A stretch of 64,000 nucleotides of DNA from an uncultured virus (IMG/VR IMGVR_UViG_3300025099_000015) (taxonomy: Duplodnaviria > Heunggongvirae > Uroviricota > Caudoviricetes), in IMG/VR virus record IMGVR_UViG_3300025099_000015; one strand, given 5' to 3'. The translations under genes and the position numbers were made by a program. How positions within the stretch are numbered: position 1 is the stretch's first letter; every line of letters starts with the position of its first letter. Positions 1 to 64,000 of this stretch are shown one piece after another. The notes beneath the pieces are model-generated. The model saw only the letters and a program-made list of their open reading frames with translations, ran no database searches and was not told the DNA's origin.

Positions 1-39
1 ATAATGTAGACAATATTAACAAAATCATCATTTGAGCCT

Positions 40-588
40 TCATTCTTCTTCACCTCCACCTATCTGTCCCCATGCAAACTGTGTCCATTCATGATAATCA
101 TTACCATCAGCGTCATACCTGAAGTACGATGTTTGCTTCTCACCATTACCTATAACAGTAGCGGAGTTTAAAAATCTATGGTACATATTAATAGTATTCA
201 TATCTGTGCCACTCCAAAACGCTTGTCCGAAAGGATGAGTATGAATCCATTCTTTTAATGGAAACTTCATACCTGCGATTCCTTCTTCTTGTCCACCAAA
301 TGTAACATAGCCTGGATTTCCAGCACTAATATGGCACTTATCGTTACCATCAATTACTATCTGAATCTCTCTAGGTTTATCGAAAGCATTTGTAGACATT
401 TCCCAAATTGCTTTATGGAAATCATCTATTGTTTTCTTAAGTTGAGACCTGTGTATTAGGCATACATCTTCGTATTTTGATTCTATTATTCTTTTCCAAT
501 CGGGAATTAATTCCTGAAAGTCATCTCCTCTATAATCTACAAGATTAGTCCTTCTTCCTGTGTAATCTATTTCTTTACCATTAAGCAT
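40..588 (-). CDS. JAMM/MPN+ (JAB) metalloprotease, putative ubiquitin-like-protein isopeptidase
   Basis: Motif WIHTHPFGQAFWSGTD matches JAMM H-x-H-x7-S-x2-D, with an upstream Glu (REIQ). It lies two genes from an E1-like enzyme. Confidence 0.85.
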   Translation of the reverse strand: MLNGKEIDYTGRRTNLVDYRGDDFQELIPDWKRIIESKYEDVCLIHRSQLKKTIDDFHKAIWEMSTNAFDKPREIQIVIDGNDKCHISAGNPGYVTFGGQEEGIAGMKFPLKEWIHTHPFGQAFWSGTDMNTINMYHRFLNSATVIGNGEKQTSYFRYDADGNDYHEWTQFAWGQIGGGEEE

Positions 589-1060
589 ACAAATACCATC
601 CTAAGTATGAACATCCAAGTATTGTTAATAGTGCTACAATCCTAACTGTATACTTGTAGTCTTTCTTTGTAGAAAGTATTTCTACTGTTTCTGCAACATT
701 ATTCACTTGTTCTTCTTTCAATTCTTCTTTAACTTCTTTTAGTTTACCATTAGTTGCCGCTAACTCCGCTTCATTTTGTTCTATGATTTCAGTTATCTTT
801 TCACTAATTTCTTGTGCCGCTTTTGTTGGGGTAATAGTTTCTTTAATTTCTTCTACTACTTCTTCTTTCATTTGTTGAACCTTCTCAACATAAGCATCCC
901 CTGTCAAATCTTTTGCAGGTGTTTCTTTAATCAACTTACGATAACGTGTAGCGCAAGCCGCTTTACTTCTACCTAATTCTTCTGCTATCGCATCTCTATG
1001 CTCTTTAACAGGCCAACCTTGTAGTATTTGTTCTTCTTCATCTTTTGTCCATTTTACCAT
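581..1060 (-). CDS. Myb/SANT-like HTH protein with coiled coil and C-terminal transmembrane helix
   Basis: N-terminal KWTKDEEEQIL...IAEELGRSKAACATRYRKL; Glu-rich middle; hydrophobic C-terminus IVALLTILGCSYLGWYLYA. Confidence 0.6.
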   Translation of the reverse strand: MVKWTKDEEEQILQGWPVKEHRDAIAEELGRSKAACATRYRKLIKETPAKDLTGDAYVEKVQQMKEEVVEEIKETITPTKAAQEISEKITEIIEQNEAELAATNGKLKEVKEELKEEQVNNVAETVEILSTKKDYKYTVRIVALLTILGCSYLGWYLYA

Positions 1061-1069
1061 ATTATCAAC

Positions 1070-1690
1070 TCATACGTTTATTATATATTTGTCCTTTACT
1101 TCATCACCTGCGAACCATCGTTGCATCCATTGTGCGCCATAACCCGCAATTGCTACGTGAGTGAAGTGTAAATCCTCTGTATTTAAGGATTCATTAAAGT
1201 TCTCTCCTTGACAAGAGAAAGAACCTTCTGGCCCATTTAGTAATGTTTCACTAAAATTGCCCTCTGTAAGATAACTAATCAAAGCACCATTTCTACCTTG
1301 CGCTCTAAGGTCTAACCAATGTGTTTTACAATCATCTTTGAACCCTTGAGCATACAAGAGTTTTCTTACTGCTAGATTATCAGCACAACATATTATTAAA
1401 TCAAAACCTTCTAATTGTTTCTTAGTTAATATCGGATATGCTTTACCTTGACTCAACCCAACATCAGCCAAGTGATTCATACAAGTAGTATTGATACGCA
1501 TTGCAGTTACTTTATTCAATCCAATATCACCATGATTAAAGTTTTGATAACTGATGTTTTTCAAATCAACAGTATCAGGGTCATGCATGTAAATATCATA
1601 CAACCCTGTCCTATGAAGTAGAGGGGTTAGGAAACTACCTATCCCGCCTACTCCAATCACTAGCACCTTTCTTTTTGTTTTTGTTTTCAT
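1070..1690 (-). CDS. ThiF/MoeB/E1-like ubiquitin-like-protein activating enzyme
   Basis: VLVIGVGGIGS nucleotide-binding loop, DPDTVDLKNISYQ, GLNKV, DLIICCADNLAVR; candidate catalytic Cys in FSCQ. Confidence 0.9.
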   Translation of the reverse strand: MKTKTKRKVLVIGVGGIGSFLTPLLHRTGLYDIYMHDPDTVDLKNISYQNFNHGDIGLNKVTAMRINTTCMNHLADVGLSQGKAYPILTKKQLEGFDLIICCADNLAVRKLLYAQGFKDDCKTHWLDLRAQGRNGALISYLTEGNFSETLLNGPEGSFSCQGENFNESLNTEDLHFTHVAIAGYGAQWMQRWFAGDEVKDKYIINV

Positions 1691-1692
1691 TA

Positions 1693-2625
1693 TTATTGTC
1701 CTCCTATTCTTATACCAGATACAAACTCTTCCACAGTTAATACTTTCAGTTTATCTTTCTGTAAGTTTAACATGGGAAATAATTTCTTCGCAATTAAACG
1801 CTGTGCAACTGCTGAACAATTACAAGCATTACATATTACTTCTTGGGTATATTCTGGTTTACCCTGCGCTCTTAGTAGAGATGTTATCCATATTCCTGTA
1901 GCCATATAACTTCTTGAGAAGTGTATGTCATGTTCTAATACTAACTGATGCAAATACTCTACTACTATTCTACAATCACTTGTAAACTCTCTACTTGCAT
2001 TTAAGTCATTACATACTCTATCAATCCACGGAGAGATAGGCATACTTTGTAATACACTAGATTTACCTAAGAACCTAGCAAGATGTCTAGCATATTTAGA
2101 CACCTTATGTGGGTTTTCATTATTTGCAGTTGCTAACTCATTAATGCTTATAGGTAGTCCATATTCTCTAAGACATATAACTACTACAGCACATGCTCTT
2201 AGAGTTAATGGAATACCTGTAAACTTATGGTCGAAGTATAATCTTCGATAATAAGAATGAACATTCTCTTTCAATCTAATGTTAGGTAGATATGGGGATA
2301 AAACCATATTACATTCCATAAGTCCTCGGTTGATTGAAATATCTTTCTTGTTCCTAAACCTTCTTTGGGTTCTTTTCAAAGAACTAATTAAGTCTGTATT
2401 ATTGGTGCGTTCTTCCCCAATGAATGAACCCAATGCTCTATCTGCACCTTTAATAAAAATACCTGCACCTAAATTATAGTGATGGTCTGTTGATACTATT
2501 GTTCTATTAGTGTCCTCAAAGATATGAGTAACCTGAACAAAGCCACATGATACACATATTCGTTCACCTAACCTATCATCAAACATAAACTCATTACCTT
2601 CACACTCTATACAAATGCTACTCAT
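1693..2625 (-). CDS. tfb: Archaeal-type transcription initiation factor B (TFB/TFIIB)
   Basis: N-terminal Zn ribbon CIEC...GERICVSCG followed by two cyclin-like repeats (ACAVVVICLREYGLPISINEL; YTQEVICNACNCS). Confidence 0.85.
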   Translation of the reverse strand: MSSICIECEGNEFMFDDRLGERICVSCGFVQVTHIFEDTNRTIVSTDHHYNLGAGIFIKGADRALGSFIGEERTNNTDLISSLKRTQRRFRNKKDISINRGLMECNMVLSPYLPNIRLKENVHSYYRRLYFDHKFTGIPLTLRACAVVVICLREYGLPISINELATANNENPHKVSKYARHLARFLGKSSVLQSMPISPWIDRVCNDLNASREFTSDCRIVVEYLHQLVLEHDIHFSRSYMATGIWITSLLRAQGKPEYTQEVICNACNCSAVAQRLIAKKLFPMLNLQKDKLKVLTVEEFVSGIRIGGQ

Positions 2626-3965
2626 AGCAATTCACTCCAATTCAATGTCTTTGCATCTAATTCTGCTAATGGTATGTTAGTTGTTTTATATATCCTACAC
2701 TCATCATTTTCTTCAGTGCAACCATCTGGTATATATCTATCAATAGTATGTATTAATTTAACAGTTAATTTATCGTTTAATAAAGCCAATGCTCTTGAAG
2801 CAAATTGGTCTCCTAAACTTGAATTAGAATGTATGTTATCAATGCAAATTGGGCCTTTAAAAACCCCTTCATCAGAGGACATAGTATCATAAAAGTATAC
2901 TGATACTTTCTGCGTGGCACTACCTCTACCTAATCCTGTTGCTGTTATAGCCCAATCACCTAACTTACCTGCAACAAACATAATGGTTTTATTTTCTACC
3001 TCTATGATATTAATTCTATCTGGATACTTAACAACTAAACTAGCCATCAATTCTTTTGCTCGATTCTCTATTAAATCCTTAGTCCTATTCTGAACAAGAA
3101 ACTCTTTCATCAAATCTAACTGTGAATTAGTGGGTTCTTCACCCATAGTCATAGTCCACAATCTTTTAGGTGAAGCATTCCTCCATGTTTTAGAACGAGT
3201 ATGTCCTAGATAGAAATAATTTACCATAGTATCTAAATCTTCGACTGATAGTGAACCCCAAATACCATCCGATACTTCTATTGCTACTTCTGAAGTGCCT
3301 ATTAATTCAGCATTAAGTCTACAATGAACCTTCTGTCTGGTTTCCATATCAAAGAACCAAAATGGGATTCGATTTTCTAAAACATAGGATACATTTTCAG
3401 GCAATGTCATCATCTTCATTAAGTATGTTAATAGGCTAACTCCATCGTTGTCTGATGTAGAACGATACAAATATCTTGACATAGCAAACATTAGATTCTT
3501 CTTCTTAATCCTTTGATTCATTAACTTATAGTAGGTTTTACCCTTCTCTATCATTATAGCCATATTACCTGCATCTGGTAAAACAATAGCAATCTTAAAC
3601 TCATCAGGTGTTCCAAAACGCCTGCTGTATCTTCTATTTCCCCAACCGAAAAGAAACTGTAATGTTTTCTGAATCTCTTGAATAAGAGGTTCACCTTTAG
3701 CATATCCGCCTGATTGATTTTGAACAGATACGGAAACAACTGAATCACCTCCATATGAATGCTCAATCATGTGGCCGGAGTGTCGTCTACCTTGAGCAAA
3801 ATGTGGATTCCATGTTCTCGCTACTTCTAACATTAAAGTCTCTATTTCATATGTAGAATAAACACACACATTAGTAGTTTGGAAATCTGTAGCAGAATCA
3901 CTAGCACCGAATATTTTTAGTTTAAACTTATATTCATTACCATAATGACTAAACATTAGTTTCAC
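2622..3965 (-). CDS. Hypothetical protein, possible C-terminal E2-like (UBC-fold) domain
   Basis: 447-aa ORF overlapping both neighbours. C-terminal GPICIDNI resembles the E2 active-site G-x-I-C-L-D-I-L; the function is tentative. Confidence 0.4.
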   Translation of the reverse strand: MKLMFSHYGNEYKFKLKIFGASDSATDFQTTNVCVYSTYEIETLMLEVARTWNPHFAQGRRHSGHMIEHSYGGDSVVSVSVQNQSGGYAKGEPLIQEIQKTLQFLFGWGNRRYSRRFGTPDEFKIAIVLPDAGNMAIMIEKGKTYYKLMNQRIKKKNLMFAMSRYLYRSTSDNDGVSLLTYLMKMMTLPENVSYVLENRIPFWFFDMETRQKVHCRLNAELIGTSEVAIEVSDGIWGSLSVEDLDTMVNYFYLGHTRSKTWRNASPKRLWTMTMGEEPTNSQLDLMKEFLVQNRTKDLIENRAKELMASLVVKYPDRINIIEVENKTIMFVAGKLGDWAITATGLGRGSATQKVSVYFYDTMSSDEGVFKGPICIDNIHSNSSLGDQFASRALALLNDKLTVKLIHTIDRYIPDGCTEENDECRIYKTTNIPLAELDAKTLNWSELL

Positions 3966-4371
3966 CTTTCCAACCTTTAGGTTTGATTAGAAATCCTCCA
4001 GATACGCCTATAATCTCTTTACCATCTTTACGGGCTTGCGCTCTAAGTTTCTTATTCACATCAAACCAACCTCTCTTTTGTAGGGCTAGTAAGTAATCTA
4101 AATCACAACCTGTCATCAGACAATAAACTAATACTGCATCTTTAGGGAGTTTAGTAAAGGAGTTCCATGAATAATATTTACCATTAATACATGGTCTTTC
4201 TAATCCATTACCTTTCCTTCTACCAAAACCATCAGATTTATTTCTGATTCTGTTGTTATCTTTTAGATATTTCTTAAGTCCTTTAAGTAAGTCTGATTTC
4301 ATAAATGAATCATACTTCGCTTGTAATTCTTCTTGTTGTTTTATTTCTTGTTCATTTTTATTGTTTTGCAT
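3949..4371 (-). CDS. Hypothetical protein
   Basis: 140-aa ORF packed in the minus-strand operon. Confidence 0.6.
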   Translation of the reverse strand: MQNNKNEQEIKQQEELQAKYDSFMKSDLLKGLKKYLKDNNRIRNKSDGFGRRKGNGLERPCINGKYYSWNSFTKLPKDAVLVYCLMTGCDLDYLLALQKRGWFDVNKKLRAQARKDGKEIIGVSGGFLIKPKGWKGETNV

Positions 4372-4820
4372 TTAGATTCCTCCTTAGTTTCTATTTCGAC
4401 ATATTGTATATCTTTAACAAAGTATCCATTGTCTAATCTAGTGGTAAACTTATTTACAGGTATTACGCTGATAAACTCTAACTCAAGTCTTTTACGCTTC
4501 TCGTTATATCTATATTTCCATATGATATGTCTGTCTTTCCATCTGGTGCATTGAAACTTCTTTCTCTTTGCTTTCTTCTCTATTGCCGATGCAATCTCTA
4601 ACACATCTTCTACTTCAGCACCTGGGATTCTCTCAGTTAATCGTTCCATAAAATGGGGTGTAAACACAGCCCAAAAATAATGGAAGCCATCGTCTTTAAT
4701 CACCTTATGCATTTCTGCTTCAAATGGTTTAAACTCAGCACCACACGCTTGACATATCATTTTTCCTTTCATATCTAAATTGAACTTATTACATCCACAT
4801 TTACAATCACTAAACTTCAT
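4341..4820 (-). CDS. Zn-ribbon protein, possible RelE/BrnT-like C-terminal domain
   Basis: CKCGC...CQACG zinc ribbon, then TPHFMERLTER helix and beta-rich tail; fold call is weak. Confidence 0.45.
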   Translation of the reverse strand: MKFSDCKCGCNKFNLDMKGKMICQACGAEFKPFEAEMHKVIKDDGFHYFWAVFTPHFMERLTERIPGAEVEDVLEIASAIEKKAKRKKFQCTRWKDRHIIWKYRYNEKRKRLELEFISVIPVNKFTTRLDNGYFVKDIQYVEIETKEESKCKTIKMNKK

Positions 4821-5172
4821 TTTTATTCGCCTCTATATATTCTGCAAGTTGTTTCAATTCTGCTATCTCCAAGTAAAACTTGCTATTACTTGGTGATAAT
4901 GATGATGCTATAAATATTCTTCTAACAAAGTTAAGATAATATTCAGCACCACAATTACCATCTATCACATCAGTTGATGCTTGTATAAAAGAATCAACCA
5001 TCTGGTCTTTATTCCTGTAAGCATATTTACCCACACGGTCTCTTGATGAGGGTAGAATATGCTCAACAGTCATTACCTTCTCTAGTAGAAAAGGGTATAT
5101 CATTTTAACATCAGTAGATGTGAAACCTTTGTATTTGTAATGATGATTATATCTCACACACACCACCCGCAC
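4810..5172 (-). CDS. Hypothetical protein
   Basis: ORF fills the gap between nrdJ and the next gene; start uncertain. Confidence 0.5.
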   Translation of the reverse strand: MRVVCVRYNHHYKYKGFTSTDVKMIYPFLLEKVMTVEHILPSSRDRVGKYAYRNKDQMVDSFIQASTDVIDGNCGAEYYLNFVRRIFIASSLSPSNSKFYLEIAELKQLAEYIEANKNEV

Positions 5173-7078
5173 AAGCAGGGTCTACGCCAAAATTACTATC
5201 ATCTTCATACTCTATTATTTTTGTTAAATCTACTTCTTTAAGATATTCAAACATTCTATCATATGTATCTTTATCACATGATTCAAAAGGTGCTTGAACA
5301 TATACACTATCATCATTTGGAAAGCATGATAGTCCATTGTAGAAATGTCTGTTATTCCACATCCATGTTCCTACGTCATCCCATTGGTCTTTGTCAATGT
5401 AAACTGTTGCAGATACATTGTGAGTATTCTGGCCGTTACTATGACCGTGTTTAACCCAACCTACTGAAGTCTCCTTCACTCTCTCTAAGAAATCAAAGGT
5501 GCTTTCATTCCTTTTGATTAATGCACCTTCTGGTGCTTTCTGCGGTATCTCTATTATTCTACCATCAGGGTTAAACTCATCATCTACAATAAGTTCAGGA
5601 TGGTTGTTAGTTAGATATGTGCAGATTGCTTCTGTCTTACCAACTCTAATTCTTCTAATATAATATTCATCATGCCAAGCATGTATTCCTGATGAGGAAC
5701 CTAATACCATAGAAGCAGTCCCAGATGGCTTAACACAAGTTACTCTTGCCGCCGGATTAATACGCAACATTGTAGCCCAATGTCTATTCACTTCTTTAGC
5801 CATTACAGCCATTCCTGTAACGTCTAATCCCTTCAACCTATTAGACGCTAATCCTGTCATAGAAACACCTAGCAGTGCGTCTTTTTCAGTAGTAGTCCTC
5901 CATATATCTCTAAGGTAATGGAAGTCAGTATATGTTGCTTGCATTGTGCCTAAAATAGTTGCCGCTTTTACTCTCTCTTCTAAGTCCTCTTGGCTTTCTA
6001 CTGTTGATGAATTAACTTCTGTAAGATTACAGAATTGATATGGTCTAAGTGCTATTTCACAACAAGGATTTGTTCCCCAATCTTTGTCATTAGTTAGGTA
6101 TATTCCTGGCTCTCCAGAACCACCTGCTTGCACACGTTTCCACAATCCATCAAAGAATGGTTTAGTTACTCTATGTCTTAATAATACAGCAGAATTATTT
6201 GCTCTAAATCTTTGTGCATTATCAACATAGAAATCACCTGCTTTACAGTTAATCATGTGTTGGTCGTCAGCACTAAATAAACTAATTAATGCGGCTCGTC
6301 TATTACCACCTGCTGTAACTGCATCAGCAATATGACACATAATATCATGACATTCTAATGTTGTAAGTTTATCACCATTAGTTTTGCTTTGAAGTATATG
6401 TTCTACTTTAAGCATACATTCTTTCAATGGTTGTGGGCCAGGTGCTTGACCTCCTCTAGTTTTGAGTCGTGTCCCTTTAGGTCTAATATCATCATAAATG
6501 AATCTAGGAGTTTGACTTAACTCACCTGTATATGACCTAAACAATTCTTTAACTGCATCAGCCCAACCAATGATAGAGTCTTGAATTACTATCTTTCTTG
6601 TTCTATTAACATTTGGTAATTGTATCTCAGGTAGTTGTTCTACATGGTGTCTTTGAACAGAGTATCCTACTCCTGTCCCATTCATCAATAAGAACATACA
6701 TTCATGAAAGCATTCTGCTGAATCTACTGGCATATAAGCACAGTTGTAAATTGAATTAGGTGATACTTCTATTGCCTTACCTGCATATTGCATTGAACGC
6801 ATTGATGGAAGTATTTTGTGAGTAACTACAAAGTTATCATAAATGTTTATGATTTCTTTTCTCATTAACTCTCTCATATCTTCGCCGGTAGCAGGTAAAG
6901 AATCAATTTTTCTTAGATGCATTTGCATATTTCTATCACAAATCTCTTTCCATGTTTCTTTCCTAAAGTCAGATGGAAGCCATTTAGCATATTTCATATA
7001 TACTGTAATGTCGCTCATTATCTTACTTGCCTTGTCGTCATCATTTGGTTTTTTGATTGTATTTATTTGTTTACTCAT
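5147..7078 (-). CDS. nrdJ: Class II (adenosylcobalamin-dependent) ribonucleotide reductase, monomeric RTPR-type
   Basis: LPSMR, NCAY, GTGVGYS, TNPCCEI, FCNLTE, TCVKPSGTAS and C-terminal CAGGVC redox pair. Confidence 0.93.
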   Translation of the reverse strand: MSKQINTIKKPNDDDKASKIMSDITVYMKYAKWLPSDFRKETWKEICDRNMQMHLRKIDSLPATGEDMRELMRKEIINIYDNFVVTHKILPSMRSMQYAGKAIEVSPNSIYNCAYMPVDSAECFHECMFLLMNGTGVGYSVQRHHVEQLPEIQLPNVNRTRKIVIQDSIIGWADAVKELFRSYTGELSQTPRFIYDDIRPKGTRLKTRGGQAPGPQPLKECMLKVEHILQSKTNGDKLTTLECHDIMCHIADAVTAGGNRRAALISLFSADDQHMINCKAGDFYVDNAQRFRANNSAVLLRHRVTKPFFDGLWKRVQAGGSGEPGIYLTNDKDWGTNPCCEIALRPYQFCNLTEVNSSTVESQEDLEERVKAATILGTMQATYTDFHYLRDIWRTTTEKDALLGVSMTGLASNRLKGLDVTGMAVMAKEVNRHWATMLRINPAARVTCVKPSGTASMVLGSSSGIHAWHDEYYIRRIRVGKTEAICTYLTNNHPELIVDDEFNPDGRIIEIPQKAPEGALIKRNESTFDFLERVKETSVGWVKHGHSNGQNTHNVSATVYIDKDQWDDVGTWMWNNRHFYNGLSCFPNDDSVYVQAPFESCDKDTYDRMFEYLKEVDLTKIIEYEDDSNFGVDPACAGGVCEI

Positions 7079-7079
7079 A

Positions 7080-7463
7080 TTAGCACCTCAATGCTTGTCT
7101 ATATGGCATTTCTGCTAGATTGGTGAATGCCGCCACCCATTGACCGTTCTTTTTAACAGTCCATTGTTTTTCCATTTTAATCTCCCACTTTGGAAATGTG
7201 GATATTGCTTTGGTTCCATATCTTTTCTCTAATTCTGAAAAGTCTGTATAAGTTTCACCTTTGTAGGTGATACTCATCTTACCATCACAAACGATAACAG
7301 CCTTATGGCTGAAAGCGAATACATGACCCGTAGGATAAAAGTCTGCTCTAACAACAGCCATGTCCTTGTAGGTCAAGAAATCTTCTTTTGCATTCCAACC
7401 GAATATTTCCATCAGTGTAGGGAATACGTCTTTATCTATAAAATTAATATTGTCTTTAAGCAT
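7080..7463 (-). CDS. Hypothetical protein
   Basis: ORF track 7080..7502. The ATG at 7463 (MLKDN) follows a GAGG site and avoids the upstream hairpin, so it is the more likely start. Confidence 0.55.
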   Translation of the reverse strand: MLKDNINFIDKDVFPTLMEIFGWNAKEDFLTYKDMAVVRADFYPTGHVFAFSHKAVIVCDGKMSITYKGETYTDFSELEKRYGTKAISTFPKWEIKMEKQWTVKKNGQWVAAFTNLAEMPYRQALRC

Positions 7464-7481
7464 GATAATGCCTCTTGGTAG

Positions 7482-7518
7482 GAGGGTGGGTAGTGAAGGC
7501 ATCTACTACCCAACCCTC
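7482..7518. terminator. GC-rich intergenic stem-loop downstream of the ubiquitin-like gene
   Basis: GAGGGTGGGTAGT...ACTACCCAACCCTC inverted repeat; terminator or RNA-stability role is inferred. Confidence 0.45.
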
Positions 7519-7530
7519 AAGATGGAACGC

Positions 7531-7743
7531 TTACTGTGTTCCGCCGACTATTGCCGGAATAAGGTCTACTGATGTTACAGTATCCCAACTTACTTCTGAA
7601 ATCATTTCTCTTGATGTCAAATCACCATCAATAATCACCCAATGAGATGGGTGGTCGTTTATCTGGTCTATTACTTGTGATGCCGTTTGGCTCACTAATT
7701 CTGTATGTCCTGTTTCATTAATTATTGTTAATAACATTTTCAT
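7531..7743 (-). CDS. Ubiquitin-like (SAMP/MoaD/ThiS beta-grasp) protein with 2-residue C-terminal extension
   Basis: 70 aa, WVIIDG, ending VDLIPAIVGG-TQ, matching the SAMP/MoaD-type l-x-P-x-v-x-GG terminus. Confidence 0.75.
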   Translation of the reverse strand: MKMLLTIINETGHTELVSQTASQVIDQINDHPSHWVIIDGDLTSREMISEVSWDTVTSVDLIPAIVGGTQ

Positions 7744-7783
7744 TTCCTCTTATTTTTCTCTTATTAAGGTAGGTCTATTAACC

Positions 7784-8029
7784 TTACCTCGACTCCTCAG
7801 ATGCTACTCTTACATCGCGTTTTGTTTCTATCAATCTTGCAGTTAGCAAGTTGATTGTTTCTTCATATTTATCTACTAGAACACTTAAGTTTGTGTTCGC
7901 ATTTAGAATAGTCTGGTATGCTTGACTCAATTGTTGAAGTTGATTCTGTTGTTCAACATTCGATTCAATTAACATATCCAATTCTAATTCTAACTCTTTC
8001 TTACTTTTACCTTTATCTTTCTTTTCCAT
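7784..8029 (-). CDS. Small coiled-coil hypothetical protein
   Basis: 81-aa ORF with heptad-like L/Q/E pattern. Confidence 0.55.
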   Translation of the reverse strand: MEKKDKGKSKKELELELDMLIESNVEQQNQLQQLSQAYQTILNANTNLSVLVDKYEETINLLTARLIETKRDVRVASEESR

Positions 8030-8033
8030 TTTT

Positions 8034-9191
8034 TCAACTCCAATTTCCTTTTAGTCTTTTAATTTGCTCGCTTGCTTCATGTTTCGTTAGTTCGTCTACA
8101 TCGCCTTCATAACCTAGCCTAACTAAATACTCCTTCTGCTTTTGAGTTGCTTGTTGTTGTCTACTATCACCATCTAATATATTCCATAGTGTAGAGACTT
8201 GTCCTTCCGTCAGGGTATGTCCTGATACTATTAACTTCTTAGCATTATTTAAGAAGTTTTCTTCCCAAGTGTTTCTTCCTTGCTCTTTAATGAATGGTTT
8301 TACTCCATAGAAATCACAACATTCTACAAAAAATGGTTCAAATGTAATCTCATGCACTTTATTTGCTACTTTAATTCGCCTTTTTCTTTGTTCATTTCTG
8401 ATGTTAATCTGATTTTCCTTGTGTTTCTTTAGAGTAAATGTTCTACGTTCAACAAAATCGTCTTCTTTTTTGACAATTGCTTCTGCTTTCTCTACATTAA
8501 AGTAGAACATTAATAGGTCATTCCATAGTTTTTGGTTAGGAAAACCCTTTCTATTTATCTGTGCTTTAGGGTTATCTGGGTGATTCCACCTCCAAACTAT
8601 ACTAGCCATTTGATAATCTAAGTCCCCAAAATCATATTTAGATACCTTTCTAATGAAGGTAGTATCTCTATATAATTGTAAGTCAGAGTCATAGTGTCTA
8701 CCTTTCTTTCTTACATTAACTCGTAAGTCTAAGTCTTTAACTCTATCAAACATTAGTGTGAATTGTTCACCGTTTTCTCTCCACCAAACTTTCTGTTTTA
8801 GTGCTTCGACTCTAACATTAATCCACTCTTCAATCATGTCATCAGTTATCATGTCGTCAGACAATGAAGGATTATCTTCCTTGATTGCTCTAAAGATTAG
8901 ATATGAATTGATGTGGTCTGAACCAACACACTCTCTTGTTCCATTCTCAGTATTAAGAATCTCAAAATGATATACTATATCATGACCGCATAGACAATTG
9001 TTCTGATGTTTAGCCGCCCAATCTGGTACTGCACTTAATTGATTCCACCAAACTTCTCCGGTTGCTATCCATTCATGTTTAGCCTCTTCGTAGTTGTCTG
9101 ATACAGATAACTCAACCATATTCTGGATTAGTTTCTTGTCCCATCTTCCTGTTCCTAATTCTCTTCTCATTTCATCACCGTTACTCGACAC
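8034..9191 (-). CDS. Hypothetical protein with N-terminal Zn-binding motif
   Basis: CLCGHDI...ECVGSDHI; C-terminal ATQKQKEYL...LTKHEASEQI helical motif. True start is probably the internal MRRELG. Confidence 0.6.
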   Translation of the reverse strand: MSSNGDEMRRELGTGRWDKKLIQNMVELSVSDNYEEAKHEWIATGEVWWNQLSAVPDWAAKHQNNCLCGHDIVYHFEILNTENGTRECVGSDHINSYLIFRAIKEDNPSLSDDMITDDMIEEWINVRVEALKQKVWWRENGEQFTLMFDRVKDLDLRVNVRKKGRHYDSDLQLYRDTTFIRKVSKYDFGDLDYQMASIVWRWNHPDNPKAQINRKGFPNQKLWNDLLMFYFNVEKAEAIVKKEDDFVERRTFTLKKHKENQINIRNEQRKRRIKVANKVHEITFEPFFVECCDFYGVKPFIKEQGRNTWEENFLNNAKKLIVSGHTLTEGQVSTLWNILDGDSRQQQATQKQKEYLVRLGYEGDVDELTKHEASEQIKRLKGNWS

Positions 9192-9352
9192 TTCTTCAAT
9201 TCTATATCGTAATACTTGTAGTCTGGTAATATTCTATTACAGCAAGGGCATATCACGCCATCACCTTAACATTACAAGACTTGCATTTTGTTTTATTCAT
9301 ACTTATTATTTTTCCGCATTCGCATTGATTTATTTGCATTTTTATTTCCTCC

Positions 9353-9559
9353 TTATTCTTTCATCCATTCAAGAAATCTTTCGACATCTTCTGGTTGAAT
9401 TGTAAACACCGTTCCACTATGTAAGTGAACGTCAATATAAGTAGTTTCATAACTACCCATTACTTTACGTGGTGTTCTTTCTACTACTTCTGTATACGCA
9501 CAGATTGCACCGTGATGTATTACCGTATGGCCTCTTGCTGTTTTAAACTTATTATTCAT
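9353..9559 (-). CDS. Hypothetical protein
   Basis: ORF track 9353..9649; ATG at 9559 (MNNKFK) follows GGAGGAAGAGG and overlaps the upstream stop. Confidence 0.55.
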   Translation of the reverse strand: MNNKFKTARGHTVIHHGAICAYTEVVERTPRKVMGSYETTYIDVHLHSGTVFTIQPEDVERFLEWMKE

Positions 9560-9672
9560 TCCTCTTCCTCCTTTACTGATATTAAAAAGACTCGACAATC
9601 TGGACATAAATCCACGGCCTGTCTCATCCATTTGTCGCATTCTGGACACTTTATTTTTATTATACCTGACAT
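9556..9672 (-). CDS. Micro zinc-finger protein (38 aa)
   Basis: Manual translation MSGIIKIKCPECDKWMRQAVDLCPDCRVFLISVKEEEE with two CPxC motifs; below the ORF-track cutoff. Confidence 0.6.
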   Translation of the reverse strand: MSGIIKIKCPECDKWMRQAVDLCPDCRVFLISVKEEEE

Positions 9673-9675
9673 ATT

Positions 9676-9954
9676 CTACTCCATTGTTTCATACATTCTT
9701 TGTTCTTTCAAATGACCTGAAAGCAAGTCATCTATCTTACCGAATAACTCCTCTGAGATGCCACCTATAAGTTTTCTATTCAAAGACAGCCAAATTGTAT
9801 GACATCTGTTAATTACTACCTTTGGTTTATCATCCTCATCCATCGTTATAATGATGGGAGGCATCTCCTCATTCTCGATATAGGTAAACTCTACTACTTT
9901 TCTTTCTTGTGTCATAGCCATATTAATTACTCTCCGATACGCCGCTTTTGTCAA
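9676..9954 (-). CDS. Hypothetical protein
   Basis: ORF in the operon; start probably at MAMTQ. Confidence 0.55.
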   Translation of the reverse strand: MTKAAYRRVINMAMTQERKVVEFTYIENEEMPPIIITMDEDDKPKVVINRCHTIWLSLNRKLIGGISEELFGKIDDLLSGHLKEQRMYETME

Positions 9955-10321
9955 GCATTTCTGACAATGCTTCCTGTTGAGCCATGTTATTTCTTTGAAT
10001 CTCTAGTTCATTATCTAGGTTCTTCAATCTCATTGTAGCAGAATCTACTACTTGTGATTCTGATAGTTGAGTCCACTTTGGCATGGTATCCCATTCAATT
10101 TTCAATATTAATCCGAATGCAATACTTACTACTTTGCCTGTATTTTCGTCTACTATATTCAAGAAGGAGTTAGCCATTGGCATATTTACATATGCTAATG
10201 TTCCTTCTATTACACGGAAAGTATCTTTATACTCTTCCGCTTCCTTATACTTGTCATAAGTATAAGTTACTCTCATTCTTTGTGTGTTTTCTTTCTTCCA
10301 ACTTTTCGTCATTTTAATCAT
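9923..10321 (-). CDS. Hypothetical protein
   Basis: 132-aa ORF in the operon. Confidence 0.6.
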   Translation of the reverse strand: MIKMTKSWKKENTQRMRVTYTYDKYKEAEEYKDTFRVIEGTLAYVNMPMANSFLNIVDENTGKVVSIAFGLILKIEWDTMPKWTQLSESQVVDSATMRLKNLDNELEIQRNNMAQQEALSEMLDKSGVSESN

Positions 10322-10435
10322 TCCTTTGTTTTAATTCATTGAACCAATTATTTATTGTGCAAGTGCATGGTTCCGCACTCCATTCAGATATCGCTATCTG
10401 TTTCATTATTATACCTTTTACGCATTCTCCACATT

Positions 10436-10690
10436 TCATTCTTCCACCTCTATTTCTTTTAATTGGTAGCCATCTTCTTCTGTGTAATCATACAACTCTT
10501 TGAGGATGATAACGCCATTGAAGTCATCATAGGCGTATTTATCATCGAGGTTTTCGTATTGGTCGTGCATGGTATAGTCATCCCTACACATAGTCCAACA
10601 ATCTGTAATACTCCATAATGCATTACATTCTTTACTTAATTCTTCAATATGTTCAAGCAATTGTTTTCTTGTCATGTTTTCTAATTTCAT
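10436..10690 (-). CDS. Hypothetical acidic protein
   Basis: 84-aa ORF with ATGA overlap to the upstream gene. Confidence 0.6.
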   Translation of the reverse strand: MKLENMTRKQLLEHIEELSKECNALWSITDCWTMCRDDYTMHDQYENLDDKYAYDDFNGVIILKELYDYTEEDGYQLKEIEVEE

Positions 10691-10875
10691 TCCTCTTCAT
10701 CTCCAAATGCTTCAGCAATATCGAGTATCAATTGCTTGTGTTTTAACATATCTAATGTTCCGTTAAACCTTTTGTCGTCATCGAAGATAAACGATATTCC
10801 CAATTTACCTTTGGGTACAGGGTCTCGCAAGATTAGTATTTGTGTTCCATTATTTATTTCATCTATTATATCCAT
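10687..10875 (-). CDS. Hypothetical protein
   Basis: 62-aa ORF preceded by GAGG. Confidence 0.55.
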   Translation of the reverse strand: MDIIDEINNGTQILILRDPVPKGKLGISFIFDDDKRFNGTLDMLKHKQLILDIAEAFGDEEE

Positions 10876-11056
10876 TTTAATTCCTCTGTTATATTATTGA
10901 GTTAGGAAGATAAGACCTTCACATTGCAGTGTGAAGTTGTCAGTGTCGCCTAGTCCTAGTTGCATTTTGATACAACCTATGAGACTTCAAATAACCATTT
11001 GATATACCAACATTATTCATCTTTTTAACGGACAAACCTAACTCAACGTGTGAGTT

Positions 11057-11614
11057 TTACTCTCTCATATTTATGAGTAATAATACAAGATAACCTATCA
11101 AGTCTTTAATCACATCTTCATCTGATTCCATACTATCATTACCTTGCACAATTCTATTAATTTTATCATCAATTCTTACCTTGATTTGTTCAGTTGTGTC
11201 AGCCGTAGAAAAGACTCTAACTGGCTGTAAAGCGGAGTCGCCATACTGAACATTTTTAGCCAAAAGCATTGTCTTAATTTCATCCATAAGTCCTGCTATT
11301 TTGACCTGGTTCTCACCAAGCACTTGCCTGTCTTTTATAGCCTTTGTTTGTGTGTTTGGTAAAGCACCTTGTTTCAACTTCTTTTGTGTTGTTACTGTCT
11401 TTGGTGTATAGTTTAAATTATTCATCATAATATGTTTCCTAGACACTTTATCTTTACCATATCTCTTAGGTAAAATACCTAACCCTTGTAGGTGGTAAAT
11501 CTTAGAAGTTACTTTACTTTGATTAACATTTAACTCTAATGCTATGTCCTTTGTTTTCATACCTTCTTTATATCGTTTAATTATTTTCTTTTCTTCTTTC
11601 TTGGTTAATACCAT
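11057..11614 (-). CDS. N-terminal HTH fused to DUF1599-like (nucleotide-modification-associated) domain
   Basis: GMKTKDIALELNV HTH; C-terminal KNVQYGDS...VRIDDKINRI...EDVIKDLIGYLVL pattern typical of DUF1599. Confidence 0.65.
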   Translation of the reverse strand: MVLTKKEEKKIIKRYKEGMKTKDIALELNVNQSKVTSKIYHLQGLGILPKRYGKDKVSRKHIMMNNLNYTPKTVTTQKKLKQGALPNTQTKAIKDRQVLGENQVKIAGLMDEIKTMLLAKNVQYGDSALQPVRVFSTADTTEQIKVRIDDKINRIVQGNDSMESDEDVIKDLIGYLVLLLINMRE

Positions 11615-11820
11615 TTCTTTTATTCTCCTTTTTGTGTTAAAAGCAAGCGCGCAATGTCTTCTTGGACAGAATAATACAGCAGTAGGGCAAGAAGCATTTC
11701 TAACCTTATTCTAATCCCATTGGAAACACATTTTGCACCAGATACTCTATGATAACTGATACAATTTAACTTGTTTTGACTGTCATTTCTAATTTCTAAC
11801 GTTTCTAACCCCCCATCAGG

Positions 11821-11848
11821 GTAGGTAGGTAGGTAGGTAGGTAGGTAG
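11821..11848 (+). repeat. (GTAG)7 perfect tetranucleotide tandem repeat
   Basis: Read directly from the sequence. Confidence 0.95.
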
Positions 11849-12601
11849 TTGTTATATATATTAGTTAGAAATATTATAATATTATAAATATATAATTTTA
11901 ACATACTTACTATACCCTAACCCACTCATTTTGAGCAAACTCATTTCCAATCCAAATTAGAAATTAGAAACGTATTCGATAAACTATCATATCATATAGG
12001 ATATGCCATATTGATATGTGTATAAGATAAGAGATATATTATACATAGATAGCCTTCTCGGTTCATTAATCCTAAACTATGCTTATTCACTGTATAATAA
12101 ATTAAGCCATTAAATGTAATAGGTATAAATAGGCCATTGGCGGAATGCGTGTTTAACAGGCCATTAGATTTTAATTGCCGCCGACATTACAATCAAATCG
12201 AGTTAGTATATATACTGCGCGGCACCACCTCGATGCCCTCGCTCTACAACACGCTATTCTTTTTTTATTACTCTACAACCATATGGTGGCAGAGAGTGTG
12301 CATTAAGCACAAGAGAATCGTCCTTGTGCATACCCTAAAAAACCCCTCGGGTAAGTCCTAAACCTTTTCATTCCATTCATTATGGACTACCATATGGTAG
12401 CAGATATTCAGGAGATGATATGTTATGAACGACAAAGAATAAGAATATCTGCGTATCCACAAATTGAGGCACATCTTTAGTGTGACCATATGGTTCTAAA
12501 CTTTGTCCATAGAACCAGAAGTTTTGGAGACAAGAATAGGTATATTTCAACCTATCCTTGCCTACCGTTGTCGCCGACCAAAACTAAAGTTCAGAAGGCG
12601 A

Positions 12602-13111
12602 TTATTCCTCCTCCTGAACTTCGGTATAAGATGCACATGCATCTAAGCCGTCAGTAGTACCATCCCATTCTTTGGATTTGAATAATTCTCTAGCAGTTTG
12701 CTTGGCTTTAGCCACTAGAGTATTTGCGTAGTCATCGGCATCTAAAAACACAGGTGCGCCTTTAGATTTACCATGCTTTCGTAACAGGGGTTGTGAATAA
12801 GTCTGAGTAGTGGTGAAAAACAGATGAGCCGCTTCTCTAATTTCTGCACAAGCAGTTTCAACAACCATACTTGCCTCAATAGACAATAGTCCTTGATTAC
12901 CTCTTCTCCAGACTACTTGACCTGATGGGAAATCTTTCAACATCGCTTTTACTGATGCCGCTAGTGCGGTTCGGTTTGCGACATTATTATCTCCTGTCTC
13001 CATTAGCATGCTTACTAATGTTTTCACATCAATAGGTATTTCACTATCAATATCCCCATCTAAGCATGAGGCTACTTTATTCTTTACATTATTCCAATTA
13101 CTTTCTTCCAT
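12602..13111 (-). CDS. Orphan protein, cassette paralog 1
   Basis: 169 aa; shares MEE/D-x-x-WN start, HGKS-x-G, D/E-YA, WDGT and terminal QEEE with 15305..15844; has its own promoter-like motif. Confidence 0.8.
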   Translation of the reverse strand: MEESNWNNVKNKVASCLDGDIDSEIPIDVKTLVSMLMETGDNNVANRTALAASVKAMLKDFPSGQVVWRRGNQGLLSIEASMVVETACAEIREAAHLFFTTTQTYSQPLLRKHGKSKGAPVFLDADDYANTLVAKAKQTARELFKSKEWDGTTDGLDACASYTEVQEEE

Positions 13112-13158
13112 TTTAATTACCTTCCAATAATCCTTTCTTCCCTTTAGTTAGGTCAGCG

Positions 13159-13217
13159 ACATTATAATCTAACATAGTTAGTATATAAGGGGTTCTTGAC
13201 AAAGTCGAACCATATGG
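13159..13217 (-). promoter_or_regulatory. Conserved archaeal-type promoter (cassette 1)
   Basis: Minus strand reads CCATATGG-ttcg-ACTTTGT...CCTTATATACTAACT-N7-ATTATAATGT; near-identical to 13589-13651 and 17089-17149. Confidence 0.7.
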
Positions 13218-13588
13218 TAGGCTTGCTGAGAAATTAGAGATATATGGCATTAAGCCATCTCCTCTGCAAAACGTAAGTGGGGATACCTCATTTGTGTGGA
13301 GAAATCTATCATGAACAAATAATGTATTTCACGGTATTACTAAGGTAGCACTATTATTGCGCTACCTTATTCATACTGTTATGTTCATACATTACCTTTT
13401 ATCACTTCATGACCCTCCATATGGTTGTAGCGAAGGGATTGTTTCATTCCATCAAGTCTTCAAAGGATGAATACATATACTCTTCTGATATTTCTTTATC
13501 AGGCGTATTCAGCCAACGAAGCGCAGATGCAATGATTACAATACCAAGTGTAAGCCCTAAAATCTGGTTCTGTCCAATCTACGATGAA

Positions 13589-13651
13589 CCATATGGTAGG
13601 ACAACTTTGTTAAGGACTACCTTAAATACTAACTAATATCTATTATAATGT
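13589..13651 (+). promoter_or_regulatory. Conserved archaeal-type promoter (cassette 2)
   Basis: CCATATGG-taggaca-ACTTTGT...CCTTAAATACTAACT-N7-ATTATAATGT. Confidence 0.7.
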
Positions 13652-13772
13652 AGACAGCCCACCAATGCTTGACCGCTATCCAACAACGTGATGATGCCAT
13701 GAGACAATCTAAACGTATTTATTGGAAGTATAGCCACTTGGTTAAGGGCTGTCTCACCCTTTGGTGATTTTA

Positions 13773-13976
13773 ATGAATAACGAAACTACTACTATTATAC
13801 AACAAGTAAATGCCCCTAAATATGCTATCAAATTAAAGCATATGAAATCAGGACAGAACATTGTCCTCTCTATTGAGGAATTGAAGGTATCTGGTGATGA
13901 CCTTTCTATGGTTATGTCCGAATTAAGACAGGCTTTAGACGAATATATGTCTATAACGGGGGAATCTGAAGATTAA
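13773..13976 (+). CDS. Small hypothetical protein (67 aa) in cassette 2
   Basis: ATG at 13773 preceded by GGTGA ribosome site; ORF track 13761..13976. Confidence 0.65.
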   Translation: MNNETTTIIQQVNAPKYAIKLKHMKSGQNIVLSIEELKVSGDDLSMVMSELRQALDEYMSITGESED

Positions 13977-15196
13977 CTTCAGGTTCTATAGACAAAGTTT
14001 AGAACCATATGGTGTTAGATAAAACGATACTGTGTAGATTATAATCTAGTCAGTTGGCATTAGGCCAAGTCTAGCACCAGAGGGGCGGATGTTAGGACGG
14101 GTAGATGATAAGAATACACTCAAAGACAAAATATATTTTTACAAGGTGCAAAAGGGGGCTTTACAGAGTTTTAACCGATAATATTACGCAGTGGCTTAAT
14201 GCCACTAAATGCTAAATTAATATCATCTGAATCTGCAAAACCCCACTCTTTGCACTCTCAGAAAAATATATTTTTCTTCAGTTCCATCTTTACACTACCA
14301 TATGGTTGATTTTACATAATCTACGAAAATGGAAACATTTGCGTAGTTTAGTTAAGCGGTTAGCGGAAGTCAATCCCATTTTTGGCAATCGGGAAATGTC
14401 TCGTAGTATTAATCGGTCAGAGCCGCCCTAGACCTCTATACTACGTTCCTTGCTTAATGCAACCATATGGTTATACATTGTTAGTGGAGGAGGTTTCCTC
14501 TCGGAACGCCATGTATAATCCTCATTTGGGGGTTTATGTTTTACCCTGTGCTTAATGCACACCCATATGGAAGTAGCGTTGTTGTAATGTGTCATTAAGA
14601 ACACTTGCTAGGCAAGGACAACGTTAGCGGTTTCCACAATGGGGTAAGTTATAGACCAGTCTATTAACAACCATATGGACAAGAGAAAATACGCATTAAG
14701 CGTAAATAACGTGGTTTAGGGCTTGACCCCATTCAAAAATGGGGCATGGTCTATACATTATACAGTTTACAATGTTCACGGTATAAGTAATGTAGCACTA
14801 TTACTGCGCTACCTTATTGATACCTAAATGTTCACATCAAACTGTATTTCAATTATGACCAACCATATGGTTGATAAACGTATGTAAGTGGCATTAAGCC
14901 ACATCTTGAGGACAGTTTACAATCCCAAGATATCGGATATTGTACCAACTAAGCCGACAACATGTCTTGACGGATGCTTCTCATCGTTACTCTACGACTA
15001 GACGATGACAAGTCTCCTTACAACCCATAACGTCTATCGTTTTACACTACCATATGGGTGTAACCCTTAAGGCACGAATGGCTAATTCTTTCGCTCAATC
15101 ACAATTATATATTCAACGTATTGCTAGGACTTAATGTCCTTACTAATATATAATTACTCTTCGCTACAAGCAATTACCAATTACCACTTCGTTGTT

Positions 15197-15257
15197 CCAT
15201 ATGGTGTGATACTTTGTGGATGAACACCTTAAATAGTAAGTTAAAATGACTGTAATG
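15197..15257 (+). promoter_or_regulatory. Conserved archaeal-type promoter (cassette 3)
   Basis: CCATATGG-tgtgat-ACTTTGT...CCTTAAATAGTAAGT-N7-ACTGTAATG. Confidence 0.65.
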
Positions 15258-15304
15258 AAGGTGGCCTAACACCTAGTTATTTATATAACTTGGAGGAATA
15301 AATT

Positions 15305-15844
15305 ATGGTAGATTACAGTATGGAAGATAACACATGGAATGCGAAGAAAGAATTGATTGCAGAATGGTTCGATGCGAACCCTCAACATGAGGGTAGACGA
15401 GTCATTGCTGATGGACTATTTGCGATAGGTGACATGCAAAGCGACCTTCGTAAGAAGCATTGGTCTAGCATTAGTGGGATATTTGCTGATTTGAGCAATT
15501 CCCCTATTGGCGGCGGTAGAAGGTCATTGATGACAACCGCTATTAAATCGGATTTTGATACATACAAAGCAGATTATTGGCAGTATCAATATGACGTAGC
15601 ATACAATCAAGAACGCGGTTTTGCTAAAACACACGGTAAATCCGGCGGTGTCCTCTATAGAGATATGGATGATGGCCGCACAGAATACGCTGACAATCAA
15701 ACTAAGGTTATGTCCTTATTTTTGAGTCAATGCTACAATGCGTATGCTAAGAATGACGTATCAAAGCGTTATTTCTGGGATGGGACTTTCACACTAGAAG
15801 GTTATCCTAATGTAGTAGATAATGGGGGACAAGAAGAAGAGTGA
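15305..15844 (+). CDS. Orphan protein, cassette paralog 2
   Basis: 179 aa, GGAGG ribosome site; MEDNTWN, KTHGKSGG, EYAD, FWDGT, QEEE shared with 12602..13111. Confidence 0.8.
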   Translation: MVDYSMEDNTWNAKKELIAEWFDANPQHEGRRVIADGLFAIGDMQSDLRKKHWSSISGIFADLSNSPIGGGRRSLMTTAIKSDFDTYKADYWQYQYDVAYNQERGFAKTHGKSGGVLYRDMDDGRTEYADNQTKVMSLFLSQCYNAYAKNDVSKRYFWDGTFTLEGYPNVVDNGGQEEE

Positions 15845-16669
15845 TTAGGTGATAGGCCACCTTCACCCTTCTTTTTGTCCCTTTTTTCAGGTTCACGTTC
15901 TTTTAACAAAGTATTACCACTCCCACCATATGGTTGCAGTTCGTGATAAACACGGCCAACGGCAGTAGTTTATCTAACGATACAAATACATAGTTTGCCC
16001 CAGGTCTTAAACTTTATGTGGAGAGAGAGCATTGTCAAATCTACTTCGTAGCAGACTTAATGTCCTTTGTATGACTAATGCCCCCCATCCATATGGTGTT
16101 AGGAAGAACTATACTTATTAGTTCATAGAAACTAAGAAGTGGCGTTAAGCCAAGTCTAACACCAGATAACCTGAAGTCTCCCGCCCTCAAGACGGGTAGA
16201 TGATAAGAATCACTAGAATAAATAATATTTATGCGGGACATTTGTGTAGCGTATACGTGCTTTCCCTATACGCATTATGAATACAAGGGCTAAATGCCCT
16301 ATACTGTATTATTCATAATACTAGAAAAGCACCGTAATCGCACACACCATACCCGCATAAATATATTTATCCTGTTCCTTTCTTTACACTACCATATGGT
16401 GTCATAACGTAGTATAGATAGTCCCCAATACGTTTGGGGTCGGCCTAAGTCTTCCCACCACGGTTCTAGGCATAATGCCTGAGACTAGACTCCTACCATA
16501 TGGAACAATGAAATGGTTTTTTGTGATTTTTGAAATGGTGAAGGTTTTTTAACATGGTATAGTGCATTTAGCACTTGATTACAATTAATGTGAAAAAGCG
16601 TGAAGCCATGAAATAATAACGAAAAAGTCTCCTTAAGGGCTACACCCATATGGGTGTATACTTTGTTAA

Positions 16670-17090
16670 TAAACCCACAAGGTCGAGCGTTGTTTATAAC
16701 ACCTGCAACCTACTAACGCACTAATGGCTAGCCTTTCGGTTGGATGCACTGGAATAACTTACGGGATTTCCACTTCTATTTCCCACTCGTTTATGTGGTC
16801 TAGTTTTTTATTTTATGAGTCCATTAAACTATCGTTTGGCTCAATCCTTGAAACTAGAAAAACAGGGGAGTGAGTGGGTTGATATTTCTACCGTCCACCA
16901 ATTCTGAATGGGTATCTATATTCGCATGTAGCATTCACCCCAGAAAACTTACCATAGAAGAGTTACCTTCCTTTCACTGACCGACTTATTATTATCGGCC
17001 TCGTTGTTCCACCACAGAACATGGCATTCCATTAGCCCTAGATAACGGACTTATTCTGGCACACTCATGTCGAGTTACGTTTCCTCGACA
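16670..17090 (-). ncRNA. Putative ~420-nt structured non-coding RNA (cassette 4)
   Basis: Downstream of a conserved promoter, no ORF of 60 aa or more in the track, several stems (ATGTCGAG/CTCGACAT, CTAATGG/CCATTAG, CCCACTC/GAGTGGG, CTAGTTT/AAACTAG). Ends are approximate. Confidence 0.5.
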
Positions 17091-17149
17091 TTATAATAGA
17101 TATTGATTAGTATTTAAGGTGTTATACCACAAAGTATAACACCATATGG
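17088..17149 (-). promoter_or_regulatory. Conserved archaeal-type promoter (cassette 4)
   Basis: Minus strand reads CCATATGG-tgttat-ACTTTGT...CCTTAAATACTAATCAATATCTATTATAATGT, almost identical to 13620-13651. Confidence 0.7.
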
Positions 17150-18959
17150 TTGTAATAGTATCTAGGTAATAGAACTATAAGGCATTAAGCCGTTCTATGG
17201 ATACTATGCTAACAACCAGAAGGGGAGACACCTGGGGAGGAGACGACATGGGGTAGATGTTATTGTTTAGTATACTGTAACTCTAATGTCTCTTCCAACT
17301 GTAAGGCTAGTCCAAATAAACATTGGCTTAATGCCAATACATTACTTACCTGAACCAGTTTAGGTTCAGCGCGTATGTATGCTGTTAAATATTCTCCTAG
17401 CCTTGAAAGTTTCCGAAGACTTAGGTAAAGTAACCTACACTTTAACACTACCATATGGTTATATTCGGGGAGATATAGGAGAAGACGGTTGAATATCAGA
17501 TGTTCTTGGAGTGCGCCTTCGCACTCACTAGAACCATGCATTAAGCATGATGATATCGTCTTCTTCCTATATAGAGTCAATAATAACCACATTTGTGGTA
17601 TTGATAATAGTTCCCCTGACTTTACTCCGTTTAGGCAAATTGCGGAACATGGTTGCACGGTAAGTATTACTTAAGCCGCCACATACAACTGTGCTTAATG
17701 CACTATTCGTTTTATGTATGTTTGCGTGATAATACTTACCAGTTCACCTCGTTCCTCCATTGCCTAAACAGAGTAAACTCAGATATAACTTAACACTACC
17801 ATATGGTTCGCATTCTTAGTAGATATGCGTTTAGCAATAAACAACGGGAGTGGTTGGTGTGTCGCTAAGAATTGTGACCGCATTGGGGATAATCTAAACT
17901 ACGTTTATGATACCATATGATTGTATTTGTTTGAGCGTAGCGAGTTCAATCTAATAGATTGGGACTCACCTTTTGTTCGGTCAACGTCCACTCAGGCCGT
18001 TTCACGTTGCTTCATTACCGACCTCCCTTACAACAGTGTGCTTAATGCACAATCATATGGTATTAAATTACATCCTTCAATATTTTTAGTAACGTAGTGG
18101 TAAAAGTGTTGTGATGAAACATTCAGTAAAAGTGAAGCGTTTCAATGCTTTTAACTAGAAATAGCAGGATGATGTAACAGCGAAGCGTTTCATATCCTTA
18201 AGGCTGCTTAACGCTACGCTACACCCATATGGTTGCATAAAAGATGCAGATAGATGGGAGTGTATCTCCAGCATTCGTGTGCAGTGGTGAAAGGTGATGC
18301 ATTAAGCATCAGTGAAACGTCTATTGAAACTACGCACGGAGAATGCTTGGTAGATATCACACCCAACTACTGATATTTTATGTGATTAAACCCGACCCTT
18401 AAGGTGTGATTCATTCACACTGCTTTAACCTCCTTCTTCTGGTCTCCCCTCCTCTCTACTATTGCTTAACGCAACTATACGTTATTCCGAGGGAGAGTAA
18501 GACCATCATCAGTGGTTAACGCTTTACGTTTCTCCCACCATATGCTTTGTCCTTCGATTTTTTTTTATTTTAATTGACATAAGATTTTGTCTTTAGAAAC
18601 CCTAAATTAATATAGTGTTACTCATGTGGGTCTAATAGAAGGCTGTTGAGCATCAATGTATGAATCGCTATTAATAATTAATTCGCGGTGCATCAAGGAT
18701 ACAAATGAATCAATAAAAGAATACACATTAACCACCAATGCTCAAATAAACCCTCACTACAGGTAATGAATTAATTCTTATTCTGGGAATGGACAAAAAA
18801 GAGCAAAAAAATAAACGCAAGTGCCAGAAAAATAACACCCCAAAAATAGGATAAAAAAGGTCTAAAAAATATGCCCCAAAAAAATGGTGAGAAAATGAGA
18901 ATGCCGAATATGTTCTATAATCAAGGTAGTATGTACCATCCTGTAAAGGGGGTTTTACA

Positions 18960-19214
18960 ATGACTGATTGTTTTAAACATATTCAAAATCTTATTAAGAC
19001 AGATAATGAAGCGTGGTATGTGAATAATGCACATATAGTAAATGACCGTTCCACTTTATACCAATGGTTAGATGATAATCAACACCTAACTACTGATAAT
19101 CCCTCTATGAAAAATATACCTAAAGGACATGTTAATCGAGTAATCAAGATTATGAAAGATTTAATGGTTATTTGGGAAGAATGTGAAACAAACAATATAC
19201 AGGAGTTGATATAA
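18960..19214 (+). CDS. Hypothetical protein, first gene of the plus-strand arm
   Basis: 84-aa ORF after a GGGGG ribosome-site-like run. Confidence 0.6.
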   Translation: MTDCFKHIQNLIKTDNEAWYVNNAHIVNDRSTLYQWLDDNQHLTTDNPSMKNIPKGHVNRVIKIMKDLMVIWEECETNNIQELI

Positions 19215-19673
19215 ATGTGCAGTAATTGTGATGATGAAGTCAAAAAATCAGAAGATTGGAAAGAAATACTCAAAGAAGATGAAGTAGAAAAAAATTGGGG
19301 AAACAGAAGCCCAGGACAAGGCTATGGAACAAGACAAACACATAATGAAAGTCAGTATGGTTCAGATTACGAAGGTTTTGGAGAAGATGAAATACAAGAA
19401 AGAACGGAACGGTATCATGAAGGAGTAAAATGTTTTTATTGTGATGAAGATGCAGAATGGAAATGCACTAATGGTAAACATGGTGGTTGTAGATATGAAG
19501 GTGATAGATTTGATGGTGTTCAAGTATGTGGTGCAAATAGCGATTTTGCTGATGATAGATATCCTGAAGGCCATAAAACTTATGCTAATAGAAACAATAG
19601 TGGACATGCATGGGTTCCTATTGAAGAGTTCTCACATGATGACGAATGGGGATACAATCAGGATAAAAGATAG
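19215..19673 (+). CDS. Hypothetical acidic Cys-containing protein
   Basis: 152 aa, CFYC...C motifs, internal DWKEILKE. Confidence 0.6.
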   Translation: MCSNCDDEVKKSEDWKEILKEDEVEKNWGNRSPGQGYGTRQTHNESQYGSDYEGFGEDEIQERTERYHEGVKCFYCDEDAEWKCTNGKHGGCRYEGDRFDGVQVCGANSDFADDRYPEGHKTYANRNNSGHAWVPIEEFSHDDEWGYNQDKR

Positions 19674-19833
19674 GAGGCGATAATATGCAATCAATGTTAG
19701 AGTGTCATAATCATGATAAAATAATGGATTCTTTGTTTGAAGAAGATATAGTAGAGAATAGACAATCAGATATTACTATTGAAGGCTACAATTCTTTTTG
19801 GACTTGGATTGGTAAAAAAATAGGTTGGTTAAA

Positions 19834-19947
19834 ATGAATTGGTTTAATGTTGTTAAGAAAAATCCTTGTTGGGATGGTTATGAACAAATAGGTATGAAAG
19901 ACAAAAATGGAAAACAAGTTCCAAATTGCGTACCAATAAAGAAGTGA
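19834..19947 (+). CDS. Micro-protein with CWxGY...VPNCVP motif
   Basis: Manual translation MNWFNVVKKNPCWDGYEQIGMKDKNGKQVPNCVPIKK; the motif is familiar from marine phage proteins. Confidence 0.7.
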   Translation: MNWFNVVKKNPCWDGYEQIGMKDKNGKQVPNCVPIKK

Positions 19948-19951
19948 TATA

Positions 19952-20443
19952 ATGAATTGGTTAGATGTTATTAAACGTAAACGCGGTAATAGGCGTAAGC
20001 GTGTGCCGTATAATCCATTTACTGGAGAAGGCGATAAGCCTGTAAACATAGAAGATAGAATGAAAGCAAGGGATGAAAAGACCAAAGAAAGAGAAGCAAA
20101 GGTTGCTGAAAGTTTTAAGAAAGTTCCTAGAGCAAGAATATCTATACAACGTGGTGGTGGCAATAAAGTCCATCCCCACACGAATAGGCGTAAGTCGAGA
20201 TATGAGTTGGCACCAGAAGGTGCTAATCTTAATCCGGCATCTAGGTGTGCAATGTGTGGAATTAAATTGACTAATAATCAGCAAACTAAAACATTAAACA
20301 ATGCCGCAGATTTAAATTATTGTGCTGCTTGTGCTAGAACTATTGAAGGAAAACCTGTTGCTTCGCGTAGAACTAATGCTAAAGGTCAGATTATACCACT
20401 TGATAATGCTAATAAAAGGCCATATAAAAAGAGGCGATTGTAA
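19952..20443 (+). CDS. Basic Zn-finger protein (W-x-x-I-x-K family)
   Basis: MNWLDVIKR; CAMC...CAAC. Confidence 0.65.
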   Translation: MNWLDVIKRKRGNRRKRVPYNPFTGEGDKPVNIEDRMKARDEKTKEREAKVAESFKKVPRARISIQRGGGNKVHPHTNRRKSRYELAPEGANLNPASRCAMCGIKLTNNQQTKTLNNAADLNYCAACARTIEGKPVASRRTNAKGQIIPLDNANKRPYKKRRL

Positions 20444-20688
20444 TGAGTTGGAAAGAAGTAATTAAGGAATATGAAGGTAGCATAGAAGAACAAAAGCACA
20501 TTGAAACAATGGATAAGATTAGGGCTTTGTTGGAAGAAGGAGATACCTCAAATGCTCTTGATTTGGCTATGAGATTATTAGGTCAATTCACCGATGGTTT
20601 CTTTGGGGATATTCACGATATTATAAGAAAAGAGGTAGGCGAAGAAGGCCTAAGAGATATAATAGAAGGAATTGCGTTTGGATATTGA
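20443..20688 (+). CDS. Hypothetical protein (W-x-x-I-x-K family)
   Basis: MSWKEVIKE; overlapping stop/start. Confidence 0.65.
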   Translation: MSWKEVIKEYEGSIEEQKHIETMDKIRALLEEGDTSNALDLAMRLLGQFTDGFFGDIHDIIRKEVGEEGLRDIIEGIAFGY

Positions 20689-20698
20689 GGGATTTAGA

Positions 20699-20836
20699 AT
20701 GAGTTGGGAAGACATAATTAAAATGAAATGCATGATGTGTGGTGCTAAATTAGAAAAGCAACCTTCTAAAACTAAATATGCAAGAAATAGAGCAATATAT
20801 CTTTGTCCCGAATGCGGTCATAAGGAAGTCTTTTAA
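20699..20836 (+). CDS. Micro Zn-ribbon protein (45 aa, W-x-x-I-x-K family)
   Basis: Manual translation MSWEDIIKMKCMMCG...CPECGHKEVF. Confidence 0.7.
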   Translation: MSWEDIIKMKCMMCGAKLEKQPSKTKYARNRAIYLCPECGHKEVF

Positions 20837-21171
20837 TGAGTTGGATGGCTATTTTAAAAAATGTTGATTTAGATGAAGACAATTGCTGTGAAGCATTGGC
20901 TACAGATTTAGAACTACTATTTGAAAATCTTATTTTTAATGACTTTGTGAGTTTTATTAAAAAGAATAAAAATAATTGTGAGGTATTAGTTCCTGAAGTA
21001 GAAAGAATATTGGGTGAAGGTATGTCGTATTTCAAAAGAAAATATATAATTGATTCACAGATACTTTCTGTTGCTGATGAAGGCGAAATATATCAAGTAA
21101 TAAAAGACATGTATGCTAAATATTTAGATTGTAATGAGGATTTACTATCAATGGGAGAGGACATGAGATGA
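20836..21171 (+). CDS. Hypothetical protein (W-x-x-I-x-K family)
   Basis: MSWMAILKN. Confidence 0.65.
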   Translation: MSWMAILKNVDLDEDNCCEALATDLELLFENLIFNDFVSFIKKNKNNCEVLVPEVERILGEGMSYFKRKYIIDSQILSVADEGEIYQVIKDMYAKYLDCNEDLLSMGEDMR

Positions 21172-22088
21172 AGTGGTTTAACATAATTAAAGACTTTAAG
21201 TATTCTCATGGTAAATATGCCGATGTTGATTCACAAGGTTTACAAGGTTATCGAGGAGTGCCTAAAGAAGCGGCAGGGTTTTCACGCGGAAACATAGCAA
21301 GTATTAATTTAAGTGCTAATGCATGGAAAAATATGTTGTATGATAAAGACGGTAATTACGAACAAGAAAATGAAGAACAAGTAATAAGAGAAATGAGCAA
21401 TACATTGAGTCATGAATATGCACATGTGTTATTCCATAAACTTTCTGGGTATACTGGTTTAAAATCTGAAATAGGTGGAGTTATGTCAGATATAATGCTT
21501 GGATTACTATTAGAGATTGATGACAAGAATCTGTTTGATTTAGATGAAAAAACTAGCAAGTTATTAGCGGCGTGTAAAAAACATGCAGCAACAATTATAC
21601 TTGATGAATTATATGCAGGGTATGCAGGTAAAAGTGTTGAAGGAATAAGCAGAATAATAATAGATAAATACAAAGATTATTGGCGAGACGATTTTAATAA
21701 TACTCTTCGGAGAACAAAATCTAGTGTAATTAATAGACTACAAGAGGCAATAGGAGAAAGTGAAGAGTTTTCTCACATGGAAAAGTTAATTATAGACATA
21801 AGATTCCCTAATGTAGTAGAATACATGGGACAAATTACGCAGTTAATGGAACGTGCTTGGTCTGAAACTGTAGACTTTATTTATAAACGGATGCTGGATG
21901 TTCAACAAAAGAGGTTTTACTTAGGCACACTACCTGAAAGAGAAAACACTACCATAGGAGAAATGACAGTTATGATTAGTAGATACATAGACAACGCAGG
22001 TTATGAGGATATTCAAAGATATATTAATGGTGAAGATTTAAACGATAAAGTGCTTGAAGAAATTGGTTTTAGTAGGAGGAGAGGATAA
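21168..22088 (+). CDS. Putative zincin-like metallopeptidase (W-x-x-I-x-K family)
   Basis: MKWFNIIKD; TLSHEYAHVLF HExxH motif with downstream DELYA Glu. Confidence 0.55.
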   Translation: MKWFNIIKDFKYSHGKYADVDSQGLQGYRGVPKEAAGFSRGNIASINLSANAWKNMLYDKDGNYEQENEEQVIREMSNTLSHEYAHVLFHKLSGYTGLKSEIGGVMSDIMLGLLLEIDDKNLFDLDEKTSKLLAACKKHAATIILDELYAGYAGKSVEGISRIIIDKYKDYWRDDFNNTLRRTKSSVINRLQEAIGESEEFSHMEKLIIDIRFPNVVEYMGQITQLMERAWSETVDFIYKRMLDVQQKRFYLGTLPERENTTIGEMTVMISRYIDNAGYEDIQRYINGEDLNDKVLEEIGFSRRRG

Positions 22089-22243
22089 TGAAGTGGTTTA
22101 CAATGATAAAGCATAGAAAGATGTGTGAAAATCCTGGGTGTTATAACCGAATGTCTCCTACTGCAAAGTCTAAAGGAAAAAAAATATGTGCCACTTGTGT
22201 TAGAAGAAGTGGTAAAGGTAGAATGCGAGTTAATAAGGAGTGA
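22088..22243 (+). CDS. Micro Zn-finger protein (51 aa, W-x-x-I-x-K family)
   Basis: Manual translation MKWFTMIKHRKMCENPGC...CATC. Confidence 0.65.
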   Translation: MKWFTMIKHRKMCENPGCYNRMSPTAKSKGKKICATCVRRSGKGRMRVNKE

Positions 22244-22785
22244 TTACTATAATTTGGTTTAATGTTCTAAAAATATCCACTAGGGATGCTATCAGTGATG
22301 CAAAAAGATTTGCGCCTGAAATGATAAGAGAACAAGAAAAATTAGATAGAGAAGAAAAAGAAGAAGGGATAAAACGTGCTAACCAAGCAGATAAAACAAA
22401 ATATTATGTTCCCCCTGAACAACTTCCTAGAATAAACGATTATCGGTTTGCACCTAAAGCATCAAAAACTAGTCGCGGTCAAACTACTACTAATTGGCAT
22501 TCTTTTCTTAGGACTTATATTCCATATTTTGTTACTGATGCAGAATATATTACATATAAAAAGAATAAAAGAGACTTAAATAAATACAGTAAGATATGGG
22601 AAAACTCTCGTCAATTACTTCCTCAAGAACAGGAATTAGTAGAAAAAATGGCAGATGAAAATGCAGAAATATATGCGACTGCTATTTGGAGATGGGATTA
22701 CTTTTATCATGGTACTCGTTTCTTTGAAGAAGGCAAAGAAGAAGGATTGAGGCAAGAGAATGCAAGGTTTTGGGGTAGAGAATAA
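22240..22785 (+). CDS. Hypothetical protein (W-x-x-I-x-K family)
   Basis: IWFNVLKI near the N-terminus. Confidence 0.6.
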   Translation: MITIIWFNVLKISTRDAISDAKRFAPEMIREQEKLDREEKEEGIKRANQADKTKYYVPPEQLPRINDYRFAPKASKTSRGQTTTNWHSFLRTYIPYFVTDAEYITYKKNKRDLNKYSKIWENSRQLLPQEQELVEKMADENAEIYATAIWRWDYFYHGTRFFEEGKEEGLRQENARFWGRE

Positions 22786-23138
22786 TGACTTGGTTTGAAT
22801 TAATTAAATCTGGCGAACTAAAAGAGTTTGAGGTTCTAGCACAAAAATATGCAGAACCTACCGACTTAACCCATTTAGATTATCTTAGAAAGAAACATGG
22901 TAAGAAAAGCAAAGAGTTCTATGATATATTAAATAAACAAATTATTGAAACAATAGATGATAATTGGTCTAGTTTACAAGATATTGCTAAATCACTAAGA
23001 GATAAAAACCCAGGATTAAAAGATGCAGATGAAAACTTAATATCATTTTTGAGAAAAAGGTTAGATAACATGGATGTAAAAACATTCCAAGAACCTGCTG
23101 CGGGAAGAACAGGAAAGAAAACATATTACAAGGTGTGA
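22785..23138 (+). CDS. Hypothetical protein, possible winged HTH (W-x-x-I-x-K family)
   Basis: MTWFELIKS; SSLQDIAKSL...GKKTYYKV. Confidence 0.6.
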   Translation: MTWFELIKSGELKEFEVLAQKYAEPTDLTHLDYLRKKHGKKSKEFYDILNKQIIETIDDNWSSLQDIAKSLRDKNPGLKDADENLISFLRKRLDNMDVKTFQEPAAGRTGKKTYYKV

Positions 23139-23142
23139 TTAA

Positions 23143-25398
23143 ATGGATAATGACAGTATAATAAAGGCCTATGATGACATCCTAAAAAAACTAGGAGTAG
23201 GAAGAGAAGTAGGGACAGAAAAAACTGCTCAAAAGTTTTGGATGGATTTTTTACAGCCTTTTGGTTTTAAACCACAACAAGCATTTCCTGATAATATGAC
23301 TTTAGGAACAAATAGAAACTCTGGAGATGCTTCTATTGGTAGAACAACAACTGTATTAAATCATTTATTTGAACCTAAATGGGTTACTCATACTTACTAT
23401 GATTTAGATTCTGGCATTCCTCTTTACACTAGAACAGAAGGTGAGACTTCTGGTAATTTAATAATACGTGGTGGATTAATAGGAATGAAAGATGTAGCAG
23501 GTAATAGAGTGCCTACTGATGACCCGTTAAAAACCACAATAGATAGAAAATCTGGTAGAGCATCAAAAATGGTTAGAGCATCTCAATTATTAGATGTAGA
23601 TAAAAAGAGCGATAAAGGTTTTGCTTCTATTCCTAAACCCCCTAAAGGTTGGATTGATAATTATAAAACTCTTGATTCGCAAGTTAATTATTTAGAGGAC
23701 AATTTTCCAGAATACAATAATTATTTAGTAGAGTATTTACACAAACCTATCGAGGGAGAAGGTATTTTACAAGAATTACAAGTTTCTAAAACTCAAGCAG
23801 ATTTTGTAGCGGTTGTTAATGATTTAATTAGAAAACAATATCCTGGTCTTGTTAAAGAAATCTTAGAAGAAGCCAGACAAATGAATAAAGATAAGTGGCA
23901 CATTACTGTGGCCGCTAATGAAAGATTAAAATCTCCATTAATGAAGACAGGATTTAAGCCTTTAACCCCAGAATATATGGAAGAGTTATTATCTGATAAA
24001 AGCGGTAGTGTTTCAGATTATATTAAAACGGCAATAGAACGCATTAAAAGTAAAGATGGAAGATTAACCGGAAAGAATAGCGAATACTTTATTAGAACAC
24101 CTAGAGGAGACCCAATAAACCCACTAAGTAAATCCGCGTGGGCTAAAACTTTACGAGGCGATAATATGTTTGACAAAATAAAGAAAGGCAAAACTACACA
24201 TTGGTTTGATTTATTAAAGTTTAAAGGACGTTGGGATGATAAAGATGATGATGATATGGCTTTACCCGCAGGTGGTGGCCCTTCTAAAAAGCCTAAAAAT
24301 CCAGAAGATGATAATACTATTAGAGAAAGAGAATCCCCGAAGAGATGGAAAGATGATTGGAAAAAAGATAACAACATAGACCCAATCACAGGAAAAAGAA
24401 GAAAGGCAAGTAAACTAGCAGAAGGAAGAGAAACAGTAGGAACAGATACTTTCTGTTGTGGTAAAATTAGACAATACCTAAAAGATTATGTAGAACTAAC
24501 ATCATTTACAGATGACTATCAATTAAGAATGATGGAGGAATGGATAGATGAAAACATTACTTGTTCAGACATTGAGAAGGCTATGGCTGTTAGAATATCA
24601 GTAGTAGACAGTTATGGAAACGTGAACAATAACCCTACAATAGCAGACTTACACAACGCAAGTCGAGATGATATAAAATCTGATGTAGGAGGAGATAAAG
24701 GATTTACTATACCTTTAGAGTTTGATGAAGATAGTGGTGAAGTATCTGGTAATAAAGAAATAAGAATACCTGCAAACGAAATGAACTTTTTCTCTAACGT
24801 TGCAGGTAAGTTATCTTTCTTACCAAAAGAGTATTGGGATGCAAAACCAGATAGACCTAGTAAAAAGATAATAAATGGCAGAAGAGTGCAGGTTGGAGGT
24901 TTAGGAATGACTTTGGCTATGGCTTATCATATATGCATACAAGACCATGTTCAAAGTAAATTAACTGAAATAAGCGATAATTTAGAAAATGAAGAGTTTT
25001 ATGCAGATGTTGGTGTATCTACTGATAAACAAATGAAATTGAAAATAGATATATTAGATGCTTTCAAACAAAGAGGTGGATATGTAGGGCCAGGAGGTCA
25101 GTTTAATCCGGCAGAGATGCAAAAATACCCAGATTTGTGGACTAGATGGCAAAGAGCAAGTCAAATATCTCCAGACTCTGGTAAAGGAACAGGGTTCCAA
25201 ACAGAAAATGAAATGAACTCACAAGACCTTGCTAGAGAAAGGCTTTGGGATTATATAGATGAAATGAGAGGTAATGAGGTAAATCAAGAAGAGAGGCAAA
25301 GGAAAAGAAACGCCAACCCATTACCAAGATACCCAGAACCTCCAAAGAAAAAAGATGAGGATGAAGAAGATGGTAATGATGACGCACAAATGGTTTGA
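23143..25398 (+). CDS. Large hypothetical protein with internal WFDLLK motif
   Basis: 751-aa ORF. Confidence 0.7.
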   Translation: MDNDSIIKAYDDILKKLGVGREVGTEKTAQKFWMDFLQPFGFKPQQAFPDNMTLGTNRNSGDASIGRTTTVLNHLFEPKWVTHTYYDLDSGIPLYTRTEGETSGNLIIRGGLIGMKDVAGNRVPTDDPLKTTIDRKSGRASKMVRASQLLDVDKKSDKGFASIPKPPKGWIDNYKTLDSQVNYLEDNFPEYNNYLVEYLHKPIEGEGILQELQVSKTQADFVAVVNDLIRKQYPGLVKEILEEARQMNKDKWHITVAANERLKSPLMKTGFKPLTPEYMEELLSDKSGSVSDYIKTAIERIKSKDGRLTGKNSEYFIRTPRGDPINPLSKSAWAKTLRGDNMFDKIKKGKTTHWFDLLKFKGRWDDKDDDDMALPAGGGPSKKPKNPEDDNTIRERESPKRWKDDWKKDNNIDPITGKRRKASKLAEGRETVGTDTFCCGKIRQYLKDYVELTSFTDDYQLRMMEEWIDENITCSDIEKAMAVRISVVDSYGNVNNNPTIADLHNASRDDIKSDVGGDKGFTIPLEFDEDSGEVSGNKEIRIPANEMNFFSNVAGKLSFLPKEYWDAKPDRPSKKIINGRRVQVGGLGMTLAMAYHICIQDHVQSKLTEISDNLENEEFYADVGVSTDKQMKLKIDILDAFKQRGGYVGPGGQFNPAEMQKYPDLWTRWQRASQISPDSGKGTGFQTENEMNSQDLARERLWDYIDEMRGNEVNQEERQRKRNANPLPRYPEPPKKKDEDEEDGNDDAQMV

Positions 25399-25528
25399 TT
25401 TACTTAAAGTTGCTACTGCCGTAACAACAGGTTCTACATATGGTGGAGAAGCGAATCCCGCAACAGATGCATTATTTAATTTAAAGTTTGGAGAAGTGGA
25501 GGAAGAAGAAGATGCCAAAGAAAACTAA
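25376..25528 (+). CDS. Micro-protein (50 aa, W-x-x-I-x-K family)
   Basis: Manual translation MMTHKWFDLLKVATAVTTG...DAKEN; bridges two long ORFs. Confidence 0.6.
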   Translation: MMTHKWFDLLKVATAVTTGSTYGGEANPATDALFNLKFGEVEEEEDAKEN

Positions 25529-26651
25529 AAAATCCTCAAGACCAATTAAAGAAAAAGGCAGTTCTGCAACTCAGGACTTTGACTATGATAAGTTTAAAGT
25601 TATTTTTGATAAATGGAAAAATGACTGTAAAGCAAGTGGTTCTAAATTAGGATTAACTTCTAGTGCTACATTATTAGAAATAGTTAGCGCACATGGAGTT
25701 GTGGCGAGACCTTACACTAAAAGTCCTGTTAGTAAAGATAAAGGTGCAGGGACTATAATTGAATTAATGGAAGAATGGGAAAATGATATTGCTGTATTAG
25801 AAACAGTAGATTTAATTGCATTAGATGAAGTAATTGAAAAACTTAATGCTATGGCTGATTCAGAAAATGACCCAAGAAACATTAGATTTACAGTGCCTAT
25901 ATTAAGTGAAGTAAACCCAGATAATGGAGATTATGATGAAGATGACGTTACAGAAGTTTACGGTCATTATAGAACACCTGATTATATTGCTTTTAGAAAA
26001 ATACTAGCAGACCTTCCTAACAGTAAAATCAATCCAGAAAGTATTGAAGCAGTTGATTCTAGTTGGTATGCTGAAGGCACAGATGGAAAAAACACAGCAG
26101 AACCCCCGATGTGGCAAGCATTGTTTGCTACAAATGGTGATATGGTATCATTAGGTTTGTTAGGTGTTTGTCAAGAAGCAAAGAAATTAATTAAAGAAAC
26201 TGAAATACACAATGTTATTTTAAAGGTTCATGATTCTGGTGATGGGCTACTAGCCGAAGATGTGTATAAATTACCCGCAGTAAAAAGTTGGTTAGCAAGT
26301 AAGGTCGGTTCTAGCACTAGCCCAGGTGATGGTATAAATCCAAAAACATTACATTGGAAAGATAGACCAATGCATTCTCAAATATCTTCTGAAAAGTTTG
26401 ATGTGCAAGGATTAGCACAAAGTAGGTTCATTAAACGTGCGGCTAATTTTAATAAATATGCCGGAACAATAACTACATTTCAATTAGACATTTCAAGAAG
26501 ACAAACTAGGAAACTAGCAACTTTAACAGGAGTATGTAAAAAATATAAGGGTAGAGATGTAGTTTATCATGTAAGTAAAGACGCTAAAAAATCTAAAAAA
26601 ACTAAAAAGGAGGTTAAGAAATGGATGGAAATAATTGGCAGGTCATCATGA
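25512..26651 (+). CDS. Hypothetical protein
   Basis: ORF track 25488..26651; ATG at 25512 (MPKK) follows GGAGG. Confidence 0.65.
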   Translation: MPKKTKKSSRPIKEKGSSATQDFDYDKFKVIFDKWKNDCKASGSKLGLTSSATLLEIVSAHGVVARPYTKSPVSKDKGAGTIIELMEEWENDIAVLETVDLIALDEVIEKLNAMADSENDPRNIRFTVPILSEVNPDNGDYDEDDVTEVYGHYRTPDYIAFRKILADLPNSKINPESIEAVDSSWYAEGTDGKNTAEPPMWQALFATNGDMVSLGLLGVCQEAKKLIKETEIHNVILKVHDSGDGLLAEDVYKLPAVKSWLASKVGSSTSPGDGINPKTLHWKDRPMHSQISSEKFDVQGLAQSRFIKRAANFNKYAGTITTFQLDISRRQTRKLATLTGVCKKYKGRDVVYHVSKDAKKSKKTKKEVKKWMEIIGRSS

Positions 26652-26851
26652 AGAATGAAATACAAATCTATTCTGAGTTTAAAAGAAGAAATCCTCATTT
26701 CTGGAATGAGGCACAACAACTTCCAGGCAATAATGAAGTTGCGACATTAGATTCTATTATACTTAACTTTATTAGAAAGAACAAAAACACACCAGATATT
26801 ATGAACACTTTAGTTGGTGTTGCAGAGAGTTTTATATTCAAGGATTATTGA
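26621..26851 (+). CDS. Hypothetical protein (W-x-x-I-x-K family)
   Basis: MDGNNWQVIMKN; GGAGG upstream. Confidence 0.6.
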   Translation: MDGNNWQVIMKNEIQIYSEFKRRNPHFWNEAQQLPGNNEVATLDSIILNFIRKNKNTPDIMNTLVGVAESFIFKDY

Positions 26852-26855
26852 TACT

Positions 26856-27512
26856 ATGGTAACAAGAAAAAGATGTAAAGTTTGTAATCTCGATAATAGA
26901 GAAGAGATTGAGACACAACTAGAAACTATGTCTATATCTCCTGATGCTTTAGATAAACAATATAATTGGCCTAGTGGAACTACTGCTAGACACCAAAGAA
27001 ATCATATGGGAGATTATTTTGATTCTTCTAATCCTCAATGTAATATTTGCACACATGAGATTAGAGGATTAATAGAACAACAATTGAAAGAAGGTGAGAT
27101 AACTCCTGCCGTAGTTGCTCAAATTGCTGATTGTTCAGAAGAACAAGTTAAACGCCATATGAGAAAACACTTACAACCTTTGGTTCAAAAATCTGCGGCA
27201 AGTATTATTGCGGTTAAAGAAGTAGATGAAATAGAGTCATTGACTAAAACCATATATAGATTAGAACAAAAAATAGATATTCTATTCGACCAAGATGAAA
27301 TACATCCTAAGTATGTAGACAGTCTAACTAAGTTAGCAAAAGAGATTAGAGAAAGTTTGAGATACTTAATGGAGTTCAAAGGTAAACTTGTCCACAAGAG
27401 ACAAGACACAATTATAGTCGCACAAATGCAAGTAGTGCAAGAAGTATTAGCACAGAACCACCCACAAGTATGGTTAGATGTTAAATCAAAAATGGAGGAA
27501 AGACTACAATGA
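26856..27512 (+). CDS. Tandem Zn/HTH protein, candidate terminase small subunit
   Basis: Two repeats CxxC...RHxxxH plus C-terminal coiled coil; small-terminase role is inferred from architecture only. Confidence 0.45.
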   Translation: MVTRKRCKVCNLDNREEIETQLETMSISPDALDKQYNWPSGTTARHQRNHMGDYFDSSNPQCNICTHEIRGLIEQQLKEGEITPAVVAQIADCSEEQVKRHMRKHLQPLVQKSAASIIAVKEVDEIESLTKTIYRLEQKIDILFDQDEIHPKYVDSLTKLAKEIRESLRYLMEFKGKLVHKRQDTIIVAQMQVVQEVLAQNHPQVWLDVKSKMEERLQ

Positions 27513-27787
27513 GTTGGGAAGAGATACTAAAAGAAAGAAAATATTCGTATAATGAAATGAAAGCGGTTTTCGATGAAGCGGCTATGTCTGTTAAAAGTAT
27601 GGATATTAGTAAGTATATAAAAAGCAGTTTACTTTACAAAATTAACATGTTTTGGATGAGGTTGAAAGAAGTGGGAGATGCAGTCATCTTACCAGGGCTT
27701 GATAGAAATATGCCAAGATATACTGAGTTTGAGATGGAAGAAGTTAAAAAAAGGTTAGCCGAAATGTTGAGGAATGAGTCTAAATGA
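27509..27787 (+). CDS. Hypothetical protein (W-x-x-I-x-K family)
   Basis: MSWEEILKE. Confidence 0.65.
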   Translation: MSWEEILKERKYSYNEMKAVFDEAAMSVKSMDISKYIKSSLLYKINMFWMRLKEVGDAVILPGLDRNMPRYTEFEMEEVKKRLAEMLRNESK

Positions 27788-28329
27788 AGTGGGAAAAAAT
27801 AATTAAACGAAACTGTGGGTGCGGTAAAGACCCTTGCGAAACATACGGTGAAGTAAAGAAAGGAATGGGTGAAAGACATTTCTTTGAAGATGGAACACAG
27901 TATGTTGGTGAAACTCATAAACATCCTGATGGGACTCTAATGAATGGTAAAGAACATGTTGAAGGTAAAAGTAAAAAATTGTATCATTTATATGAATTAG
28001 ATGAAAAAGCGTTAAAAAAATTAAGTCAAGCATCTACTATAATTAAGGGAAAGTTTATTTCATCTAAAGTAATGAAAAAAATTAAATCAGCATTAGAAGG
28101 AATCCCAGGAGTTACTATTGATGAGTGGCCTCCTGAAGTAAGTAGAAAAACTCAACATATGAAAATACGTTGCACTTATGATGGTGAACATAATCCTACA
28201 GATAAACCTACTAAGTTTATTATAACAACAGGTGCTAGAGGCGCAGTAGTTAGAAAGATAGAAGCGCATATGAGGCAGAACGTGAAAAGAGCATTAGAAA
28301 GGCAGAATGTATTCATAGGAGATTGGTGA
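27784..28329 (+). CDS. Hypothetical protein (W-x-x-I-x-K family)
   Basis: MKWEKIIKRNCGCGKDPC; His-rich YVGETHKHPDGTLMNGKEH module. Confidence 0.65.
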   Translation: MKWEKIIKRNCGCGKDPCETYGEVKKGMGERHFFEDGTQYVGETHKHPDGTLMNGKEHVEGKSKKLYHLYELDEKALKKLSQASTIIKGKFISSKVMKKIKSALEGIPGVTIDEWPPEVSRKTQHMKIRCTYDGEHNPTDKPTKFIITTGARGAVVRKIEAHMRQNVKRALERQNVFIGDW

Positions 28330-28330
28330 A

Positions 28331-28510
28331 ATGGGTTGGAAAGATAAACTATTAAAAGAGGACACCGGACTTGGCGATACTGTTGAGAGGGTTACTAAGG
28401 CGACAGGCATCAAAACTGTTGTTGATAAAGTAGCCAAAGCGACAGGTAAAGATTGTGGTTGTAAGGCTAGAAAAAACAAATTAAATAGGAGATTTAGTTA
28501 TGATTCTTAA
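28331..28510 (+). CDS. Small conserved phage-type protein (GLGDT...DCGC motif)
   Basis: Manual translation MGWKDKLLKEDTGLGDTVERVTKATGIK...DCGCKARKNKLN. Confidence 0.7.
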   Translation: MGWKDKLLKEDTGLGDTVERVTKATGIKTVVDKVAKATGKDCGCKARKNKLNRRFSYDS

Positions 28511-29072
28511 GAAAGACTATTCCAGAACCTATGACCTTATTCTTGCTGAATTACAAGAAGATGGATACATGGCTATGGTGCAGTATTTAGAACAAAATCC
28601 TCCTTTAAAGACTAAAGGAACAATGTATAGTGGTGATTTAGTAGATGCTTTAATTGCCGCTAAAACTAATGCGAATGATGATTTTGGTGCGTATGTATCC
28701 CCTCCATTAAAATTAGCAGAAATGGATTCTGTTAGGCCTCATTCTAATTTAAGATTAATGTTAAGAAATAGAGATGATGGTGAATGGTTTAATGCGTTAA
28801 AAGCACCAAAATTAATGGCTAGACCACAAGAACCAGAAACTAGATTTGATGATGATACAGAATTAGAATCATTTAATGATGATGGAGAAGATGAGTGTGA
28901 GTGTGATGAAGTAAATTGTGATGCTCATGCTGTCTATAAAAATGAACAACATAATAGTCAATTATGTGATGAGCATTTTGCTGAAGTAGTTAGAAGTCTT
29001 GGCGGTAATCATGGCTATAGACCGTGGGACTGTGAATCAGATGAATACTATCAATATAGGGAGGACTTATAA
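28500..29072 (+). CDS. Hypothetical acidic protein
   Basis: 190 aa; internal EWFNALKA. Confidence 0.6.
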   Translation: MILKKDYSRTYDLILAELQEDGYMAMVQYLEQNPPLKTKGTMYSGDLVDALIAAKTNANDDFGAYVSPPLKLAEMDSVRPHSNLRLMLRNRDDGEWFNALKAPKLMARPQEPETRFDDDTELESFNDDGEDECECDEVNCDAHAVYKNEQHNSQLCDEHFAEVVRSLGGNHGYRPWDCESDEYYQYREDL

Positions 29073-30058
29073 TGAAATGGAACGAAACAATTAGAGAAGA
29101 TGTAATACTAAAGAGATGGACAGAAATAATAAGAAAGGCACCCCCTCCTTTTTATGCTAATAAAAACAAATATGATATTCATCAGTTTTCTGATATTCCA
29201 GGGTTTGATGTTTTATTTGGTGCAGGTTTCCCATTAAGTCAGGAACTTAGTGCCGCACCTAGAACAACTGTTAAATCACATCCTATTATGATAGGCGGAA
29301 AATTAGGTAATTCTTGGAGACCTAGTATAAGCAATAGGCAAAATGCTATTATGTTTGTTACTGTTTTTAATCTTCAATCTAAAACACCGACTTTCCCGTG
29401 GGAAACAGGTTCGTTAAGAAATGTCCAAATACAAGACCAACTAACACAAGTTACAGAATCTGCTAAAATAGCGGCAGGTCAAAGGTCATTTGAGTTAGAA
29501 GAAGATGAAATAGGAGTTACTGTAATATACGATTTGAAACCTAAGAAAAGAGGAGGTAGAACCACTTTTGGTAAGCCATCATTAATGATAAATGTTTACT
29601 ATGGTGAAAAATCTAACTTCCAACAATATGTAAATCCTAAAATGACTGAAGGAACAGGAGACCAAGACTATGATTTGAATAATGGTGAAGTAGCGGCATT
29701 GTTAATATTATCACAGATAAAGCCAGATGGCCCTCCAAAACAATACCTACAACAGCAAAAATTGTTTATGGAATTAGGAATAGGGCCACTTGCTAGAAAT
29801 ACTAAAAGCAAATACATTAAGACTTTAGCAGATAGAGGATTTGTTGATATGAACCTAGATAAAAGAACACCTAATATGAGAGGCTATCCTAAAATTACAC
29901 CAAGAGGTATGGCGGCATCTAATAGATTTGAAATGCATCATAAAACTTTCAGAACTGAGTTTATGGATGTTGTTAGAAATAAGCGTGATGAAGAGTTTAC
30001 TATGTTTTATGAAAAGCCGGATGGAAGCAAATCAAGTTTCAATGAAGAAATGGCTTGA
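29072..30058 (+). CDS. Hypothetical protein (W-x-x-I-x-K family, doubled motif)
   Basis: MKWNETIRE...RWTEIIRK; wHTH-like C-terminus (YPKITPRG). Confidence 0.65.
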   Translation: MKWNETIREDVILKRWTEIIRKAPPPFYANKNKYDIHQFSDIPGFDVLFGAGFPLSQELSAAPRTTVKSHPIMIGGKLGNSWRPSISNRQNAIMFVTVFNLQSKTPTFPWETGSLRNVQIQDQLTQVTESAKIAAGQRSFELEEDEIGVTVIYDLKPKKRGGRTTFGKPSLMINVYYGEKSNFQQYVNPKMTEGTGDQDYDLNNGEVAALLILSQIKPDGPPKQYLQQQKLFMELGIGPLARNTKSKYIKTLADRGFVDMNLDKRTPNMRGYPKITPRGMAASNRFEMHHKTFRTEFMDVVRNKRDEEFTMFYEKPDGSKSSFNEEMA

Positions 30059-30066
30059 GGGATTAA

Positions 30067-31974
30067 ATGTCATGGGTCTCAATATTGAAGGGTTTACCTA
30101 AACCTGATGCGATAGTTGGTATGCTTTCGCAAGATGCGGGACTACAACTACTGGTAAGTCAAGCAAATGGGGCCAATAAAAAGAACATTATAGGAGTCAA
30201 AAATAAAGCCAAAGAATTAGCAACAGGTAAAGGAATCACAGAAGGCTTAGATGAGGAAACTATACAATCTAACGCTGAAAAATTAGTGATTGCTCTTGAA
30301 GAGATAATAAAAGATAGTAATTCTAAAACTCAACCTAAGAAAGAAACGCTAGAAGATAAACTAAATACTATTATTGAAAATGAAGATAAGAAAGGGTTAA
30401 TTAAATTAGTAGGCAATACACAATATAGAAACATGCCTAGTAAAACTAGAACAGAAAAGGTTTCATTATTAAAGAAAAACAAAAGTGCTATATTAAACTT
30501 CATTGATATGAATGATAAAGACTTATTCTATTATGTTACTAACGAGTTTTCATTAGTAGCAAGTAAACCTATTTCTGATGATGATTGGGATGATAAAGTA
30601 TCTACTATACGAAGTCAATTATCCGACACAGATATTAAAATAGATACTACAAATGGAATTAAATTAACATTCCCAGATAAAACTTCTGCTTCTGATATGA
30701 AATTAGCATTAGAAGTATCCCAAATTAAAGGTCAGGCTAAAAAGAAAAAGGATTTAATTATATTCAAAAAAACAGGTAAGTTTACTAAATCTCCTTTGTT
30801 AGAGTTGTATGATGATAATGTATCATTACAAGTAAAAACTAAAGTAAAGAATGCTGAAAAGAAAAACTACACTAATACTGTAAGTAGTCCAGAACATGCT
30901 TTAGCCTATTTGGAAATTATAACCTCAAGAGGATATAAAAAGGGAATAAAGTTTACTCCTAAACCTAAAATACAAAAGGGTAGTCCTAAAGTAACTAAAA
31001 ATGCTAATAAGTTATTATTAGGTGGAGAAACCCCTAGCCTATCTAGTTCACTTAGAAGTTTATTTAAAACTTCTACTTTTAATTTAACTAATCTAATGCA
31101 ACAAGGGTCTGTCGAATCTAATATTAGATATAATAGTCCTAAACTAATGGAAGTATTAGAAGCGAAAGACCCTGTTTCTATCGGTGGTGTAGGTAAAGAC
31201 GAAATACTAGAATTACAGGAGATATACAACAATACTAATCGCAATCTTACGTCTTTTATTAAGAAATTAAAGGGTAAAAACCAAAATGATTTTGCTAAAT
31301 TAAATAATGCATTGATACAATCAATACCTAACCTATTTTCAGAAGAAGAAAAAACATTTATGGAAGGGCTTAGTGGCATAAACCCAAGAGCAATTCCAAA
31401 TAAACTAATGGAATATTATAATGCTGAAACTGTTGATGATAGATTGCCTGTATTATTAGAAGGAGTGCTACGAACAAGTAGTCCGTTTAAATCAATAGAA
31501 GGGGGATATAAGTTTATGACCCCTGCCGGAATGAAAAATCAAGATATGAGAGATTTGGTTCACGGTCTTAAAATACTTAGACAAGCAGATGAGGTTCAAG
31601 GTGTTTCAACATCTTTAGAACAAACATTACAAAATTATACTACTGGATATAAACCACCAATTAGTGGAACTCCTACACCATCTGGTATGATTCACTATTT
31701 ATTTGTTTTAGATTTTTATTATGCAAGAACACCTTTTAGGTCAGTTGCGGCTAAGTTTAAAAGAGGGGAAATATCATCCGAAGAGTTAGTAAAATCTGCT
31801 AAAGAAAACTTTACCAATATAATTAATTCATTTGTGGATAGCGTAAAGATTAAAGTTGATGATATACTAGAGAATAAAGAAGATTACCAAGACTCGCTGT
31901 CTCTTAGTAATGATTCTAAAGCATATCTTCTCTTTGATAAATTAAGTGAGAAGGGACTAATTGGAGGAAATTAG
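30067..31974 (+). CDS. Large Lys-rich hypothetical protein (W-x-x-I-x-K family)
   Basis: 635 aa, MSWVSILKG. Confidence 0.7.
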   Translation: MSWVSILKGLPKPDAIVGMLSQDAGLQLLVSQANGANKKNIIGVKNKAKELATGKGITEGLDEETIQSNAEKLVIALEEIIKDSNSKTQPKKETLEDKLNTIIENEDKKGLIKLVGNTQYRNMPSKTRTEKVSLLKKNKSAILNFIDMNDKDLFYYVTNEFSLVASKPISDDDWDDKVSTIRSQLSDTDIKIDTTNGIKLTFPDKTSASDMKLALEVSQIKGQAKKKKDLIIFKKTGKFTKSPLLELYDDNVSLQVKTKVKNAEKKNYTNTVSSPEHALAYLEIITSRGYKKGIKFTPKPKIQKGSPKVTKNANKLLLGGETPSLSSSLRSLFKTSTFNLTNLMQQGSVESNIRYNSPKLMEVLEAKDPVSIGGVGKDEILELQEIYNNTNRNLTSFIKKLKGKNQNDFAKLNNALIQSIPNLFSEEEKTFMEGLSGINPRAIPNKLMEYYNAETVDDRLPVLLEGVLRTSSPFKSIEGGYKFMTPAGMKNQDMRDLVHGLKILRQADEVQGVSTSLEQTLQNYTTGYKPPISGTPTPSGMIHYLFVLDFYYARTPFRSVAAKFKRGEISSEELVKSAKENFTNIINSFVDSVKIKVDDILENKEDYQDSLSLSNDSKAYLLFDKLSEKGLIGGN

Positions 31975-34539
31975 ATGTCAAAAAAGATTACCAAGAAACA
32001 GGTTGGAGATTATATTAATCTTAGTTGGCCTGATTTTGCTACTAAATATACTAAGTTAGATATGTCTACTTTCTTAAATAATGTAACCGAAGAAGAGTTT
32101 GATGAATCTCACATAGCAGTTAGACATAGCACATCTATACATGAGACTGATAATAAAGCAGGGGTTCTTAGTTCTATTAGAAGTGATTTAATAGAACGAG
32201 GTTTTGAAGAAAACTATATTTCTTCATATACTAAAGAGGTAGGCAAATTAAAACCTGATGATATAGCATTAAGAACAGTCAAAAATGAAATATTAACTTC
32301 TTTTAGATATAGAGATAGACAAATGACTCTAAAAGATTTAAGAGAAGATTTAACACTACAAGACATAACTACTATGGGTGTAGATGAAACAAGTAAATCT
32401 GCATTATCAGCACAGATTAAACTTCTTATTAGTCAATTACCTTCTTATGAAGATGGTCTAATGATGTTATTAAATGAATTAGAAACGCTAAAGACAGAAG
32501 TAGAATATACTCCATTAAGTAGGTCAGTTAGTTCAGTTACTAGAATAAGCCCTGCAAACAAAAATGACAGAGAAGATATATATAATTTTTATCAAGAAAG
32601 ATATTCACTATATGATGATTTAAAGAACGCTATGAAAGAAGTGTTAGAACTATGGGATGACGTTGAAGAAGAAATGGAAGATGCTATGGATGAGGCAGGT
32701 CAAATTACACAGAAACCAACAGGCCGATACAATACTAAAAACCAAGTGTCAGATAAGGTAGAAGAGTTAGATTCTGAGTTTAAAAGAATGCAAGAATTAT
32801 ATAATCAAATGGATGCTGATAAAAACTACATAATAAAAACAGGACTATTAGATTATTCTATAATTACTAATAGAGATAGAAGTATTAGTGCAAGTGTGCA
32901 AACTACGTTGTTAAGAGCATTAACCGACCTTTTAGGTAAAGAAGAAATACAAGCACACGAAGAAGATTTTGAAGATGATGATGATTATTATCAATCACAA
33001 CAAAATCAAATAGCAACGATAGGTGAGAAACAAGGCGAAAACAAACCTCAAGCGGCACAAGTTAATTTTAGAGAGAAAACAGAAGAAGAAGTTAGACAAG
33101 AACAAGAGTATGATGATTTAATGGATGATTTAAATCAATTCAATGTAATAGAACAAGTAGACCCACTATTTATTGTTGCCGCACATGGAGGTATTATTAA
33201 AAATAAATATAGTATTAGTTCTTGGGAGAAAACTAAGACTGAATTAAATAATAGATTAAAAGATACAACTAAAAATAATCCAGGTGCAATATCTATTTAT
33301 AGAACAGCATTAGCAGAACACGAAGAATACCAAGAACAAGCGTTTGATGCTGGTGATAGGACAAACTTCTATTTTCCTATTAGTGAAAGTGTTGTAAGTG
33401 CTTTACAACATATTGATGATATAGAGTTGCCTTTAGATAAAATAGAAGATTTTCATATAAAATTAGTTACTCTAATAAGTGATTTATTAGAAGACCCATT
33501 AGAAAAGTCTACAATCCCAATACACCATCAGCCTTCTGATTTCGCACCTGGGCTAGAAGGTAAAGGAGAAAAAAGAATACCTGCGGATAAGAAAGAGCAA
33601 GATAGATTTAAAACACAATTCAATTTAATACATTCATTAAAGTTAGGTAAGAAAGGTAAAAAAAGAGATGTTAAAAAATATGCTAAGTTTTCAGAAAGTC
33701 TTACTGAGTTATTTGATATAGCAGATAGATATTATGGAGACCCAATTAGAGAATTAATGATACCATATAAGACAGTTCCTAAATACTTAGATTCAGATAC
33801 ATTAAATGCTCTAATTAATCATGGCCCAGAAAATGTAGCACAGATAACTTTAGGGTTATATAGAGAGTATTATCATTCATCAGTTACACCTAGAACCATT
33901 TCAATATTAACAGACTACTTAGTAACTAGTAACTCTGCACGTAAAGATGCAGAAGATATGGAACAAAAAGCGGATAGAGTATTAGATGTATTAAAGAAAA
34001 TGTTCCCTGGCAATATAGAAAATGATATAAATTGGTTTGCTAATGAGTTTAAACAACAGGCAAAAAGAGATTCTAGTTTTGATATAACAGGTATTACATT
34101 ACAGAATAGAAAAATAGAAGATATGATGTTTGATAAAAGAAAACATAAAACGTCTTATCATAATGTAATTACAATGCTGTATAAGTTTGGAGGACAATTT
34201 GAAAAGAATCACTATACAAGAAAAGAATATGATAAGTTTAAGACAGCATACAAAAACCAAACCGAAACCAAATTGGCTTCTGTTCATACAAAGATTTTAG
34301 AAGCGCATGATGAAATTAGAAAGATGTTAGGCAAGCCTATTTATTATAACACATGTGAACTTGAAAGTTTTAATCACATAAGTGATACTATTGATATAAT
34401 TAAAGAACAATATAAGGTGGAATTAACCGGCTCAGATATAACAGGGATAGTTAATGAAATAGATAGTATGGAAACTATAGCCAAAAGATATGGGGTTAAT
34501 AGTAATGCAGTATATCATGTTAAAGCAATGTTTAGGTAA
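31975..34539 (+). CDS. Large acidic helical hypothetical protein
   Basis: 854-aa ORF; C-terminal HTH-like SMETIAKRYGVNSNAVYHVK. Confidence 0.7.
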   Translation: MSKKITKKQVGDYINLSWPDFATKYTKLDMSTFLNNVTEEEFDESHIAVRHSTSIHETDNKAGVLSSIRSDLIERGFEENYISSYTKEVGKLKPDDIALRTVKNEILTSFRYRDRQMTLKDLREDLTLQDITTMGVDETSKSALSAQIKLLISQLPSYEDGLMMLLNELETLKTEVEYTPLSRSVSSVTRISPANKNDREDIYNFYQERYSLYDDLKNAMKEVLELWDDVEEEMEDAMDEAGQITQKPTGRYNTKNQVSDKVEELDSEFKRMQELYNQMDADKNYIIKTGLLDYSIITNRDRSISASVQTTLLRALTDLLGKEEIQAHEEDFEDDDDYYQSQQNQIATIGEKQGENKPQAAQVNFREKTEEEVRQEQEYDDLMDDLNQFNVIEQVDPLFIVAAHGGIIKNKYSISSWEKTKTELNNRLKDTTKNNPGAISIYRTALAEHEEYQEQAFDAGDRTNFYFPISESVVSALQHIDDIELPLDKIEDFHIKLVTLISDLLEDPLEKSTIPIHHQPSDFAPGLEGKGEKRIPADKKEQDRFKTQFNLIHSLKLGKKGKKRDVKKYAKFSESLTELFDIADRYYGDPIRELMIPYKTVPKYLDSDTLNALINHGPENVAQITLGLYREYYHSSVTPRTISILTDYLVTSNSARKDAEDMEQKADRVLDVLKKMFPGNIENDINWFANEFKQQAKRDSSFDITGITLQNRKIEDMMFDKRKHKTSYHNVITMLYKFGGQFEKNHYTRKEYDKFKTAYKNQTETKLASVHTKILEAHDEIRKMLGKPIYYNTCELESFNHISDTIDIIKEQYKVELTGSDITGIVNEIDSMETIAKRYGVNSNAVYHVKAMFR

Positions 34540-34544
34540 TTAGT

Positions 34545-34715
34545 ATGGTTATATCAAGATGGGAGGCTATGATTAATAGAAAAACACATGTTCCAATCAA
34601 TGATGAAATTGTTGGAGATACATGTTATTATTGTTGGCGACCTGCTCATATAGAATGTATAAAATGTGAAAAGAAACTATGTGCTGTCCATTTAGAAAAG
34701 GAATGTAAGAAATAA
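34545..34715 (+). CDS. Micro B-box-like Zn-finger protein (56 aa)
   Basis: Manual translation ...CYYCWRPAHIECIKCEKKLCAVH. Confidence 0.6.
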   Translation: MVISRWEAMINRKTHVPINDEIVGDTCYYCWRPAHIECIKCEKKLCAVHLEKECKK

Positions 34716-34842
34716 TATTATAGGTATGAGATGAACACGGAATATTGGGAAGCGCAAATAAAGGGATATGAAGAAGTGTTTAGAGAGAAAAAGAAAGTTA
34801 GATTAGATAGGTTATTTGTGCAGTTTTGGGAGGAAGAATAAA

Positions 34843-35508
34843 ATGAATTGGATTGAGATATTAAAGGCAGACCCTTGCACGTTAGAAGCAAAAGAAAGAC
34901 TCTATCGTGTATTAGAAAAAATGGGTGCGAATAATGATTTATTACATAGTTTTAAAGATTTAGATAGTGATGAACTTAGAGGTATGATTGAAGAGTTTTC
35001 TACAACTGCTATGGAAAGTCAAAGACCAATGTTTAAACAAATGTTAAGAGATTGGGATATGTGTCTTGTTCAATCACATAGAAACCCTAACGCACCTCCT
35101 ATTTCATCAGAACATAGTCAAGAATCAATGATGTATAAAAGAGCCGGAGGTAAAAGTAAAAAGATACAAGGAAGAGAGTTTAAACAGGCATTAGAAGATA
35201 CAATATCTATTTACATGAATGATTTAGGCATTTTTGAGTTATTGCCTCAAGGCCAATTTTGGGATACTCTAAGAGAAAAATATGCAGAAAATCTTAGTAA
35301 GGATACGGGTGAAAACGCCATTGCTTTAAGAAATATTACTAATCACATTAAGGCTAAAATGAGCAGTAAATCATTACTTAATGGTGGAATGATACATAGA
35401 TATCTTAGGTCATTGGGATATGAAACTCCACCTTATCCACCTAGCAAAAAAGAAGCAATGGGACTTACACAAAGCGAATGGAAGAATAGATTTTGGGGTA
35501 GGCCATAA
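34843..35508 (+). CDS. Hypothetical protein (W-x-x-I-x-K family)
   Basis: MNWIEILKA at ATG 34843 after GGAGG; ORF track 34816..35508. Confidence 0.65.
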   Translation: MNWIEILKADPCTLEAKERLYRVLEKMGANNDLLHSFKDLDSDELRGMIEEFSTTAMESQRPMFKQMLRDWDMCLVQSHRNPNAPPISSEHSQESMMYKRAGGKSKKIQGREFKQALEDTISIYMNDLGIFELLPQGQFWDTLREKYAENLSKDTGENAIALRNITNHIKAKMSSKSLLNGGMIHRYLRSLGYETPPYPPSKKEAMGLTQSEWKNRFWGRP

Positions 35509-35780
35509 TGTATTGGGAAGATGTCTTAAAGAAGAAGAAGAAGAAAAAGAAGGCTAAAGGAAAAAGGTTTTCTAAAAAGGTCGGAAACAGAACTGTCTCT
35601 TACGGTCAAGCAGGTAAAGCAAAGGATGGTGGAGATAGAATTAGACCCAATACAAGTAAGGGTGATGCTTATTGTGCAAGGTCAAATAAGATAAAAGGAG
35701 ATTGGAGAAAAGACCCTAATAGCCCTAATAACTTAAGCCGTAGAAAATGGAAGTGTCACGGCAATAAATCAAGTAGGTGA
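35508..35780 (+). CDS. Small basic phage-type protein (YCARS...KWKC motif)
   Basis: MYWEDVLKKKKK; VSYGQAG, GDAYCARS, SRRKWKC. Confidence 0.7.
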   Translation: MYWEDVLKKKKKKKKAKGKRFSKKVGNRTVSYGQAGKAKDGGDRIRPNTSKGDAYCARSNKIKGDWRKDPNSPNNLSRRKWKCHGNKSSR

Positions 35781-37222
35781 ATATTCTGGAAATTAATGAA
35801 TTAGATTTTACTCATAGAATGGACATGGAATTATCTAAACATTCTTTTCCTTACTTCTTTCAAAATGTATTGGGTATGATGTATCCTAAGTATATGGAAG
35901 AGTGGCTACAATCAATGGAGACAACGGATAGAACAGTTATTATTTGCTCAAGAGACCACGGTAAATCTGTCTTTATGCATAGTTGGGTAGTATGGAATCT
36001 TATATTTCAAGAACCTCCGTTTCAAATGCTATATATTTCATCTAACCAAAAGCAGACAATGGTTCACATGAGAGAAATAGATAGATATTTTAACATCCCT
36101 GCATTGAAACAGTATAAACCTACTAGGGGATGGGCTATTGGTAATATTACTTTGACTAATGGTAATTCTGTATTAGAAAGGTCAGTAGGTTCTCAGATTA
36201 GAGGACTTCATCCTCAAGAAATTATTATTGACGACCCTTTGAAAGAGTTTAGTGTAGCAGGTATTACTAGAGTTACAGATTGGTTCTTTGGAGACATGAT
36301 ACCAACACTACATCATACTGCTAAATTAAGAATGATTGGAACTCCTTTTACTTATACTGATATATTTTCACAATTAGAAGAAAACCCTGCATATTTTGTT
36401 AGAAAATATCCTTGTTTTAATTCATTAGAAGAACCATTATGGCCTGAGCGATGGGACTATGATTCACTTATGCAAAGAAGGGCTGAAATTGGGTCATTAA
36501 AGTTTACGAGAGAGTATCTATGTATTCCTGTATCTACAGGAACTGCACTATTTGGCATAGAACACTTAGAGGATGCTAAAAATAAAGAGTATATACTAAA
36601 ATTAGGACAAAGAAGAGATAAAGGATACAGATATTGTGTTGGTGTAGACCCTGCTATATCAACCGATGGAGATTATAACGTAATTATGGTTTTAGAGGTA
36701 GATGATGAAGGGAATAAAACAATTGTCCATGTAGATAGAGCCAAAAATGTGAGTTTTAGAGAAAATATAGACAAATTGCGTATAATAGGTCAAGTTTTTC
36801 AGCCGGATAACATACTTTATGAAACAAATACATTCGCCAAAGCATTTACTCAAGAATTAAGAGCAGTATCGGACTTAAATGTTAGAGATTTCGATACAAC
36901 TAGAAAAAAGAAACAAGAGATTATACTAAACCTACAAATGAACTTTGAAAACAAGAAAATCAACTTACCTTATGGTGATAATAACAGTAGAGCAGTAACT
37001 AATATGTTAATTGAAGAATTATCTATGTTTTCTATTACTGATAGCGGAAGGTTTGAAGGCGTAGGCGCACACGATGACCTAGTTATGGCCTTAGCATTGG
37101 CTAATAGCGCGGCACAAACTTCAACGGACTCATTTGTATTATTAGATGATATGGAGATATTTGACAGCCCAATTAAACCTAATTATGGAATAAATAGAGG
37201 AATAATGGGACTTAATTTTTGA
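35777..37222 (+). CDS. terL: Terminase large subunit
   Basis: Walker A SRDHGKS, Walker B IIIDD, motif III IGTP, LWPERW, nuclease GVDPA and HDDLVMALALA. Confidence 0.93.
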   Translation: MNILEINELDFTHRMDMELSKHSFPYFFQNVLGMMYPKYMEEWLQSMETTDRTVIICSRDHGKSVFMHSWVVWNLIFQEPPFQMLYISSNQKQTMVHMREIDRYFNIPALKQYKPTRGWAIGNITLTNGNSVLERSVGSQIRGLHPQEIIIDDPLKEFSVAGITRVTDWFFGDMIPTLHHTAKLRMIGTPFTYTDIFSQLEENPAYFVRKYPCFNSLEEPLWPERWDYDSLMQRRAEIGSLKFTREYLCIPVSTGTALFGIEHLEDAKNKEYILKLGQRRDKGYRYCVGVDPAISTDGDYNVIMVLEVDDEGNKTIVHVDRAKNVSFRENIDKLRIIGQVFQPDNILYETNTFAKAFTQELRAVSDLNVRDFDTTRKKKQEIILNLQMNFENKKINLPYGDNNSRAVTNMLIEELSMFSITDSGRFEGVGAHDDLVMALALANSAAQTSTDSFVLLDDMEIFDSPIKPNYGINRGIMGLNF

Positions 37223-37231
37223 ATAGGTGAT

Positions 37232-38533
37232 ATGATGAGTGAAAGAGCAGAAGCATATCGTAAACTAGCAGATGAAGAAGATAATATAGAAGAAGTCAAA
37301 GAAGAAATGACTAGAATTAAAGAAAGCATGGAACAAAAGTGGTTAGAATCTCAACCAATTAGAAGCCATGATGATATTGCTAAAGATTATGCTAGTTTTG
37401 CTAAAATAAATCTTACTGAGGCTAGAAATACACTTTTTGAATATCCTAAGAAATATGAAATAGAAGGTAAAGATATACCTTCATTAATTAAGTCAATGAG
37501 AAAATATAGAAGAACTCTAAAGGGTGAAACTAAAATAGCATTCACCAAATCCATAGATAATTTGATTGAGGATTATTCTGATTACTTAACTAAATGTATT
37601 CGCAGTATTTATTGGATAAGAAAGTATGAAACTCCTTTGAGACAGATGAATTATAATGAAGATAAATTAATTAAATTAAACTCTATAACTTCTGAAGACC
37701 AGAAGAGAGAAGTCATTGACGTTTTGTGTAAATATTGGGAAGCAGACCAAGAAAGAAAACATTTGAATTATGGTGAAAAATATTGTGAATTAACTAAAGA
37801 GATGAAAAATCTAAAGAAAAACTTCACGAAAATAATAAAAGAAACCCCTATAAGTATATCACCAAAGGATAGTATAAGGAAAGCGATATTAGATTCTGTC
37901 TGTAATAACCCTGGAATATCCTCAAGAGAGATACATGATTCATTACCTAGAAACTTATACGATAGAAGTTCCCCCCAAATAATAGCAAAACTTGCAGTAG
38001 AACAGAATATTACAAACGTAGATGGGGCGCACTATAAAATAAATGACGATATTAAGAAAAACATTTGGGCTTATACAGCCGCATTCATAGATTCAGACGG
38101 ATATATTACAATGGATAAAAACCATAACCCAAGAGTAGGATTAGTAGCAACAGGTAATAGAGGCAAGGCGTTTATGTTAGAGATGCACAAATCATTAGGT
38201 ATGGGTAGATTACACCTAGACCAGAAATCTCCACAAGATACTAGGTTAATTAATAGACTCAACTTTTATTCTGGAGGAGACATTAAGAAATTATTAACCA
38301 AGTGTTTACCTCACTTTAAATTAAAGAAAAATAACGCTAACGCATTATTAGAGTTAATTAAAATAAAGAAAGAAAATAAAAAAGAAGATTGGTATAAAGA
38401 TAGAAAGGATGAATTATTCAAATTAATGAAATATTATAATCATAGTGATAATACCAGATTTGATTGGAAAGCATGGGATATTGATATTGACGGTATAACT
38501 AAACTAGAAGAGAATAGTAAAATGGAGTTCTAA
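37232..38533 (+). CDS. Protein with C-terminal single-motif LAGLIDADG endonuclease domain
   Basis: WAYTAAFIDSDGYI; KCLPHFKLKK; long N-terminal helical/wHTH region. Confidence 0.8.
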   Translation: MMSERAEAYRKLADEEDNIEEVKEEMTRIKESMEQKWLESQPIRSHDDIAKDYASFAKINLTEARNTLFEYPKKYEIEGKDIPSLIKSMRKYRRTLKGETKIAFTKSIDNLIEDYSDYLTKCIRSIYWIRKYETPLRQMNYNEDKLIKLNSITSEDQKREVIDVLCKYWEADQERKHLNYGEKYCELTKEMKNLKKNFTKIIKETPISISPKDSIRKAILDSVCNNPGISSREIHDSLPRNLYDRSSPQIIAKLAVEQNITNVDGAHYKINDDIKKNIWAYTAAFIDSDGYITMDKNHNPRVGLVATGNRGKAFMLEMHKSLGMGRLHLDQKSPQDTRLINRLNFYSGGDIKKLLTKCLPHFKLKKNNANALLELIKIKKENKKEDWYKDRKDELFKLMKYYNHSDNTRFDWKAWDIDIDGITKLEENSKMEF

Positions 38534-38535
38534 AT

Positions 38536-40197
38536 ATGGTAGAAGAGAAAAGAAGATTTAGTATAACTAATCTTTTCAGAAGAAGGACTCCAACCCCTAA
38601 AGACCCTAGAGCATTTAATCCAGGCATTCAAGAGAAAGCCACGGACTATATGATTACTACTCCTGTAATCTATCATGTAGCGCAACAGTCTGTTATTGTT
38701 AGAACATGCACTACTCAATTAAAAAATGAAATATTTAGAAGAGGGTATAAGTGGGAAGAAAAGTTTGCCTACAAATGCCGAGACTGTGGACATGAGCATG
38801 ATGAACCCGTAGAAAAATGTTCAGAATGTGGTTCTGTAAGTTTGGCTAAACCTAATAAAAAACAATTAGAGTATGCTAAAGAATATTTAGATGGATATGT
38901 CAATAACTCAGACCAAATGTTCATAGATATATTAAAAGAATTAGAAGATGATTTGAACATTATGGATGATGCTTATATTGTTTTAAAGAAAGAATATTAT
39001 TTAGACAATAATGGTAAAATTAGAATGCATAAAATTAAAGAAATGTATAGAGGAGACCCTGTAACTATGGCTATTTATAGTGATGAAAATGGCGAGAAGG
39101 GTAATCATGGATTTACTTGTCTAAATCATAGAGACCAAATAATAGAAGACCCTACTGCAATGTGCGATGAATGTGGTTCACCAATGCACCCTGTATATTA
39201 TGTGAATAGATGTAATGGTGAAGAACAACATTTCATCGAAGGTGAAGTGTTGCATTTTAGTAAATACAATCCAAGTAGATTGTATGGTTTGTCCCCTGTT
39301 TTGACTTTATGGAATCATATCACTACTTTATTGGCTATGGAAAATTATGTCAATTCATCCTACTCAAAACAAAGAATGCCTAGAGGATTACTTGCTGTTC
39401 AAACTAGAAACATTGACTCAATGAAATCATTTTGGAGAGGGGTCAAAGAGAAGATGGAACAAGACCCACACTTTATTCCTGTAATGGGAATAGAAGCAGA
39501 AAATGGCAAGGGTTCTATTGAATGGATTAAGTTTATGGACAGTCTAAAAGAAATGGATTATATATCTGTTAAAGATGATTTAAGAGATAGGGTATCTGGG
39601 TTCTATGGTGTAAGTAAAGTGTTTATGTCTGATAATTCTGCAAGTGGTGGATTGAATAATGAAGGTATGCAAATACTTGTTACTAATCGTGCGGTAGAAA
39701 TGGCTCAAACTATATGGAATAACTATGTGTTTCCTTTTATCATCAAAGAGTTTGGTATAACTGATTGGGAACTTAAACTACCACCATCAGAAGAAGAAGA
39801 TGAAATCGCTAGACTTAGACTTAGAGAAATGGAAGTAAATATAGCAGGTTCAATTAAAAACTTAGGTTTTGAAGTCTCTATGGATGATAAGGGTAGGTTC
39901 AAATATTCTAAAGAAAAACCAGAAATGAAAGGTGGAGAAAAAGGTAAAGGTGAAGAGTTTCAAGTAGACCCTTATGCCGGTACTGATATAGATGCTAGTC
40001 AATTAGGACAAATGATGGAAGCAGGTAATAAACCTAGTTTGGCAGAAGCGGGTCAAGCAGAAAAGGTTAAATCTGAACCACCAAAAACAAGAAATAAGCC
40101 TTCTATGGAAACGGGGCCAGATAAAAGATTTAGTGGTCTACCTAAAGAAGCAGGTAATCAGAACGTAGATTCAAGAACAGAAAGGAGAGTACCATGA
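38536..40197 (+). CDS. Portal protein with Zn-ribbon insertions
   Basis: Position after terminase; EVLHF...LYGLSPV, MPRGLL portal motifs; CRDC/CSEC and CLNH/CDEC inserts. Confidence 0.85.
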   Translation: MVEEKRRFSITNLFRRRTPTPKDPRAFNPGIQEKATDYMITTPVIYHVAQQSVIVRTCTTQLKNEIFRRGYKWEEKFAYKCRDCGHEHDEPVEKCSECGSVSLAKPNKKQLEYAKEYLDGYVNNSDQMFIDILKELEDDLNIMDDAYIVLKKEYYLDNNGKIRMHKIKEMYRGDPVTMAIYSDENGEKGNHGFTCLNHRDQIIEDPTAMCDECGSPMHPVYYVNRCNGEEQHFIEGEVLHFSKYNPSRLYGLSPVLTLWNHITTLLAMENYVNSSYSKQRMPRGLLAVQTRNIDSMKSFWRGVKEKMEQDPHFIPVMGIEAENGKGSIEWIKFMDSLKEMDYISVKDDLRDRVSGFYGVSKVFMSDNSASGGLNNEGMQILVTNRAVEMAQTIWNNYVFPFIIKEFGITDWELKLPPSEEEDEIARLRLREMEVNIAGSIKNLGFEVSMDDKGRFKYSKEKPEMKGGEKGKGEEFQVDPYAGTDIDASQLGQMMEAGNKPSLAEAGQAEKVKSEPPKTRNKPSMETGPDKRFSGLPKEAGNQNVDSRTERRVP

Positions 40198-40709
40198 TGT
40201 GGGAAGAAATATTGAAGGTTAATCCACGTAACCCACATGGTATACATGTAACTAAAATGTATATGTTTTTAAAAAGATATTTTGCAGACTCACATACTGA
40301 GCAATTCAAAAAGACATATATTTTATGGAATGAGTTTGATTATCCCTCCGATAGAGACAGAGTGTATGAAGCGATTACAAATATAATAGACGGGACGTAT
40401 GTATGGAACCCTCACGGGGCTACTACTACGGATAAACCAATACCTGGAATTACAATACATAGTTTTGATAAAAATGACGATGAAGTTCATATAGAGTTTA
40501 ATGACGCTGAACATCTTAAAGGTAGAGATGAACATATTGCTAACTCTATTGAAAGTAATAAGGATAAACATATTCATAGATACAGATACGCCCACAAGGA
40601 TGCACCGCATGATTTTAAACTACAAAGAGGTTGGGACATGCTTGAGCGTTCAATTAAAAAAGTTAACAACCCAAACTATAGTAGACCAGGTAAAATCGGG
40701 AGATATTAA
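40194..40709 (+). CDS. Hypothetical protein (W-x-x-I-x-K family)
   Basis: MMWEEILKV. Confidence 0.65.
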   Translation: MMWEEILKVNPRNPHGIHVTKMYMFLKRYFADSHTEQFKKTYILWNEFDYPSDRDRVYEAITNIIDGTYVWNPHGATTTDKPIPGITIHSFDKNDDEVHIEFNDAEHLKGRDEHIANSIESNKDKHIHRYRYAHKDAPHDFKLQRGWDMLERSIKKVNNPNYSRPGKIGRY

Positions 40710-40710
40710 A

Positions 40711-40929
40711 ATGACAGAAAAAACAACAAGACAGTTAAGAGAAGAATTAACTAAAAAAAGAAATGAAGAAAGAAACTCTGTTGAAAAACCAGAGAATAGA
40801 AACTTTGACTTTATTGGGGTAGACCCTGAAGCAAAGAGTATAACAAGACCAGATAGTGCAGAAGTGCCTGACTATATTGGAAAGCCAAAGAAGAAAAGAA
40901 GTAATAAGATGGGAAGTTTACCCTTTTAG
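40711..40929 (+). CDS. Small hypothetical protein
   Basis: MTEKTTRQL... start inside track ORF 40501..40929, after GGGAG. Confidence 0.6.
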   Translation: MTEKTTRQLREELTKKRNEERNSVEKPENRNFDFIGVDPEAKSITRPDSAEVPDYIGKPKKKRSNKMGSLPF

Positions 40930-40938
40930 GTGATATAA

Positions 40939-42405
40939 ATGTCATTTTTAGATGGTTTTTTAATAAGAGATAGTAATATCTTAAAATCTACTTCTGTTGA
41001 AGATAAGATTTTTGATAGACTTGAACGTAACCAATCTGTTATTAGACCATATACCACAGAACAAGTTAGAGAGTTTTTCAGTAAAGCAAAACCTAAAGTT
41101 CAAGGTAGAGTAATGTTAGATTTAAAAGAACATACTTTAGGTGAGGATAATACATATGGGTTCGATAAGGAGACACTAATTACCCCTAGCGGTAGAAATC
41201 GAAAAGGTAAAGCAAATAATTCAGTAATTATGTCATCTCTTTGGCAAATAAAACCAAACATCCCAGAAGATTTATTTAGAAACCTACAATCTTTTTTTGA
41301 TGAAGAAGATACTTCTGAAAAAGAAATAAGAAGGAATCTAACTTCTAATGAAAGCACTCTATTAACTTTAATAAAAAGAGTAGAAGAAGGAAGTAAAATA
41401 TCTGTTTCATTACAAAACTCATTATATGATAAAAAAATATTAACTACTAAACAATTATTAATATTTGAGCGTATGGCTAACACCGGACTTAGACTAATGC
41501 ACCCTGATATATATAATAAATTAATTGAGCAGAAAGAGGATGGCACATATAAACCGACTGATTTATATGAAAAGGTAATGAAGAGAATAGAAATACTTAG
41601 CGGTAATCAAAGACCTGATAGAAAGGCATTAGTTAGAGAATATAAATTAATATCTGATGGAAAGAAAAACTCATTGGAGAACCTAATCAAATTAATTAAT
41701 CAAGATAGGTATAGATTTCAAGGTGCAAAAAGCAAGTCGGATATAAATTATTTATCAGAAAGTATTTCAGATATGATTGATACTTGGGATGAAATAATGA
41801 TTGATTTTAAAGATACATTTGAAGAATATGATGAGGCTAATGATAAAACGAACAGGATAAGTGAATGGAGTAGTAAAGGCATGGAAAGTAAAATAGATGT
41901 TTCATGGAATGCACTTTCTGCTAGTGAAAGAGAAGACATTAGTAGAGAAAAATTAGCAGGTCAAGAATACAAGAAAATTGTTAAAGAGATAGAAAGCGAC
42001 TACAAAAGATTAAGGTCTATGTTTATCGCTTACAATAAACTTGCAGAAATGTTATCAGATAAACAATTAAATATTGAAGTTGATACTGGTAGAGAAGAAA
42101 GAATTAAAGAAGACTATAAACAAATTAAAGAAACAATACAACACTATAATAAATATACAGGTCAAATCAACCAAGATAAGAAAAACGAAAGACAGAAGTT
42201 AGAGAATCTTAAAAATAGAGAAAGGGCGGCAGAAGAAAGAATGGATGCTGAAAGAGCAAAAGGTAATTTAACACCAGAAGAAGATAAGAGTGAAACTGCT
42301 AGTATTAGAAAGCCTGATAAGGAACCTCCTTTGAGCGTCACTTCAGACATAGAAACACTTAGGGCTAGAGTTAAAGCACTTCAAGAAAAGAGGGATAAAA
42401 AATGA
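40939..42405 (+). CDS. Coiled-coil hypothetical protein
   Basis: 488 aa; SNILKS near the N-terminus. Confidence 0.65.
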   Translation: MSFLDGFLIRDSNILKSTSVEDKIFDRLERNQSVIRPYTTEQVREFFSKAKPKVQGRVMLDLKEHTLGEDNTYGFDKETLITPSGRNRKGKANNSVIMSSLWQIKPNIPEDLFRNLQSFFDEEDTSEKEIRRNLTSNESTLLTLIKRVEEGSKISVSLQNSLYDKKILTTKQLLIFERMANTGLRLMHPDIYNKLIEQKEDGTYKPTDLYEKVMKRIEILSGNQRPDRKALVREYKLISDGKKNSLENLIKLINQDRYRFQGAKSKSDINYLSESISDMIDTWDEIMIDFKDTFEEYDEANDKTNRISEWSSKGMESKIDVSWNALSASEREDISREKLAGQEYKKIVKEIESDYKRLRSMFIAYNKLAEMLSDKQLNIEVDTGREERIKEDYKQIKETIQHYNKYTGQINQDKKNERQKLENLKNRERAAEERMDAERAKGNLTPEEDKSETASIRKPDKEPPLSVTSDIETLRARVKALQEKRDKK

Positions 42406-42746
42406 GTTGGGTTGATATACTTAGTAAATCTAATAGTCCGATGCTTGATAAAGCAGACCCTAAACAGAAAAAGAAGATTAAAAAAGTATTACAGTCAGTC
42501 CAACCCTCTGAATATATGGGACAAGATTTTACTAAATTAGGAGATTTATTAGATGAATTAAATAATTTACCAATGAATAAATCTAAACCTATGCAAAAGA
42601 AAATGGATTCTATGGCAGAAAGAAATACAGATTTAGTAGCAAGGGCGGCTGAATTAAGAAAAGATTATGAGATTCTATACCGTCAATTAAGAGGAATGGT
42701 ATATCCAAAAAGCAAAGGCGATTTAGGAGAGGAAAAAGATGAGTGA
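42402..42746 (+). CDS. Hypothetical protein (W-x-x-I-x-K family)
   Basis: MSWVDILSKS. Confidence 0.65.
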   Translation: MSWVDILSKSNSPMLDKADPKQKKKIKKVLQSVQPSEYMGQDFTKLGDLLDELNNLPMNKSKPMQKKMDSMAERNTDLVARAAELRKDYEILYRQLRGMVYPKSKGDLGEEKDE

Positions 42747-42981
42747 AGAAAATAATGAGATGTTAATGTTGTTAAAGACATTAGTAGATAAAGTAAATAA
42801 ATTAGAGAATGCAGTTTATGATAAAGATAATATTCTGATGAAATCAGGGTTTGTAGTAGTAAATACACCTACTCCATCTATTGATAATTCTAATGCAAGC
42901 GGTAGCGAAGTAGATAGGATAGCAAAGATGGATTGGGAAGATATTGGTAAAATGGTATCTAAATTAGAAGGTGGTTATTAA
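42739..42981 (+). CDS. Small hypothetical protein
   Basis: 80 aa; its C-terminus (KMDWEDIGKMV) resembles that of the protease/scaffold (EMSWGEVHNFM). Confidence 0.6.
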   Translation: MSEENNEMLMLLKTLVDKVNKLENAVYDKDNILMKSGFVVVNTPTPSIDNSNASGSEVDRIAKMDWEDIGKMVSKLEGGY

Positions 42982-43469
42982 TGCCAGAAAAAGTAACAAA
43001 AGATGAAAAGATAGCAGAATTGCTAAAGAAAGCCGCAGAAAAAGCAGTTGAATTAATAGGTAATTATGATGATTTTAATGAAGATGATTTAACAGGTGAA
43101 GAAGTTAAATTGAGCCGACCTAAAGCAACAAAGGTTCCTGATGCTAAAGGTAGTGATGAAGAAAAGACTAAGATTAGAGATGAAGTAATTTCTAAAGAAT
43201 CTAGGAGACCATTTGAAGATGAAGATGGATATATGACACGGCCAAAAAATGAAAGTGTTCTTGGGACAATTTATGGAGAAATTATGGAAAACGAAATGCC
43301 ACATAAATTAAAAGTATTCTTTAATGAAAATAAAAAAGACATTCCTACCCAAATAGTAGGTGAAGTGCAAAAAACAATAAATCAACTTTCTATTTTTGAA
43401 GATAAAGTAGGAGATTTTTTAAATAAATACGATTATGGTTATGGTGGAGACCCCACCAAATTAGACTGA
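42981..43469 (+). CDS. Hypothetical protein
   Basis: 162-aa ORF in the operon. Confidence 0.6.
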   Translation: MPEKVTKDEKIAELLKKAAEKAVELIGNYDDFNEDDLTGEEVKLSRPKATKVPDAKGSDEEKTKIRDEVISKESRRPFEDEDGYMTRPKNESVLGTIYGEIMENEMPHKLKVFFNENKKDIPTQIVGEVQKTINQLSIFEDKVGDFLNKYDYGYGGDPTKLD

Positions 43470-43478
43470 GGGATAGAA

Positions 43479-46010
43479 TTGCCTATTTCTGGGGTCTTTA
43501 AAGATAAAAAGGATGCACTTACAAAGCGAGTGCTAGACTTTTTTGAAGATACTAGATACAATTATTTGTCTGCTAAAGAAGATACTAAATCCTATGGGAC
43601 AGCATGGAGTAAATCTATTGATAAGATAAGAGAAGACTTTGATGGGTTAAATGATTTTTCTAGGGAATTAAAAAGATACTTAGAAGAAGATGTTGTATTT
43701 GCTAAAGAAGTAAAAGACGCAGAATCTCATCAAGCAAAGGAATTATTTAAACAGATTAAAAATCTAAGATTTAACTCCACAGAAGTAAATGACCCTTTTA
43801 CTACTCAAATGGGAAACAAGGTGATTCCTAATATAATAAAAAGGCCTGAGTTATATGCCGCATTTATTCATTATGCATTACGTTCACATGCTCATGCTAT
43901 CGGAGAAAAATCATGGGCGGCTAAAGGTCATTTACCTGATATAGTTACAGAAGGTTCAACAGGACTTGATTTAGCAATTGATGATATTCCACTATATATT
44001 ATAGAACATTATGGTGATGATGTTGATACTGATAGAGTTAAGCCTAAGTTTAAAGGTGCTTTAAAAATACTAGAAGAAGTATATCTTGTCGAAAATGATG
44101 AGAGTAGTTGGACTAAATTGATTCAATTAGATTTAAAGAAAAGTGATGAAGAAAAAGCAGAAATTAATTTTATAATACCAAACAAACCAATGTATCGTAT
44201 ATTTGAAATAAATGATATGAAAGAGTTGAAAGGGTTTAGTGGAGAGTTTGTAGTGCAAGAAAAGTATGACGGCATTAGAATACAAATACATAAAATGAAT
44301 GAACAAATTAAAATATATACTTACAATGAAAAAGACATTACAGATAAATGTGATAAAGTAGTAGATAGAATGAAAGCCAAACAGTTTGGTGATTGTATTT
44401 TAGATGCTGAACTTATACTATACGACAATAAAGAACCATTACATAGAGCAGATACTATTGCTCATTTATTCAAAGGCAAATATAAAGATGCAGTATTAAA
44501 GGCTAGAGTGTTTGATATTATGCACCATGAAGATAAGAATATATGTGATGACCCATTAAGAGAAAGAATAAACATTTTGTTTTATCAATACTCTCAACAA
44601 TCATCAGATGAATTATATTTTCCTAATAAGAAAAACACTAGAATAGCAGATTCATTACAAGAAGTAAAAAAGTATTCTAAAGATATTATGGACTCTCCTA
44701 CTTCAGAAGGAGTTGTAATTAAAGATATTGAATCTACTTATTACATAGGTAGTAAGAAAAATCCTAAGTGGGTTAAATGGAAGAAGTTTGTAGATTTAGA
44801 TGTAATAGTGTTAGATAAAAAGAAAACTAAATCTAATTTATATTCTTATACAGTTGGAGTGGGGCCACTTTCTGGAGAAGAATCAAGAGAACATAATGGC
44901 ACAGAAATCGAAGGAAAGACATACCTTCCTGTTGGTAAAGCATTAAACACTAAAGAAAATGTGGATATTGGTTCTATTGTAAGAGTTAAAGTTGATGAAG
45001 TAAAAAGAAAAGGCACAGGATATAGTTTGTTTTCTGCTAAGGTTATAGAAATACCAGAAGTAGAATCACCAGAAAAACTAATCACGTTAGAATTATTATC
45101 AACAGAAAGTAGAAAATCATTAGCCTATGATATTCAAGATGCTTTATTGAAATATACAATAACTGATGGTATTCATGGAACAGCAGATATTATTCTAAAA
45201 GGGGACTATGACGGGTTTACAATATATGGATTTGAAGGAGATTCATTAATGGAAAAGAATGCTTTGGTTGATATTGATTCTTGGAAAGAACAATTAACTC
45301 AGATAACTAAAACTAAAACTTCTGAAGCAAGAGGAACAATAAAGGAATGGCTCAAAATAAAAGACCCTAATCAACAAGGAAAGGATGTAAAAGAAATATT
45401 AGAGTTTATTGTAAAAGAAAATCCTTCGTTGGCTAATGATTTATGGTCTGATGATAAAAGCACTAAGTCAAAACTATCACCAAGAAAATTAAAAAATTGG
45501 ATGAACGACCAAACCGAGTTTGAGTTTTTAGCAAATAGTGGAAAATATACTTTTAATGACGACCATATATCTAAGGAAGAACCAGATGAAAAGGAAGGTA
45601 TATTCAAAATAGTTAAAACAGAAGATGGTAACATAGATTTAATTATAGATGTTAATAATAAACAAATGGCTTGGAATATTAATTTAGACGATACAGAAGA
45701 TATATTCAATCTATTTGGTAAAGCAGGTAAATACCCTGCACAAATAGCAACTAAGGTTAATGGTGGTAAACTGCTTGATAGAGGTAAAATAGAGTTAGGT
45801 GTTCAAAAGGATGGTTATCATGAATATAGAATTAATGGAGATAAGTTTGAAACTAGATTACATTTCCGAGTAGTTCCTGTTAAAAAACAAGATACATGGC
45901 TAGTATGGACAGGATATAAACAAAAGATGCTAGATGATACAGAAGATAAGGGTGTATGGGATTTATCCAAAGATAGGTTTAAAAAATTAGACATGTTAAT
46001 ATCTGAATAG
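43479..46010 (+). CDS. lig: ATP-dependent DNA ligase with N- and C-terminal extensions
   Basis: Motif I QEKYDGIR, III ILDAEL, IIIa VFDIM, IV EGVVIK, V WVKWK, then OB domain. Confidence 0.9.
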   Translation: MPISGVFKDKKDALTKRVLDFFEDTRYNYLSAKEDTKSYGTAWSKSIDKIREDFDGLNDFSRELKRYLEEDVVFAKEVKDAESHQAKELFKQIKNLRFNSTEVNDPFTTQMGNKVIPNIIKRPELYAAFIHYALRSHAHAIGEKSWAAKGHLPDIVTEGSTGLDLAIDDIPLYIIEHYGDDVDTDRVKPKFKGALKILEEVYLVENDESSWTKLIQLDLKKSDEEKAEINFIIPNKPMYRIFEINDMKELKGFSGEFVVQEKYDGIRIQIHKMNEQIKIYTYNEKDITDKCDKVVDRMKAKQFGDCILDAELILYDNKEPLHRADTIAHLFKGKYKDAVLKARVFDIMHHEDKNICDDPLRERINILFYQYSQQSSDELYFPNKKNTRIADSLQEVKKYSKDIMDSPTSEGVVIKDIESTYYIGSKKNPKWVKWKKFVDLDVIVLDKKKTKSNLYSYTVGVGPLSGEESREHNGTEIEGKTYLPVGKALNTKENVDIGSIVRVKVDEVKRKGTGYSLFSAKVIEIPEVESPEKLITLELLSTESRKSLAYDIQDALLKYTITDGIHGTADIILKGDYDGFTIYGFEGDSLMEKNALVDIDSWKEQLTQITKTKTSEARGTIKEWLKIKDPNQQGKDVKEILEFIVKENPSLANDLWSDDKSTKSKLSPRKLKNWMNDQTEFEFLANSGKYTFNDDHISKEEPDEKEGIFKIVKTEDGNIDLIIDVNNKQMAWNINLDDTEDIFNLFGKAGKYPAQIATKVNGGKLLDRGKIELGVQKDGYHEYRINGDKFETRLHFRVVPVKKQDTWLVWTGYKQKMLDDTEDKGVWDLSKDRFKKLDMLISE

Positions 46011-46049
46011 AACTTACTTAATATAGTAGTTGTTTAACACCTGAAGATA

Positions 46050-47270
46050 ATGGCGCAGTCTACAATGCTTCGGTCTGATACTAAGGGTAGTTTTTCTATT
46101 CTTAAATCTGATGATTTAGTTATTGGTGGATATGCTTCTATTGAAGTAGTAGACAAACAAAATGATTTGATTACTTTAAGTGCTTTACAAGATGCAGTCC
46201 AAAAATATATGGAAGTTAAGAAGTATAGAAATGTAATGTCTAACCATTCTAACGTGCAAGTTGGAGAAGTAATAGAACAATATCGTGATAAAAACGGGAG
46301 TTTACATAAAACTCAAGTAGACGATGTTGGTTTCTATGTTGTTATTAAGTTAAGAGATGACATAGAAAAAGCAAAAGAAATCTCAAGGGGTATTCGTAAA
46401 GGAACCCTACGGTCATTTAGTATAGGCGGCCAAGCATTATCTAAGAGGAAAACCTCGACTAAGGAATTAGGCGAGTATAACGAAATAGATAAATTAGAAC
46501 TCCATGAAGTAACAATCTGCGAAAAGGGGATTAACCCCGAAGCAAAGTTTGATATTCTAAAGGAGGAGAAAGATACCATGAGTGATAGATTGGAAAAAAC
46601 TCTGGGCGAGATAAACGAGTTAATGAAGCAAGTTGATTCTCTCCAGAAAGAGAAAAAGGAAGAGATGCCTGTTGAAGAGAAAGCAGAATACATGGACACC
46701 AATGAAGAAGGCATGCCTTCTAAGGGCGGAGAAATGGAAATGGCTGATAATGATGCAGACGATAAATCGGAGTTAGAATTGTCTAACTACGATAGTGAGA
46801 GAAAAGGAAGAAGTGGGCCAGAAGGGTTTGTTGAGGCTGGATTGATGGGTGAGGAATCACAAGGAAAGAAATTGCCACAAGCAGCACAAGTTGGGCCACT
46901 GTATAAAGAATGGAAAAACGATGAGTTTTCTACTTTAGACCTATCTACGGCAAACGTAGAAAAAGCGTATGAAGCGTTCAAGGCAGAACAACTTGAAAAG
47001 ATGGCATACGATTCATTGAAGAAGCAGTTTGAGTCTCGCTTCATTAATGAAACATCTGTGCGTAAAAGCGCAGTAGCAAGGAATGAATATGACGCAAAGA
47101 ATGAGGTTGAAACACTAAGAGAGGAGTTCGCTACCCTTAGAAAGAGCCTTACTGAAAGAAATGATGAAATCATTAAATCTCAGACAATTACAGTGCCAGA
47201 AATAAATGTTGCTGAAATGAGTTGGGGAGAAGTGCATAACTTTATGGCTCAATATGAAGGAGGAAATTAA
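46050..47270 (+). CDS. HK97-type prohead protease fused to scaffold-like C-terminal region
   Basis: GYAS...DKQND, NH, SFSIGG, LHEVTIC..GINPEA; acidic coiled-coil tail; directly upstream of the capsid gene. Confidence 0.88.
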   Translation: MAQSTMLRSDTKGSFSILKSDDLVIGGYASIEVVDKQNDLITLSALQDAVQKYMEVKKYRNVMSNHSNVQVGEVIEQYRDKNGSLHKTQVDDVGFYVVIKLRDDIEKAKEISRGIRKGTLRSFSIGGQALSKRKTSTKELGEYNEIDKLELHEVTICEKGINPEAKFDILKEEKDTMSDRLEKTLGEINELMKQVDSLQKEKKEEMPVEEKAEYMDTNEEGMPSKGGEMEMADNDADDKSELELSNYDSERKGRSGPEGFVEAGLMGEESQGKKLPQAAQVGPLYKEWKNDEFSTLDLSTANVEKAYEAFKAEQLEKMAYDSLKKQFESRFINETSVRKSAVARNEYDAKNEVETLREEFATLRKSLTERNDEIIKSQTITVPEINVAEMSWGEVHNFMAQYEGGN

Positions 47271-47272
47271 TT

Positions 47273-48655
47273 ATGTCTACAAACTATATTAAAACAATGA
47301 AAGATTTAGAAGCATCTACCTATGGTGGTAGAAGTGGATTAGGCGGTAACTCGCTGTTAAAGAGTGCCGGAGTAGTCATGGGATTACATACCGGACATGG
47401 AGGAACAGAAACTCCACAAGGAACTGCGGCTACTGGTATAGGTAGTTTGTATAACCTAGTATATGGAAAGAAAGTATGGTCTATGCTTAACCAAGAAGTT
47501 AATGCATTAGCAATGCTTCCTAAGAGACCTTATACTTCAAGTGGTTGGAGAATAATGACTGACAGACCATCTGGTGGTTCAGGTAGTAAGTTTGCTACAA
47601 TTAATTCTGGTGCCGGAACAGGAACAGGTGCAATTGGTGGTTCAGCACCTAGAATAGATAATCTAGGTGGTGTTGTTGAAAATGCAAGACTAGGAACTGA
47701 ATTAAAATCTATGGCACCAAGTTATACAACCTTGTTTACAAGCCCAAAAACTGTTGCTCATATGTTTGAGTTTTCAGAACTTGCGCTTGAAATGGCTAAG
47801 ATTGACGATGGAGTAGGCGACTTAAGAGCATTAATTCGTGAAGATATGGGTAAACACCATGCTGAAGTGCAGAATAAAATGTTATTGATGCCTCTTGAAA
47901 ACTACGACCAAACTGATGGCTCTGCTGTTATTGATGTAACTGCAAACTATACTTCTTTAATGAAGGTAGTTTCATCATCAAAAGAGATTGAAGCAATGGA
48001 AGATGCATCTTTACTTGATACAGGTGCATCAACCACAGGTGGAATTATTAACCAATTAGTTACATTGTATGGAAATACAGACAGGCAATTAGTTAACAAT
48101 GCATTTAATGAATCTTTCATGGATTCACAGGTTGATTTCGGTGCTTCATACGGTGCATCAGATGCTAGACCATTGACCCTAACTATACTAAACGGTATGT
48201 TAAGAGAATTAAGAGAAAACGGTGGTAGCCCTAAAGTTATCTTGACTGGATATGATACTATCCAACATCTAGGTGATTTGCTACAAAGCCAAGAAAGATT
48301 CTTAGACAGAAAAGAAATAATACCAACACATGGCGGTGTTCGTGGAGTAAAAGGAACAGAAGTAGGATTTAGAGTTGCTACTTACTATGATATACCTTTG
48401 ATACCATGTAAAGACATGCCTAAAACCGGAAATGCGGCTGAGACAGATAAACTAAGCGATATGCTTATTCTTGATACAGACCATCTATGGCTATCTGTTA
48501 TGAAACCAACCCAATACTTTGAGGATGGAATTGATAACGGAAACCCATTCGGAGTTGGAAACTTGGGTAATCAAGCAATGTATCGAACCATTGCTGAAAC
48601 AGGTTGCTCTTTCTTTAAGGGACAAGGAAAAATAACAAACCTAACAAGTGCTTGA
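47273..48655 (+). CDS. Major capsid protein (HK97 fold)
   Basis: 460 aa after the protease; VWSMLNQE, FEFSELA, YYDIPLIP, KGQGKITNL pattern of archaeal tailed-virus MCPs. Confidence 0.88.
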   Translation: MSTNYIKTMKDLEASTYGGRSGLGGNSLLKSAGVVMGLHTGHGGTETPQGTAATGIGSLYNLVYGKKVWSMLNQEVNALAMLPKRPYTSSGWRIMTDRPSGGSGSKFATINSGAGTGTGAIGGSAPRIDNLGGVVENARLGTELKSMAPSYTTLFTSPKTVAHMFEFSELALEMAKIDDGVGDLRALIREDMGKHHAEVQNKMLLMPLENYDQTDGSAVIDVTANYTSLMKVVSSSKEIEAMEDASLLDTGASTTGGIINQLVTLYGNTDRQLVNNAFNESFMDSQVDFGASYGASDARPLTLTILNGMLRELRENGGSPKVILTGYDTIQHLGDLLQSQERFLDRKEIIPTHGGVRGVKGTEVGFRVATYYDIPLIPCKDMPKTGNAAETDKLSDMLILDTDHLWLSVMKPTQYFEDGIDNGNPFGVGNLGNQAMYRTIAETGCSFFKGQGKITNLTSA

Positions 48656-48666
48656 GGTGATTAAGT

Positions 48667-49002
48667 ATGACACACGTAGTTAAATTGTTAGCAGACCATA
48701 AAGGTATGACTACACCAAGAGTGCATGGTGATGAATATCTTGTGGATGCTTCAGTAAATATAACTGCATACGTGCAAGGTGGAGTAACCGTAACGGCGGC
48801 TTCACTTGGCTTAAGCCGTATTAACGCTGTATTGGTGACAGGTTGTGAGCAATTAACTCACACTGCATCAGCAGTGCTTGATACAGACGGTGCATATTTA
48901 AGCGGAACAAGTTTTAAACTTGCCTTAAATGCAGGTGATGCTCAACAAAGCGGAACAGGTGATGAAGGTATGGTTAGACTTCGTGTTTACGGAATACTCT
49001 GA
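48667..49002 (+). CDS. Putative capsid decoration/minor capsid protein
   Basis: 111 aa, beta-rich, immediately after the MCP, followed by a hairpin. Confidence 0.55.
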   Translation: MTHVVKLLADHKGMTTPRVHGDEYLVDASVNITAYVQGGVTVTAASLGLSRINAVLVTGCEQLTHTASAVLDTDGAYLSGTSFKLALNAGDAQQSGTGDEGMVRLRVYGIL

Positions 49003-49026
49003 AAGGAGTAGTAATGTGGCCTTTGG

Positions 49027-49046
49027 TCTCCCTTAATCGGGAGGCC
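49027..49046 (+). terminator. Stem-loop after capsid/decoration genes
   Basis: GGTCTCCC-TTAATC-GGGAGGCC; coordinates approximate. Confidence 0.4.
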
Positions 49047-49074
49047 ATTGGTTACGACTTTACAAGGTGAAAAC

Positions 49075-49455
49075 ATGGCAAAAATACAATATACAGGAAA
49101 TGAGCGAAATCGTTCATTAGTTAAGGGCGGTTCAATATCCCCAAAGGAAACATTGACCGTAGATGCAAAACTTGCGTTAGTCTATTTAGGCGATACTGAT
49201 TTTAAAATTACATTCGATGCTTCAGATAGAGCAACACTCAATACTTGCAGTGAAGGCCAATACAAATGGCTACAAAGAGAGTTTAAAGGTAAAACACTAT
49301 CTGAAACACTAGATAAAATGTTTACAGTTAAACCAAAAAAGACAATAATACCAAAGAAAAAGGTAGAACCTAAGACAGAAACTAAACCTAAAGAAGAAGT
49401 TAAAAAACCTAAACCTTTAGTTTTAAAGAAGACTTTGGAAGATTCAGAACTTTAA
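49075..49455 (+). CDS. Hypothetical virion-associated protein with Lys/Pro-rich tail
   Basis: ATG at 49075 (MAKIQ) after GGTGA. Confidence 0.55.
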   Translation: MAKIQYTGNERNRSLVKGGSISPKETLTVDAKLALVYLGDTDFKITFDASDRATLNTCSEGQYKWLQREFKGKTLSETLDKMFTVKPKKTIIPKKKVEPKTETKPKEEVKKPKPLVLKKTLEDSEL

Positions 49456-49499
49456 TAAGTATAGCATAATGTGAAAGATTTAGAGGAGGACTGATATTT

Positions 49500-49850
49500 A
49501 TGGGTAGTGGGTCAATAGCAACTAAAACACATGTATTTTTATCGGCGGCCAGCGATGCAACAATTAATGGCACAGCAGGTAGGCAAGCGGTACAACTAAT
49601 TACAGGTAGACAAAAGATAGTTTCACTTAAGGTTAGTAATAATCAAACAACTGCAATGCAGATTGATTTTATTGATGGTGCGGGTGCAAGTGCATTTAAT
49701 GGTAAACTAATTCACAGAGTATTCGTGGGTTCAACCAAAGAAAATCTTGATTTTGACATGCATGGTGCTATAATAAATGATGGACTATATGTTCTAGTTA
49801 CGGGCGCAGGAACGAAAGTAAAAGTTTCAGTTTCTGCTCAATATAACTAG
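49500..49850 (+). CDS. Small beta-rich putative virion protein
   Basis: 116 aa, GGAGG site, structural-module context. Confidence 0.55.
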   Translation: MGSGSIATKTHVFLSAASDATINGTAGRQAVQLITGRQKIVSLKVSNNQTTAMQIDFIDGAGASAFNGKLIHRVFVGSTKENLDFDMHGAIINDGLYVLVTGAGTKVKVSVSAQYN

Positions 49851-49862
49851 GAGAAAATATAT

Positions 49863-50282
49863 ATGCCGGCATTAGGTAAAGACACAAAATTAGTAATGAC
49901 AATATTGTTCGTAGGGGCAATATGTGGAGTAAACGTATTCTTTTATGCGGAGTTTGGTAATCTATTAGCATTCTCACACTATGCTCACGCAGTAGTGTTT
50001 GGTCTAATGACGATTGGAGGCATCTTAGTAATGAAAGCGATGTTTGACCTCGTATTGAATGACTACATAGAAATGGCTCTATTAGATAGAAAGATAGCCG
50101 CCTATTGGAGTAAAAGAGCGAGAGATGAACAACAAAGGGAAAGAGTTAGAACAAGTTTACAACAGTATAATCAACAATGGGGATATACACCAAATACCCC
50201 TGGACAATTTAATCCTGCACAACCTGCAATTCAGCCTGTGCAAGAAGTAAAGCCTTCCTTTCTGGCGAGACTTGAACCCTAA
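49863..50282 (+). CDS. Membrane protein (2 predicted TM helices)
   Basis: Hydrophobic LVMTILFVGAICGVNVFFY and AVVFGLMTIGGILVM segments. Confidence 0.7.
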   Translation: MPALGKDTKLVMTILFVGAICGVNVFFYAEFGNLLAFSHYAHAVVFGLMTIGGILVMKAMFDLVLNDYIEMALLDRKIAAYWSKRARDEQQRERVRTSLQQYNQQWGYTPNTPGQFNPAQPAIQPVQEVKPSFLARLEP

Positions 50283-50291
50283 GTGATATAG

Positions 50292-50516
50292 ATGTTGGAA
50301 ACAATAGCATTTGGAATGGATGAAACTGCTCTAGCATACGATATGCAAAGAGCGCATTCTGCTGATGTTTGGTTTCTAAGAGCAAGATTTTATTTTTGGG
50401 GTGCTATATCAACAGTTACAGGATTCTGTGTAGGACACTTTCTTCCACTATTAGGCATAAACATGTATGCTTCGGCATGGGAGGGTTTTTGGAACTTTTA
50501 TCATCATTTATTTTGA
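50292..50516 (+). CDS. Small membrane protein
   Basis: Hydrophobic FYFWGAISTVTGFCVGHFLPLLGI. Confidence 0.6.
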   Translation: MLETIAFGMDETALAYDMQRAHSADVWFLRARFYFWGAISTVTGFCVGHFLPLLGINMYASAWEGFWNFYHHLF

Positions 50517-50525
50517 GGAATTAAT

Positions 50526-51194
50526 ATGTCGGTAATGGCAGGTTTTGCTATAATTATAGTTGAACAAATAGGATTATTTTGGAAAAAAATTAATCCTCAT
50601 TCTTTTGGAATATACGGTGCTACTCAAGTAGGTAAAACTACCTTACATCATCAACTACGGACTAGAGGTGATGTTCCAGAAATTAAAGAAAGAACAGTAG
50701 GCGCACATAAACCGCTTAGGAAAACAATTAAAATTGATGGAGATACACACACAATAAGAACATCAGACATAGGAGGTGAATCATTATACTGGGGCGAATG
50801 GCTATTAGACATGAAACGTAGGAAAGTAAAATATATTATTTTTATGATTGATGATAGACATTTAGCAAAACATATAGATATAGAACAGCAATTGTGTTGG
50901 AAGTTTTTAGTAGATTGTATAACATCAAACCATTGGGATATAATAAACAAATCAGGTAAGAAAAAAATACATGACTATCCAATAGCAGTAGGCGTATGGG
51001 CGAATAAGTTTGATATTTGGAAAGACCGATACGAATATACAGATATACAAAAACATCCAATATTTGAGGCGTTTAAAGACGGAATGCAAAAACTAAACGA
51101 TAAAGGAATACCGACTCATAAATATATAGTAAGTGCAAAGTCAGAAGCAGAAATGGTTTATCGAGGAATTACAACAATGATAGAGGACTACTAA
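50526..51194 (+). CDS. Small Ras-superfamily (Arf/Rab-like) GTPase
   Basis: G1 GATQVGKT, G2 T (ERTVG), G3 DIGG, G4 NKFD, G5 SAK; hydrophobic N-terminal helix. Confidence 0.85.
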   Translation: MSVMAGFAIIIVEQIGLFWKKINPHSFGIYGATQVGKTTLHHQLRTRGDVPEIKERTVGAHKPLRKTIKIDGDTHTIRTSDIGGESLYWGEWLLDMKRRKVKYIIFMIDDRHLAKHIDIEQQLCWKFLVDCITSNHWDIINKSGKKKIHDYPIAVGVWANKFDIWKDRYEYTDIQKHPIFEAFKDGMQKLNDKGIPTHKYIVSAKSEAEMVYRGITTMIEDY

Positions 51195-51258
51195 TGATAA
51201 CAGATAACTGCTCAATGGGAATGCTTTGTCAATGTAAAGAATGTAAGGAGAGAAATAA

Positions 51259-51969
51259 ATGACGATGACATACCAACCCCCAAGTTTAATTGGTGCAAGT
51301 AACGCTACTGTAAACAATGCGTTTTTACCACCAATAAAGTATGCTAGAGCCGCAGGTTCAGTAATGAAATATGAATACAAAAGTAGTAAGCCAAAAAAAC
51401 AAGTTAAAGAAATGGTTAAGATTTTATGGCCGGAGAAAAAAACATTCTTAAAAATGCCGATAGGATTTAAGTTTAATACTAGAGATAGATGTGTAGTATG
51501 TGGAACACATAAAGTATGGGAATCATCAGACCCTGCTAGACCCCCTTTACCTTTACACAAAGTTAGAAAAGGTTATCCCATGAGAGGAACATATTGTAAT
51601 AAACACGCACAATTACATAAACAATATGAAATGCTAGAACAACAAATTATAGCAGACGAACATGGATTGTCATTTAGTGCATATATTCCTAAACCGACTG
51701 TTCCTAAGATGCTTCAATCTGCACCGCTAACTTCATTAAGGCAATCCGATATTGAAGCATTGTCGGCAAGTGGTTGGACTATACGCCCTCCTCAAATGTC
51801 GGTAGAAACACCGGAAGATGAGTTATTCAGATTAACGATGGAAAGTCACGCAATTAATAACAGAGTAATATCATTAATGACAACAGGCACTAGTATTAAA
51901 CAACAATCATTACCAGAAGAATCACTAGCGCAACAAATAGACAATGTATTTTTAGAAGGAGTAGAATAA
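51259..51969 (+). CDS. Zn-finger-containing hypothetical protein
   Basis: CVVCG...YCNKH. Confidence 0.6.
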   Translation: MTMTYQPPSLIGASNATVNNAFLPPIKYARAAGSVMKYEYKSSKPKKQVKEMVKILWPEKKTFLKMPIGFKFNTRDRCVVCGTHKVWESSDPARPPLPLHKVRKGYPMRGTYCNKHAQLHKQYEMLEQQIIADEHGLSFSAYIPKPTVPKMLQSAPLTSLRQSDIEALSASGWTIRPPQMSVETPEDELFRLTMESHAINNRVISLMTTGTSIKQQSLPEESLAQQIDNVFLEGVE

Positions 51970-51970
51970 T

Positions 51971-52708
51971 ATGGGATTATTAGGAACAAGTAACAGCAAT
52001 ATAGTATCAGCGATAGACGCACAATCGGCGGCCAATTTTAAGGCAACTAATAACCTTTTAACATTACAAACAAATCATGTAGAAGAGTTTTTTGAATATC
52101 ATGGTGAAGGTTTTTTGATGGCATTAGAAAAACTTATGGAAGATACTACCGAAAGAGTAGTAAGCCAACTTCTTTCTAAACTAAAATTATCTCAAGGTTC
52201 TAGTGGAGAAATGGTAATACACCCTGATTGTTTAACTGACTATAATGGTATAACACAAGCAAATATTACATTAGATGTTCAAGCATTACTTGCGGCGGCA
52301 GTAAATACCGAGGTAGTTGTTCAAAGAAAAATGGCTAGACAACAATATTTAGAGACTCAAGGATTTACTCCTAGTTTGCCTCAAGGACAAGCACCACAAC
52401 AACAATATCAACAACCTACACAACAATATCAACCGCAACAAGGATTACCTAATGCGGGTGGATTAAACCCTGCACAAATTAGTGGAGGAAACCCAATGGT
52501 TCAAGCAAATAATATGATGCAACAACAACATCAAGCAATGAACAATCCATCAGGATACCCTGTACCGCCGCAAGGTTATGATACAATGGGTAATCCCTAT
52601 TGGATAGACCCTGCTACCGGACAACCATCGTATACACCCCCAGGTTCTGGTATAGGACTAGGAAAGATGATTCAAAAGGGTGCGGCATGGGCGGCTTGGT
52701 TAGCATGA
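51971..52708 (+). CDS. Hypothetical protein with Q/P/G-rich disordered tail and amphipathic C-terminus
   Basis: QQQYQQP repeats; terminal GLGKMIQKGAAWAAWLA. Confidence 0.65.
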   Translation: MGLLGTSNSNIVSAIDAQSAANFKATNNLLTLQTNHVEEFFEYHGEGFLMALEKLMEDTTERVVSQLLSKLKLSQGSSGEMVIHPDCLTDYNGITQANITLDVQALLAAAVNTEVVVQRKMARQQYLETQGFTPSLPQGQAPQQQYQQPTQQYQPQQGLPNAGGLNPAQISGGNPMVQANNMMQQQHQAMNNPSGYPVPPQGYDTMGNPYWIDPATGQPSYTPPGSGIGLGKMIQKGAAWAAWLA

Positions 52709-52717
52709 GGGGTTTAG

Positions 52718-54670
52718 ATGGACATCAACATACCCGTAACTATTAGATATAGTAGACGAGACTACACAATAGGACAAAAGTTAGAACTCGATTCTAGCAT
52801 GAGAGGTGGTGATGTAGATAATCACCCATTGTTTAAATTAATGCTACAATACATTTGTTCTCCATTTAGTGATAATAACTATAATGATATAGAAGATGAT
52901 TTAACTTATTTTTTAATGCCTAGTTTTATGAATAAGGTTGCTGAAGAAGATAAAGATTTAGATTTTGATGAAAACGAATATAAACTACATGTTGATTATG
53001 CTTGGAAAGCAATACAGGAATTAACAACAGCAGAATTATTAGAAAAATTAAAACCATACGTTGGTAATTATGAACAAATAGAAAGAGCATTATCTGGAGA
53101 ATCTGGACTAACTGATGAAGGTAAAACTGTTAGAGTTTCAGATGTTAATACTGAAATAGGCACAGACCATATAATGTCTTCACATACAAAAGGCATGGAA
53201 AGTAAAAAGATATGGCAAGCATCTGATAAACAACTTCCTTATGAACCTGCTTTAGAAAAAATAAATACTACGGATGATGGCAATCGTTATTTTACCATTG
53301 AAGTAAGTAATAAATCCCCTGTTAAATTACCACTACGTTATGGAACTCATAAGGCTACATTTCAAGAACAAGAATATGTTATTGAAATAGATTTTCAAAG
53401 AATAATGGAGAAATTGTTTGAGGAAGCAGGTATATCAGTTGAAGTTTTAAGAGGTAGAAGAGGAGATATAGCCCCAACTGCGCCTAAAGATAAACAGGGT
53501 AGTAGGGATAATACCGAACAAGCATTAGCAGAAGCAATGGAACAAGCAAAGAAAATTAAAAAGTCTTTAGAATTAATTATTAAAGAAGAAAACATGCCAG
53601 AGGATGAAATTAAGGAAGATGATAAATATGATTATAGTAATATAAAAGTATACAATCCTCATCCTGATTATACATTATCTGAATTAGAAGAAGAAACACT
53701 AGAAAGAATAAATCTTAAAATCGCATGGAATACTTTACATGAAGAAAAACAATTTGATTATGAAGATGAAGTATCTAGTGGAGATTTGGATGCAGAAGAA
53801 ATAGTTAGACAATTTAGGGAAGGTCAAATGGATGAAATTGCTCAATTAGCAGGTGAAATGCTTGATGCAGGTGTTATGACACAAACAGCATATGACGCTC
53901 TTTTAGACGAGGGTAAAGTCCCTGGCAAAAAAGGATTTATTAAAAGGGAAAAGGCATTGATAAGTGATGTTGTAGAGTTTAAATCTAATATGAAAAAACC
54001 ATTAGGTATGAATGAGTTTGAACAGGCACAATATACTAAAGAAACAGTTAAAACTAGAAAAGATAGAAGTAATGTATTGCCAACAAAAAACCGTTCTATA
54101 TTACATAACAAGGATTCAGATAAAACATTCTTTACTAATAACAGTTGGACTAATTTAGAGACTGCTGTAATTGATTTAAAAAATGGGGCATCTAATTCAA
54201 GAGAATTAAAAAACCATTTAGATAGGGCATTAATACCAAACAAAGTAGGCACTATGGTTATTGTATTATCAGTTGTTCACCCAACAGATGAAGAGAGAAA
54301 AGGAAGAGAGGATTTACTAAATGATGAGGATATAAGTATAAGTGGTAATGCTGAATATATATTAGAGAATATATATGATGTATTTAGTTTAGTAAGCGTA
54401 TCATATGCTGTATCTACTGAATATAAAATAGGACGAATGCATAGTGAGAGAAAGCCAGAAAAAAGAAGTATGGCTACAGGAAGTGCTGAAAAATATAAAC
54501 TATCAGGTGCTTATACTTTCAATCCTGATAAAGAGACATATGGCAGTAAAACTAATTTAATGGGTGGAACAGATGCCGGAGGACAACGGGTTTACATTGA
54601 TAGTAGAACAAATACAATTCTATTCTACATTAAAAAACAATTAAATGACTTACAGAAGGCGATACAATGA
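52718..54670 (+). CDS. Large acidic hypothetical protein
   Basis: 650-aa ORF. Confidence 0.7.
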   Translation: MDINIPVTIRYSRRDYTIGQKLELDSSMRGGDVDNHPLFKLMLQYICSPFSDNNYNDIEDDLTYFLMPSFMNKVAEEDKDLDFDENEYKLHVDYAWKAIQELTTAELLEKLKPYVGNYEQIERALSGESGLTDEGKTVRVSDVNTEIGTDHIMSSHTKGMESKKIWQASDKQLPYEPALEKINTTDDGNRYFTIEVSNKSPVKLPLRYGTHKATFQEQEYVIEIDFQRIMEKLFEEAGISVEVLRGRRGDIAPTAPKDKQGSRDNTEQALAEAMEQAKKIKKSLELIIKEENMPEDEIKEDDKYDYSNIKVYNPHPDYTLSELEEETLERINLKIAWNTLHEEKQFDYEDEVSSGDLDAEEIVRQFREGQMDEIAQLAGEMLDAGVMTQTAYDALLDEGKVPGKKGFIKREKALISDVVEFKSNMKKPLGMNEFEQAQYTKETVKTRKDRSNVLPTKNRSILHNKDSDKTFFTNNSWTNLETAVIDLKNGASNSRELKNHLDRALIPNKVGTMVIVLSVVHPTDEERKGREDLLNDEDISISGNAEYILENIYDVFSLVSVSYAVSTEYKIGRMHSERKPEKRSMATGSAEKYKLSGAYTFNPDKETYGSKTNLMGGTDAGGQRVYIDSRTNTILFYIKKQLNDLQKAIQ

Positions 54671-55770
54671 GTAGACTAAAAACAGAAAGCGACTATCTTC
54701 CAACTTTATCAGGCACTCAAAATATTGGAGATTATTTAGAAGGTATAGGATACTATACTACTCATACTGATGTATCAGATTTATTACAATGTGGTGCATT
54801 TACAAGCACTTCTACTCCAGATATAACAGCAGTAGGTAAAATAATTAAAAGGACTGAAGGTAGAATTGATGAAAAATTAAAGATGTCTTTTAGGCCGGAA
54901 ATAATAGAAAAAGAAGTTCATAATTTTGACCCATATCAACAAGGTGCATACCCTGTTAGGACTAGTAAAGACTATGTTGGTTTCATTCAACTAAATAGTG
55001 AGAAGATTAGAAAGATATTAAGATTAGAAGTATGGCAAGGAGATACTTATGTTGATATGGCATCGGCTTCTTGCACTTATACTCCACCTACAACAGCACA
55101 AACAGGAACATTCAAACTAACATTTGGTGTTGGTGGGCTTACCTTTGAATTAACTGAGAATACTGCGAATGGTTTTTACGACCACTTTGGACAAAAAACA
55201 ACTGTATTAGAAATATGTGCCGCAATTAATGAAGTATATCCTTCAAAAACAGCACCGTTTACTGGACAAAAGACTCAAAAACAAACAAGAAACACTACAG
55301 ATACAAGAAACATATCTGATTTTTTCTATGCTTGTCCAACAGAAGATGGTAAATCTGTTTATATTTCTTCTAAGTTACCTTCAGATGCAGGGACTATATG
55401 CACTTTAAATCAGTTATTAGGAACAGATACAACAAGTTATTCATTTACTGATAATCAAACAAGTGGTAGGACTGAAGAATATTGGGTTATTAATGAAGAA
55501 GGAAAGATATTCTTTAGAACAAATTATCCTTATCACACTAATCATTCAATAAGAGTAACATATGAAAGAGGTAGAGGTAGAGTCCCTTCATCTATACATG
55601 AAGCAACGACTAAACTTGTAGCCGCAGAAATATTAGTTACTGATGATAATACTATATTAATTGCTGAAACAGGCTCTAACATAGATATAACTAAAAAACA
55701 TGAGATTCTAACAACAGAAGCCAACGCTATATTAGACGGCAAAAAGAACTTGATATACTTACTTGATTAA
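54667..55770 (+). CDS. Putative head-tail adaptor (connector) with inserted domain
   Basis: YYTTHTDVSDLL N-terminus and IRVTYERG...VPSSIHEATTKLVA C-terminus typical of gp6/gp15-like adaptors. Confidence 0.6.
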   Translation: MSRLKTESDYLPTLSGTQNIGDYLEGIGYYTTHTDVSDLLQCGAFTSTSTPDITAVGKIIKRTEGRIDEKLKMSFRPEIIEKEVHNFDPYQQGAYPVRTSKDYVGFIQLNSEKIRKILRLEVWQGDTYVDMASASCTYTPPTTAQTGTFKLTFGVGGLTFELTENTANGFYDHFGQKTTVLEICAAINEVYPSKTAPFTGQKTQKQTRNTTDTRNISDFFYACPTEDGKSVYISSKLPSDAGTICTLNQLLGTDTTSYSFTDNQTSGRTEEYWVINEEGKIFFRTNYPYHTNHSIRVTYERGRGRVPSSIHEATTKLVAAEILVTDDNTILIAETGSNIDITKKHEILTTEANAILDGKKNLIYLLD

Positions 55771-55996
55771 TATGAATAAACTTCACTATAATGAGTTGCT
55801 GTTAAAGGCGAATACCATAGCAGACAAATTAAAAAATAGAGAAAAAATAGAAAAGCAATTAGGCTTACCTGTATCAACTGAAATGACTGAACAATGGATT
55901 AAAGAAGAATTAGATGAAGCCGCTAAAAGGTATGCTGACAAGATAGTATATGACATGCTACAAGAACAAATATATCAACAATTAATGAGGGGTTAA
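55763..55996 (+). CDS. Small hypothetical protein
   Basis: ORF between neck genes. Confidence 0.5.
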   Translation: MINMNKLHYNELLLKANTIADKLKNREKIEKQLGLPVSTEMTEQWIKEELDEAAKRYADKIVYDMLQEQIYQQLMRG

Positions 55997-55998
55997 AC

Positions 55999-56505
55999 AT
56001 GGATGAAGTCACCTTTGTTTTAAAATTATTAGAAGATAATTGGCAAGATGCTAGAACCGCCGCAGGTATTAACGAACATAAGCCGGCTGTTACTGCAATC
56101 AATTTCATAGATGTTAGGTCATTTGAACCAAACAAAGGAAGAAGGGTTGATGCCGATGAAAAATCAGTCATTATTGTTTACGAAGATAGTGCCTCAATAA
56201 CCCATCCTACCATAGATTGGGGTGTAAGAAATGAAGAATATTCATTTACAATACACCTAAGAGTTTTACATCAAAAAGATTGGGCGGATTTAACATTTTC
56301 ACGGACTCGTCTGCAAAGTTTATATCAGATAGTCCGGCACATCATAGAGAGGAACGGGCTTAGACCGAGCGTTATTGAGGGGTCAAGCACATATACCGCA
56401 GACTTAATTGAGATTACAGGAAGAAGTGAGGCTAATGATAGAGGTAAAAGATTGTTAGGTTATAAGATGTCTGTAACTATGAAAAGATTTGGAAGAACTA
56501 CATAA
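55999..56505 (+). CDS. Putative tail terminator/completion protein
   Basis: 168 aa immediately upstream of the tail tube gene; alpha/beta pattern. Confidence 0.55.
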   Translation: MDEVTFVLKLLEDNWQDARTAAGINEHKPAVTAINFIDVRSFEPNKGRRVDADEKSVIIVYEDSASITHPTIDWGVRNEEYSFTIHLRVLHQKDWADLTFSRTRLQSLYQIVRHIIERNGLRPSVIEGSSTYTADLIEITGRSEANDRGKRLLGYKMSVTMKRFGRTT

Positions 56506-56521
56506 ATAAAAGGTGAAATAA

Positions 56522-58657
56522 ATGACAGTAAATGAAATATATACAGGTGCAGGTGCATCGGCAACAATGATACCAGAAAGAGATTTTAATCTATCTGAAG
56601 CATTTGGTGATACTACCCATAACTTACTAGCAACAAAAACCAATGATACAACAACTTTAGAATGGACAGTAGCCAACGACAAAAGATTAGTTACTAATAT
56701 TTATCAAGGATGTATGGCTAAGATAGATAAATACAATTCTTCTAATGTTAATCAAAATCATACTCAAACATTACTCATAGAATCTAATGATGCAAACTCA
56801 ATAACATTTTCTCAAGCGTTATCAGCAACTAGCGGTGATAAATATAAATGCACGATTCTAGCATTTGGTGCGCCTGTATATTCTCCTGATATGATTGATG
56901 GAAAACCTTCCTTGTTATCAGATAATTGGTTAGGCTTAGTAAACACATTTACCCCGCCTAGCATTGATGCGGAGATGAAGCAATCTAATCTAGCATTAGG
57001 TGGAACAAGAAACTTTGGTTATCAATTCAAAGGTGCTGAAACAGTAGGTGAAGCATCTATTGATTGCTCTCTAAATAATGGTTCTTGGTTATACTATGCT
57101 TTAGGAAATATGACATTATCTCATACATCCGGTAATTCAAACACATTAGCATCTGGTTTAACCGCAGGTAAAGCATATGCATTACCTTCTGGTGGTAGTG
57201 AAATATACAGAGTAGAAGATAGTAGAATATTACCTCCATTTAACGGTGTTAGTGCAACAGCAGATAAATTAAACTCAATTACAATAACTAATGATGGTTC
57301 GCAAATACCTTTTTCTGTATCGCAACCATTAACAATAACAGGCAATGCAACGGCTACATATGCACTAACTAAAGAAAAGCATACTATCACTTGCACAACC
57401 GAGACTGGAAGTAATTATGATAGTAAAAGTATAACCATTAAAACTCCAAGTGCTACAGGTGCATCAGCATCAGCAGTAGTATATACATTCTGGTTTGATA
57501 TTGATAATGCAGGTGCTTCACAACCTACTGTTAGTGGAACCACAACATATGTTGAAGTTAATACAATAAGTAGTAGTGATGGTGCGGCACAAGTTGCTAC
57601 TGCTTTATCTACTCTTATTAATTCGCAAAATGGTTTAACTGCTACTGTTAGTGGTGCAGTTATTACTGTTGAATCAACATTTGGTGGTTATGTAGCAACC
57701 CCTGTTACTTTAACAGGTAGTTCTCACCCATTATCAAAAACACAATTAGTTATAGGAGGAGAAATAGAATCAGTTACTATCACTAACAAAGGAAGTGGTT
57801 ATAGTGGTGTGCCAACTATTAGTCCTATCACCACAGGTAATGTTAATGCTACATTTACAGCAGTATTAGGTGCTGATTCTAAAGCAGACTATGATGAAAT
57901 TACATCGGATATTACATACACTATTACAGAAAATGATACAGGTGAATTACCTTCATTTGCATTAGAAGTAACACATGAAAAAGGTAATGTTCCTAATGCT
58001 GATTATTTCCAAGATGCAAATACACAAAATCTAATGTCTTACATATACACAGGTTGTCAAGTTAATACATTAACATTAAACTTTGAAGAAGGACAAGAAG
58101 TTACTACTTCAATTAGTGCAGTTTCCAGAAAGGCTCATCGTGCTGAAACTAACTATGTGCCTAAAAGACAAGTAAGGACTACAAGTGGCCTGTTTAATTT
58201 TAGCAGCACAGATTCTGATAATAACCCTTACATGTATTCTGATGGAACTATCAAAATGTATGGACAAACACTTGGTAGAATTAAAAGTGGTAGTGTTACA
58301 ATTAATAATAGTATAACTCCACATCGTTACATTGGTAATTATGATAGAACAATGGCTAGCGCGCATACTGCCGGACAAAGAACATATGAAATTAATCTAA
58401 CTATGATGATGACTGATAGAACAATATGGGATGAATTAAGAAACCAAAATGAAACTGATAATACAATAGGATTGATTGAAATAGAGTTTGCTAAATCTGC
58501 AACTGATAAAATTGTAATGAAGTTTAATGACTATCTTACTACACAAGTAGATGTGCCTTTCCCAGATGATAAAGGGGCAATAGAAGTAAACCTAACAGCC
58601 CAGGCTAGAACATTACACTCTTGCACATATCAAGGAAAGTGGACAATACTTAGTTAA
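56522..58657 (+). CDS. Major tail (tube) protein with large Ser/Thr/Gly-rich inserted domains
   Basis: WLYYALG, LPSFALE, YTGCQVNTLTLN, GQRTYEINL tube-like motifs; precedes chaperone and tape measure genes. Confidence 0.7.
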   Translation: MTVNEIYTGAGASATMIPERDFNLSEAFGDTTHNLLATKTNDTTTLEWTVANDKRLVTNIYQGCMAKIDKYNSSNVNQNHTQTLLIESNDANSITFSQALSATSGDKYKCTILAFGAPVYSPDMIDGKPSLLSDNWLGLVNTFTPPSIDAEMKQSNLALGGTRNFGYQFKGAETVGEASIDCSLNNGSWLYYALGNMTLSHTSGNSNTLASGLTAGKAYALPSGGSEIYRVEDSRILPPFNGVSATADKLNSITITNDGSQIPFSVSQPLTITGNATATYALTKEKHTITCTTETGSNYDSKSITIKTPSATGASASAVVYTFWFDIDNAGASQPTVSGTTTYVEVNTISSSDGAAQVATALSTLINSQNGLTATVSGAVITVESTFGGYVATPVTLTGSSHPLSKTQLVIGGEIESVTITNKGSGYSGVPTISPITTGNVNATFTAVLGADSKADYDEITSDITYTITENDTGELPSFALEVTHEKGNVPNADYFQDANTQNLMSYIYTGCQVNTLTLNFEEGQEVTTSISAVSRKAHRAETNYVPKRQVRTTSGLFNFSSTDSDNNPYMYSDGTIKMYGQTLGRIKSGSVTINNSITPHRYIGNYDRTMASAHTAGQRTYEINLTMMMTDRTIWDELRNQNETDNTIGLIEIEFAKSATDKIVMKFNDYLTTQVDVPFPDDKGAIEVNLTAQARTLHSCTYQGKWTILS

Positions 58658-58856
58658 ATAACATAAAAACATAAATAATCCTTTTCTGATATGGTGGTGA
58701 CAAAAATTAAAAAAGAATCTACAAAAGAGTGGGTCTTAACACACAAGAATGGAAAGTTTTTGTCCATCTTAGGAGGCCTAAAAAGGATTTAGGCTAATAT
58801 TTATATTCCACTAACATTGTTTGTTTGTTAGTTAAAGTTGAAGGTGGAAAAAGAAA

Positions 58857-59213
58857 ATGGAAAACATAGTAAGTGATAAGAACCGGCTATTTGCCGCAAT
58901 AGAAACAGAATGTCATATTTTGAAAGTAGACGAAACTTCAGAAGATGTATTGAAGGTGTGGGTTAAAGAACCTACATGGCTTCAAGTAGAACAAGCACTA
59001 GGGACAGTAATGAAACTAGATGCAGATACACAAAGTTTAGATTTAGATTTAAACAAGATGTATAAGTTTATGGTTGAAAACTTTATAGAAAAAACAGAAC
59101 CACAGTTAAACACACTAGAATTAATGCGTTTATCTCCATTCATTGGGGCGCAATTAAAAGAAGTGTTACCAAACCCGTTTGATGACCTCATGGGGGCTGA
59201 TACGGGAAACTAA
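58857..59213 (+). CDS. Tail assembly chaperone (gpG-like)
   Basis: Between tube and tape measure genes; ends on slippery G GGA AAC TAA. Confidence 0.75.
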   Translation: MENIVSDKNRLFAAIETECHILKVDETSEDVLKVWVKEPTWLQVEQALGTVMKLDADTQSLDLDLNKMYKFMVENFIEKTEPQLNTLELMRLSPFIGAQLKEVLPNPFDDLMGADTGN

Positions 59214-59413
59214 AGGATGTTCGTAGAGCCTTAAAGGGAAGGGAAGTTAATCCCGTAATAGGCTCTCGCATCCTTTTATATTCATATTGTATTGCTTTTA
59301 AGGTAAGTCCTTTAGAAGCATACAACACACCTGCTAACATAATACTTAGTATGTTAGCAATACATACACAAGCAAAGAAAATAGAACAAGAAGAAATGGA
59401 AAAAATGAAGTGA
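59204..59413 (+). CDS. -1 frameshift extension of tail assembly chaperone (gpGT-like)
   Basis: X XXY YYZ heptamer GGGAAAC at 59204-59210; the -1 frame is open for 69 codons to TGA at 59411-59413, 4 nt before the tape measure start. Confidence 0.75.
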   Translation, partial: GKLKDVRRALKGREVNPVIGSRILLYSYCIAFKVSPLEAYNTPANIILSMLAIHTQAKKIEQEEMEKMK

Positions 59414-59417
59414 TATT

Positions 59418-60944
59418 ATGGCAGATGATACAAAAAAGTATGTATCGCAATTAGCAAATGATATGCAAGTATTAGAGTCAAATGCTACATCTTTAACTAG
59501 GGCTTTTGGAGACTTAGGAGATGCTAGTAATAAATGGTGGACTATTCTTGCTAGATTGAGTTCTGGTAGTGGTTTATGGAAGTTTCAAGCAAGGCTACGT
59601 TCAGTATCTAACTTGTTTGAATTATATTATAAAGCACAAGATAAAGCATTACAAAACACTTTGAACAGCCTTGATGCGGCTCAGAAATTAACGGGTGCTT
59701 TTGAAAGAGTAGAAAACAAATATAGTATGTTTTCTAAAAACATAGGAAAGATAACTAAAAAACAAAAAGCAGATGATGTTTTTAGTGTGTATATGGCTAG
59801 ATTAAAAGATGAAGAAAAAGCATTCTATTTTACACAAAAAACTTATGCTTCCGCACATAAAAAGTTTAGAAGGCAAATGAAGAAAGATAATAAAAAACTA
59901 AAAAAGCAGATGAGATTACCATATTCTGCTAAACAATTCGGAGGTATTTTTAATAGAAAGGGCAAAATTAATGCCGATGGTAGTGAACAAAAAGGAACTT
60001 TAAGAAAAGGAACTATACTAGGGGACGTTGCACCAATGAGAGCAGGTAGAAAAGCATTGTCAATGGGTAAATCAGCATATGGTTTTTTTACTAAAGGTGG
60101 TGCAGAAAAAAGCACCCTTAGCGAAAGATACGGGAAAGCAGATAAACGAGGTGTAGTATATGGTGCAAAGAAGTTTAAGGCTGAACAAGCAAGATTAAAG
60201 GAAGCAAATAAGTTTCGTAAAAGAATGGGTAGAGTTGCTAAAAGTTTTAAGGATAAATTAATGCCGGCTCTTACTGCTATGAGTAAAGCGATTCTTCAAG
60301 TAGTAGTAAAGGCTTTAATGGGATTCTTAATCTATTTACCTTTAATTATTATCGTATTCATGGCTTTAAGAAAAGCATTTGGCCCTGTTAGAGAGTGGGC
60401 TAGAAAGAATGAACATTTATTTATACAAATAAAAGAACAAATTATTGAATTATATTATGTTATGAAAGAATTGTTCCGAGCAATATTTGATGGTGATATT
60501 ATAAAAGTATTAAAAATATGGTTTACACAAGTATTACCATTAGTAGCAAGAATACTGTTTAATGTCGCTAAGGTAATTTTAACAGCATTAGCCGTAATTA
60601 TACATAGTGTATTCAAGACTTTTTACGATGTATTACAAAATCTTTGGGGTGCCGCTAAAAGTTATATTTCAAAGAAATTAAGTTTCCATGCAAGTGGTGG
60701 AACTGTTAATACTCCATTACAAATAGTTGGAGAAAGAGGGCCAGAATTAGTATCTTTGCCTAGAGGCTCACAAGTATATCCAAATGGAATGGCGGTTAGT
60801 GGTGGTGGCTCAACTACAATAAATGTTCATGTGAATGGTAGGGTGGGTGCATCCGATTCAGAGATAAAAGATATAGCAAATAAGGTTGCTAAAGAAATTA
60901 ATCTAAGAATGAATAGAACAGGAACAACAGGAACGGGATTCTAA
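59418..60944 (+). CDS. Tail tape measure protein
   Basis: Helical, hydrophobic segments, C-terminal HASGG...VGERGPELV motif; canonical position. Confidence 0.8.
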   Translation: MADDTKKYVSQLANDMQVLESNATSLTRAFGDLGDASNKWWTILARLSSGSGLWKFQARLRSVSNLFELYYKAQDKALQNTLNSLDAAQKLTGAFERVENKYSMFSKNIGKITKKQKADDVFSVYMARLKDEEKAFYFTQKTYASAHKKFRRQMKKDNKKLKKQMRLPYSAKQFGGIFNRKGKINADGSEQKGTLRKGTILGDVAPMRAGRKALSMGKSAYGFFTKGGAEKSTLSERYGKADKRGVVYGAKKFKAEQARLKEANKFRKRMGRVAKSFKDKLMPALTAMSKAILQVVVKALMGFLIYLPLIIIVFMALRKAFGPVREWARKNEHLFIQIKEQIIELYYVMKELFRAIFDGDIIKVLKIWFTQVLPLVARILFNVAKVILTALAVIIHSVFKTFYDVLQNLWGAAKSYISKKLSFHASGGTVNTPLQIVGERGPELVSLPRGSQVYPNGMAVSGGGSTTINVHVNGRVGASDSEIKDIANKVAKEINLRMNRTGTTGTGF

Positions 60945-60945
60945 A

Positions 60946-61680
60946 ATGGTAGCGGCAACAAATAGAGTAATGATTGAATTAAGTAGAAGGGCATCAGCAG
61001 AAAATCCTTCAGAAGCGAACACTATACATACAAATAGAATATCTTTATTATGTGATTCAGTAAGTATAAGCACATCTAAGAATGCATTTCCATTTGATAT
61101 TCCATTCTCTGGTGTAATTTCTGGAGAATCATCAACAATGGTTATGGATTTAGGGGCGGCAAGAAAAGAAGTGCAATTACAAGGCACGATACGCGAACAA
61201 GAAATTACTAAGTTTAAGGGAGGAGATGAATCAAGTGCTAAAACAGTATCTTTAACCTCTTATGAAGTCGCTCAATTATTACATTCATATGTTGATTCTT
61301 CTTTCGTGCATGAAGACCAAAACATTAGTAAATTAATATTGTTAATACCAAGTAGGGCTGATAATAATTTTGAATATAGAAATACTTCAAATGGCACAGG
61401 CCACATTAATGTAACTAAAACTACTCCATTAAATGAATTACCATTAATACCATTTCATTTCGCAAATAGAAGTTACGATGTAACATCTTGGTCTTTTGGA
61501 CATACAAAGAAAACATTCGATTACTTCCAAACAACTACTGATGAAATAGAAGGACTTAGAGGTTTTGTGTCTACCTTTTCTACTGATATAGCGGGTGCAG
61601 AAACACCTCATATTGGTTTCAGTATGACGTTTATTCAATCTTCCACATTAGTTTCAGACTTTATTAACACAACATTTTGA
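60946..61680 (+). CDS. Putative distal tail/baseplate hub protein
   Basis: Position after tape measure; MDLGAARKEVQLQG. Confidence 0.5.
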   Translation: MVAATNRVMIELSRRASAENPSEANTIHTNRISLLCDSVSISTSKNAFPFDIPFSGVISGESSTMVMDLGAARKEVQLQGTIREQEITKFKGGDESSAKTVSLTSYEVAQLLHSYVDSSFVHEDQNISKLILLIPSRADNNFEYRNTSNGTGHINVTKTTPLNELPLIPFHFANRSYDVTSWSFGHTKKTFDYFQTTTDEIEGLRGFVSTFSTDIAGAETPHIGFSMTFIQSSTLVSDFINTTF

Positions 61681-61689
61681 GGAATATAT

Positions 61690-62712
61690 ATGCCAGGAGT
61701 ATTTGTAGGAAATACAAAATCGTTAGTCTTCCCTGTAATGTGCGATGCATATCTACAATTAAAATACGCTGATAAAAATGATAGTGCTTCAACTGCTTTA
61801 GGATTAAGACAAGGACTTTGGGGACATAATACATCATTTAGTATAGAAGCAATAATTACTCCTTATGATGTAAACGGATTTGGTTCTTTGACAGGAGTAG
61901 GTGTTATAGATTCAGAAAAAACTCCACCTAGTATTGGAACAAATACTGCTAATCTAACACACTATCAAAGCCAAGCCTATTTTACACCTGCTAATAGAAA
62001 TACACACAAGATGATGATATTCCATAGTGATGGCTTTGAATTGTATTTACAAAATACTACTAGTCATAACTTTAATCAACCCGCAGAATACAAACTATGT
62101 GCTAAGATTGGTTCAGAAATTGTAGAAACAAATACTATAATATCTCCAAGAGATAGGCTTTATGGTTATTATGATTCATCTGGTTTCTATGATGGTATTT
62201 CTACTAGACTAAAACAATTCGATGATAGCACCACTAAACCTAATAATAGCACAACTGTTACGTGTGAAAGCACTAGTCTGTTAGCAGTAGGTAAAGAAAT
62301 ATTCAATGCAAATGGCGTTAGTTTAGGGACTGTGCAAACTATTCCTTCATTAACTACTTTTACATTATCTAGCGGAGACAATTGGACTCCTAAGTTGTTT
62401 ATACATCAACCTAAAGAAGCATTTTATATGGATACGATGTATAAAATAACTTGTTGTGTTCATACTGATGGAAAGATAAGATTATTTATAAATAATATTT
62501 TACTTGTTGAAGATAAAATTACTATTACTGACTTTAATTTTGGCACTACTGATTGTTATATCGGTAGAGACCCTAATACAACCAATACTCAATTCATGGG
62601 AGAACTATACGAAATAGCGATGTATAAAACAGCAGAACCTAGTGTTGCATCAACTACTCTAAATATAGGATATAATGATACTATATTTTATTATAGGTTT
62701 GGTGATTTATAA
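61690..62712 (+). CDS. Tail protein with LamG/concanavalin-like domain
   Basis: FSIEAII, IRLFINN, YIG...FMGELYEIAMY. Confidence 0.6.
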   Translation: MPGVFVGNTKSLVFPVMCDAYLQLKYADKNDSASTALGLRQGLWGHNTSFSIEAIITPYDVNGFGSLTGVGVIDSEKTPPSIGTNTANLTHYQSQAYFTPANRNTHKMMIFHSDGFELYLQNTTSHNFNQPAEYKLCAKIGSEIVETNTIISPRDRLYGYYDSSGFYDGISTRLKQFDDSTTKPNNSTTVTCESTSLLAVGKEIFNANGVSLGTVQTIPSLTTFTLSSGDNWTPKLFIHQPKEAFYMDTMYKITCCVHTDGKIRLFINNILLVEDKITITDFNFGTTDCYIGRDPNTTNTQFMGELYEIAMYKTAEPSVASTTLNIGYNDTIFYYRFGDL

Positions 62713-64000
62713 TGGAAAGATATGTTTATGTTTTGAATGCCGGTAAATATGGTAACACGAATATAAATTATACTTACGCAAACAAGGGTAATGCATTTAC
62801 AGGTGATGTAGCATTTAAGAACACATCAGTAAATCCTGTATTAAAATGCACTAATATAAATGCTGAACATAGTGGGTTATCTGCTAACTTTTTTGAAATT
62901 AGAAACACTCATTATGAAGGTGAAATATCTAATGCTAGTCATTCTGCAATAGTAAATAGAATATATCCAAGCACTAATAAACCAAATATAGTATCAGATG
63001 CAACGTATGGTAAAAATAAACAACAAACTACTTCCTTTAAAATAAGGACTTATACAAGCACAAGTGCAACTAATTCTGACGACCACGCTAATCAGTTGCT
63101 TGTTGGTAATAGCAGTTTGAATATGGATTTAGATACATACGATTATTTTGTTTTAATTAATCCTCAAATAGCACACTCAACATCAGATAGCACACCTAGT
63201 ATTAGACCTCATTTTGCGAAGATAACTAACATTATTTCTTTTGATGAACATGGTGATGGCTTTGAGTTTGAACCTAAATATCCAGAAGCAATTGCTAAAG
63301 ATACTAATTTTGAAATCTATAAAGGGCCATTAGTTTCAGATACTAGCGTTGTTGCTGTAAGTTATGGGCTTCGTGGGGATGGGACTGAATTAGGAACATC
63401 TACTAATGATGATTATGATAACAGTAGTCCTGTAACTTTTATAACAGATAAATATGATGCAGGTAGTGAAGTATCAAGACCGACATGGTATTTTTATAAT
63501 GATAGATTACAGAATGAAGATAGATTAGATTATGGAACTAAATACAATTTAACTACTTGTAGGTGCTTTGATTGGGATACTAAAGGGACATTTACTCTAA
63601 CCAATACAAAATCTCAATATCTAAACAATGCAGTTTTAGTTAGCACTAATTTTACAGGAATAATAGGACAAAGCGTATATCAAAAATTAAATAATGGAAA
63701 CTACATATATATGGGTAATGTAATATCATATTCTAGTCCTTCATTAACTTTAGAATATGCAGTTAATACAATAACATCTACTTTATCATCAACAGCCAAT
63801 TCAGATACTAATATCCATGTAGGTAGAACAATACATCAATCGGTGTTTAGAACAGAAAGAGAGTATGGAACGGATATTGAAGACTACGGTTCTATGAATC
63901 AACATGCAGTATTAGTAGATAGAATGTATAACAAAGATGGTGAGATTGGAATTACAAATCAGCCAACAGATTATGAGACAGGCTCGACAACTACATATTC
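62712..64000 (+). CDS. Large tail/baseplate protein, truncated by window end
   Basis: ATG at 62712 after GGTGA (MERYVYVLNAGKY...); appears to run off the window. Confidence 0.6.
   Translation, partial: MERYVYVLNAGKYGNTNINYTYANKGNAFTGDVAFKNTSVNPVLKCTNINAEHSGLSANFFEIRNTHYEGEISNASHSAIVNRIYPSTNKPNIVSDATYGKNKQQTTSFKIRTYTSTSATNSDDHANQLLVGNSSLNMDLDTYDYFVLINPQIAHSTSDSTPSIRPHFAKITNIISFDEHGDGFEFEPKYPEAIAKDTNFEIYKGPLVSDTSVVAVSYGLRGDGTELGTSTNDDYDNSSPVTFITDKYDAGSEVSRPTWYFYNDRLQNEDRLDYGTKYNLTTCRCFDWDTKGTFTLTNTKSQYLNNAVLVSTNFTGIIGQSVYQKLNNGNYIYMGNVISYSSPSLTLEYAVNTITSTLSSTANSDTNIHVGRTIHQSVFRTEREYGTDIEDYGSMNQHAVLVDRMYNKDGEIGITNQPTDYETGSTTTY

Follow-up and report, generated by a model that had tools for sequence, protein, structure and literature searches.

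We propose that positions 12279-18545 of the window, the 64-kb stretch of viral DNA analysed here, form a recombination-shuffled array of accessory modules in a magrovirus, most closely resembling the PeSL cassettes of T4-type phages. We give this reading a probability of roughly 55%. It draws on the exclusivity of a short palindromic site, the anatomy of the modules, breakpoints that fall at the site, RNA contigs from three cassettes and structural conservation among the hairpins. Magroviruses are tailed viruses infecting marine group II archaea, and the window is one, judged by its portal and by its ligase, which lies within the head-gene block.

Position of the array in the genome

The array occupies the gap separating two divergent gene arms. 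Both coding strand and GC skew switch at this point, the cumulative GC skew has its minimum there, and the G+C content of the array is 0.38-0.39 against 0.33-0.35 for the flanks. The array and its borders are as follows.

12279-18545, unstranded: whole array of 25 units, with 23 exact and three one-mismatch copies of CCATATGG (consensus ACCATATGGT)
12182-12219, minus strand: left-arm promoter-like box TATATACTAAC-N10-TGTAATGTCG, of box family D7
18538-18620, plus strand: right edge, with the degenerate site CCATATGC, then TTTG, then the right-arm TATA-like box CCTAAATTAATATA
11057-11614, minus strand: flanking 185-aa gene, with an N-terminal HTH and a C-terminal phrog_1485 domain

Box family D7 has members at 12182, 13157 and 17086, the left-arm box thus sharing its family with boxes of the cassettes. 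By the right edge, a low-depth RNA contig from run X3 begins at 18648. The 185-aa gene anchors the position of the array in all relatives; no search that we made identified its product as a recombinase. Sites were found only upstream of this gene in 10 of 10 viral loci and in 29 of 41 metagenome loci, the remaining 12 having at most 565 nt upstream of the gene and no sites. Downstream sites were seen in none of the 41 metagenome loci. The place of the array within contigs varies among relatives, lying at 31.7-35.8 kb of 96 kb in G004 and close to the contig end in some others.

The palindrome marks the unit boundaries

All 23 exact copies of CCATATGG in the window fell within 12279-18232; 100 dinucleotide shuffles gave an expectation of 0.80 and a largest value of 3, with 23 reached in none. 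The count in the first-pass annotation was borne out (23 of 23 inside the array), as was its remark that the 8-mer is confined to this region, the rest of the window containing 0 exact copies. The three one-mismatch copies it reported are present at 17913 (CCATATGA), 18053 (TCATATGG) and 18538 (CCATATGC) and carry the right end of the array out to 18545; a fourth, CCATATTG, sits at 12006, just to the left. The spacing, given as about 95-730 bp, measured 96-729 bp, and the 18-nt palindrome noted at 16641-16658 is real. A genome-wide count of the 8-mer, also proposed there, placed 70 of 71 copies from five related records inside the homologous array, the single outlier falling within a 655-aa open frame.

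Exact copies form 23 of the 26 unit boundaries in the window, and site copy number ranges from 6 to 23 among arrays. Across 219 distinct contexts from 25 arrays the site logo has T at +1 in 83% and A/T at +2 in 87%, and the conserved core common to most boundaries extends over only 10-12 bp. We also observed a second motif, GCATTAAGC, which had been missed, in 13 exact and 7 one-mismatch copies on both strands of the array. Our observations agree with the earlier view that the array is neither CRISPR nor TIGR. A triple-site pattern search of species-representative cellular genomes found no comparable array.

Gene and RNA cassettes

The region had been described as nearly gene-free, a description that does not hold, as three conserved ORFs and a manA-class RNA are present. 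Four of the 25 units are cassettes with their own TATA-like box.

12486-13217, minus strand: gene cassette ORF169, ORF at 12602-13111
13589-14012, plus strand: gene cassette ORF71, ORF at 13761-13976
15197-15933, plus strand: gene cassette ORF179, ORF at 15305-15844
16646-17149, minus strand: RNA cassette (unit 19), manA-class structured RNA, Rfam match at 16867-17090

The cassettes are laid out as site, hairpin, TATA-like box, cargo, hairpin, site. In all four the box lies 21-25 nt inside the site: a minus-strand TTATATA at 13182-13188 in ORF169 (21 nt), TTAAATA at 13622-13628 in ORF71 (25 nt), TTAAATA at 15229-15235 in ORF179 and a minus-strand TTAAATA at 17111-17117 in the manA cassette (24 nt). 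The 3' ends carry the site and a CAAAGT element without a TATA box, and in the ORF169 cassette ACTTTG/CAAAGT adjoins both sites. The ORF179 cassette has GGAGG 9 nt ahead of its ATG, and its positions 15256-15275 are complementary to 15846-15865 (20 nt). Homologues of ORF169 occur within arrays at 10 of 23 loci and those of ORF71 at 11 of 23. None of the 27 homologues of ORF179 has a name, and its AF2 model (pLDDT 87) matched no PDB fold at E <= 0.001.

RNA contigs from four marine metatranscriptome runs cover three of the four cassettes, at 12551-13146 (ORF169) and 15265-15845 (ORF179), each in 4 runs, and at 16680-17074 in the manA cassette. Word depth was 166-611 for manA and 4-52 for the ORF cassettes, making manA the best-covered transcript of the array. 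These data lend no support to the first-pass suggestion of a single precursor cut at CC-AUAU-GG: the gene units have their own TATA-like boxes, the contigs match single cassettes, and no window-aligned piece spans a site. Contigs cannot show RNA ends, so that suggestion may, if improbably, still apply to the hairpin units.

The manA match (RF01745) scored 54.3 bits against a gathering score of 55.2 (E 4e-13) over model positions 1-192 of 192, with the GAAUAA block, the GUGGUG block and the pseudoknot all matched. In the relative L019 the match reached 84.7 bits, above the gathering score. The available text of Weinberg et al. 2010 (PMC2864571) describes the motif from 5'-UTRs in marine metagenomes, T4-like cyanophages and two gamma-proteobacteria. 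The unit 19 cargo resembles that motif in fitting the full model. It differs from the description available there in that, instead of lying in a 5'-UTR, it has a stand-alone cassette of an archaeal virus to itself.

Hairpin modules

The other 21 of the 25 units are gene-less hairpin modules.

12279-12493, unstranded: hairpin units 1-2 (12279-12397 and 12390-12493)
13210-13596, unstranded: hairpin units 4-5
14005-15204, unstranded: hairpin units 7-13, including the two-hairpin unit 14005-14305
15926-16653, unstranded: hairpin units 15-18, including the two-hairpin unit 16089-16399
17142-18545, unstranded: hairpin units 20-25, including the three degenerate sites

The fold-back character claimed for the units held up against shuffled controls. 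For 21 units of at most 420 nt, folded on both strands with both flanking 8-mers and compared with 40 dinucleotide shuffles, z was below -2 in 40 of 42 folds (mean z -4.4); unit 17451-17806 gave z of -10 and -13. Folded without the 8-mers, the units gave a mean z of -3.09 with 13 of 21 below -2, and length-matched segments of the coding arm a mean of -0.55 with 3 of 21 below -2 (Mann-Whitney p 1.6e-4 versus units). The hairpins cited earlier as examples, 14011-14078 with 14100-14299 and 17457-17588 with 17597-17800, appear in the minimum-energy folds.

Most hairpin units share an invariant C-ATTAA-G pentaloop on a 5-bp apical stem. The stems covary: over 56 distinct hairpins the three pairs outside the GC clamp were formed in 89%, 86% and 73%, compared with 43%, 40% and 40% when partners were shuffled, with 3-6 pair types per position. 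Read inward from the nearer site, the loop sequence is GCRTTAAGC in 48 of 49 cases. The two-hairpin family retains a hairpin of 124-129 nt at a paralogue identity of 0.60-0.71, close to the shuffled 0.56-0.60, and has A5TATAT5 boxes at the hairpin base. G-U pairs were similar in number on the two strands overall (92 vs 100) and strand-biased in single units, for example units 7 and 16 (6 vs 26). No Rfam family was found in the hairpin units at E <= 1.

Units are rearranged between relatives

Alignment across relatives, proposed in the first-pass annotation as a check, showed that whole units have been gained, lost, inverted and reordered, the breakpoints falling at CCATATGG. These comparisons rest on metagenome assemblies; for the window arrangement two assemblies agree at 99.96% identity over 20.5 kb. 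The flanks of L018 are collinear with the window at 92-95% identity (window 9004-12286 and 18537-19746), and within the array its units are permuted, with six mapped units inverted and only 3 of 17 adjacencies kept. Unit 4, for instance, is both inverted and moved. We observed no rearrangement in the aligned flanks. Among 86 HSP ends from L030 (the metagenome-collection copy of the L018 contig), L032 and L034, 49 fell no more than 5 nt from a site, whereas 7.4% of random positions would do so.

Individual events have the same form. The 96-bp unit 2 is missing from L029, site to site; the ORF71 cassette is inverted in place in L032; and between L005 and L010 a two-unit block is inverted and one cassette inverted and relocated. 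Both orientations were seen in 8 of 40 unit families. L018 has 3 units out of 22 without a counterpart in the window, L032 has 11 of 18 and L034 has 13 of 18, and the cassette order ORF169, ORF71, ORF179, manA is the same in the window, L018 and L032. From these comparisons the hairpin modules appear to turn over much faster than the gene cassettes. In other lineages the arrays are mostly collinear among the relatives available, and in most lineages consist mainly of gene cassettes.

The exact boundaries (23 of 26) and the unrearranged flanks point to a site-directed process rather than random microhomology, although selection alone could hide breakpoints elsewhere.

A model for the array

Every module is bounded by the 10-bp palindrome ACCATATGGT with an inward-facing hairpin inside each boundary, and four modules are autonomous expression cassettes for three small conserved proteins and one manA-class RNA. 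In our model DNA would be exchanged at the palindrome, where modules may be excised, inserted, inverted or replaced, and the symmetry of the palindrome core would allow a module to lie either way round. We infer that the exchange is the work of a dimeric protein, encoded by the virus or its host, that recognises the palindrome, perhaps along with the hairpin beside it, and breaks and rejoins the DNA at that point. The array would then be a bay in which genes and RNAs for host interaction diversify. Given their faster turnover, the hairpin modules would behave like small non-autonomous mobile elements targeting the palindrome.

The search for a recombining enzyme counts against this reading. 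Tyrosine integrase (PF00589) and Y1/HUH transposase (PF01797) were found in 0 of 5 related records and serine recombinase (PF00239) in 0 of 4, one of the records searched being rated 100% complete. Pfam searches of 73 window ORFs, two of them inside the array, gave no recombinase and no HUH nuclease. Known tyrosine and serine recombinases use sites longer than 10-12 bp, and the short core also weighs against the shuffling array. Magroviruses do encode a RadA-like recombinase and nucleases, according to the available text of PMC5434244, so homologous or microhomology recombination could yield the same pattern.

Alternative explanations

It is possible, if less probable, that the palindrome is primarily regulatory. 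A dimeric transcription factor of the virus or its host would bind it as an operator or upstream site and control the accessory genes and both arm promoters, and ordinary homologous or microhomology recombination would shuffle the units as a side effect. The fixed distance of 21-25 nt to the TATA-like box in 4 of 4 cassettes fits such an operator equally well, the site adjoins both arm promoters too, and the neighbouring gene encodes an HTH protein, with the GcrA Pfam family PF07750 in some relatives. The HTH part is, however, not kept in distant relatives that retain the site. The RadA-like ATPase and nucleases of magroviruses (PMC5434244, in the part available) would supply the recombination, the same kind as that proposed for PeSL cassettes in the available text of PMC2839356; the TATA-plus-inverted-repeat motif of halovirus HGTV-1 is a further precedent (PMC3950731, in the part available). 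The largely collinear arrays of most lineages, mainly gene cassettes, also suit regulation. Yet 21 of 25 window units have no recognised promoter and are bounded by the same exact palindrome, the cassette 3' ends carry the site and CAAAGT without a TATA box, and 23 exact copies in 26 is unusual exactness for an operator set. The 10-12 bp common to most boundaries offer little for recombinase-driven homologous exchange, and 14 of 17 adjacencies differ despite collinear flanks 92-95% identical. Protein binding, raised in the first-pass annotation, is retained as this regulatory reading; the control of a genome end, raised with it, is disfavoured, as is an origin-like role, because the G+C of the array exceeds that of its flanks.

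We consider it improbable that the hairpin units encode small structured RNAs serving as guides, decoys or scaffolds, whether released from a long precursor by cutting at CCAUAUGG or transcribed from promoters of their own, with the pentaloop making an RNA-protein or loop-loop contact. Stems that covary beneath an invariant loop, hairpin length and shape conserved while sequence is free, and the strand-biased G-U pairs of units such as 7 and 16 are consistent with it. The A5TATAT5 boxes could serve as TATA box and T-run terminator, and one abundant structured RNA, manA, does come from the array. Loop polarity is nevertheless mirror-symmetric about each unit (48 of 49), so that a single transcript would carry two different loops, AUUAA and UUAAU, a pattern better suited to DNA ends in inverted orientation or to transcription running outward from each site. 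The strands also fold about equally well overall, no Rfam family matched, and the separate promoters of the gene cassettes show that the array is not a single operon. Least probable of all is that the array serves as a replication origin or controls packaging or ejection, in which case the palindromes would be initiator iterons. The skew minimum at the divergence of the arms, the many copies of one short palindrome and the arrays near contig ends would fit; gene orientation alone accounts for the skew switch, however, and the higher G+C, the expressed genes, the copy number of 6 to 23 with order scrambled between close relatives, and the variable place in contigs, as in G004, argue against it.

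Comparison with known systems

In the hyperplastic regions of T4-type phages, PeSLs (promoter-early stem-loops) serve as mobile regulatory cassettes (Arbiol et al. 2010, PMC2839356). As far as the available text of that paper goes, in both systems a repeated promoter and stem-loop motif fences small non-essential genes in a plastic region of a tailed virus, and close relatives differ by insertions, deletions and replacements located at the motif. Here, unlike the sigma-70 promoter of PeSL, the common element pairs an exact 10-bp palindrome with a TATA-like box of archaeal type; the palindrome stands at both ends of each unit, inverted units occur as well, and in this lineage gene-less hairpins sharing an invariant pentaloop, undescribed in that text, make up most of the units. 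A similar TATA-plus-inverted-repeat motif precedes ORFs in halovirus HGTV-1, according to the available part of PMC3950731.

The suggestion of cassettes with a palindromic core, also made in the first-pass annotation, comes nearest to our reading, with whole units gained, lost, inverted and reordered at CCATATGG in relatives; its named families, integron- or REPIN-like, do not fit, with neither a tyrosine integrase nor a Y1/HUH transposase found in the records searched. Like integron cassettes, the units form a row of discrete cassettes beside a fixed flank, are gained, lost and reordered at the boundary, and have hairpin-folding boundary elements with a conserved base and free stem and loop. 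They differ in carrying their own promoters and in occurring in both orientations, and no IntI-type tyrosine recombinase was found (0 of 5 records). An attC site is imperfect and 57-141 nt long, with R and L boxes, whereas the boundary here is a perfect palindrome of 8-10 bp.

The pdif (Xer-site) modules of Acinetobacter plasmids and shufflons such as R64 Rci/sfx are likewise bounded by short recombination sites, common to neighbouring modules, and multiple inversions reorder their segments. An Xer site consists of two arms around a spacer, about 28 bp in all, against the 10-12 bp conserved here. Shufflons act within one coding region with a dedicated tyrosine recombinase, an enzyme not found in the records searched. 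REP/BIME elements, REPINs with RAYT transposases and MITEs with target-site preference are non-coding too, short and palindromic or fold-back, and multiply in clusters with inverted ends. In contrast to these systems, the related records have no Y1/HUH transposase (0 of 5), and the present elements are limited to one viral locus and always abut one exact palindrome.

The palindrome is confined to the array

The 8-mer palindrome core CCATATGG, hereafter the site, occurs 23 times in the 64-kb window, all within 12279-18232, and the count thus bears out the first-pass annotation, which had noticed no copy elsewhere. Dinucleotide shuffles of the window gave a mean of 0.8 copies and a maximum of three. 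One-mismatch copies at 17913, 18053 and 18538 prolong the series, and the spacing of the sites divides the array (12279..18545) into 25 units of 96-729 bp, numbered here from left to right. When 219 distinct site contexts, drawn from 25 related arrays, are compared, conservation centres on the 10-bp consensus ACCATATGGT with an A/T one position further out, and there is little positional conservation outside it. In five related virus records 70 of 71 copies of the motif sit in the homologous array, the single copy outside lying within a 655-aa open frame. A second motif, GCATTAAGC, is present in 13 exact and seven one-mismatch copies, on both strands and in the array only. The array is real, departs strongly from random expectation and is conserved.

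The array is also neither CRISPR nor TIGR, as had been stated from the sequence. Arrays of those kinds consist of fixed-length direct repeats and short unique spacers, whereas this one has neither, being built of an 8-10-bp palindrome and self-complementary units of 96-729 bp. No cas-like Pfam match was found among the ORFs of the window. Viral contigs were scanned for triplets of sites spaced about 100 bp apart, and 11 of the 16 loci so obtained looked irrelevant. Ten of these 11 have few, mostly evenly spaced sites; L007, the only one of the ten whose context was examined, looks like a coding repeat. The eleventh, L014, has five sites, some at uneven spacing. The same triple-site pattern was found at 99 loci in cellular genomes (one per species), and none of the 40 site-richest, which were inspected, was array-like; nearly all of them were short-period tandem repeats.

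The genome fits the magrovirus description

Genes for a terminase, portal, prohead protease, major capsid protein and tail tube are present in the window. In a search of 50,697 phage records its portal matched only haloarchaeal tailed viruses (~31% identity, E 1e-59) and one Methanomassiliicoccales virus, and on account of this kinship we take the host to be archaeal. Two further ORFs are of interest here:

43479-46010, an 843-aa protein with an ATP-dependent DNA ligase domain, inside the head-gene block between the portal and prohead-protease genes
37232-38533, a 433-aa ORF with a weak HNH match, between terminase and portal

A halovirus-like head-tail module with an inserted ATP-dependent ligase and a nuclease gene is described as the hallmark of the magroviruses, which are reported to be abundant and widely distributed in the surface waters of the ocean (PMC5434244). 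Judged by its gene content, with a structural module, an inserted ligase and an HNH-like ORF, the window belongs with them. To our knowledge no magrovirus or magrovirus host has been brought into culture, and the functions of most magrovirus genes are not known. Genes run on the minus strand to the left of the array and on the plus strand to the right, and the GC skew flips sign there.

Units are rearranged at the sites between relatives

Relatives were gathered via the left neighbour of the array, a gene for a 185-aa protein (11057..11614, minus strand). The site lies only upstream of this gene in 10 of 10 viral loci and in 29 of 41 metagenome loci; none of the 41 has a site downstream, and the remaining 12, without sites, have at most 565 nt of upstream sequence. 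Two relatives, the locus L027 and the virus record G001, share the arrangement of the window at 99.96-100% identity. Four other related loci (L018, L029, L032 and L034) revealed reordering, inversion, gain and loss of units at the sites, in line with the suggestion in the first-pass annotation that cassettes recombine at a palindromic core. The flanks of L018 are collinear with the window at 92-95% identity, and 3 of 17 unit adjacencies are retained. In signed window numbering its first to eleventh units are 10, 3, 16, -11, 15, -8, -1, 6, 7, 12 and 13, and its twelfth to twenty-second are 14, -18, 19, 24, 5, 25, 21, new, new, -4 and new. Against three relatives, 16 of 86 alignment ends fell inside a site and 49 within 5 nt (3% and 7% at random).

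In L029, with flanks 89-95% identical, the 96-bp unit 2 is absent and the gap runs from site to site, while 11 of 18 units in L032 and 13 of 18 in L034 have no counterpart in the window. One gene cassette, ORF71, is inverted in place in L032. The order of the four cargo cassettes is the same in the window, L018 and L032, and the hairpin modules are therefore the fast-moving part. Within a low-GC lineage, comparison of L005 with L010 showed a two-unit block inverted and one cassette both inverted and relocated; in other lineages the arrays are mostly collinear, with single cassettes replaced. Grouping 166 units from 21 arrays gave 40 families, eight of which were found in both orientations.

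Four units are expression cassettes

Units 3, 6, 14 and 19 carry ORF169, ORF71, ORF179 and a manA-class RNA respectively, and are built to one plan. Read along the cargo, the 5' half consists of CCATATGG, 4-7 nt, ACTTTG, about 10 nt and (CC)TTAAATA or TTATATA, and the 3' half of the cargo, CAAAGT, 6-13 nt and CCATATGG. The site, a hairpin and the TATA-like box are present in all four, the box 21-25 nt from the site, and the gene cassettes lie on both strands, each with its own box. A hairpin that runs from the GG of the site, with CTTTG in its loop, forms at least five contiguous pairs at 84 of 153 ends (45 of 153 when shuffled), which gives it modest support. A box of the same promoter-like family at 12182-12219 points left, to the left arm.

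Four marine metatranscriptome runs, whose libraries may include DNA, yielded RNA contigs at a likeness of at least 90%. These span 12551-13146, 15265-15845 and 16680-17074, that is, three of the four cassettes. Every group of contigs begins a few tens of nucleotides past a TATA-like box, so that TTAAATA/TTATATA lies at about the archaeal TATA distance from the contig starts. The cassette promoters appear to be of the archaeal TATA type rather than sigma-70, a type that can only be inferred because a TATAAT-like hexamer is also present downstream of the box. No window-aligned RNA piece crosses a site and each matches a single cassette, though contigs cannot prove RNA ends. The hairpin units were not covered by RNA contigs, which is not evidence of silence, since the sampled strains may differ in their units and inverted repeats assemble badly. 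The runs share 5-9% of the sampled words of the stretch, no basis for assigning a habitat.

The manA cassette was the best-covered stretch in the four runs, with a word depth of 166-611 compared with 4-52 for the ORFs, and in two of them (X2 and X3) its contig extends a further 151-207 nt, unmatched to the window, left of 16680. The RNA and its relatives are placed as follows:

Window 16867-17090, minus strand, manA-class RNA (Rfam RF01745)
L018 3601-3828, manA-class RNA
L032 1242-1470, manA-class RNA
L019 6978-7184, manA-class RNA

The RNA of unit 19 matched RF01745 over positions 1-192 of 192 with 54.3 bits (E 4e-13), the gathering score being 55.2; the scores were 50.2 bits in L018, 43.8 in L032 and 84.7, above threshold, in L019. 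The manA motif was originally described as a 5'-UTR element from marine metagenomes, cyanophages and two gamma-proteobacteria (PMC2864571). In contrast, it is here the lone cargo of a stand-alone archaeal-virus cassette.

Of 23 related loci, 10-11 have homologues of the three ORFs in their arrays, among them lineages of 44% G+C. ORF169 and ORF179 are weakly similar (E 1e-4) and have in common an N-terminal W-N and an HGKSxG motif. ORF179 has 27 homologues, none of them named, and its predicted structure (pLDDT 87, confident) returned no PDB fold match at E <= 0.001 in Foldseek. A 20-nt inverted repeat, 95% complementary (15256-15275 and 15846-15865), flanks ORF179 in the promoter/terminator region and coincides with the stop points of the RNA contigs; the ends of the ORF179 mRNA could pair through it. 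The cassette proteins at 12602-13111 (minus), 13761-13976 (plus) and 15305-15844 (plus) have acidic C-terminal tails (...VQEEE, ...GESED and ...GQEEE), which echo acidic micro-peptides of relatives. In lower-GC relatives, those units that measure about 100 nt contain conserved micro-ORFs, each 6-10 codons long:

L005 8001-8296, micro-ORF units
L010 8001-8204, micro-ORF units
L002 8001-8112 and 9336-9441, micro-ORF units
L008 8001-8230, micro-ORF units
L022-L024 and L061, micro-ORF units

The peptides read MFDDDE, MFFDDDE, MFDCDE, MYCDDE, MFDEED and MKYTSDEDDE. Their ORFs are preceded, at a distance of 3-11 nt, by a GGAGG-like motif, and the codons vary synonymously. Acidic micro-ORFs made up 16 of 33 array candidates and 0 of 12 in the window outside its array, and none was found in the window's own lineage.

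The gene-less units are hairpin modules

The first-pass annotation had seen long imperfect hairpins in the units it examined, and folding of the other 21 units against controls bears this out. Folded with both flanking 8-mers, these units reached z < -2 relative to dinucleotide shuffles in 40 of 42 strand-folds (mean -4.4), and the unit interiors alone gave a mean z of -3.09 compared with -0.55 for length-matched coding controls (p 1.6e-4). Paired palindromes close each hairpin unit. Most units contain an apical hairpin of the form N3-GC-ATTAA-GC-N3', with a C-ATTAA-G pentaloop. Among 56 distinct instances, taken from four arrays, the three pairs beyond the GC clamp form in 89%, 86% and 73%, against 43%, 40% and 40% after partner shuffling, with 3-6 pair types per position. 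The loop is polar: relative to the nearer site, GCRTTAAGC reads inward in 48 of 49 cases, and the units therefore have mirror-image ends.

One family, of about 300 nt, has two hairpins; its end boxes are conserved, and so is a hairpin of 124-129 nt with 37-45 pairs. Paralogue identity within this hairpin (0.60-0.71) is near the shuffled level (0.56-0.60), and compensating changes are seen by eye at the stem base of orthologues. Overall both strands fold about alike, with 92 versus 100 G-U pairs over the 21 units and a null summed strand bias. In the paralogous units 7 and 16 there are 6 versus 26 G-U pairs (3 versus 12 in 14005-14305 and 3 versus 14 in 16089-16399), a bias that favours the minus strand; such skew of single units is suggestive only. 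The hairpin-module component has no described counterpart.

Several smaller features were observed in these units. Self-complementary A5TATAT5-like boxes stand at both feet of the long hairpin (14129-14142, 14264-14277 and 16359-16372), also in the homologues of the two-hairpin units in L018 and L032, and could be a TATA box with a T-run terminator or a mere AT-rich stem extension. A conserved 17-mer, GGGTAGATGATAAGAAT, lies upstream of them; it matched four further contigs, which have 0-1 sites each and turned out to be unrelated. Because TTAA, the core of the loop, is self-complementary and CATTAAG exactly complements CTTAATG, any two pentaloops (e.g. those of the hairpins at 12300, 14194, 17538 and 17693 in the window) could in principle pair loop to loop, in cis or trans. 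In L003 (4586-7148) the site-proximal hairpins bear CACTAAGCGTG in place of GCATTAAGC, 15-19 nt from the site, perhaps a variant of the pentaloop element peculiar to that lineage. tRNA-like CCA ends, C/D-box sRNAs, BHB splicing motifs, protelomerase sites and restriction avoidance of CATATG were dropped, as no test spoke in their favour.

Comparison with known systems and the nature of the exchange

The closest known kind is the PeSL cassette. As in PeSLs, a composite promoter and stem-loop motif precedes small genes of unassigned function in a plastic region, and indels and replacements between close relatives fall at the motif. A terminator role of the stem-loop and mini-circles arising between adjacent motifs likewise belong to the PeSL kind. 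PeSLs differ in having a bacterial sigma-70 early promoter, where the magrovirus cassettes have what appears to be an archaeal-type box. Integrons, REPIN/RAYT, shufflons and Xer modules each depart from the array in at least one defining feature tested. An integron has IntI beside its array and promoterless cassettes read from a common Pc, whereas the magrovirus array adjoins an HTH/phrog_1485 gene and its cassettes are each self-promoted. Set beside attC, where conserved core sites lie at the foot of an imperfect hairpin, the array gives a mixed picture: each hairpin unit closes on two palindromes with free stems, but the core is perfectly palindromic and many units are gene-less. An Xer/dif site is about 28 bp long, with two conserved arms and a spacer, whereas the magrovirus sites conserve only the 10-bp core and the A/T at +/-2.

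A recombinase or HUH nuclease, which the first-pass annotation had proposed to look for, was not found in the records and ORFs searched. Tyrosine recombinases (PF00589), the family sought for integrons and for shufflons of the Rci type, were found in 0/5 related records, one of these records being rated complete. The Y1/HUH transposase used by REPIN/RAYT and IS200/IS605-type elements (PF01797) was likewise found in 0/5, and serine recombinases (PF00239), as in Hin-type invertases, in 0/4 (G001 left out). Pfam searches of 73 ORFs of the window, two of them inside the array, gave none of the three. The 185-aa neighbour belongs to a large family (1,128 matches) and has an N-terminal HTH that is not conserved in distant relatives; a few members carry the GcrA family.

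Sequence comparison points to a site-directed activity at the palindrome, because the boundaries are almost always exact copies, the common sequence at most boundaries is only 10-12 bp, and rearrangement is limited to the sites, with flanks that are collinear over tens of kilobases. We consider a recombination-shuffled module array of the PeSL kind the best reading, in which the mechanism of exchange and the function of the hairpins are what we infer. The main rival, that the palindrome is a transcription-factor operator and that the virus's own recombination genes do the shuffling, would explain the cassettes well, with their fixed distance from site to TATA box, and operator-plus-recombination precedents have been proposed for PeSLs (PMC2839356) and for a motif in HGTV-1 (PMC3950731); it explains the 21 promoter-less units poorly, and we regard it as less likely, though a serious contender. 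It is also conceivable, though we would call it doubtful, that the gene-less hairpin modules make up a new class of mobile DNA element, one that is site-specific and belongs to archaeal viruses. On this view they would be non-autonomous fold-back units whose ends are read through the invariant C-ATTAA-G pentaloop, recognised on single-stranded or extruded DNA. An undescribed enzyme, unlike tyrosine, serine or HUH recombinases, would insert them at ACCATATGGT in either orientation, and the same machinery would move the gene and RNA cassettes. If so, the archaeal virosphere would have a promoter-bearing, orientation-free counterpart of the integron.

On the preferred reading of a shuffled, PeSL-like array, the locus marks where and how magroviruses vary fastest, swapping small genes, an abundant structured RNA and DNA/RNA hairpins as whole modules at an exact palindrome. 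Together ACCATATGGT and the pentaloop give a sequence handle on an accessory gene pool in metagenomes, on new recombination or DNA-binding activity in archaea, and on the role of the manA RNA outside bacteria. Should a dedicated enzyme exist, the symmetric 10-bp sequence it targets would be attractive as a tool. The main texts of the magrovirus papers searched do not mention such repeats, none of the literature searched pairs magrovirus with cassette, and the six papers containing CCATATGG in an archaeal-virus and palindrome context look unrelated by title.

Other features of the window

At E <= 1 Rfam matched only manA and, by chance, one microRNA in the window, which has no tRNA or tmRNA; the related contig L002 has a tRNA gene (14547-14618, 64 bits) about 4 kb past its array. 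No relatives were found for the right-flank protein at 21168-22088, and the protein atlas yielded no usable lead for 19215-19673 or 9923-10321. A match to the T4 endoribonuclease RegB at 4341-4820 (minus strand) bears on RNA processing, but lies below threshold (16.5 bits, where the cut-off is 27; E 0.009) and is probably due to chance. A ThiF-family (E1-like) protein is encoded at 1070-1690 on the minus strand (E 6e-19).

Follow-up and report, generated by a model that had tools for sequence, protein, structure and literature searches.

The window, the whole 64,000-nucleotide stretch of DNA analyzed here, belongs to a magrovirus resembling group B and carries an array of self-contained modules that share one symmetric joint. 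In related genomes the breakpoints of module order fall at this joint, modules occur in either orientation, and hairpins beside the joint keep a fixed polarity relative to it. On this basis we propose, with a probability of roughly 0.5, that modules are exchanged by site-directed strand exchange inside the CATATG core of the joint; selection alone could also leave crossovers only at module borders. The array represents a clade-wide, precisely jointed collection of accessory genes; the viruses that carry it infect uncultured archaea, are abundant in the ocean and have been described as lacking integrases. If exchange is site-directed, it would constitute an unrecognized recombination chemistry that operates on a 10-bp symmetric site.

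An array of modules with a palindromic joint

Exact copies of CCATATGG occur 23 times in the window, all within 12279-18232, compared to a mean of 0.80 and a maximum of 3 in shuffled windows. Sites with one mismatch at 17913, 18053 and 18538 complete the array, bringing it to 26 sites (Table 1); across genomes, arrays contain from 3 to 26 or more. The joint has the symmetric form (A)CC-ATAT-GG(T), and the conserved part around it comprises an 8-bp palindrome plus about five weak positions. Variant joints differ in the outer base alone, and a T variant moves together with its module (18053 in the window, 1562 in relative L002), which argues that the crossover lies inside the palindrome. Matched changes at both ends were seen in 4 of 10 modules with variant outer bases.

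Only 4 of the 25 window modules are transcription cassettes, and the other 21 lack CTTTG-containing hairpins (hereafter arms). Each genome in the window's subclade has four promoter-cargo cassettes, and over 11 arrays arms were present at both ends of 44 modules, at one end of 1 and at neither end of 149. Most modules in the subclade contain neither gene nor promoter, and in the window most of the non-cassette modules carry a C-RYTWR-G hairpin. Of 63 such pentaloop hairpins, 62 are placed in the 5' half of the module that contains them, and the window's array has 18 versus 1 in the remaining 57.7 kb; both hairpins of the example in Table 1 sit in the half nearest their own upstream palindrome.

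Table 1. Coordinates of the array, its cassettes and associated features in the window
Feature	Position	Strand	Remarks
Fifth promoter-like copy	12185..12214	-	outside array; no palindrome or arm
Whole array	12279..18545		26 CCATATGG-type joints, 25 modules between
Cassette 1 (P1)	12486..13217	-	left end of array; fixed in all rows compared
Cassette 1 terminator-side arm	12492..12516	+	GGT-stem-ACTTTGT-stem-ACC
P1 ORF, 169 aa	12602..13111	-	all-helical model
Cassette 1 TATA-type promoter motif	13160..13190	-	
Cassette 1 promoter-side arm	13191..13211	-	directly upstream of TATA motif
Cassette 2	13589..14012	+	5' hairpin and 67-aa ORF
Cassette 2 promoter-side arm	13595..13621	+	
Cassette 2 TATA-type promoter motif	13620..13650	+	
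Cassette 2 long 5' leader hairpin	13652..13753	+	whole transcript folding z -2.9
67-aa ORF (from ATG)	13773..13976	+	homologs in relatives
Cassette 2 terminator-side arm	13982..14006	-	inside 39-nt end 95% like that of cassette 1
Module without arms (example)	14005..14305		two C-RYTWR-G hairpins, one per strand
Cassette 3 (P2)	15197..15933	+	
Cassette 3 promoter-side arm	15203..15228	+	
Cassette 3 TATA-type promoter motif	15227..15257	+	
P2 ORF, 179 aa	15305..15844	+	P1 paralog
Cassette 3 terminator-side arm	15890..15927	-	stem longer, weaker
Cassette 4, non-coding RNA	16646..17149	-	
Cassette 4 terminator-side arm	16652..16676	+	
manA-like structured RNA	16867..17090	-	RF01745 model 1-192, 54.3 bits, E 5e-12
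Cassette 4 TATA-type promoter motif	17089..17119	-	
Cassette 4 promoter-side arm	17118..17143	-	

Cassette ends carry a covarying hairpin

A first-pass annotation had described four cassettes, in both orientations, bracketed by inward-pointing ACTTTGT words. All eight words are present, 4-13 nt from the palindromes it named, and the orientations that it assigned are correct. Its promoter-like motif, CCTTAWATASTAA-N9-AYTRTAATG, has four exact matches, one per cassette (expected, 0.00). Rather than marking a simple terminal inverted repeat, however, ACTTTGT forms the loop of a local, covarying hairpin of 20-30 nt. This hairpin begins in the GG of the palindrome and, on the strand that reads outward from the joint, is always on the joint's 3' side. 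Because the genomes are related, neither the arm counts nor the junction counts given below represent independent events. Among 85 distinct arms, 66 have a Watson-Crick pair closing CTTTG (46.7 ± 3.4 when shuffled), and the outer stem averages 2.95 pairs compared to 1.89 ± 0.08 with arms swapped. On the TTT strand, G-T exceeds A-C by 31 to 8, a comparison in which the choice of stem slightly favors the G-T count. Closure from GG to CC has a mean of 5.6 bp at cassette ends, versus 3.3-3.5 bp in controls, and is weak (3.9 bp) in other modules. A panhandle, or simple terminal inverted repeat, was rejected in favor of local hairpins: the similarity of cognate cassette ends only slightly exceeds that of shuffled ends (201 versus 175 ± 9), and pairing between the two ends of whole modules was at chance level (cassettes, p 0.06; other modules, p 0.52).

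At promoter ends the arm directly adjoins the TATA motif, with the TTT-loop strand upstream, and at terminator ends the same arm lies antisense, an arrangement suggesting that joint and hairpins are recognized as DNA. The terminator ends of cassettes 1 and 2 (12485-12523 and 13975-14013) are 95% alike over 39 nt; the best end-to-end repeats between cassettes span 39-51 nt at 80-95%, and ends of different cassettes can resemble each other more than the two ends of one cassette. The fifth promoter-like copy faces leftward genes.

Cassette cargo includes a free-standing structured RNA

P1 and P2 are paralogs, as proposed at first pass (BLASTP 21%, E 1e-4; profile versus profile 97.8%, E 8e-13). 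Neither has a Pfam or PHROG family, and viral structures gave no match to them at E 0.001 or better; GenBank phages contain no match to P1, and Atlas matches of both are limited to unnamed or low-share portal clusters. A recombinase function was considered and is not supported by their all-helical model (pLDDT 79), which has no PDB match at Z ≥ 8. In both genes the 5' UTR pairs with the 3' UTR (in P2, 15256-15275 with 15846-15865). The 67-aa ORF of cassette 2 has no PHROG match, and in relatives L010 and L013-L016 this cassette extends to 1.2-1.6 kb with extra ORFs.

The fourth cassette, noted at first as having no ORF, indeed contains no gene (its longest minus-strand ORF is 27 aa) but is not empty: it encodes a full-length manA-like RNA running from 17090 to 16867. 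The match scores just below the RF01745 gathering cut-off of 55.2 bits, and counterparts in seven relatives score 39-50 bits. Its 5' end coincides with the end of the promoter motif, a TATA-like element about 25 nt before the match begins. Weinberg et al. (2010, PMC2864571) describe manA RNA from marine samples and cyanophages as a candidate riboswitch located in 5' UTRs. The RNA here matches this family in sequence and structure over its full length, but it belongs to an archaeal virus and, unlike the element described there, forms a cassette by itself, which has a dedicated promoter and no ORF downstream of the RNA. It thus lies outside any gene's 5' UTR, which challenges the riboswitch interpretation and makes a trans-acting role for this orphan family testable. 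Four other Rfam matches in the region are all far below cut-off, and no tRNA was found in the window. In contigs from one RNA run the ORF67 cassette and gene-less modules are uncovered, which is not evidence of silence; contig depth cannot rank expression.

The structured RNA in one cassette, together with the good folding of gene-less modules, whether as RNA or as DNA (median z, about -2.2 to -3.4), and their compensatory changes, would fit an array for RNA processing, in which cleavage of a read-through transcript at the AUAU linker that separates the stems frees structured RNAs and shuffling is secondary. We give this interpretation a slim chance: motifs occur on both strands with a polarity set by the site, modules invert freely, their end-to-end closure is at chance (p 0.52), and cassettes have promoters of their own.

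Modules are shuffled at the joint between relatives

The first-pass inference of modular, mobile cassettes is supported by comparison with relatives, with the amendment that the mobile unit is every module between palindromes. Three relatives, L002, L035 and L036, are 88-97% alike in the cassettes and have colinear flanks (left flank, about 92%). Among their mapped junctions, 19 of 22, 7 of 10 and 9 of 10, respectively, are new, and all are at the palindrome. Module matches mostly span from the first to the last base between palindromes, and most junctions share only 8-10 bp. By eye, we saw no order-changing breakpoints at the equally repeated GCATTAAGC hairpins.

As suggested at first pass, cargo differs between relatives and orientation does too, three of the four cassettes being flipped in some. 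In L035, the ORF67 and manA cassettes are inverted with respect to the P2 cassette. The ORF67 cassette is flipped in L036, all three cassettes are flipped in L005, the P2 cassette in L010 (in both L005 and L010 P2 is flipped relative to the flanks), and the manA cassette in L013. In all 14 rows compared, the P1 cassette is found in the same place and is never flipped. From L019 no array was recovered, as its contig ends at P1. Rapid inversion was not borne out: three DNA runs, examined as contigs, which drop rare variants, contain no joints, either of inverted modules or of excised mini-circles like those of PeSL cassettes (see below), and shuffling therefore appears to be slow rather than phase variation. 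Near-identical genome pairs keep the same module order.

Because every genome is metagenomic and some cassette ends have 30-50 nt in common, the differing orders might be mis-joined contigs. We regard this as highly improbable. The joints mostly share 8-10 bp, and the word lengths usual in assembly are well above this. A second record (L033/G001) has the identical array order, with G001 100% identical to the window over the array; the whole stretch is contained in one contig, and 13535-14991 recurs in window order in a contig of another run. Orders also differ among relatives whose modules have themselves diverged.

Chimeric modules exist in the relatives' arrays and, together with the near-identical ends of different cassettes, indicate that ordinary homologous exchange also acts here. 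The known system nearest to the array is that of the PeSL (promoter-early stem-loop) cassettes of T4-type phages, in which a promoter and a hairpin flank orphan genes in a variable part of a lytic virus genome and mediate modular shuffling (Arbiol et al. 2010, PMC2839356). By this precedent, palindrome and arm could be regulatory parts (a regulator site, insulator or promoter element) used by general recombination, with selection keeping the border crossovers. The slow pace, the chimeras, the 39-51 nt common to different cassettes' ends, the arm adjoining the TATA motif, and the presence of Sak4-like and exonuclease genes all favor this account, as do promoter and stem-loop units flanking orphan genes in a variable region that gains, loses and shuffles genes at the element between close relatives. 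We nevertheless consider it unlikely, as most junctions share 8-10 bp only, the same arm recurs antisense at terminator ends, the fifth promoter has neither palindrome nor arm, and promoterless modules, the majority in the subclade, are shuffled equally. PeSLs also have sigma-70 promoters and about 100 bp of conserved sequence in the text available (PMC2839356), whereas the joint here is an 8-10-bp palindrome with structure rather than sequence conserved, the promoter motif is TATA-like, both ends carry the same hairpin, modules invert, and most subclade modules lack gene or promoter.

Recombination enzymes and a candidate joint-binding protein

No tyrosine recombinase (PF00589) was found in 9 records, including 5 with a completeness of 90% or more (control, 14/14), and neither a serine recombinase (PF00239) nor a Y1 HUH transposase (PF01797) in 5 near-complete relatives. 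Scans of relative G007, covering 60 of 113 ORFs with Pfam and 43 of 113 with PHROG, identified genes for a Sak4-like protein, a PD-(D/E)XK nuclease, an ERCC4 nuclease and two ligases.

A single-domain LAGLIDADG-like protein with the I-TnaI fold (TM 0.83), conserved in the clade, is encoded in the replication module. Its modeled homodimer scored 0.81 (best control, 0.01), although this pass may reflect LAGLIDADG dimers already solved; 20 of 30 solved pairs pass the mark used, compared to 1 of 23 single chains. At least 97% of contacts were common to the runs, and pLDDT was at least 89. The protein is like LAGLIDADG homing endonucleases in fold, single domain and modeled homodimer, but the catalytic acid after helix 1 is replaced by I, L, P or A-type residues (alignment A2), in a register that we partly assume from the family motif. 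Available text on LAGLIDADG proteins describes a 22-bp site spanned around four central bases (PMC3394308). The gene belongs to the core of the clade, and its presence alongside the array therefore does not count as independent support.

The location of this candidate binder in the replication module would also suit a multi-unit replication origin, in which palindromes are initiator sites, hairpins on the displaced strand signal priming or loading, and the shuffling results from stalled forks or nicks at these sites. The array lies where gene orientation diverges, the cumulative GC-skew minimum falls inside it both in the window (15189) and in G007 (61235, with sites at 56671-61908), and the polarity of the hairpins is that expected on the strand that an outgoing fork would displace; by analogy only, Rep binds a CTTTG hairpin tip in AAV terminal repeats in the text available (PMC5511163). 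An origin nonetheless appears improbable: skew may merely track the coding strand, G006 has its skew extremes (10 and 54854) outside an array that lies near the contig end, site number varies from 3 to 26 or more, and CTTTG arms specifically bracket transcription units.

Under site-directed exchange, modules would be excised whole, re-inserted, reordered and inverted through strand exchange in CATATG; as the joint is palindromic, any two ends could join in either orientation with the joint rebuilt. A sequence-specific dimer, for which the LAGLIDADG-like protein is the candidate, would mark the joint, and the exchange would be the work of enzymes that the virus itself encodes, namely its nucleases, ligases and Sak4-like annealase. 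This would proceed on an evolutionary timescale, not as phase variation, and probably also between co-infecting viruses. The likely benefit is that early host-interaction cargo could be gained, lost and swapped with promoters and folds intact.

Relationship to known systems

Integrons hold shuffled cassette arrays whose attC ends form hairpins in single-stranded DNA, with a conserved shape but a variable sequence, and they use the IntI tyrosine recombinase on cassettes that are mostly promoterless and in one orientation. The array shares the shuffled cassettes and hairpin ends, with shape conserved over sequence, but has cassettes with their own promoters in both orientations and a perfect palindrome as crossover word, and PF00589 was not found in the 9 records. 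Shufflons and invertases (Rci, Hin/Gin) likewise invert several segments at short repeats; here, unlike in those systems, there is no adjacent recombinase, the core is symmetric, and modules are gained and lost. Contigs of the three DNA runs, from which rare variants drop out, reveal no population-level switching. The absence of PF01797 from the five relatives also separates the array from the single-strand systems IS200/IS605 and REP-RAYT.

The artificial, non-directional loxPsym/SCRaMbLE system, in the descriptions available, similarly generates inversions, deletions and reordering at fixed joints among many symmetric sites, but it is engineered and uses Cre and long conserved arms, whereas flanks here are weakly conserved and the pace is evolutionary. 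We tentatively raise the possibility, at somewhat less than even odds, of natural, orientation-free, SCRaMbLE-like multi-site shuffling without known tyrosine, serine or HUH recombinases, with a domesticated LAGLIDADG-like dimer or another, unrecognized protein marking CC-ATAT-GG. Joints would then be flanked by single-strand hairpins, the self-complementary core would be cut and re-joined, and an archaeal virus would trade whole cassettes of genes and RNAs, among them a free-standing manA-like RNA.

We found no paper describing such palindrome-jointed arrays, and the text examined in two accounts of magroviruses does not mention one (PMC5434244; PMC10768690). These accounts characterize group B by a split PolB, two ATP-dependent ligases, a ribonucleotide reductase, divergent replication and structural blocks and no integrase (Philosof et al. 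2017, PMC5434244; Aoguangviridae profile, PMC10768690). The split PolB, two ligases and ribonucleotide reductase are likewise present in G007, with homologs in G001 and the window. Elsewhere in the window, the 385-aa ORF at 8034-9191 matches unnamed viral clusters only, and the capsid protein matches haloviruses only, at about 25%.

A clustered palindrome divides the array into modules

The palindrome CCATATGG occurs 23 times in the window, against 0.80 expected, and every copy lies within 12279-18232; with three one-mismatch sites added, the array has 26 joints and 25 modules, the stretches between neighboring palindromes. The first-pass annotation had described four cassettes bounded by eight ACTTTGT ends and carrying four promoter motifs, all of which are present as claimed. 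These cassettes hold the paralogous genes P1 and P2, a 67-aa ORF (ORF67) and a "no ORF" unit, here called manA. A fifth promoter-like copy, lacking palindrome or arm, faces the leftward operon.

A pattern scan for clustered palindromes returned 98 stretches, 80 of them listed, on 59 contigs. All 79 new loci contain 3-21 sites, and their 443 distinct segments comprise 233 with arms (hairpins with a CTTTG tip) at both ends, 89 with an arm at one end and 121 with none. Clustered palindromes were also present in four of four genomes chosen through a different gene. The array is a real, clade-wide system; that the differing module orders are an assembly artefact is hardly credible.

Coordinates of features in the window and in loci of relatives (L-numbers)
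Feature	Location	Remark
P1 cassette	window 12486-13217	minus
ORF67 cassette	window 13589-14012	plus
P2 cassette	window 15197-15933	plus
manA cassette	window 16646-17149	minus
manA-like RNA	window 17090 to 16867	minus
Fifth promoter-like copy	window 12185-12214	minus
P1 UTR pairing	window 13157-13110 with 12575-12610	
P2 UTR pairing	window 15256-15275 with 15846-15865	
RNA-run contigs	window 12576-13146, 15265-15838, 16763-17074	
Shared 60-nt hairpin	window 13328-13387, 14775-14834	85% identity
Paralogous modules	window 14005-14305, 16089-16399	
Modules with matched outer bases	window 17913-18060; L004 7024-7179; L005 8497-8652, 9411-9546	
Minimum of cumulative GC skew	window 15189	
Tandem GGTA repeats	window 11820-11848	short run
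TFIIB-like protein	window 1693-2625	minus
Small ORFs with shared N-terminal word	window 19952-23138	rightward
tRNA genes	L004 12339-12422; L010 12121-12569; others	
LAGLIDADG-like protein	L021:5497-5898 (G001); L027:3599-3997 (G007)	between ligase and clamp-loader genes

Modules change order and orientation between relatives

P1 relatives are encoded at fourteen viral loci. The array is present at thirteen, in truncated form at two, and at the other, L019, the contig stops at P1. At L002, whose left flank is colinear with the window at ~92%, the cassettes are 93-97% alike and 22 of 24 modules could be matched, mostly over their full length; of 22 mapped junctions, the window shares only 3. Seven modules run the opposite way and four are absent. 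L035 has 3 of 10 junctions in common; taking P2 as the reference, both its ORF67 cassette and its manA cassette are turned round (the contig end leaves only 59 nt of the manA module). L036 has 1 of 10, with ORF67 flipped. In L005 both P2 and manA are flipped, in L010 P2 and in L013 manA; P1 neither moves nor turns in any of the 14 rows. These rearrangements are directly observed. Variant sites within arrays are altered at the outer base alone, and one variant moves along with its module, indicating that crossovers occur inside the palindrome. Contigs of three DNA runs contained no rearrangement joints, and order is unchanged in L033, between L015 and L018, and between L016 and L017; these contigs and order-keeping records tend to argue against rapid switching.

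We favor site-directed exchange at the symmetric joint, with a probability of about 0.5, and infer its recognition on DNA, its binder and its chemistry. Incidental recombination as in PeSL, with selection as the filter, we regard as possible but doubtful. The array works in a similar way to PeSL shuffling, but some of the defining PeSL features that were tested, a sigma-70-type promoter and about 100 bp of conserved sequence, are absent here. Artificial loxPsym scrambling also works alike, as far as the available part of the source describes it. Integrons, shufflons and Y1 systems each have tested defining features that the array lacks. The palindrome array is not mentioned in the main text of the magrovirus papers searched by term, is absent from the whole text of the Aoguangviridae profile (PMC10768690), and did not appear among the top matches listed in literature searches. 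The array represents a variant of shuffling cassettes that is new in form, and there is a fair chance that its recombination mechanism is new.

Hairpins mark cassettes and gene-less modules

Across 11 arrays (excluding the truncated L003 and L011 and the duplicate L018), 44 modules, four per array, have arms at both ends, one has a single arm and 149 have none. In the 85 distinct arms, the palindrome GG starts a stem that CC closes mostly 20-30 nt on, with the tip RC-TTT-GY; at promoter ends the closing CC adjoins the TATA motif. Watson-Crick pairing of R with Y holds in 66 of the 85 arms versus 46.7 +/- 3.4 when shuffled, outer-position pairing is 2.95 versus 1.89 +/- 0.08 with arms swapped, and the TTT strand has G-T 31 times versus A-C 8 times, all counted in related genomes with a stem choice that permits G-T. 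The TTT strand precedes the start at one cassette end and is antisense at the opposite one; the hairpin therefore falls outside the RNA that the cassette itself makes, pointing to an element that acts, and is presumably recognized, as DNA.

Most armless modules contain a hairpin of the form stem-C-RYTWR-G-stem, with 18 copies in the array versus 1 in the remaining 57.7 kb. Of 63 such hairpins, 62 sit in the half of the module closest to the palindrome that lies upstream of them on the same strand. Gene-less modules fold well and diverge between relatives with compensatory changes. We consider it quite improbable that the array is an RNA processing region.

Other subclades have other loop words in gene-less modules and an identical palindrome: CGCTAAG, then a AACGAAGTG-like word, in L010 and L013, and GCCTAAG in L014-L016. 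In the window, two modules have a 60-nt hairpin in common and a second pair are paralogs, a chimera of which occurs in L002. In four modules the outer bases have changed in a matched way at the two ends (GA start, TC end), suggesting from sequence that they may pair end to end.

Cassette contents and transcription

The family of P1 and P2 counts 70 representatives (E up to 0.001), and structure comparisons found no known fold for it. The 5' and 3' UTRs of their own cassettes pair at a mean of -35 kcal/mol (n=20, differing sequences) versus -19.5 across paralogs and -23.6 across genomes. The fourth cassette, first annotated as having no ORF, indeed has none longer than 27 aa on its strand, which is that of the RNA, but is not empty: it contains a full-length match to manA-like RNA (54.3 bits versus a cut-off of 55.2) whose 5' end coincides with the end of the promoter motif. 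This RNA is found in seven relatives (39-50 bits), with no match in L013, whose cassette spans only 203 nt. In L010 and L013-L016 the ORF67 cassette contains further ORFs and has reached 1.2-1.6 kb; an additional gene of ~240 aa in these subclades belongs to no Pfam or PHROG family. RNA-run contigs cover three stretches, all within cassettes and downstream of their promoters; coming from one run of a related strain, with DNA carry-over possible, they give a weak hint that these three cassettes are transcribed.

Genomic setting and a candidate joint-binding protein

The window codes for capsid protein (nearest matches, haloviruses), portal, terminase, prohead protease, tail tube, an ATP-dependent ligase and ribonucleotide reductase. 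The genome of G007, a complete relative, encodes two ligases and a split PolB, together with a clamp loader, a Sak4-like annealase and nucleases of PD-(D/E)XK and ERCC4 type; most of these have homologs in G001, a record identical to the window across the array. Split PolB, two ligases and ribonucleotide reductase are hallmarks of magrovirus group B in the available part of the source (PMC5434244), and the window and its relatives, judged by gene content, match them. The array sits where leftward and rightward genes diverge, and the cumulative GC skew has its minimum within it. A multi-unit replication origin, which this position would suit, is in our view unlikely. GGTA repeats and then an AT-rich stretch lie left of the array, and a TFIIB-like protein with a weak zinc-ribbon match could read the cassette promoters.

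Regarding an enzyme for site-directed exchange, PF00589 had no match in 9 records, nor PF00239 and PF01797 in 5 near-complete records, and the Aoguangviridae profile includes no integrase or transposase (PMC10768690). The replication block encodes a single-domain LAGLIDADG-like protein of 132 aa (55-61% identity among G001, G006 and G007), with 89 homologs and present on the G002-G010 contigs. Its fold is that of I-TnaI (TM 0.83). A homodimer model scored 0.81 versus 0.01 for the best control, passing a mark reached by 20 of 30 solved pairs and 1 of 23 single chains, a result that may stem from solved look-alikes. LAGLIDADG proteins cover ~22 bp with a center of four bases turned into cohesive overhangs, according to the available part of the source (PMC3394308); such a footprint would suit CC-ATAT-GG and its weakly conserved flanks. 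The catalytic acid appears to be absent and the protein non-catalytic, and because this is a core gene its co-occurrence with the array proves nothing; it is thus at most a candidate binder of the palindromic joint ACCATATGGT.

The window contains no tRNA genes; in relatives, one or two lie ~1.5-2 kb off the array. Many small rightward ORFs of the window open with a shared N-terminal word, M-x-W-x-x-I-[IL]-K.

What the first reader, a model, noticed from the sequence alone, without database searches (positions are those of the whole stretch)
12569..15865. Cassette transcripts have complementary 5' and 3' ends that clasp the whole gene
Seen: 15256-15280 (TGAAGGTGGCCTAACACCTAGTTAT) pairs with 15841-15865 (GTGATTAGGTGATAGGCCACCTTCA) over 25 nt with one A-A mismatch and three G-U pairs, enclosing ORF 15305-15844 and including its stop codon. 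13142-13161 pairs with 12569-12589 around ORF 12602-13111, with a G-U pair on the minus strand. 13652-13660 pairs with 13746-13754 to close a ~100-nt hairpin. Each 5' arm starts at the predicted TSS. The arms differ in sequence between paralogs yet keep pairing, and the wobbles work on the coding strand, suggesting selection on RNA structure. Inference: panhandle mRNAs for stability, processing or circularisation, as with archaeal pre-rRNA processing stems.
Basis: partly seen in the sequence, partly recalled or inferred. Interest (0 to 1): 0.8.

Follow-up and report, generated by a model that had tools for sequence, protein, structure and literature searches.

The report
Clasped mRNAs of marine archaeal viruses
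In ocean viruses of archaea, the messenger RNAs of one unnamed protein family have matching first and last stretches that can zip together around the whole gene, probably protecting the RNA from decay the way transfer RNAs are protected.

Summary
The pairings are in the sequence as described. The window is a magrovirus-like virus. The two ORFs are paralogs of an unnamed ~170-aa family that sits in CCATATGG-bounded cassette arrays. In 57 of 61 non-redundant homologous cassettes the 5' leader pairs with the region just past the stop (median -32.8 kcal/mol; -17.0 for swapped partners); 0 of 46 ordinary genes do. Arm sequences diverge but stay complementary (24 of 58 5' changes compensated; 2-8 in slid registers). 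RNA contigs from three metatranscriptomes cover only these two genes and a manA cassette, and stop within or near the arms. No BHB motif was found (0 of 57 strict). G-U strand bias is not significant (65:51). The third example closes only a 5' leader ahead of a 67-aa ORF. Best reading: a linear, end-protected, long-lived mRNA whose ribosome site stays open. This function is inferred, not tested. Rivals are BHB-free ligation, closed-loop re-initiation and protein-read ends.

The parts
12279..18545 (.). Cassette array bounded by the palindrome CCATATGG (23 exact sites, none elsewhere in 64 kb; near-matches at 17913, 18053, 18538); cassettes are moved and flipped at this site in a 93%-identical relative
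12486..13217 (-). Cassette A (732 bp): palindrome plus end hairpin at both ends, TATA-like box at the 13210 end only
13182..13188 (-). TATA-like box of cassette A; predicted start G13160
   Evidence: spacing rule recalled
13142..13161 (-). 5' arm of clasp A
   Evidence: RNA contigs stop at 13142, 13142, 13146
12602..13111 (-). ORF A, 169 aa, helical, unnamed family, acidic tail
12569..12589 (-). 3' arm of clasp A
   Evidence: RNA contigs reach 12570 and 12576
12531..12560 (-). Hairpin downstream of clasp A, not covered by RNA contigs
13589..14012 (+). Cassette C (424 bp) with TATA-like box 13622-13628 and predicted start G13650
13650..13757 (+). ~105-nt structured leader closed by the 13652-13660/13746-13754 stem ('mini-clasp', no conserved ORF inside)
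13773..13976 (+). 67-aa ORF downstream of the leader, not clasped
15197..15933 (+). Cassette B (737 bp)
15229..15235 (+). TATA-like box of cassette B; predicted start G15257
   Evidence: an RNA contig begins at 15257
15256..15280 (+). 5' arm of clasp B; can also fold as a local hairpin 15259-15274
15292..15297 (+). Shine-Dalgarno-like GGAGGA, outside the 25-bp clasp
15305..15844 (+). ORF B, 179 aa, paralog of ORF A (about 21-24% identity)
15841..15865 (+). 3' arm of clasp B, overlapping the stop codon; can also fold as a local hairpin
15866..15890 (+). Short C-rich overhang and U-rich tract (likely terminator)
   Evidence: inference
16867..17090 (-). manA-like RNA (54.3 bits, gathering 55.2, E 5.5e-12) in the fourth promoter cassette 16646-17149; context, not clasped

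Best explanation
Each gene of the ~170-aa family is a stand-alone transcription unit that makes a discrete ~590-610-nt RNA. Shown: the first ~12-25 nt are complementary to the ~25 nt at and after the stop codon, and evolution keeps this pairing rather than the sequence. Predicted: while the RNA is being made, the 5' arm folds as a small local hairpin; when the 3' arm appears, the two zip into a GC-rich end-to-end helix of 9-15 bp plus a looser inner helix, leaving a few unpaired C-rich 3' bases. Inferred: this removes the single-stranded ends that exonucleases need, so the mRNA lasts like a tRNA or other stable RNA while its ribosome-binding site stays open. The result would be lasting synthesis of a protein present in most of these viral arrays. 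The RNA is probably linear.
For: 57 of 61 cassettes have an own-ends duplex of -24 kcal/mol or stronger; the own partner ranks first in 43 of 61. 0 of 46 ordinary genes reach this. Unfitted alignment: 122 of 143 cells paired, against 49-67 when slid. In 24 independent sister pairs, 24 of 58 5' changes were compensated, against 2-8 when slid. 41 of 55 pair at 10 or more of 12 positions from a TSS predicted without using pairing. The clasp dominates the ensemble in 55 of 57 full RNAs, and ribosome-site openness is unchanged (0.56 vs 0.54). The 5' arm forms a local hairpin in 38 of 57. RNA contigs from 3 studies cover only A, B and manA out of 6.4 kb and end within or near the arms. The archaeal exosome threads single-stranded 3' ends (PMC7667871, passages). 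The clasped aapA mRNA is called highly stable (PMC6733600, passages).
Against: No half-life was measured. Contigs give no strand, level or true ends, and no contig holds both arms in full. No silent control stretch outside the array was laid. G-U is not enriched on the coding strand, unlike typical RNA stems. In sister pairs 42 one-sided and 11 two-sided changes break a pair under sequence-only mapping; some are register slips, and they were not checked one by one. Four family members (L009/L030 clade) have no clasp. A bare protective stem does not explain the self-complementary arms, the stop codon pairing in 20 of 57, or the reuse of similar arms on ORF-less leaders. The ensemble test used ends chosen from the predicted helix, at 20 C.
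Confidence: 0.58

Rival explanations
1. The clasp holds the ends together for ligation into a circular mRNA, either by BHB cleavage or by an ATP-dependent RNA ligase that only needs a terminal stem.
For: Archaeal Rnl circularises C/D sRNAs only when the terminal stem is intact (PMC9014305, passages). One RNA contig of a relative (run X23, record 14, 177 nt, depth 265) runs from the end of arm B back into the coding region. With the one-codon-shorter relative its lengths fit a 147-nt cycle, so this 3' end has been joined at least once (my inference from loose-end letters, whole record not seen).
Against: BHB 0 of 57 strict, 1 relaxed. The 5' arm starts at the predicted TSS, so there is no outer precursor helix. 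No 5'-to-3' joint was seen in 3 RNA runs. The one back-joint goes to an internal site and could be library self-ligation.
Confidence: 0.12
2. Closed-loop translation: the helix places the stop codon next to the Shine-Dalgarno and start, so a terminating ribosome re-initiates on the same mRNA.
For: The 3' arm begins at or just after the stop. The stop is paired to the 5' leader in 20 of 57, and the inner end usually lies about 11-33 nt upstream of the ATG. Termination-reinitiation works in archaea when stop and start are close (PMC6728339, abstract).
Against: The geometry varies (stop unpaired in 37 of 57). Similar stems close ORF-less leaders. Re-initiation across a helix is not shown in the abstract I read.
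Confidence: 0.12
3. The ends are recognition elements: a protein (possibly the encoded one) or a polymerase binds the terminal helix. This would make the RNA an RNP scaffold, an autoregulated mRNA or a replicon-like RNA. The short leaders would be end-keeping derivatives.
For: Both arms can fold on themselves with complementary loops. Both strands pair about equally well (34 vs 29 of 64). Coding regions are more folded than codon-shuffled copies (12 of 12 at z <= -1.5; controls 4 of 12). ORF-less leaders carry similar arms in 10 of 31 homologues. The protein has conserved basic motifs and no known fold.
Against: Arm sequences differ widely, also between paralogs. No reverse transcriptase was found in 5 near-complete relatives; RdRp was not searched. 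There is no strand data, and RNA binding was not tested.
Confidence: 0.13
4. The arms are DNA inverted repeats (binding or recombination sites, or transposon-like ends) and RNA pairing is incidental.
For: No G-U strand bias. The region is recombinationally active.
Against: The 5' arm is tied to the TSS. RNA contigs end at the arms. Rearrangements break at CCATATGG, not at the arms. A TATA-like box lies at the ORF's 5' end only in 83 of 107 copies and at the 3' end only in 3; two of these three show a box at the 5' end by eye, so the ORF is not seen flipping between the arms. The arm sequence is not conserved.
Confidence: 0.05
5. A hok/aapA-type silenced toxin mRNA in which the 5'-3' pairing blocks translation until the 3' end is trimmed.
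For: Same topology: transient 5' hairpins replaced by a long-distance helix (PMC6733600, passages).
Against: Ribosome-site openness falls by more than 0.1 in only 3 of 57 and rises in 13. The protein is 160-200 aa, not a short membrane peptide. An antisense TATA-like box is seen in at most 12 of 107.
Confidence: 0.04

Closest known systems
Type I toxin mRNAs with a 5'-3' long-distance interaction (hok, aapA of Helicobacter; PMC6733600, passages)
   Same: mRNA whose two ends pair around the ORF; transient hairpins during transcription; very stable full-length RNA
   Different: Here the ribosome site is not masked, the protein is about 170 aa, no antisense promoter is evident, and the host is archaeal
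Terminal-stem stable RNAs of archaea (C/D box sRNAs circularised by Rnl, PMC9014305, passages; tRNA, SRP and RNase P end helices, recalled)
   Same: 5' and 3' ends held in a helix with a short 3' overhang
   Different: Those are non-coding; here the helix encloses a conserved, intact ORF with a Shine-Dalgarno site; no Rfam family matches the arms
BHB processing stems of archaeal pre-rRNA and tRNA introns
   Same: Long-range helix flanking a large RNA
   Different: No BHB motif; the helix begins at the predicted start of transcription
Panhandle ends of RNA viruses and polymerase-templated RNA replicons (recalled)
   Same: Complementary termini, self-complementary arms, no strand bias, shorter derivatives with similar ends
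   Different: Transcribed from a DNA promoter in a tailed virus; no reverse transcriptase found in 5 relatives; no evidence of minus strands
PeSL cassettes of T4-type phages (PMC2839356, abstract)
   Same: Promoter-plus-hairpin cassettes that shuffle accessory genes (applies to the array)
   Different: The abstract describes local terminator stem-loops, not a helix joining a transcript's ends; the boundary here is an 8-bp palindrome

Membership tests
BHB-processed archaeal circular RNA (pre-rRNA, tRNA intron) | Bulge-helix-bulge (3-4-3) or relaxed motif in the end helix | tested here: not met
   0 of 57 strict, 1 of 57 relaxed
BHB-processed archaeal circular RNA (pre-rRNA, tRNA intron) | Back-joined junction between the two arms | tested here: inconclusive
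   None in contigs of 3 RNA runs; contigs drop rare forms
Rnl-circularised terminal-stem RNAs (C/D box sRNA type) | Terminal stem bringing the ends together | tested here: met
Rnl-circularised terminal-stem RNAs (C/D box sRNA type) | C/D boxes or match to a known sRNA family | tested here: inconclusive
   No Rfam match near a gathering score on A, B or the leader; boxes not searched separately
Rnl-circularised terminal-stem RNAs (C/D box sRNA type) | 5' monophosphate and ligase-dependent circle | not testable with these tools
   Needs raw reads or a bench assay
Type I toxin mRNA with 5'-3' pairing (hok, aapA) | 5'-3' long-distance helix preceded by transient 5' hairpins | tested here: met
   Predicted; 5' hairpin in 38 of 57, clasp in 55 of 57
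Type I toxin mRNA with 5'-3' pairing (hok, aapA) | Shine-Dalgarno masked in the full-length RNA | tested here: not met
   Openness 0.56 full vs 0.54 truncated; lower in 3 of 57
Type I toxin mRNA with 5'-3' pairing (hok, aapA) | Small toxic peptide and cis antisense RNA | tested here: not met
   160-200-aa proteins; TATA-like box at the 3' end in 12 of 107; toxicity itself untested
RNA replicon or RNA-virus panhandle | Complementary termini | tested here: met
RNA replicon or RNA-virus panhandle | RNA-templated polymerase available | tested here: inconclusive
   RVT_1: 0 of 5 over cut-off, the weak hit is a head-protease-like gene; RdRp not searched; the host polymerase cannot be tested
RNA replicon or RNA-virus panhandle | Minus-strand RNA | not testable with these tools
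   Only unstranded contigs were available
tRNA-like 3' end (CCA-added) | End helix with NCC(A) overhang | tested here: inconclusive
   First three overhang bases are ACC in 8 and CCC in 9 of 41, others vary; the single back-joint fits an added A but also two other readings
tRNA-like 3' end (CCA-added) | T-loop or cloverleaf | not tested
   ARAGORN not run
PeSL-like shuffled cassettes (array context) | Promoter cassettes exchanged between related viruses at a shared element | tested here: met
   no tyrosine recombinase in 10 records

The most novel reading that the evidence does not exclude
The clasped RNAs are a new class of protein-coding stable RNA: kissing-loop ends zip into a terminal helix that a dedicated factor reads (the encoded paralog pair, a ligase or a polymerase). 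This makes the RNA a circular, packaged or self-copied RNP that outlives transcription of the virus. The ORF-less leaders are end-keeping derivatives or decoys.
Probability: 0.17. Interest if true: 0.9.

Novelty: new variant of a known kind. Interest (0 to 1): 0.64.

Why it matters
Paired ends are a mark of stable non-coding RNAs, of silenced toxin mRNAs and of RNA virus genomes. Here a widespread family of archaeal DNA-virus genes keeps such a helix around an apparently translatable ORF, across proteins that are about 20% identical. My paper searches did not show this for archaeal or phage mRNAs. If it stabilises the RNA, it tells how viruses of uncultured marine archaea keep chosen messages alive. 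It also supplies dozens of natural, mutually orthogonal end-clasps that can be tested in a model archaeon. It singles out an unnamed protein family, present in every array found independently of it, as central to these arrays.

Tried and rejected
BHB or relaxed BHB search: negative. G-U strand bias: not significant. Translation switch by ribosome-site masking: no effect. Six apparent clasp failures (L146, L158, L161, L162, L199, L200) came from variant boundary sites and were re-anchored. One frameshifted copy (L065) and 18 hits without both boundaries were dropped before counting. Protein identity: no Pfam, PHROG or PDB-sequence match; no convincing solved fold (best Z 6.7 on a three-helix part); only unnamed BFVD models. 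The ESM Atlas portal-like clusters shared under 170 features and were rejected. No match in annotated phages or in bacterial and archaeal genomes (pattern-limited). A second wide fold search never finished, and the A-B complex prediction never ran, so protein partnership is untested. A 590-aa cluster member is not a tandem copy but a fusion to unrelated sequence, probably a misassembly. The family does not track the pentaloop cassettes. Lack of RNA contigs over the short cassettes and the leader is not evidence of silence. No tyrosine recombinase or reverse transcriptase. Paper searches showed no description of these clasps. Term searches in two magrovirus papers (PMC5434244, PMC11706807, passages) found no 'palindrom' or 'non-coding'. 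Supplements of PMC10690425 were not read and could list RNA candidates from these arrays.
Full report
Setting. The window encodes a terminase, portal and major capsid protein. The capsid's nearest annotated relatives are haloarchaeal tailed viruses HVTV-1 and HCTV-1, and the DNA occurs in marine metagenomes. I read this as a magrovirus-like virus (PMC5434244, passages); the host was not tested. Between two divergent gene arms, at the GC-skew minimum, lies an array cut by 23 exact copies of CCATATGG, with none elsewhere. In a relative about 93% identical, the units are moved and flipped at this palindrome. I found this before seeing that the scan had described such arrays on other genomes. Four cassettes in the window have an end hairpin on both sides and a TATA-like box on one side. 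The finding concerns three of them.

Observation. All three pairings are as written. The two gene-spanning duplexes reach -38.7 and -37.1 kcal/mol; 46 ordinary genes have median -7.9 and none reaches -24. The fourth cassette holds a manA-like RNA just under Rfam's gathering score and has no clasp.

The genes. ORFs A and B are paralogs of a family with 277 representatives at 50% clustering. It has no Pfam, PHROG or solved-structure match. Both models are mainly helical (pLDDT 85 and 89). The family has 2-3 copies in 21 of 22 distinct array contigs (after merging 5 duplicate loci). Most of these contigs were found with the protein itself. Among the 7 found by a DNA pattern alone, 7 have at least one copy and 6 have two or more.

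Is the clasp selected? From 192 profile hits I kept 107 distinct complete cassettes; duplicates, 18 hits without both boundaries and one frameshifted copy were dropped. These reduce to 61 below 85% identity in the untranslated ends. In 57 of 61 the own-ends duplex is -24 kcal/mol or stronger (median -32.8; swapped partners -17.0), and the own partner ranks first in 43. The four misses form the L009/L030 clade. In a sequence-only alignment of 11 genes, 122 of 143 cells pair, against 49-67 when slid. In 24 disjoint sister pairs, 58 5'-arm bases changed; the partner changed in 37 and the pair was kept in 24, against 2-8 in slid registers. Against this, 42 one-sided and 11 two-sided changes broke a pair. 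From a start site predicted without using pairing, 41 of 55 pair at 10 or more of 12 positions. Among 246 other cassette orientations sorted by strength, the strongest gene-spanning cases were family members, and the next group were leaders of the 67-aa gene (the middle of that list was cut from view).

RNA evidence. I laid 3 of the 6 listed RNA runs and one DNA run on 12200-18600. RNA contigs, from relatives about 95% alike, cover only 12570-13146, 15257-15867 and 16680-17086. Contigs of A stop at 13142, 13142 and 13146 on the 5' side and reach 12570 and 12576 on the 3' side in two runs. Contigs of B start at 15257 and 15265 and end at 15826, 15838 and 15845. So each RNA is discrete and bounded by its arms, but no single contig holds both arms in full, and contigs give no strand, level or true end. 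One 177-nt contig of a relative continues from 15867 into 29 letters of coding sequence. With the one-codon-shorter relative seen in L146 and P0248, its lengths fit a 147-nt loop with a 30-letter overlap (assembler word length recalled). This places a 3' end 1-2 nt past the arm. It may be a small circle or a library ligation, and I saw only the record's loose ends. No joint links the two arms.

No strict BHB occurs in 57 helices, and one relaxed motif does. G-U pairs on the coding strand are 65 against 51 A-C (p 0.23), or 18 against 11 when isolated (p 0.26). The wobbles in the window are real, but they do not show strand-specific selection across the family.

Extra anatomy. The 5' arm folds on itself in 38 of 57 cases and the 3' arm in 21 (p <= 0.1 against shuffles; about 6 expected). 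In B and many relatives the two loops are complementary, and the closed form is far more stable. The clasp dominates in 55 of 57 full-length folds and leaves the ribosome site as open as in a truncated RNA. With transcript-sized ends B folds closed; with wider flanks it did not. Coding regions are more folded than codon-shuffled copies in 12 of 12 family genes (z -1.5 to -5.6), but 3 of 12 controls also reach -3.6 or lower. The 67-aa gene has little or no leader in most of 31 homologues. Ten of them, the window's included, carry an 85-145-nt leader closed by a stem near the start, and several of these arms resemble family-B arms.

Mechanism. Shown: conserved end-to-end complementarity tied to the predicted start and to the stop, and discrete RNAs. 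Predicted: a transient 5' hairpin replaced by the clasp. Inferred: protection from exonucleases. The archaeal exosome threads single-stranded 3' ends (PMC7667871, passages); a like need of 5' exonucleases is recalled. I put this at 0.58. BHB-free ligation remains possible, since archaeal Rnl needs only a terminal stem (PMC9014305, passages). Closed-loop re-initiation (PMC6728339, abstract) and protein- or polymerase-read ends each get about 0.12-0.13, and they do not exclude a stabilising role. DNA repeats and hok-type silencing are unlikely.

Comparison and novelty. It works like the terminal stem of a stable RNA and has the topology of hok/aapA mRNAs (PMC6733600, passages). It fails membership of the BHB and type I toxin classes. 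The array resembles PeSL cassettes (PMC2839356, abstract; lead from earlier notes). manA is described from marine metagenomes and cyanophages as a possible cis element (PMC2864571, passages). Nine paper searches, of which I saw the listings, and a look-up in this scan's notes showed no account of the clasp. Subscription journals are not covered, and the supplements of PMC10690425 (passages only) were not read. Verdict: a real, selected feature; a new variant of a known kind; interest 0.64.

Noticed in passing
window 12279-18545: About 25 cassettes bounded by CCATATGG, reordered and inverted in relatives at that site; no tyrosine recombinase in 10 related records. Already noted by this scan on other genomes.
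   Followed up: partly
window 16646-17149 (minus): A manA-like RNA sits as a stand-alone promoter cassette with no conserved downstream gene seen; RNA contigs extend beyond the Rfam model (16680-17086) in 3 studies, suggesting an independent ~400-nt RNA rather than a riboswitch.
   Followed up: partly
window 12300-18472, 18 sites: Hairpins with a constant five-base loop on varying stems in the short cassettes; frequent only in the window's own clade.
   Followed up: partly
window 12486, 13210, 13589, 14005, 15197, 15926, 16646, 17142: Promoter cassettes carry a CTTTG-containing motif, usually in a hairpin loop, just inside the palindrome at both ends; short cassettes do not.
   Followed up: no
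window 13650-13757; L153, L154, L149, L142, L005, L157: The same 67-aa gene is leaderless in some viruses and carries a structured leader with clasp-like arms in others, as if an RNA module was inserted or an ORF-less clasp remained.
   Followed up: partly
run X23 record 14, matching window 15823-15867: Probable back-joint from the RNA's 3' end to a site 147 nt upstream; one reading of the joint has a non-templated A completing CCA.
   Followed up: partly
L009 5773-6342 and 7160-7753; L030 4173-4805 and 7067-7552: A divergent clade of the protein family without clasps; a natural comparison group.
   Followed up: no
window 13328-13387 / 14775-14834 and 14005-14305 / 16089-16399: Pairs of paralogous non-coding cassettes inside the array.
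   Followed up: no
window 11827-11849: Short tandem run of GGTA units upstream of the array, before an AT-rich stretch.
   Followed up: no
window 19836-25398: A row of ORFs, many starting with a similar M-x-W-x-x-I-I-K-like motif.
   Followed up: no
window 37232-38533: ORF between terminase and portal whose C-terminal part looks like a LAGLIDADG-type domain (my recall from the translation; not scanned).
   Followed up: no
window 1070-1690, 11057-11614, 28500-29072: Three ordinary genes whose coding regions fold much better than codon-shuffled copies (z -5.5, -4.2, -3.6).
   Followed up: no
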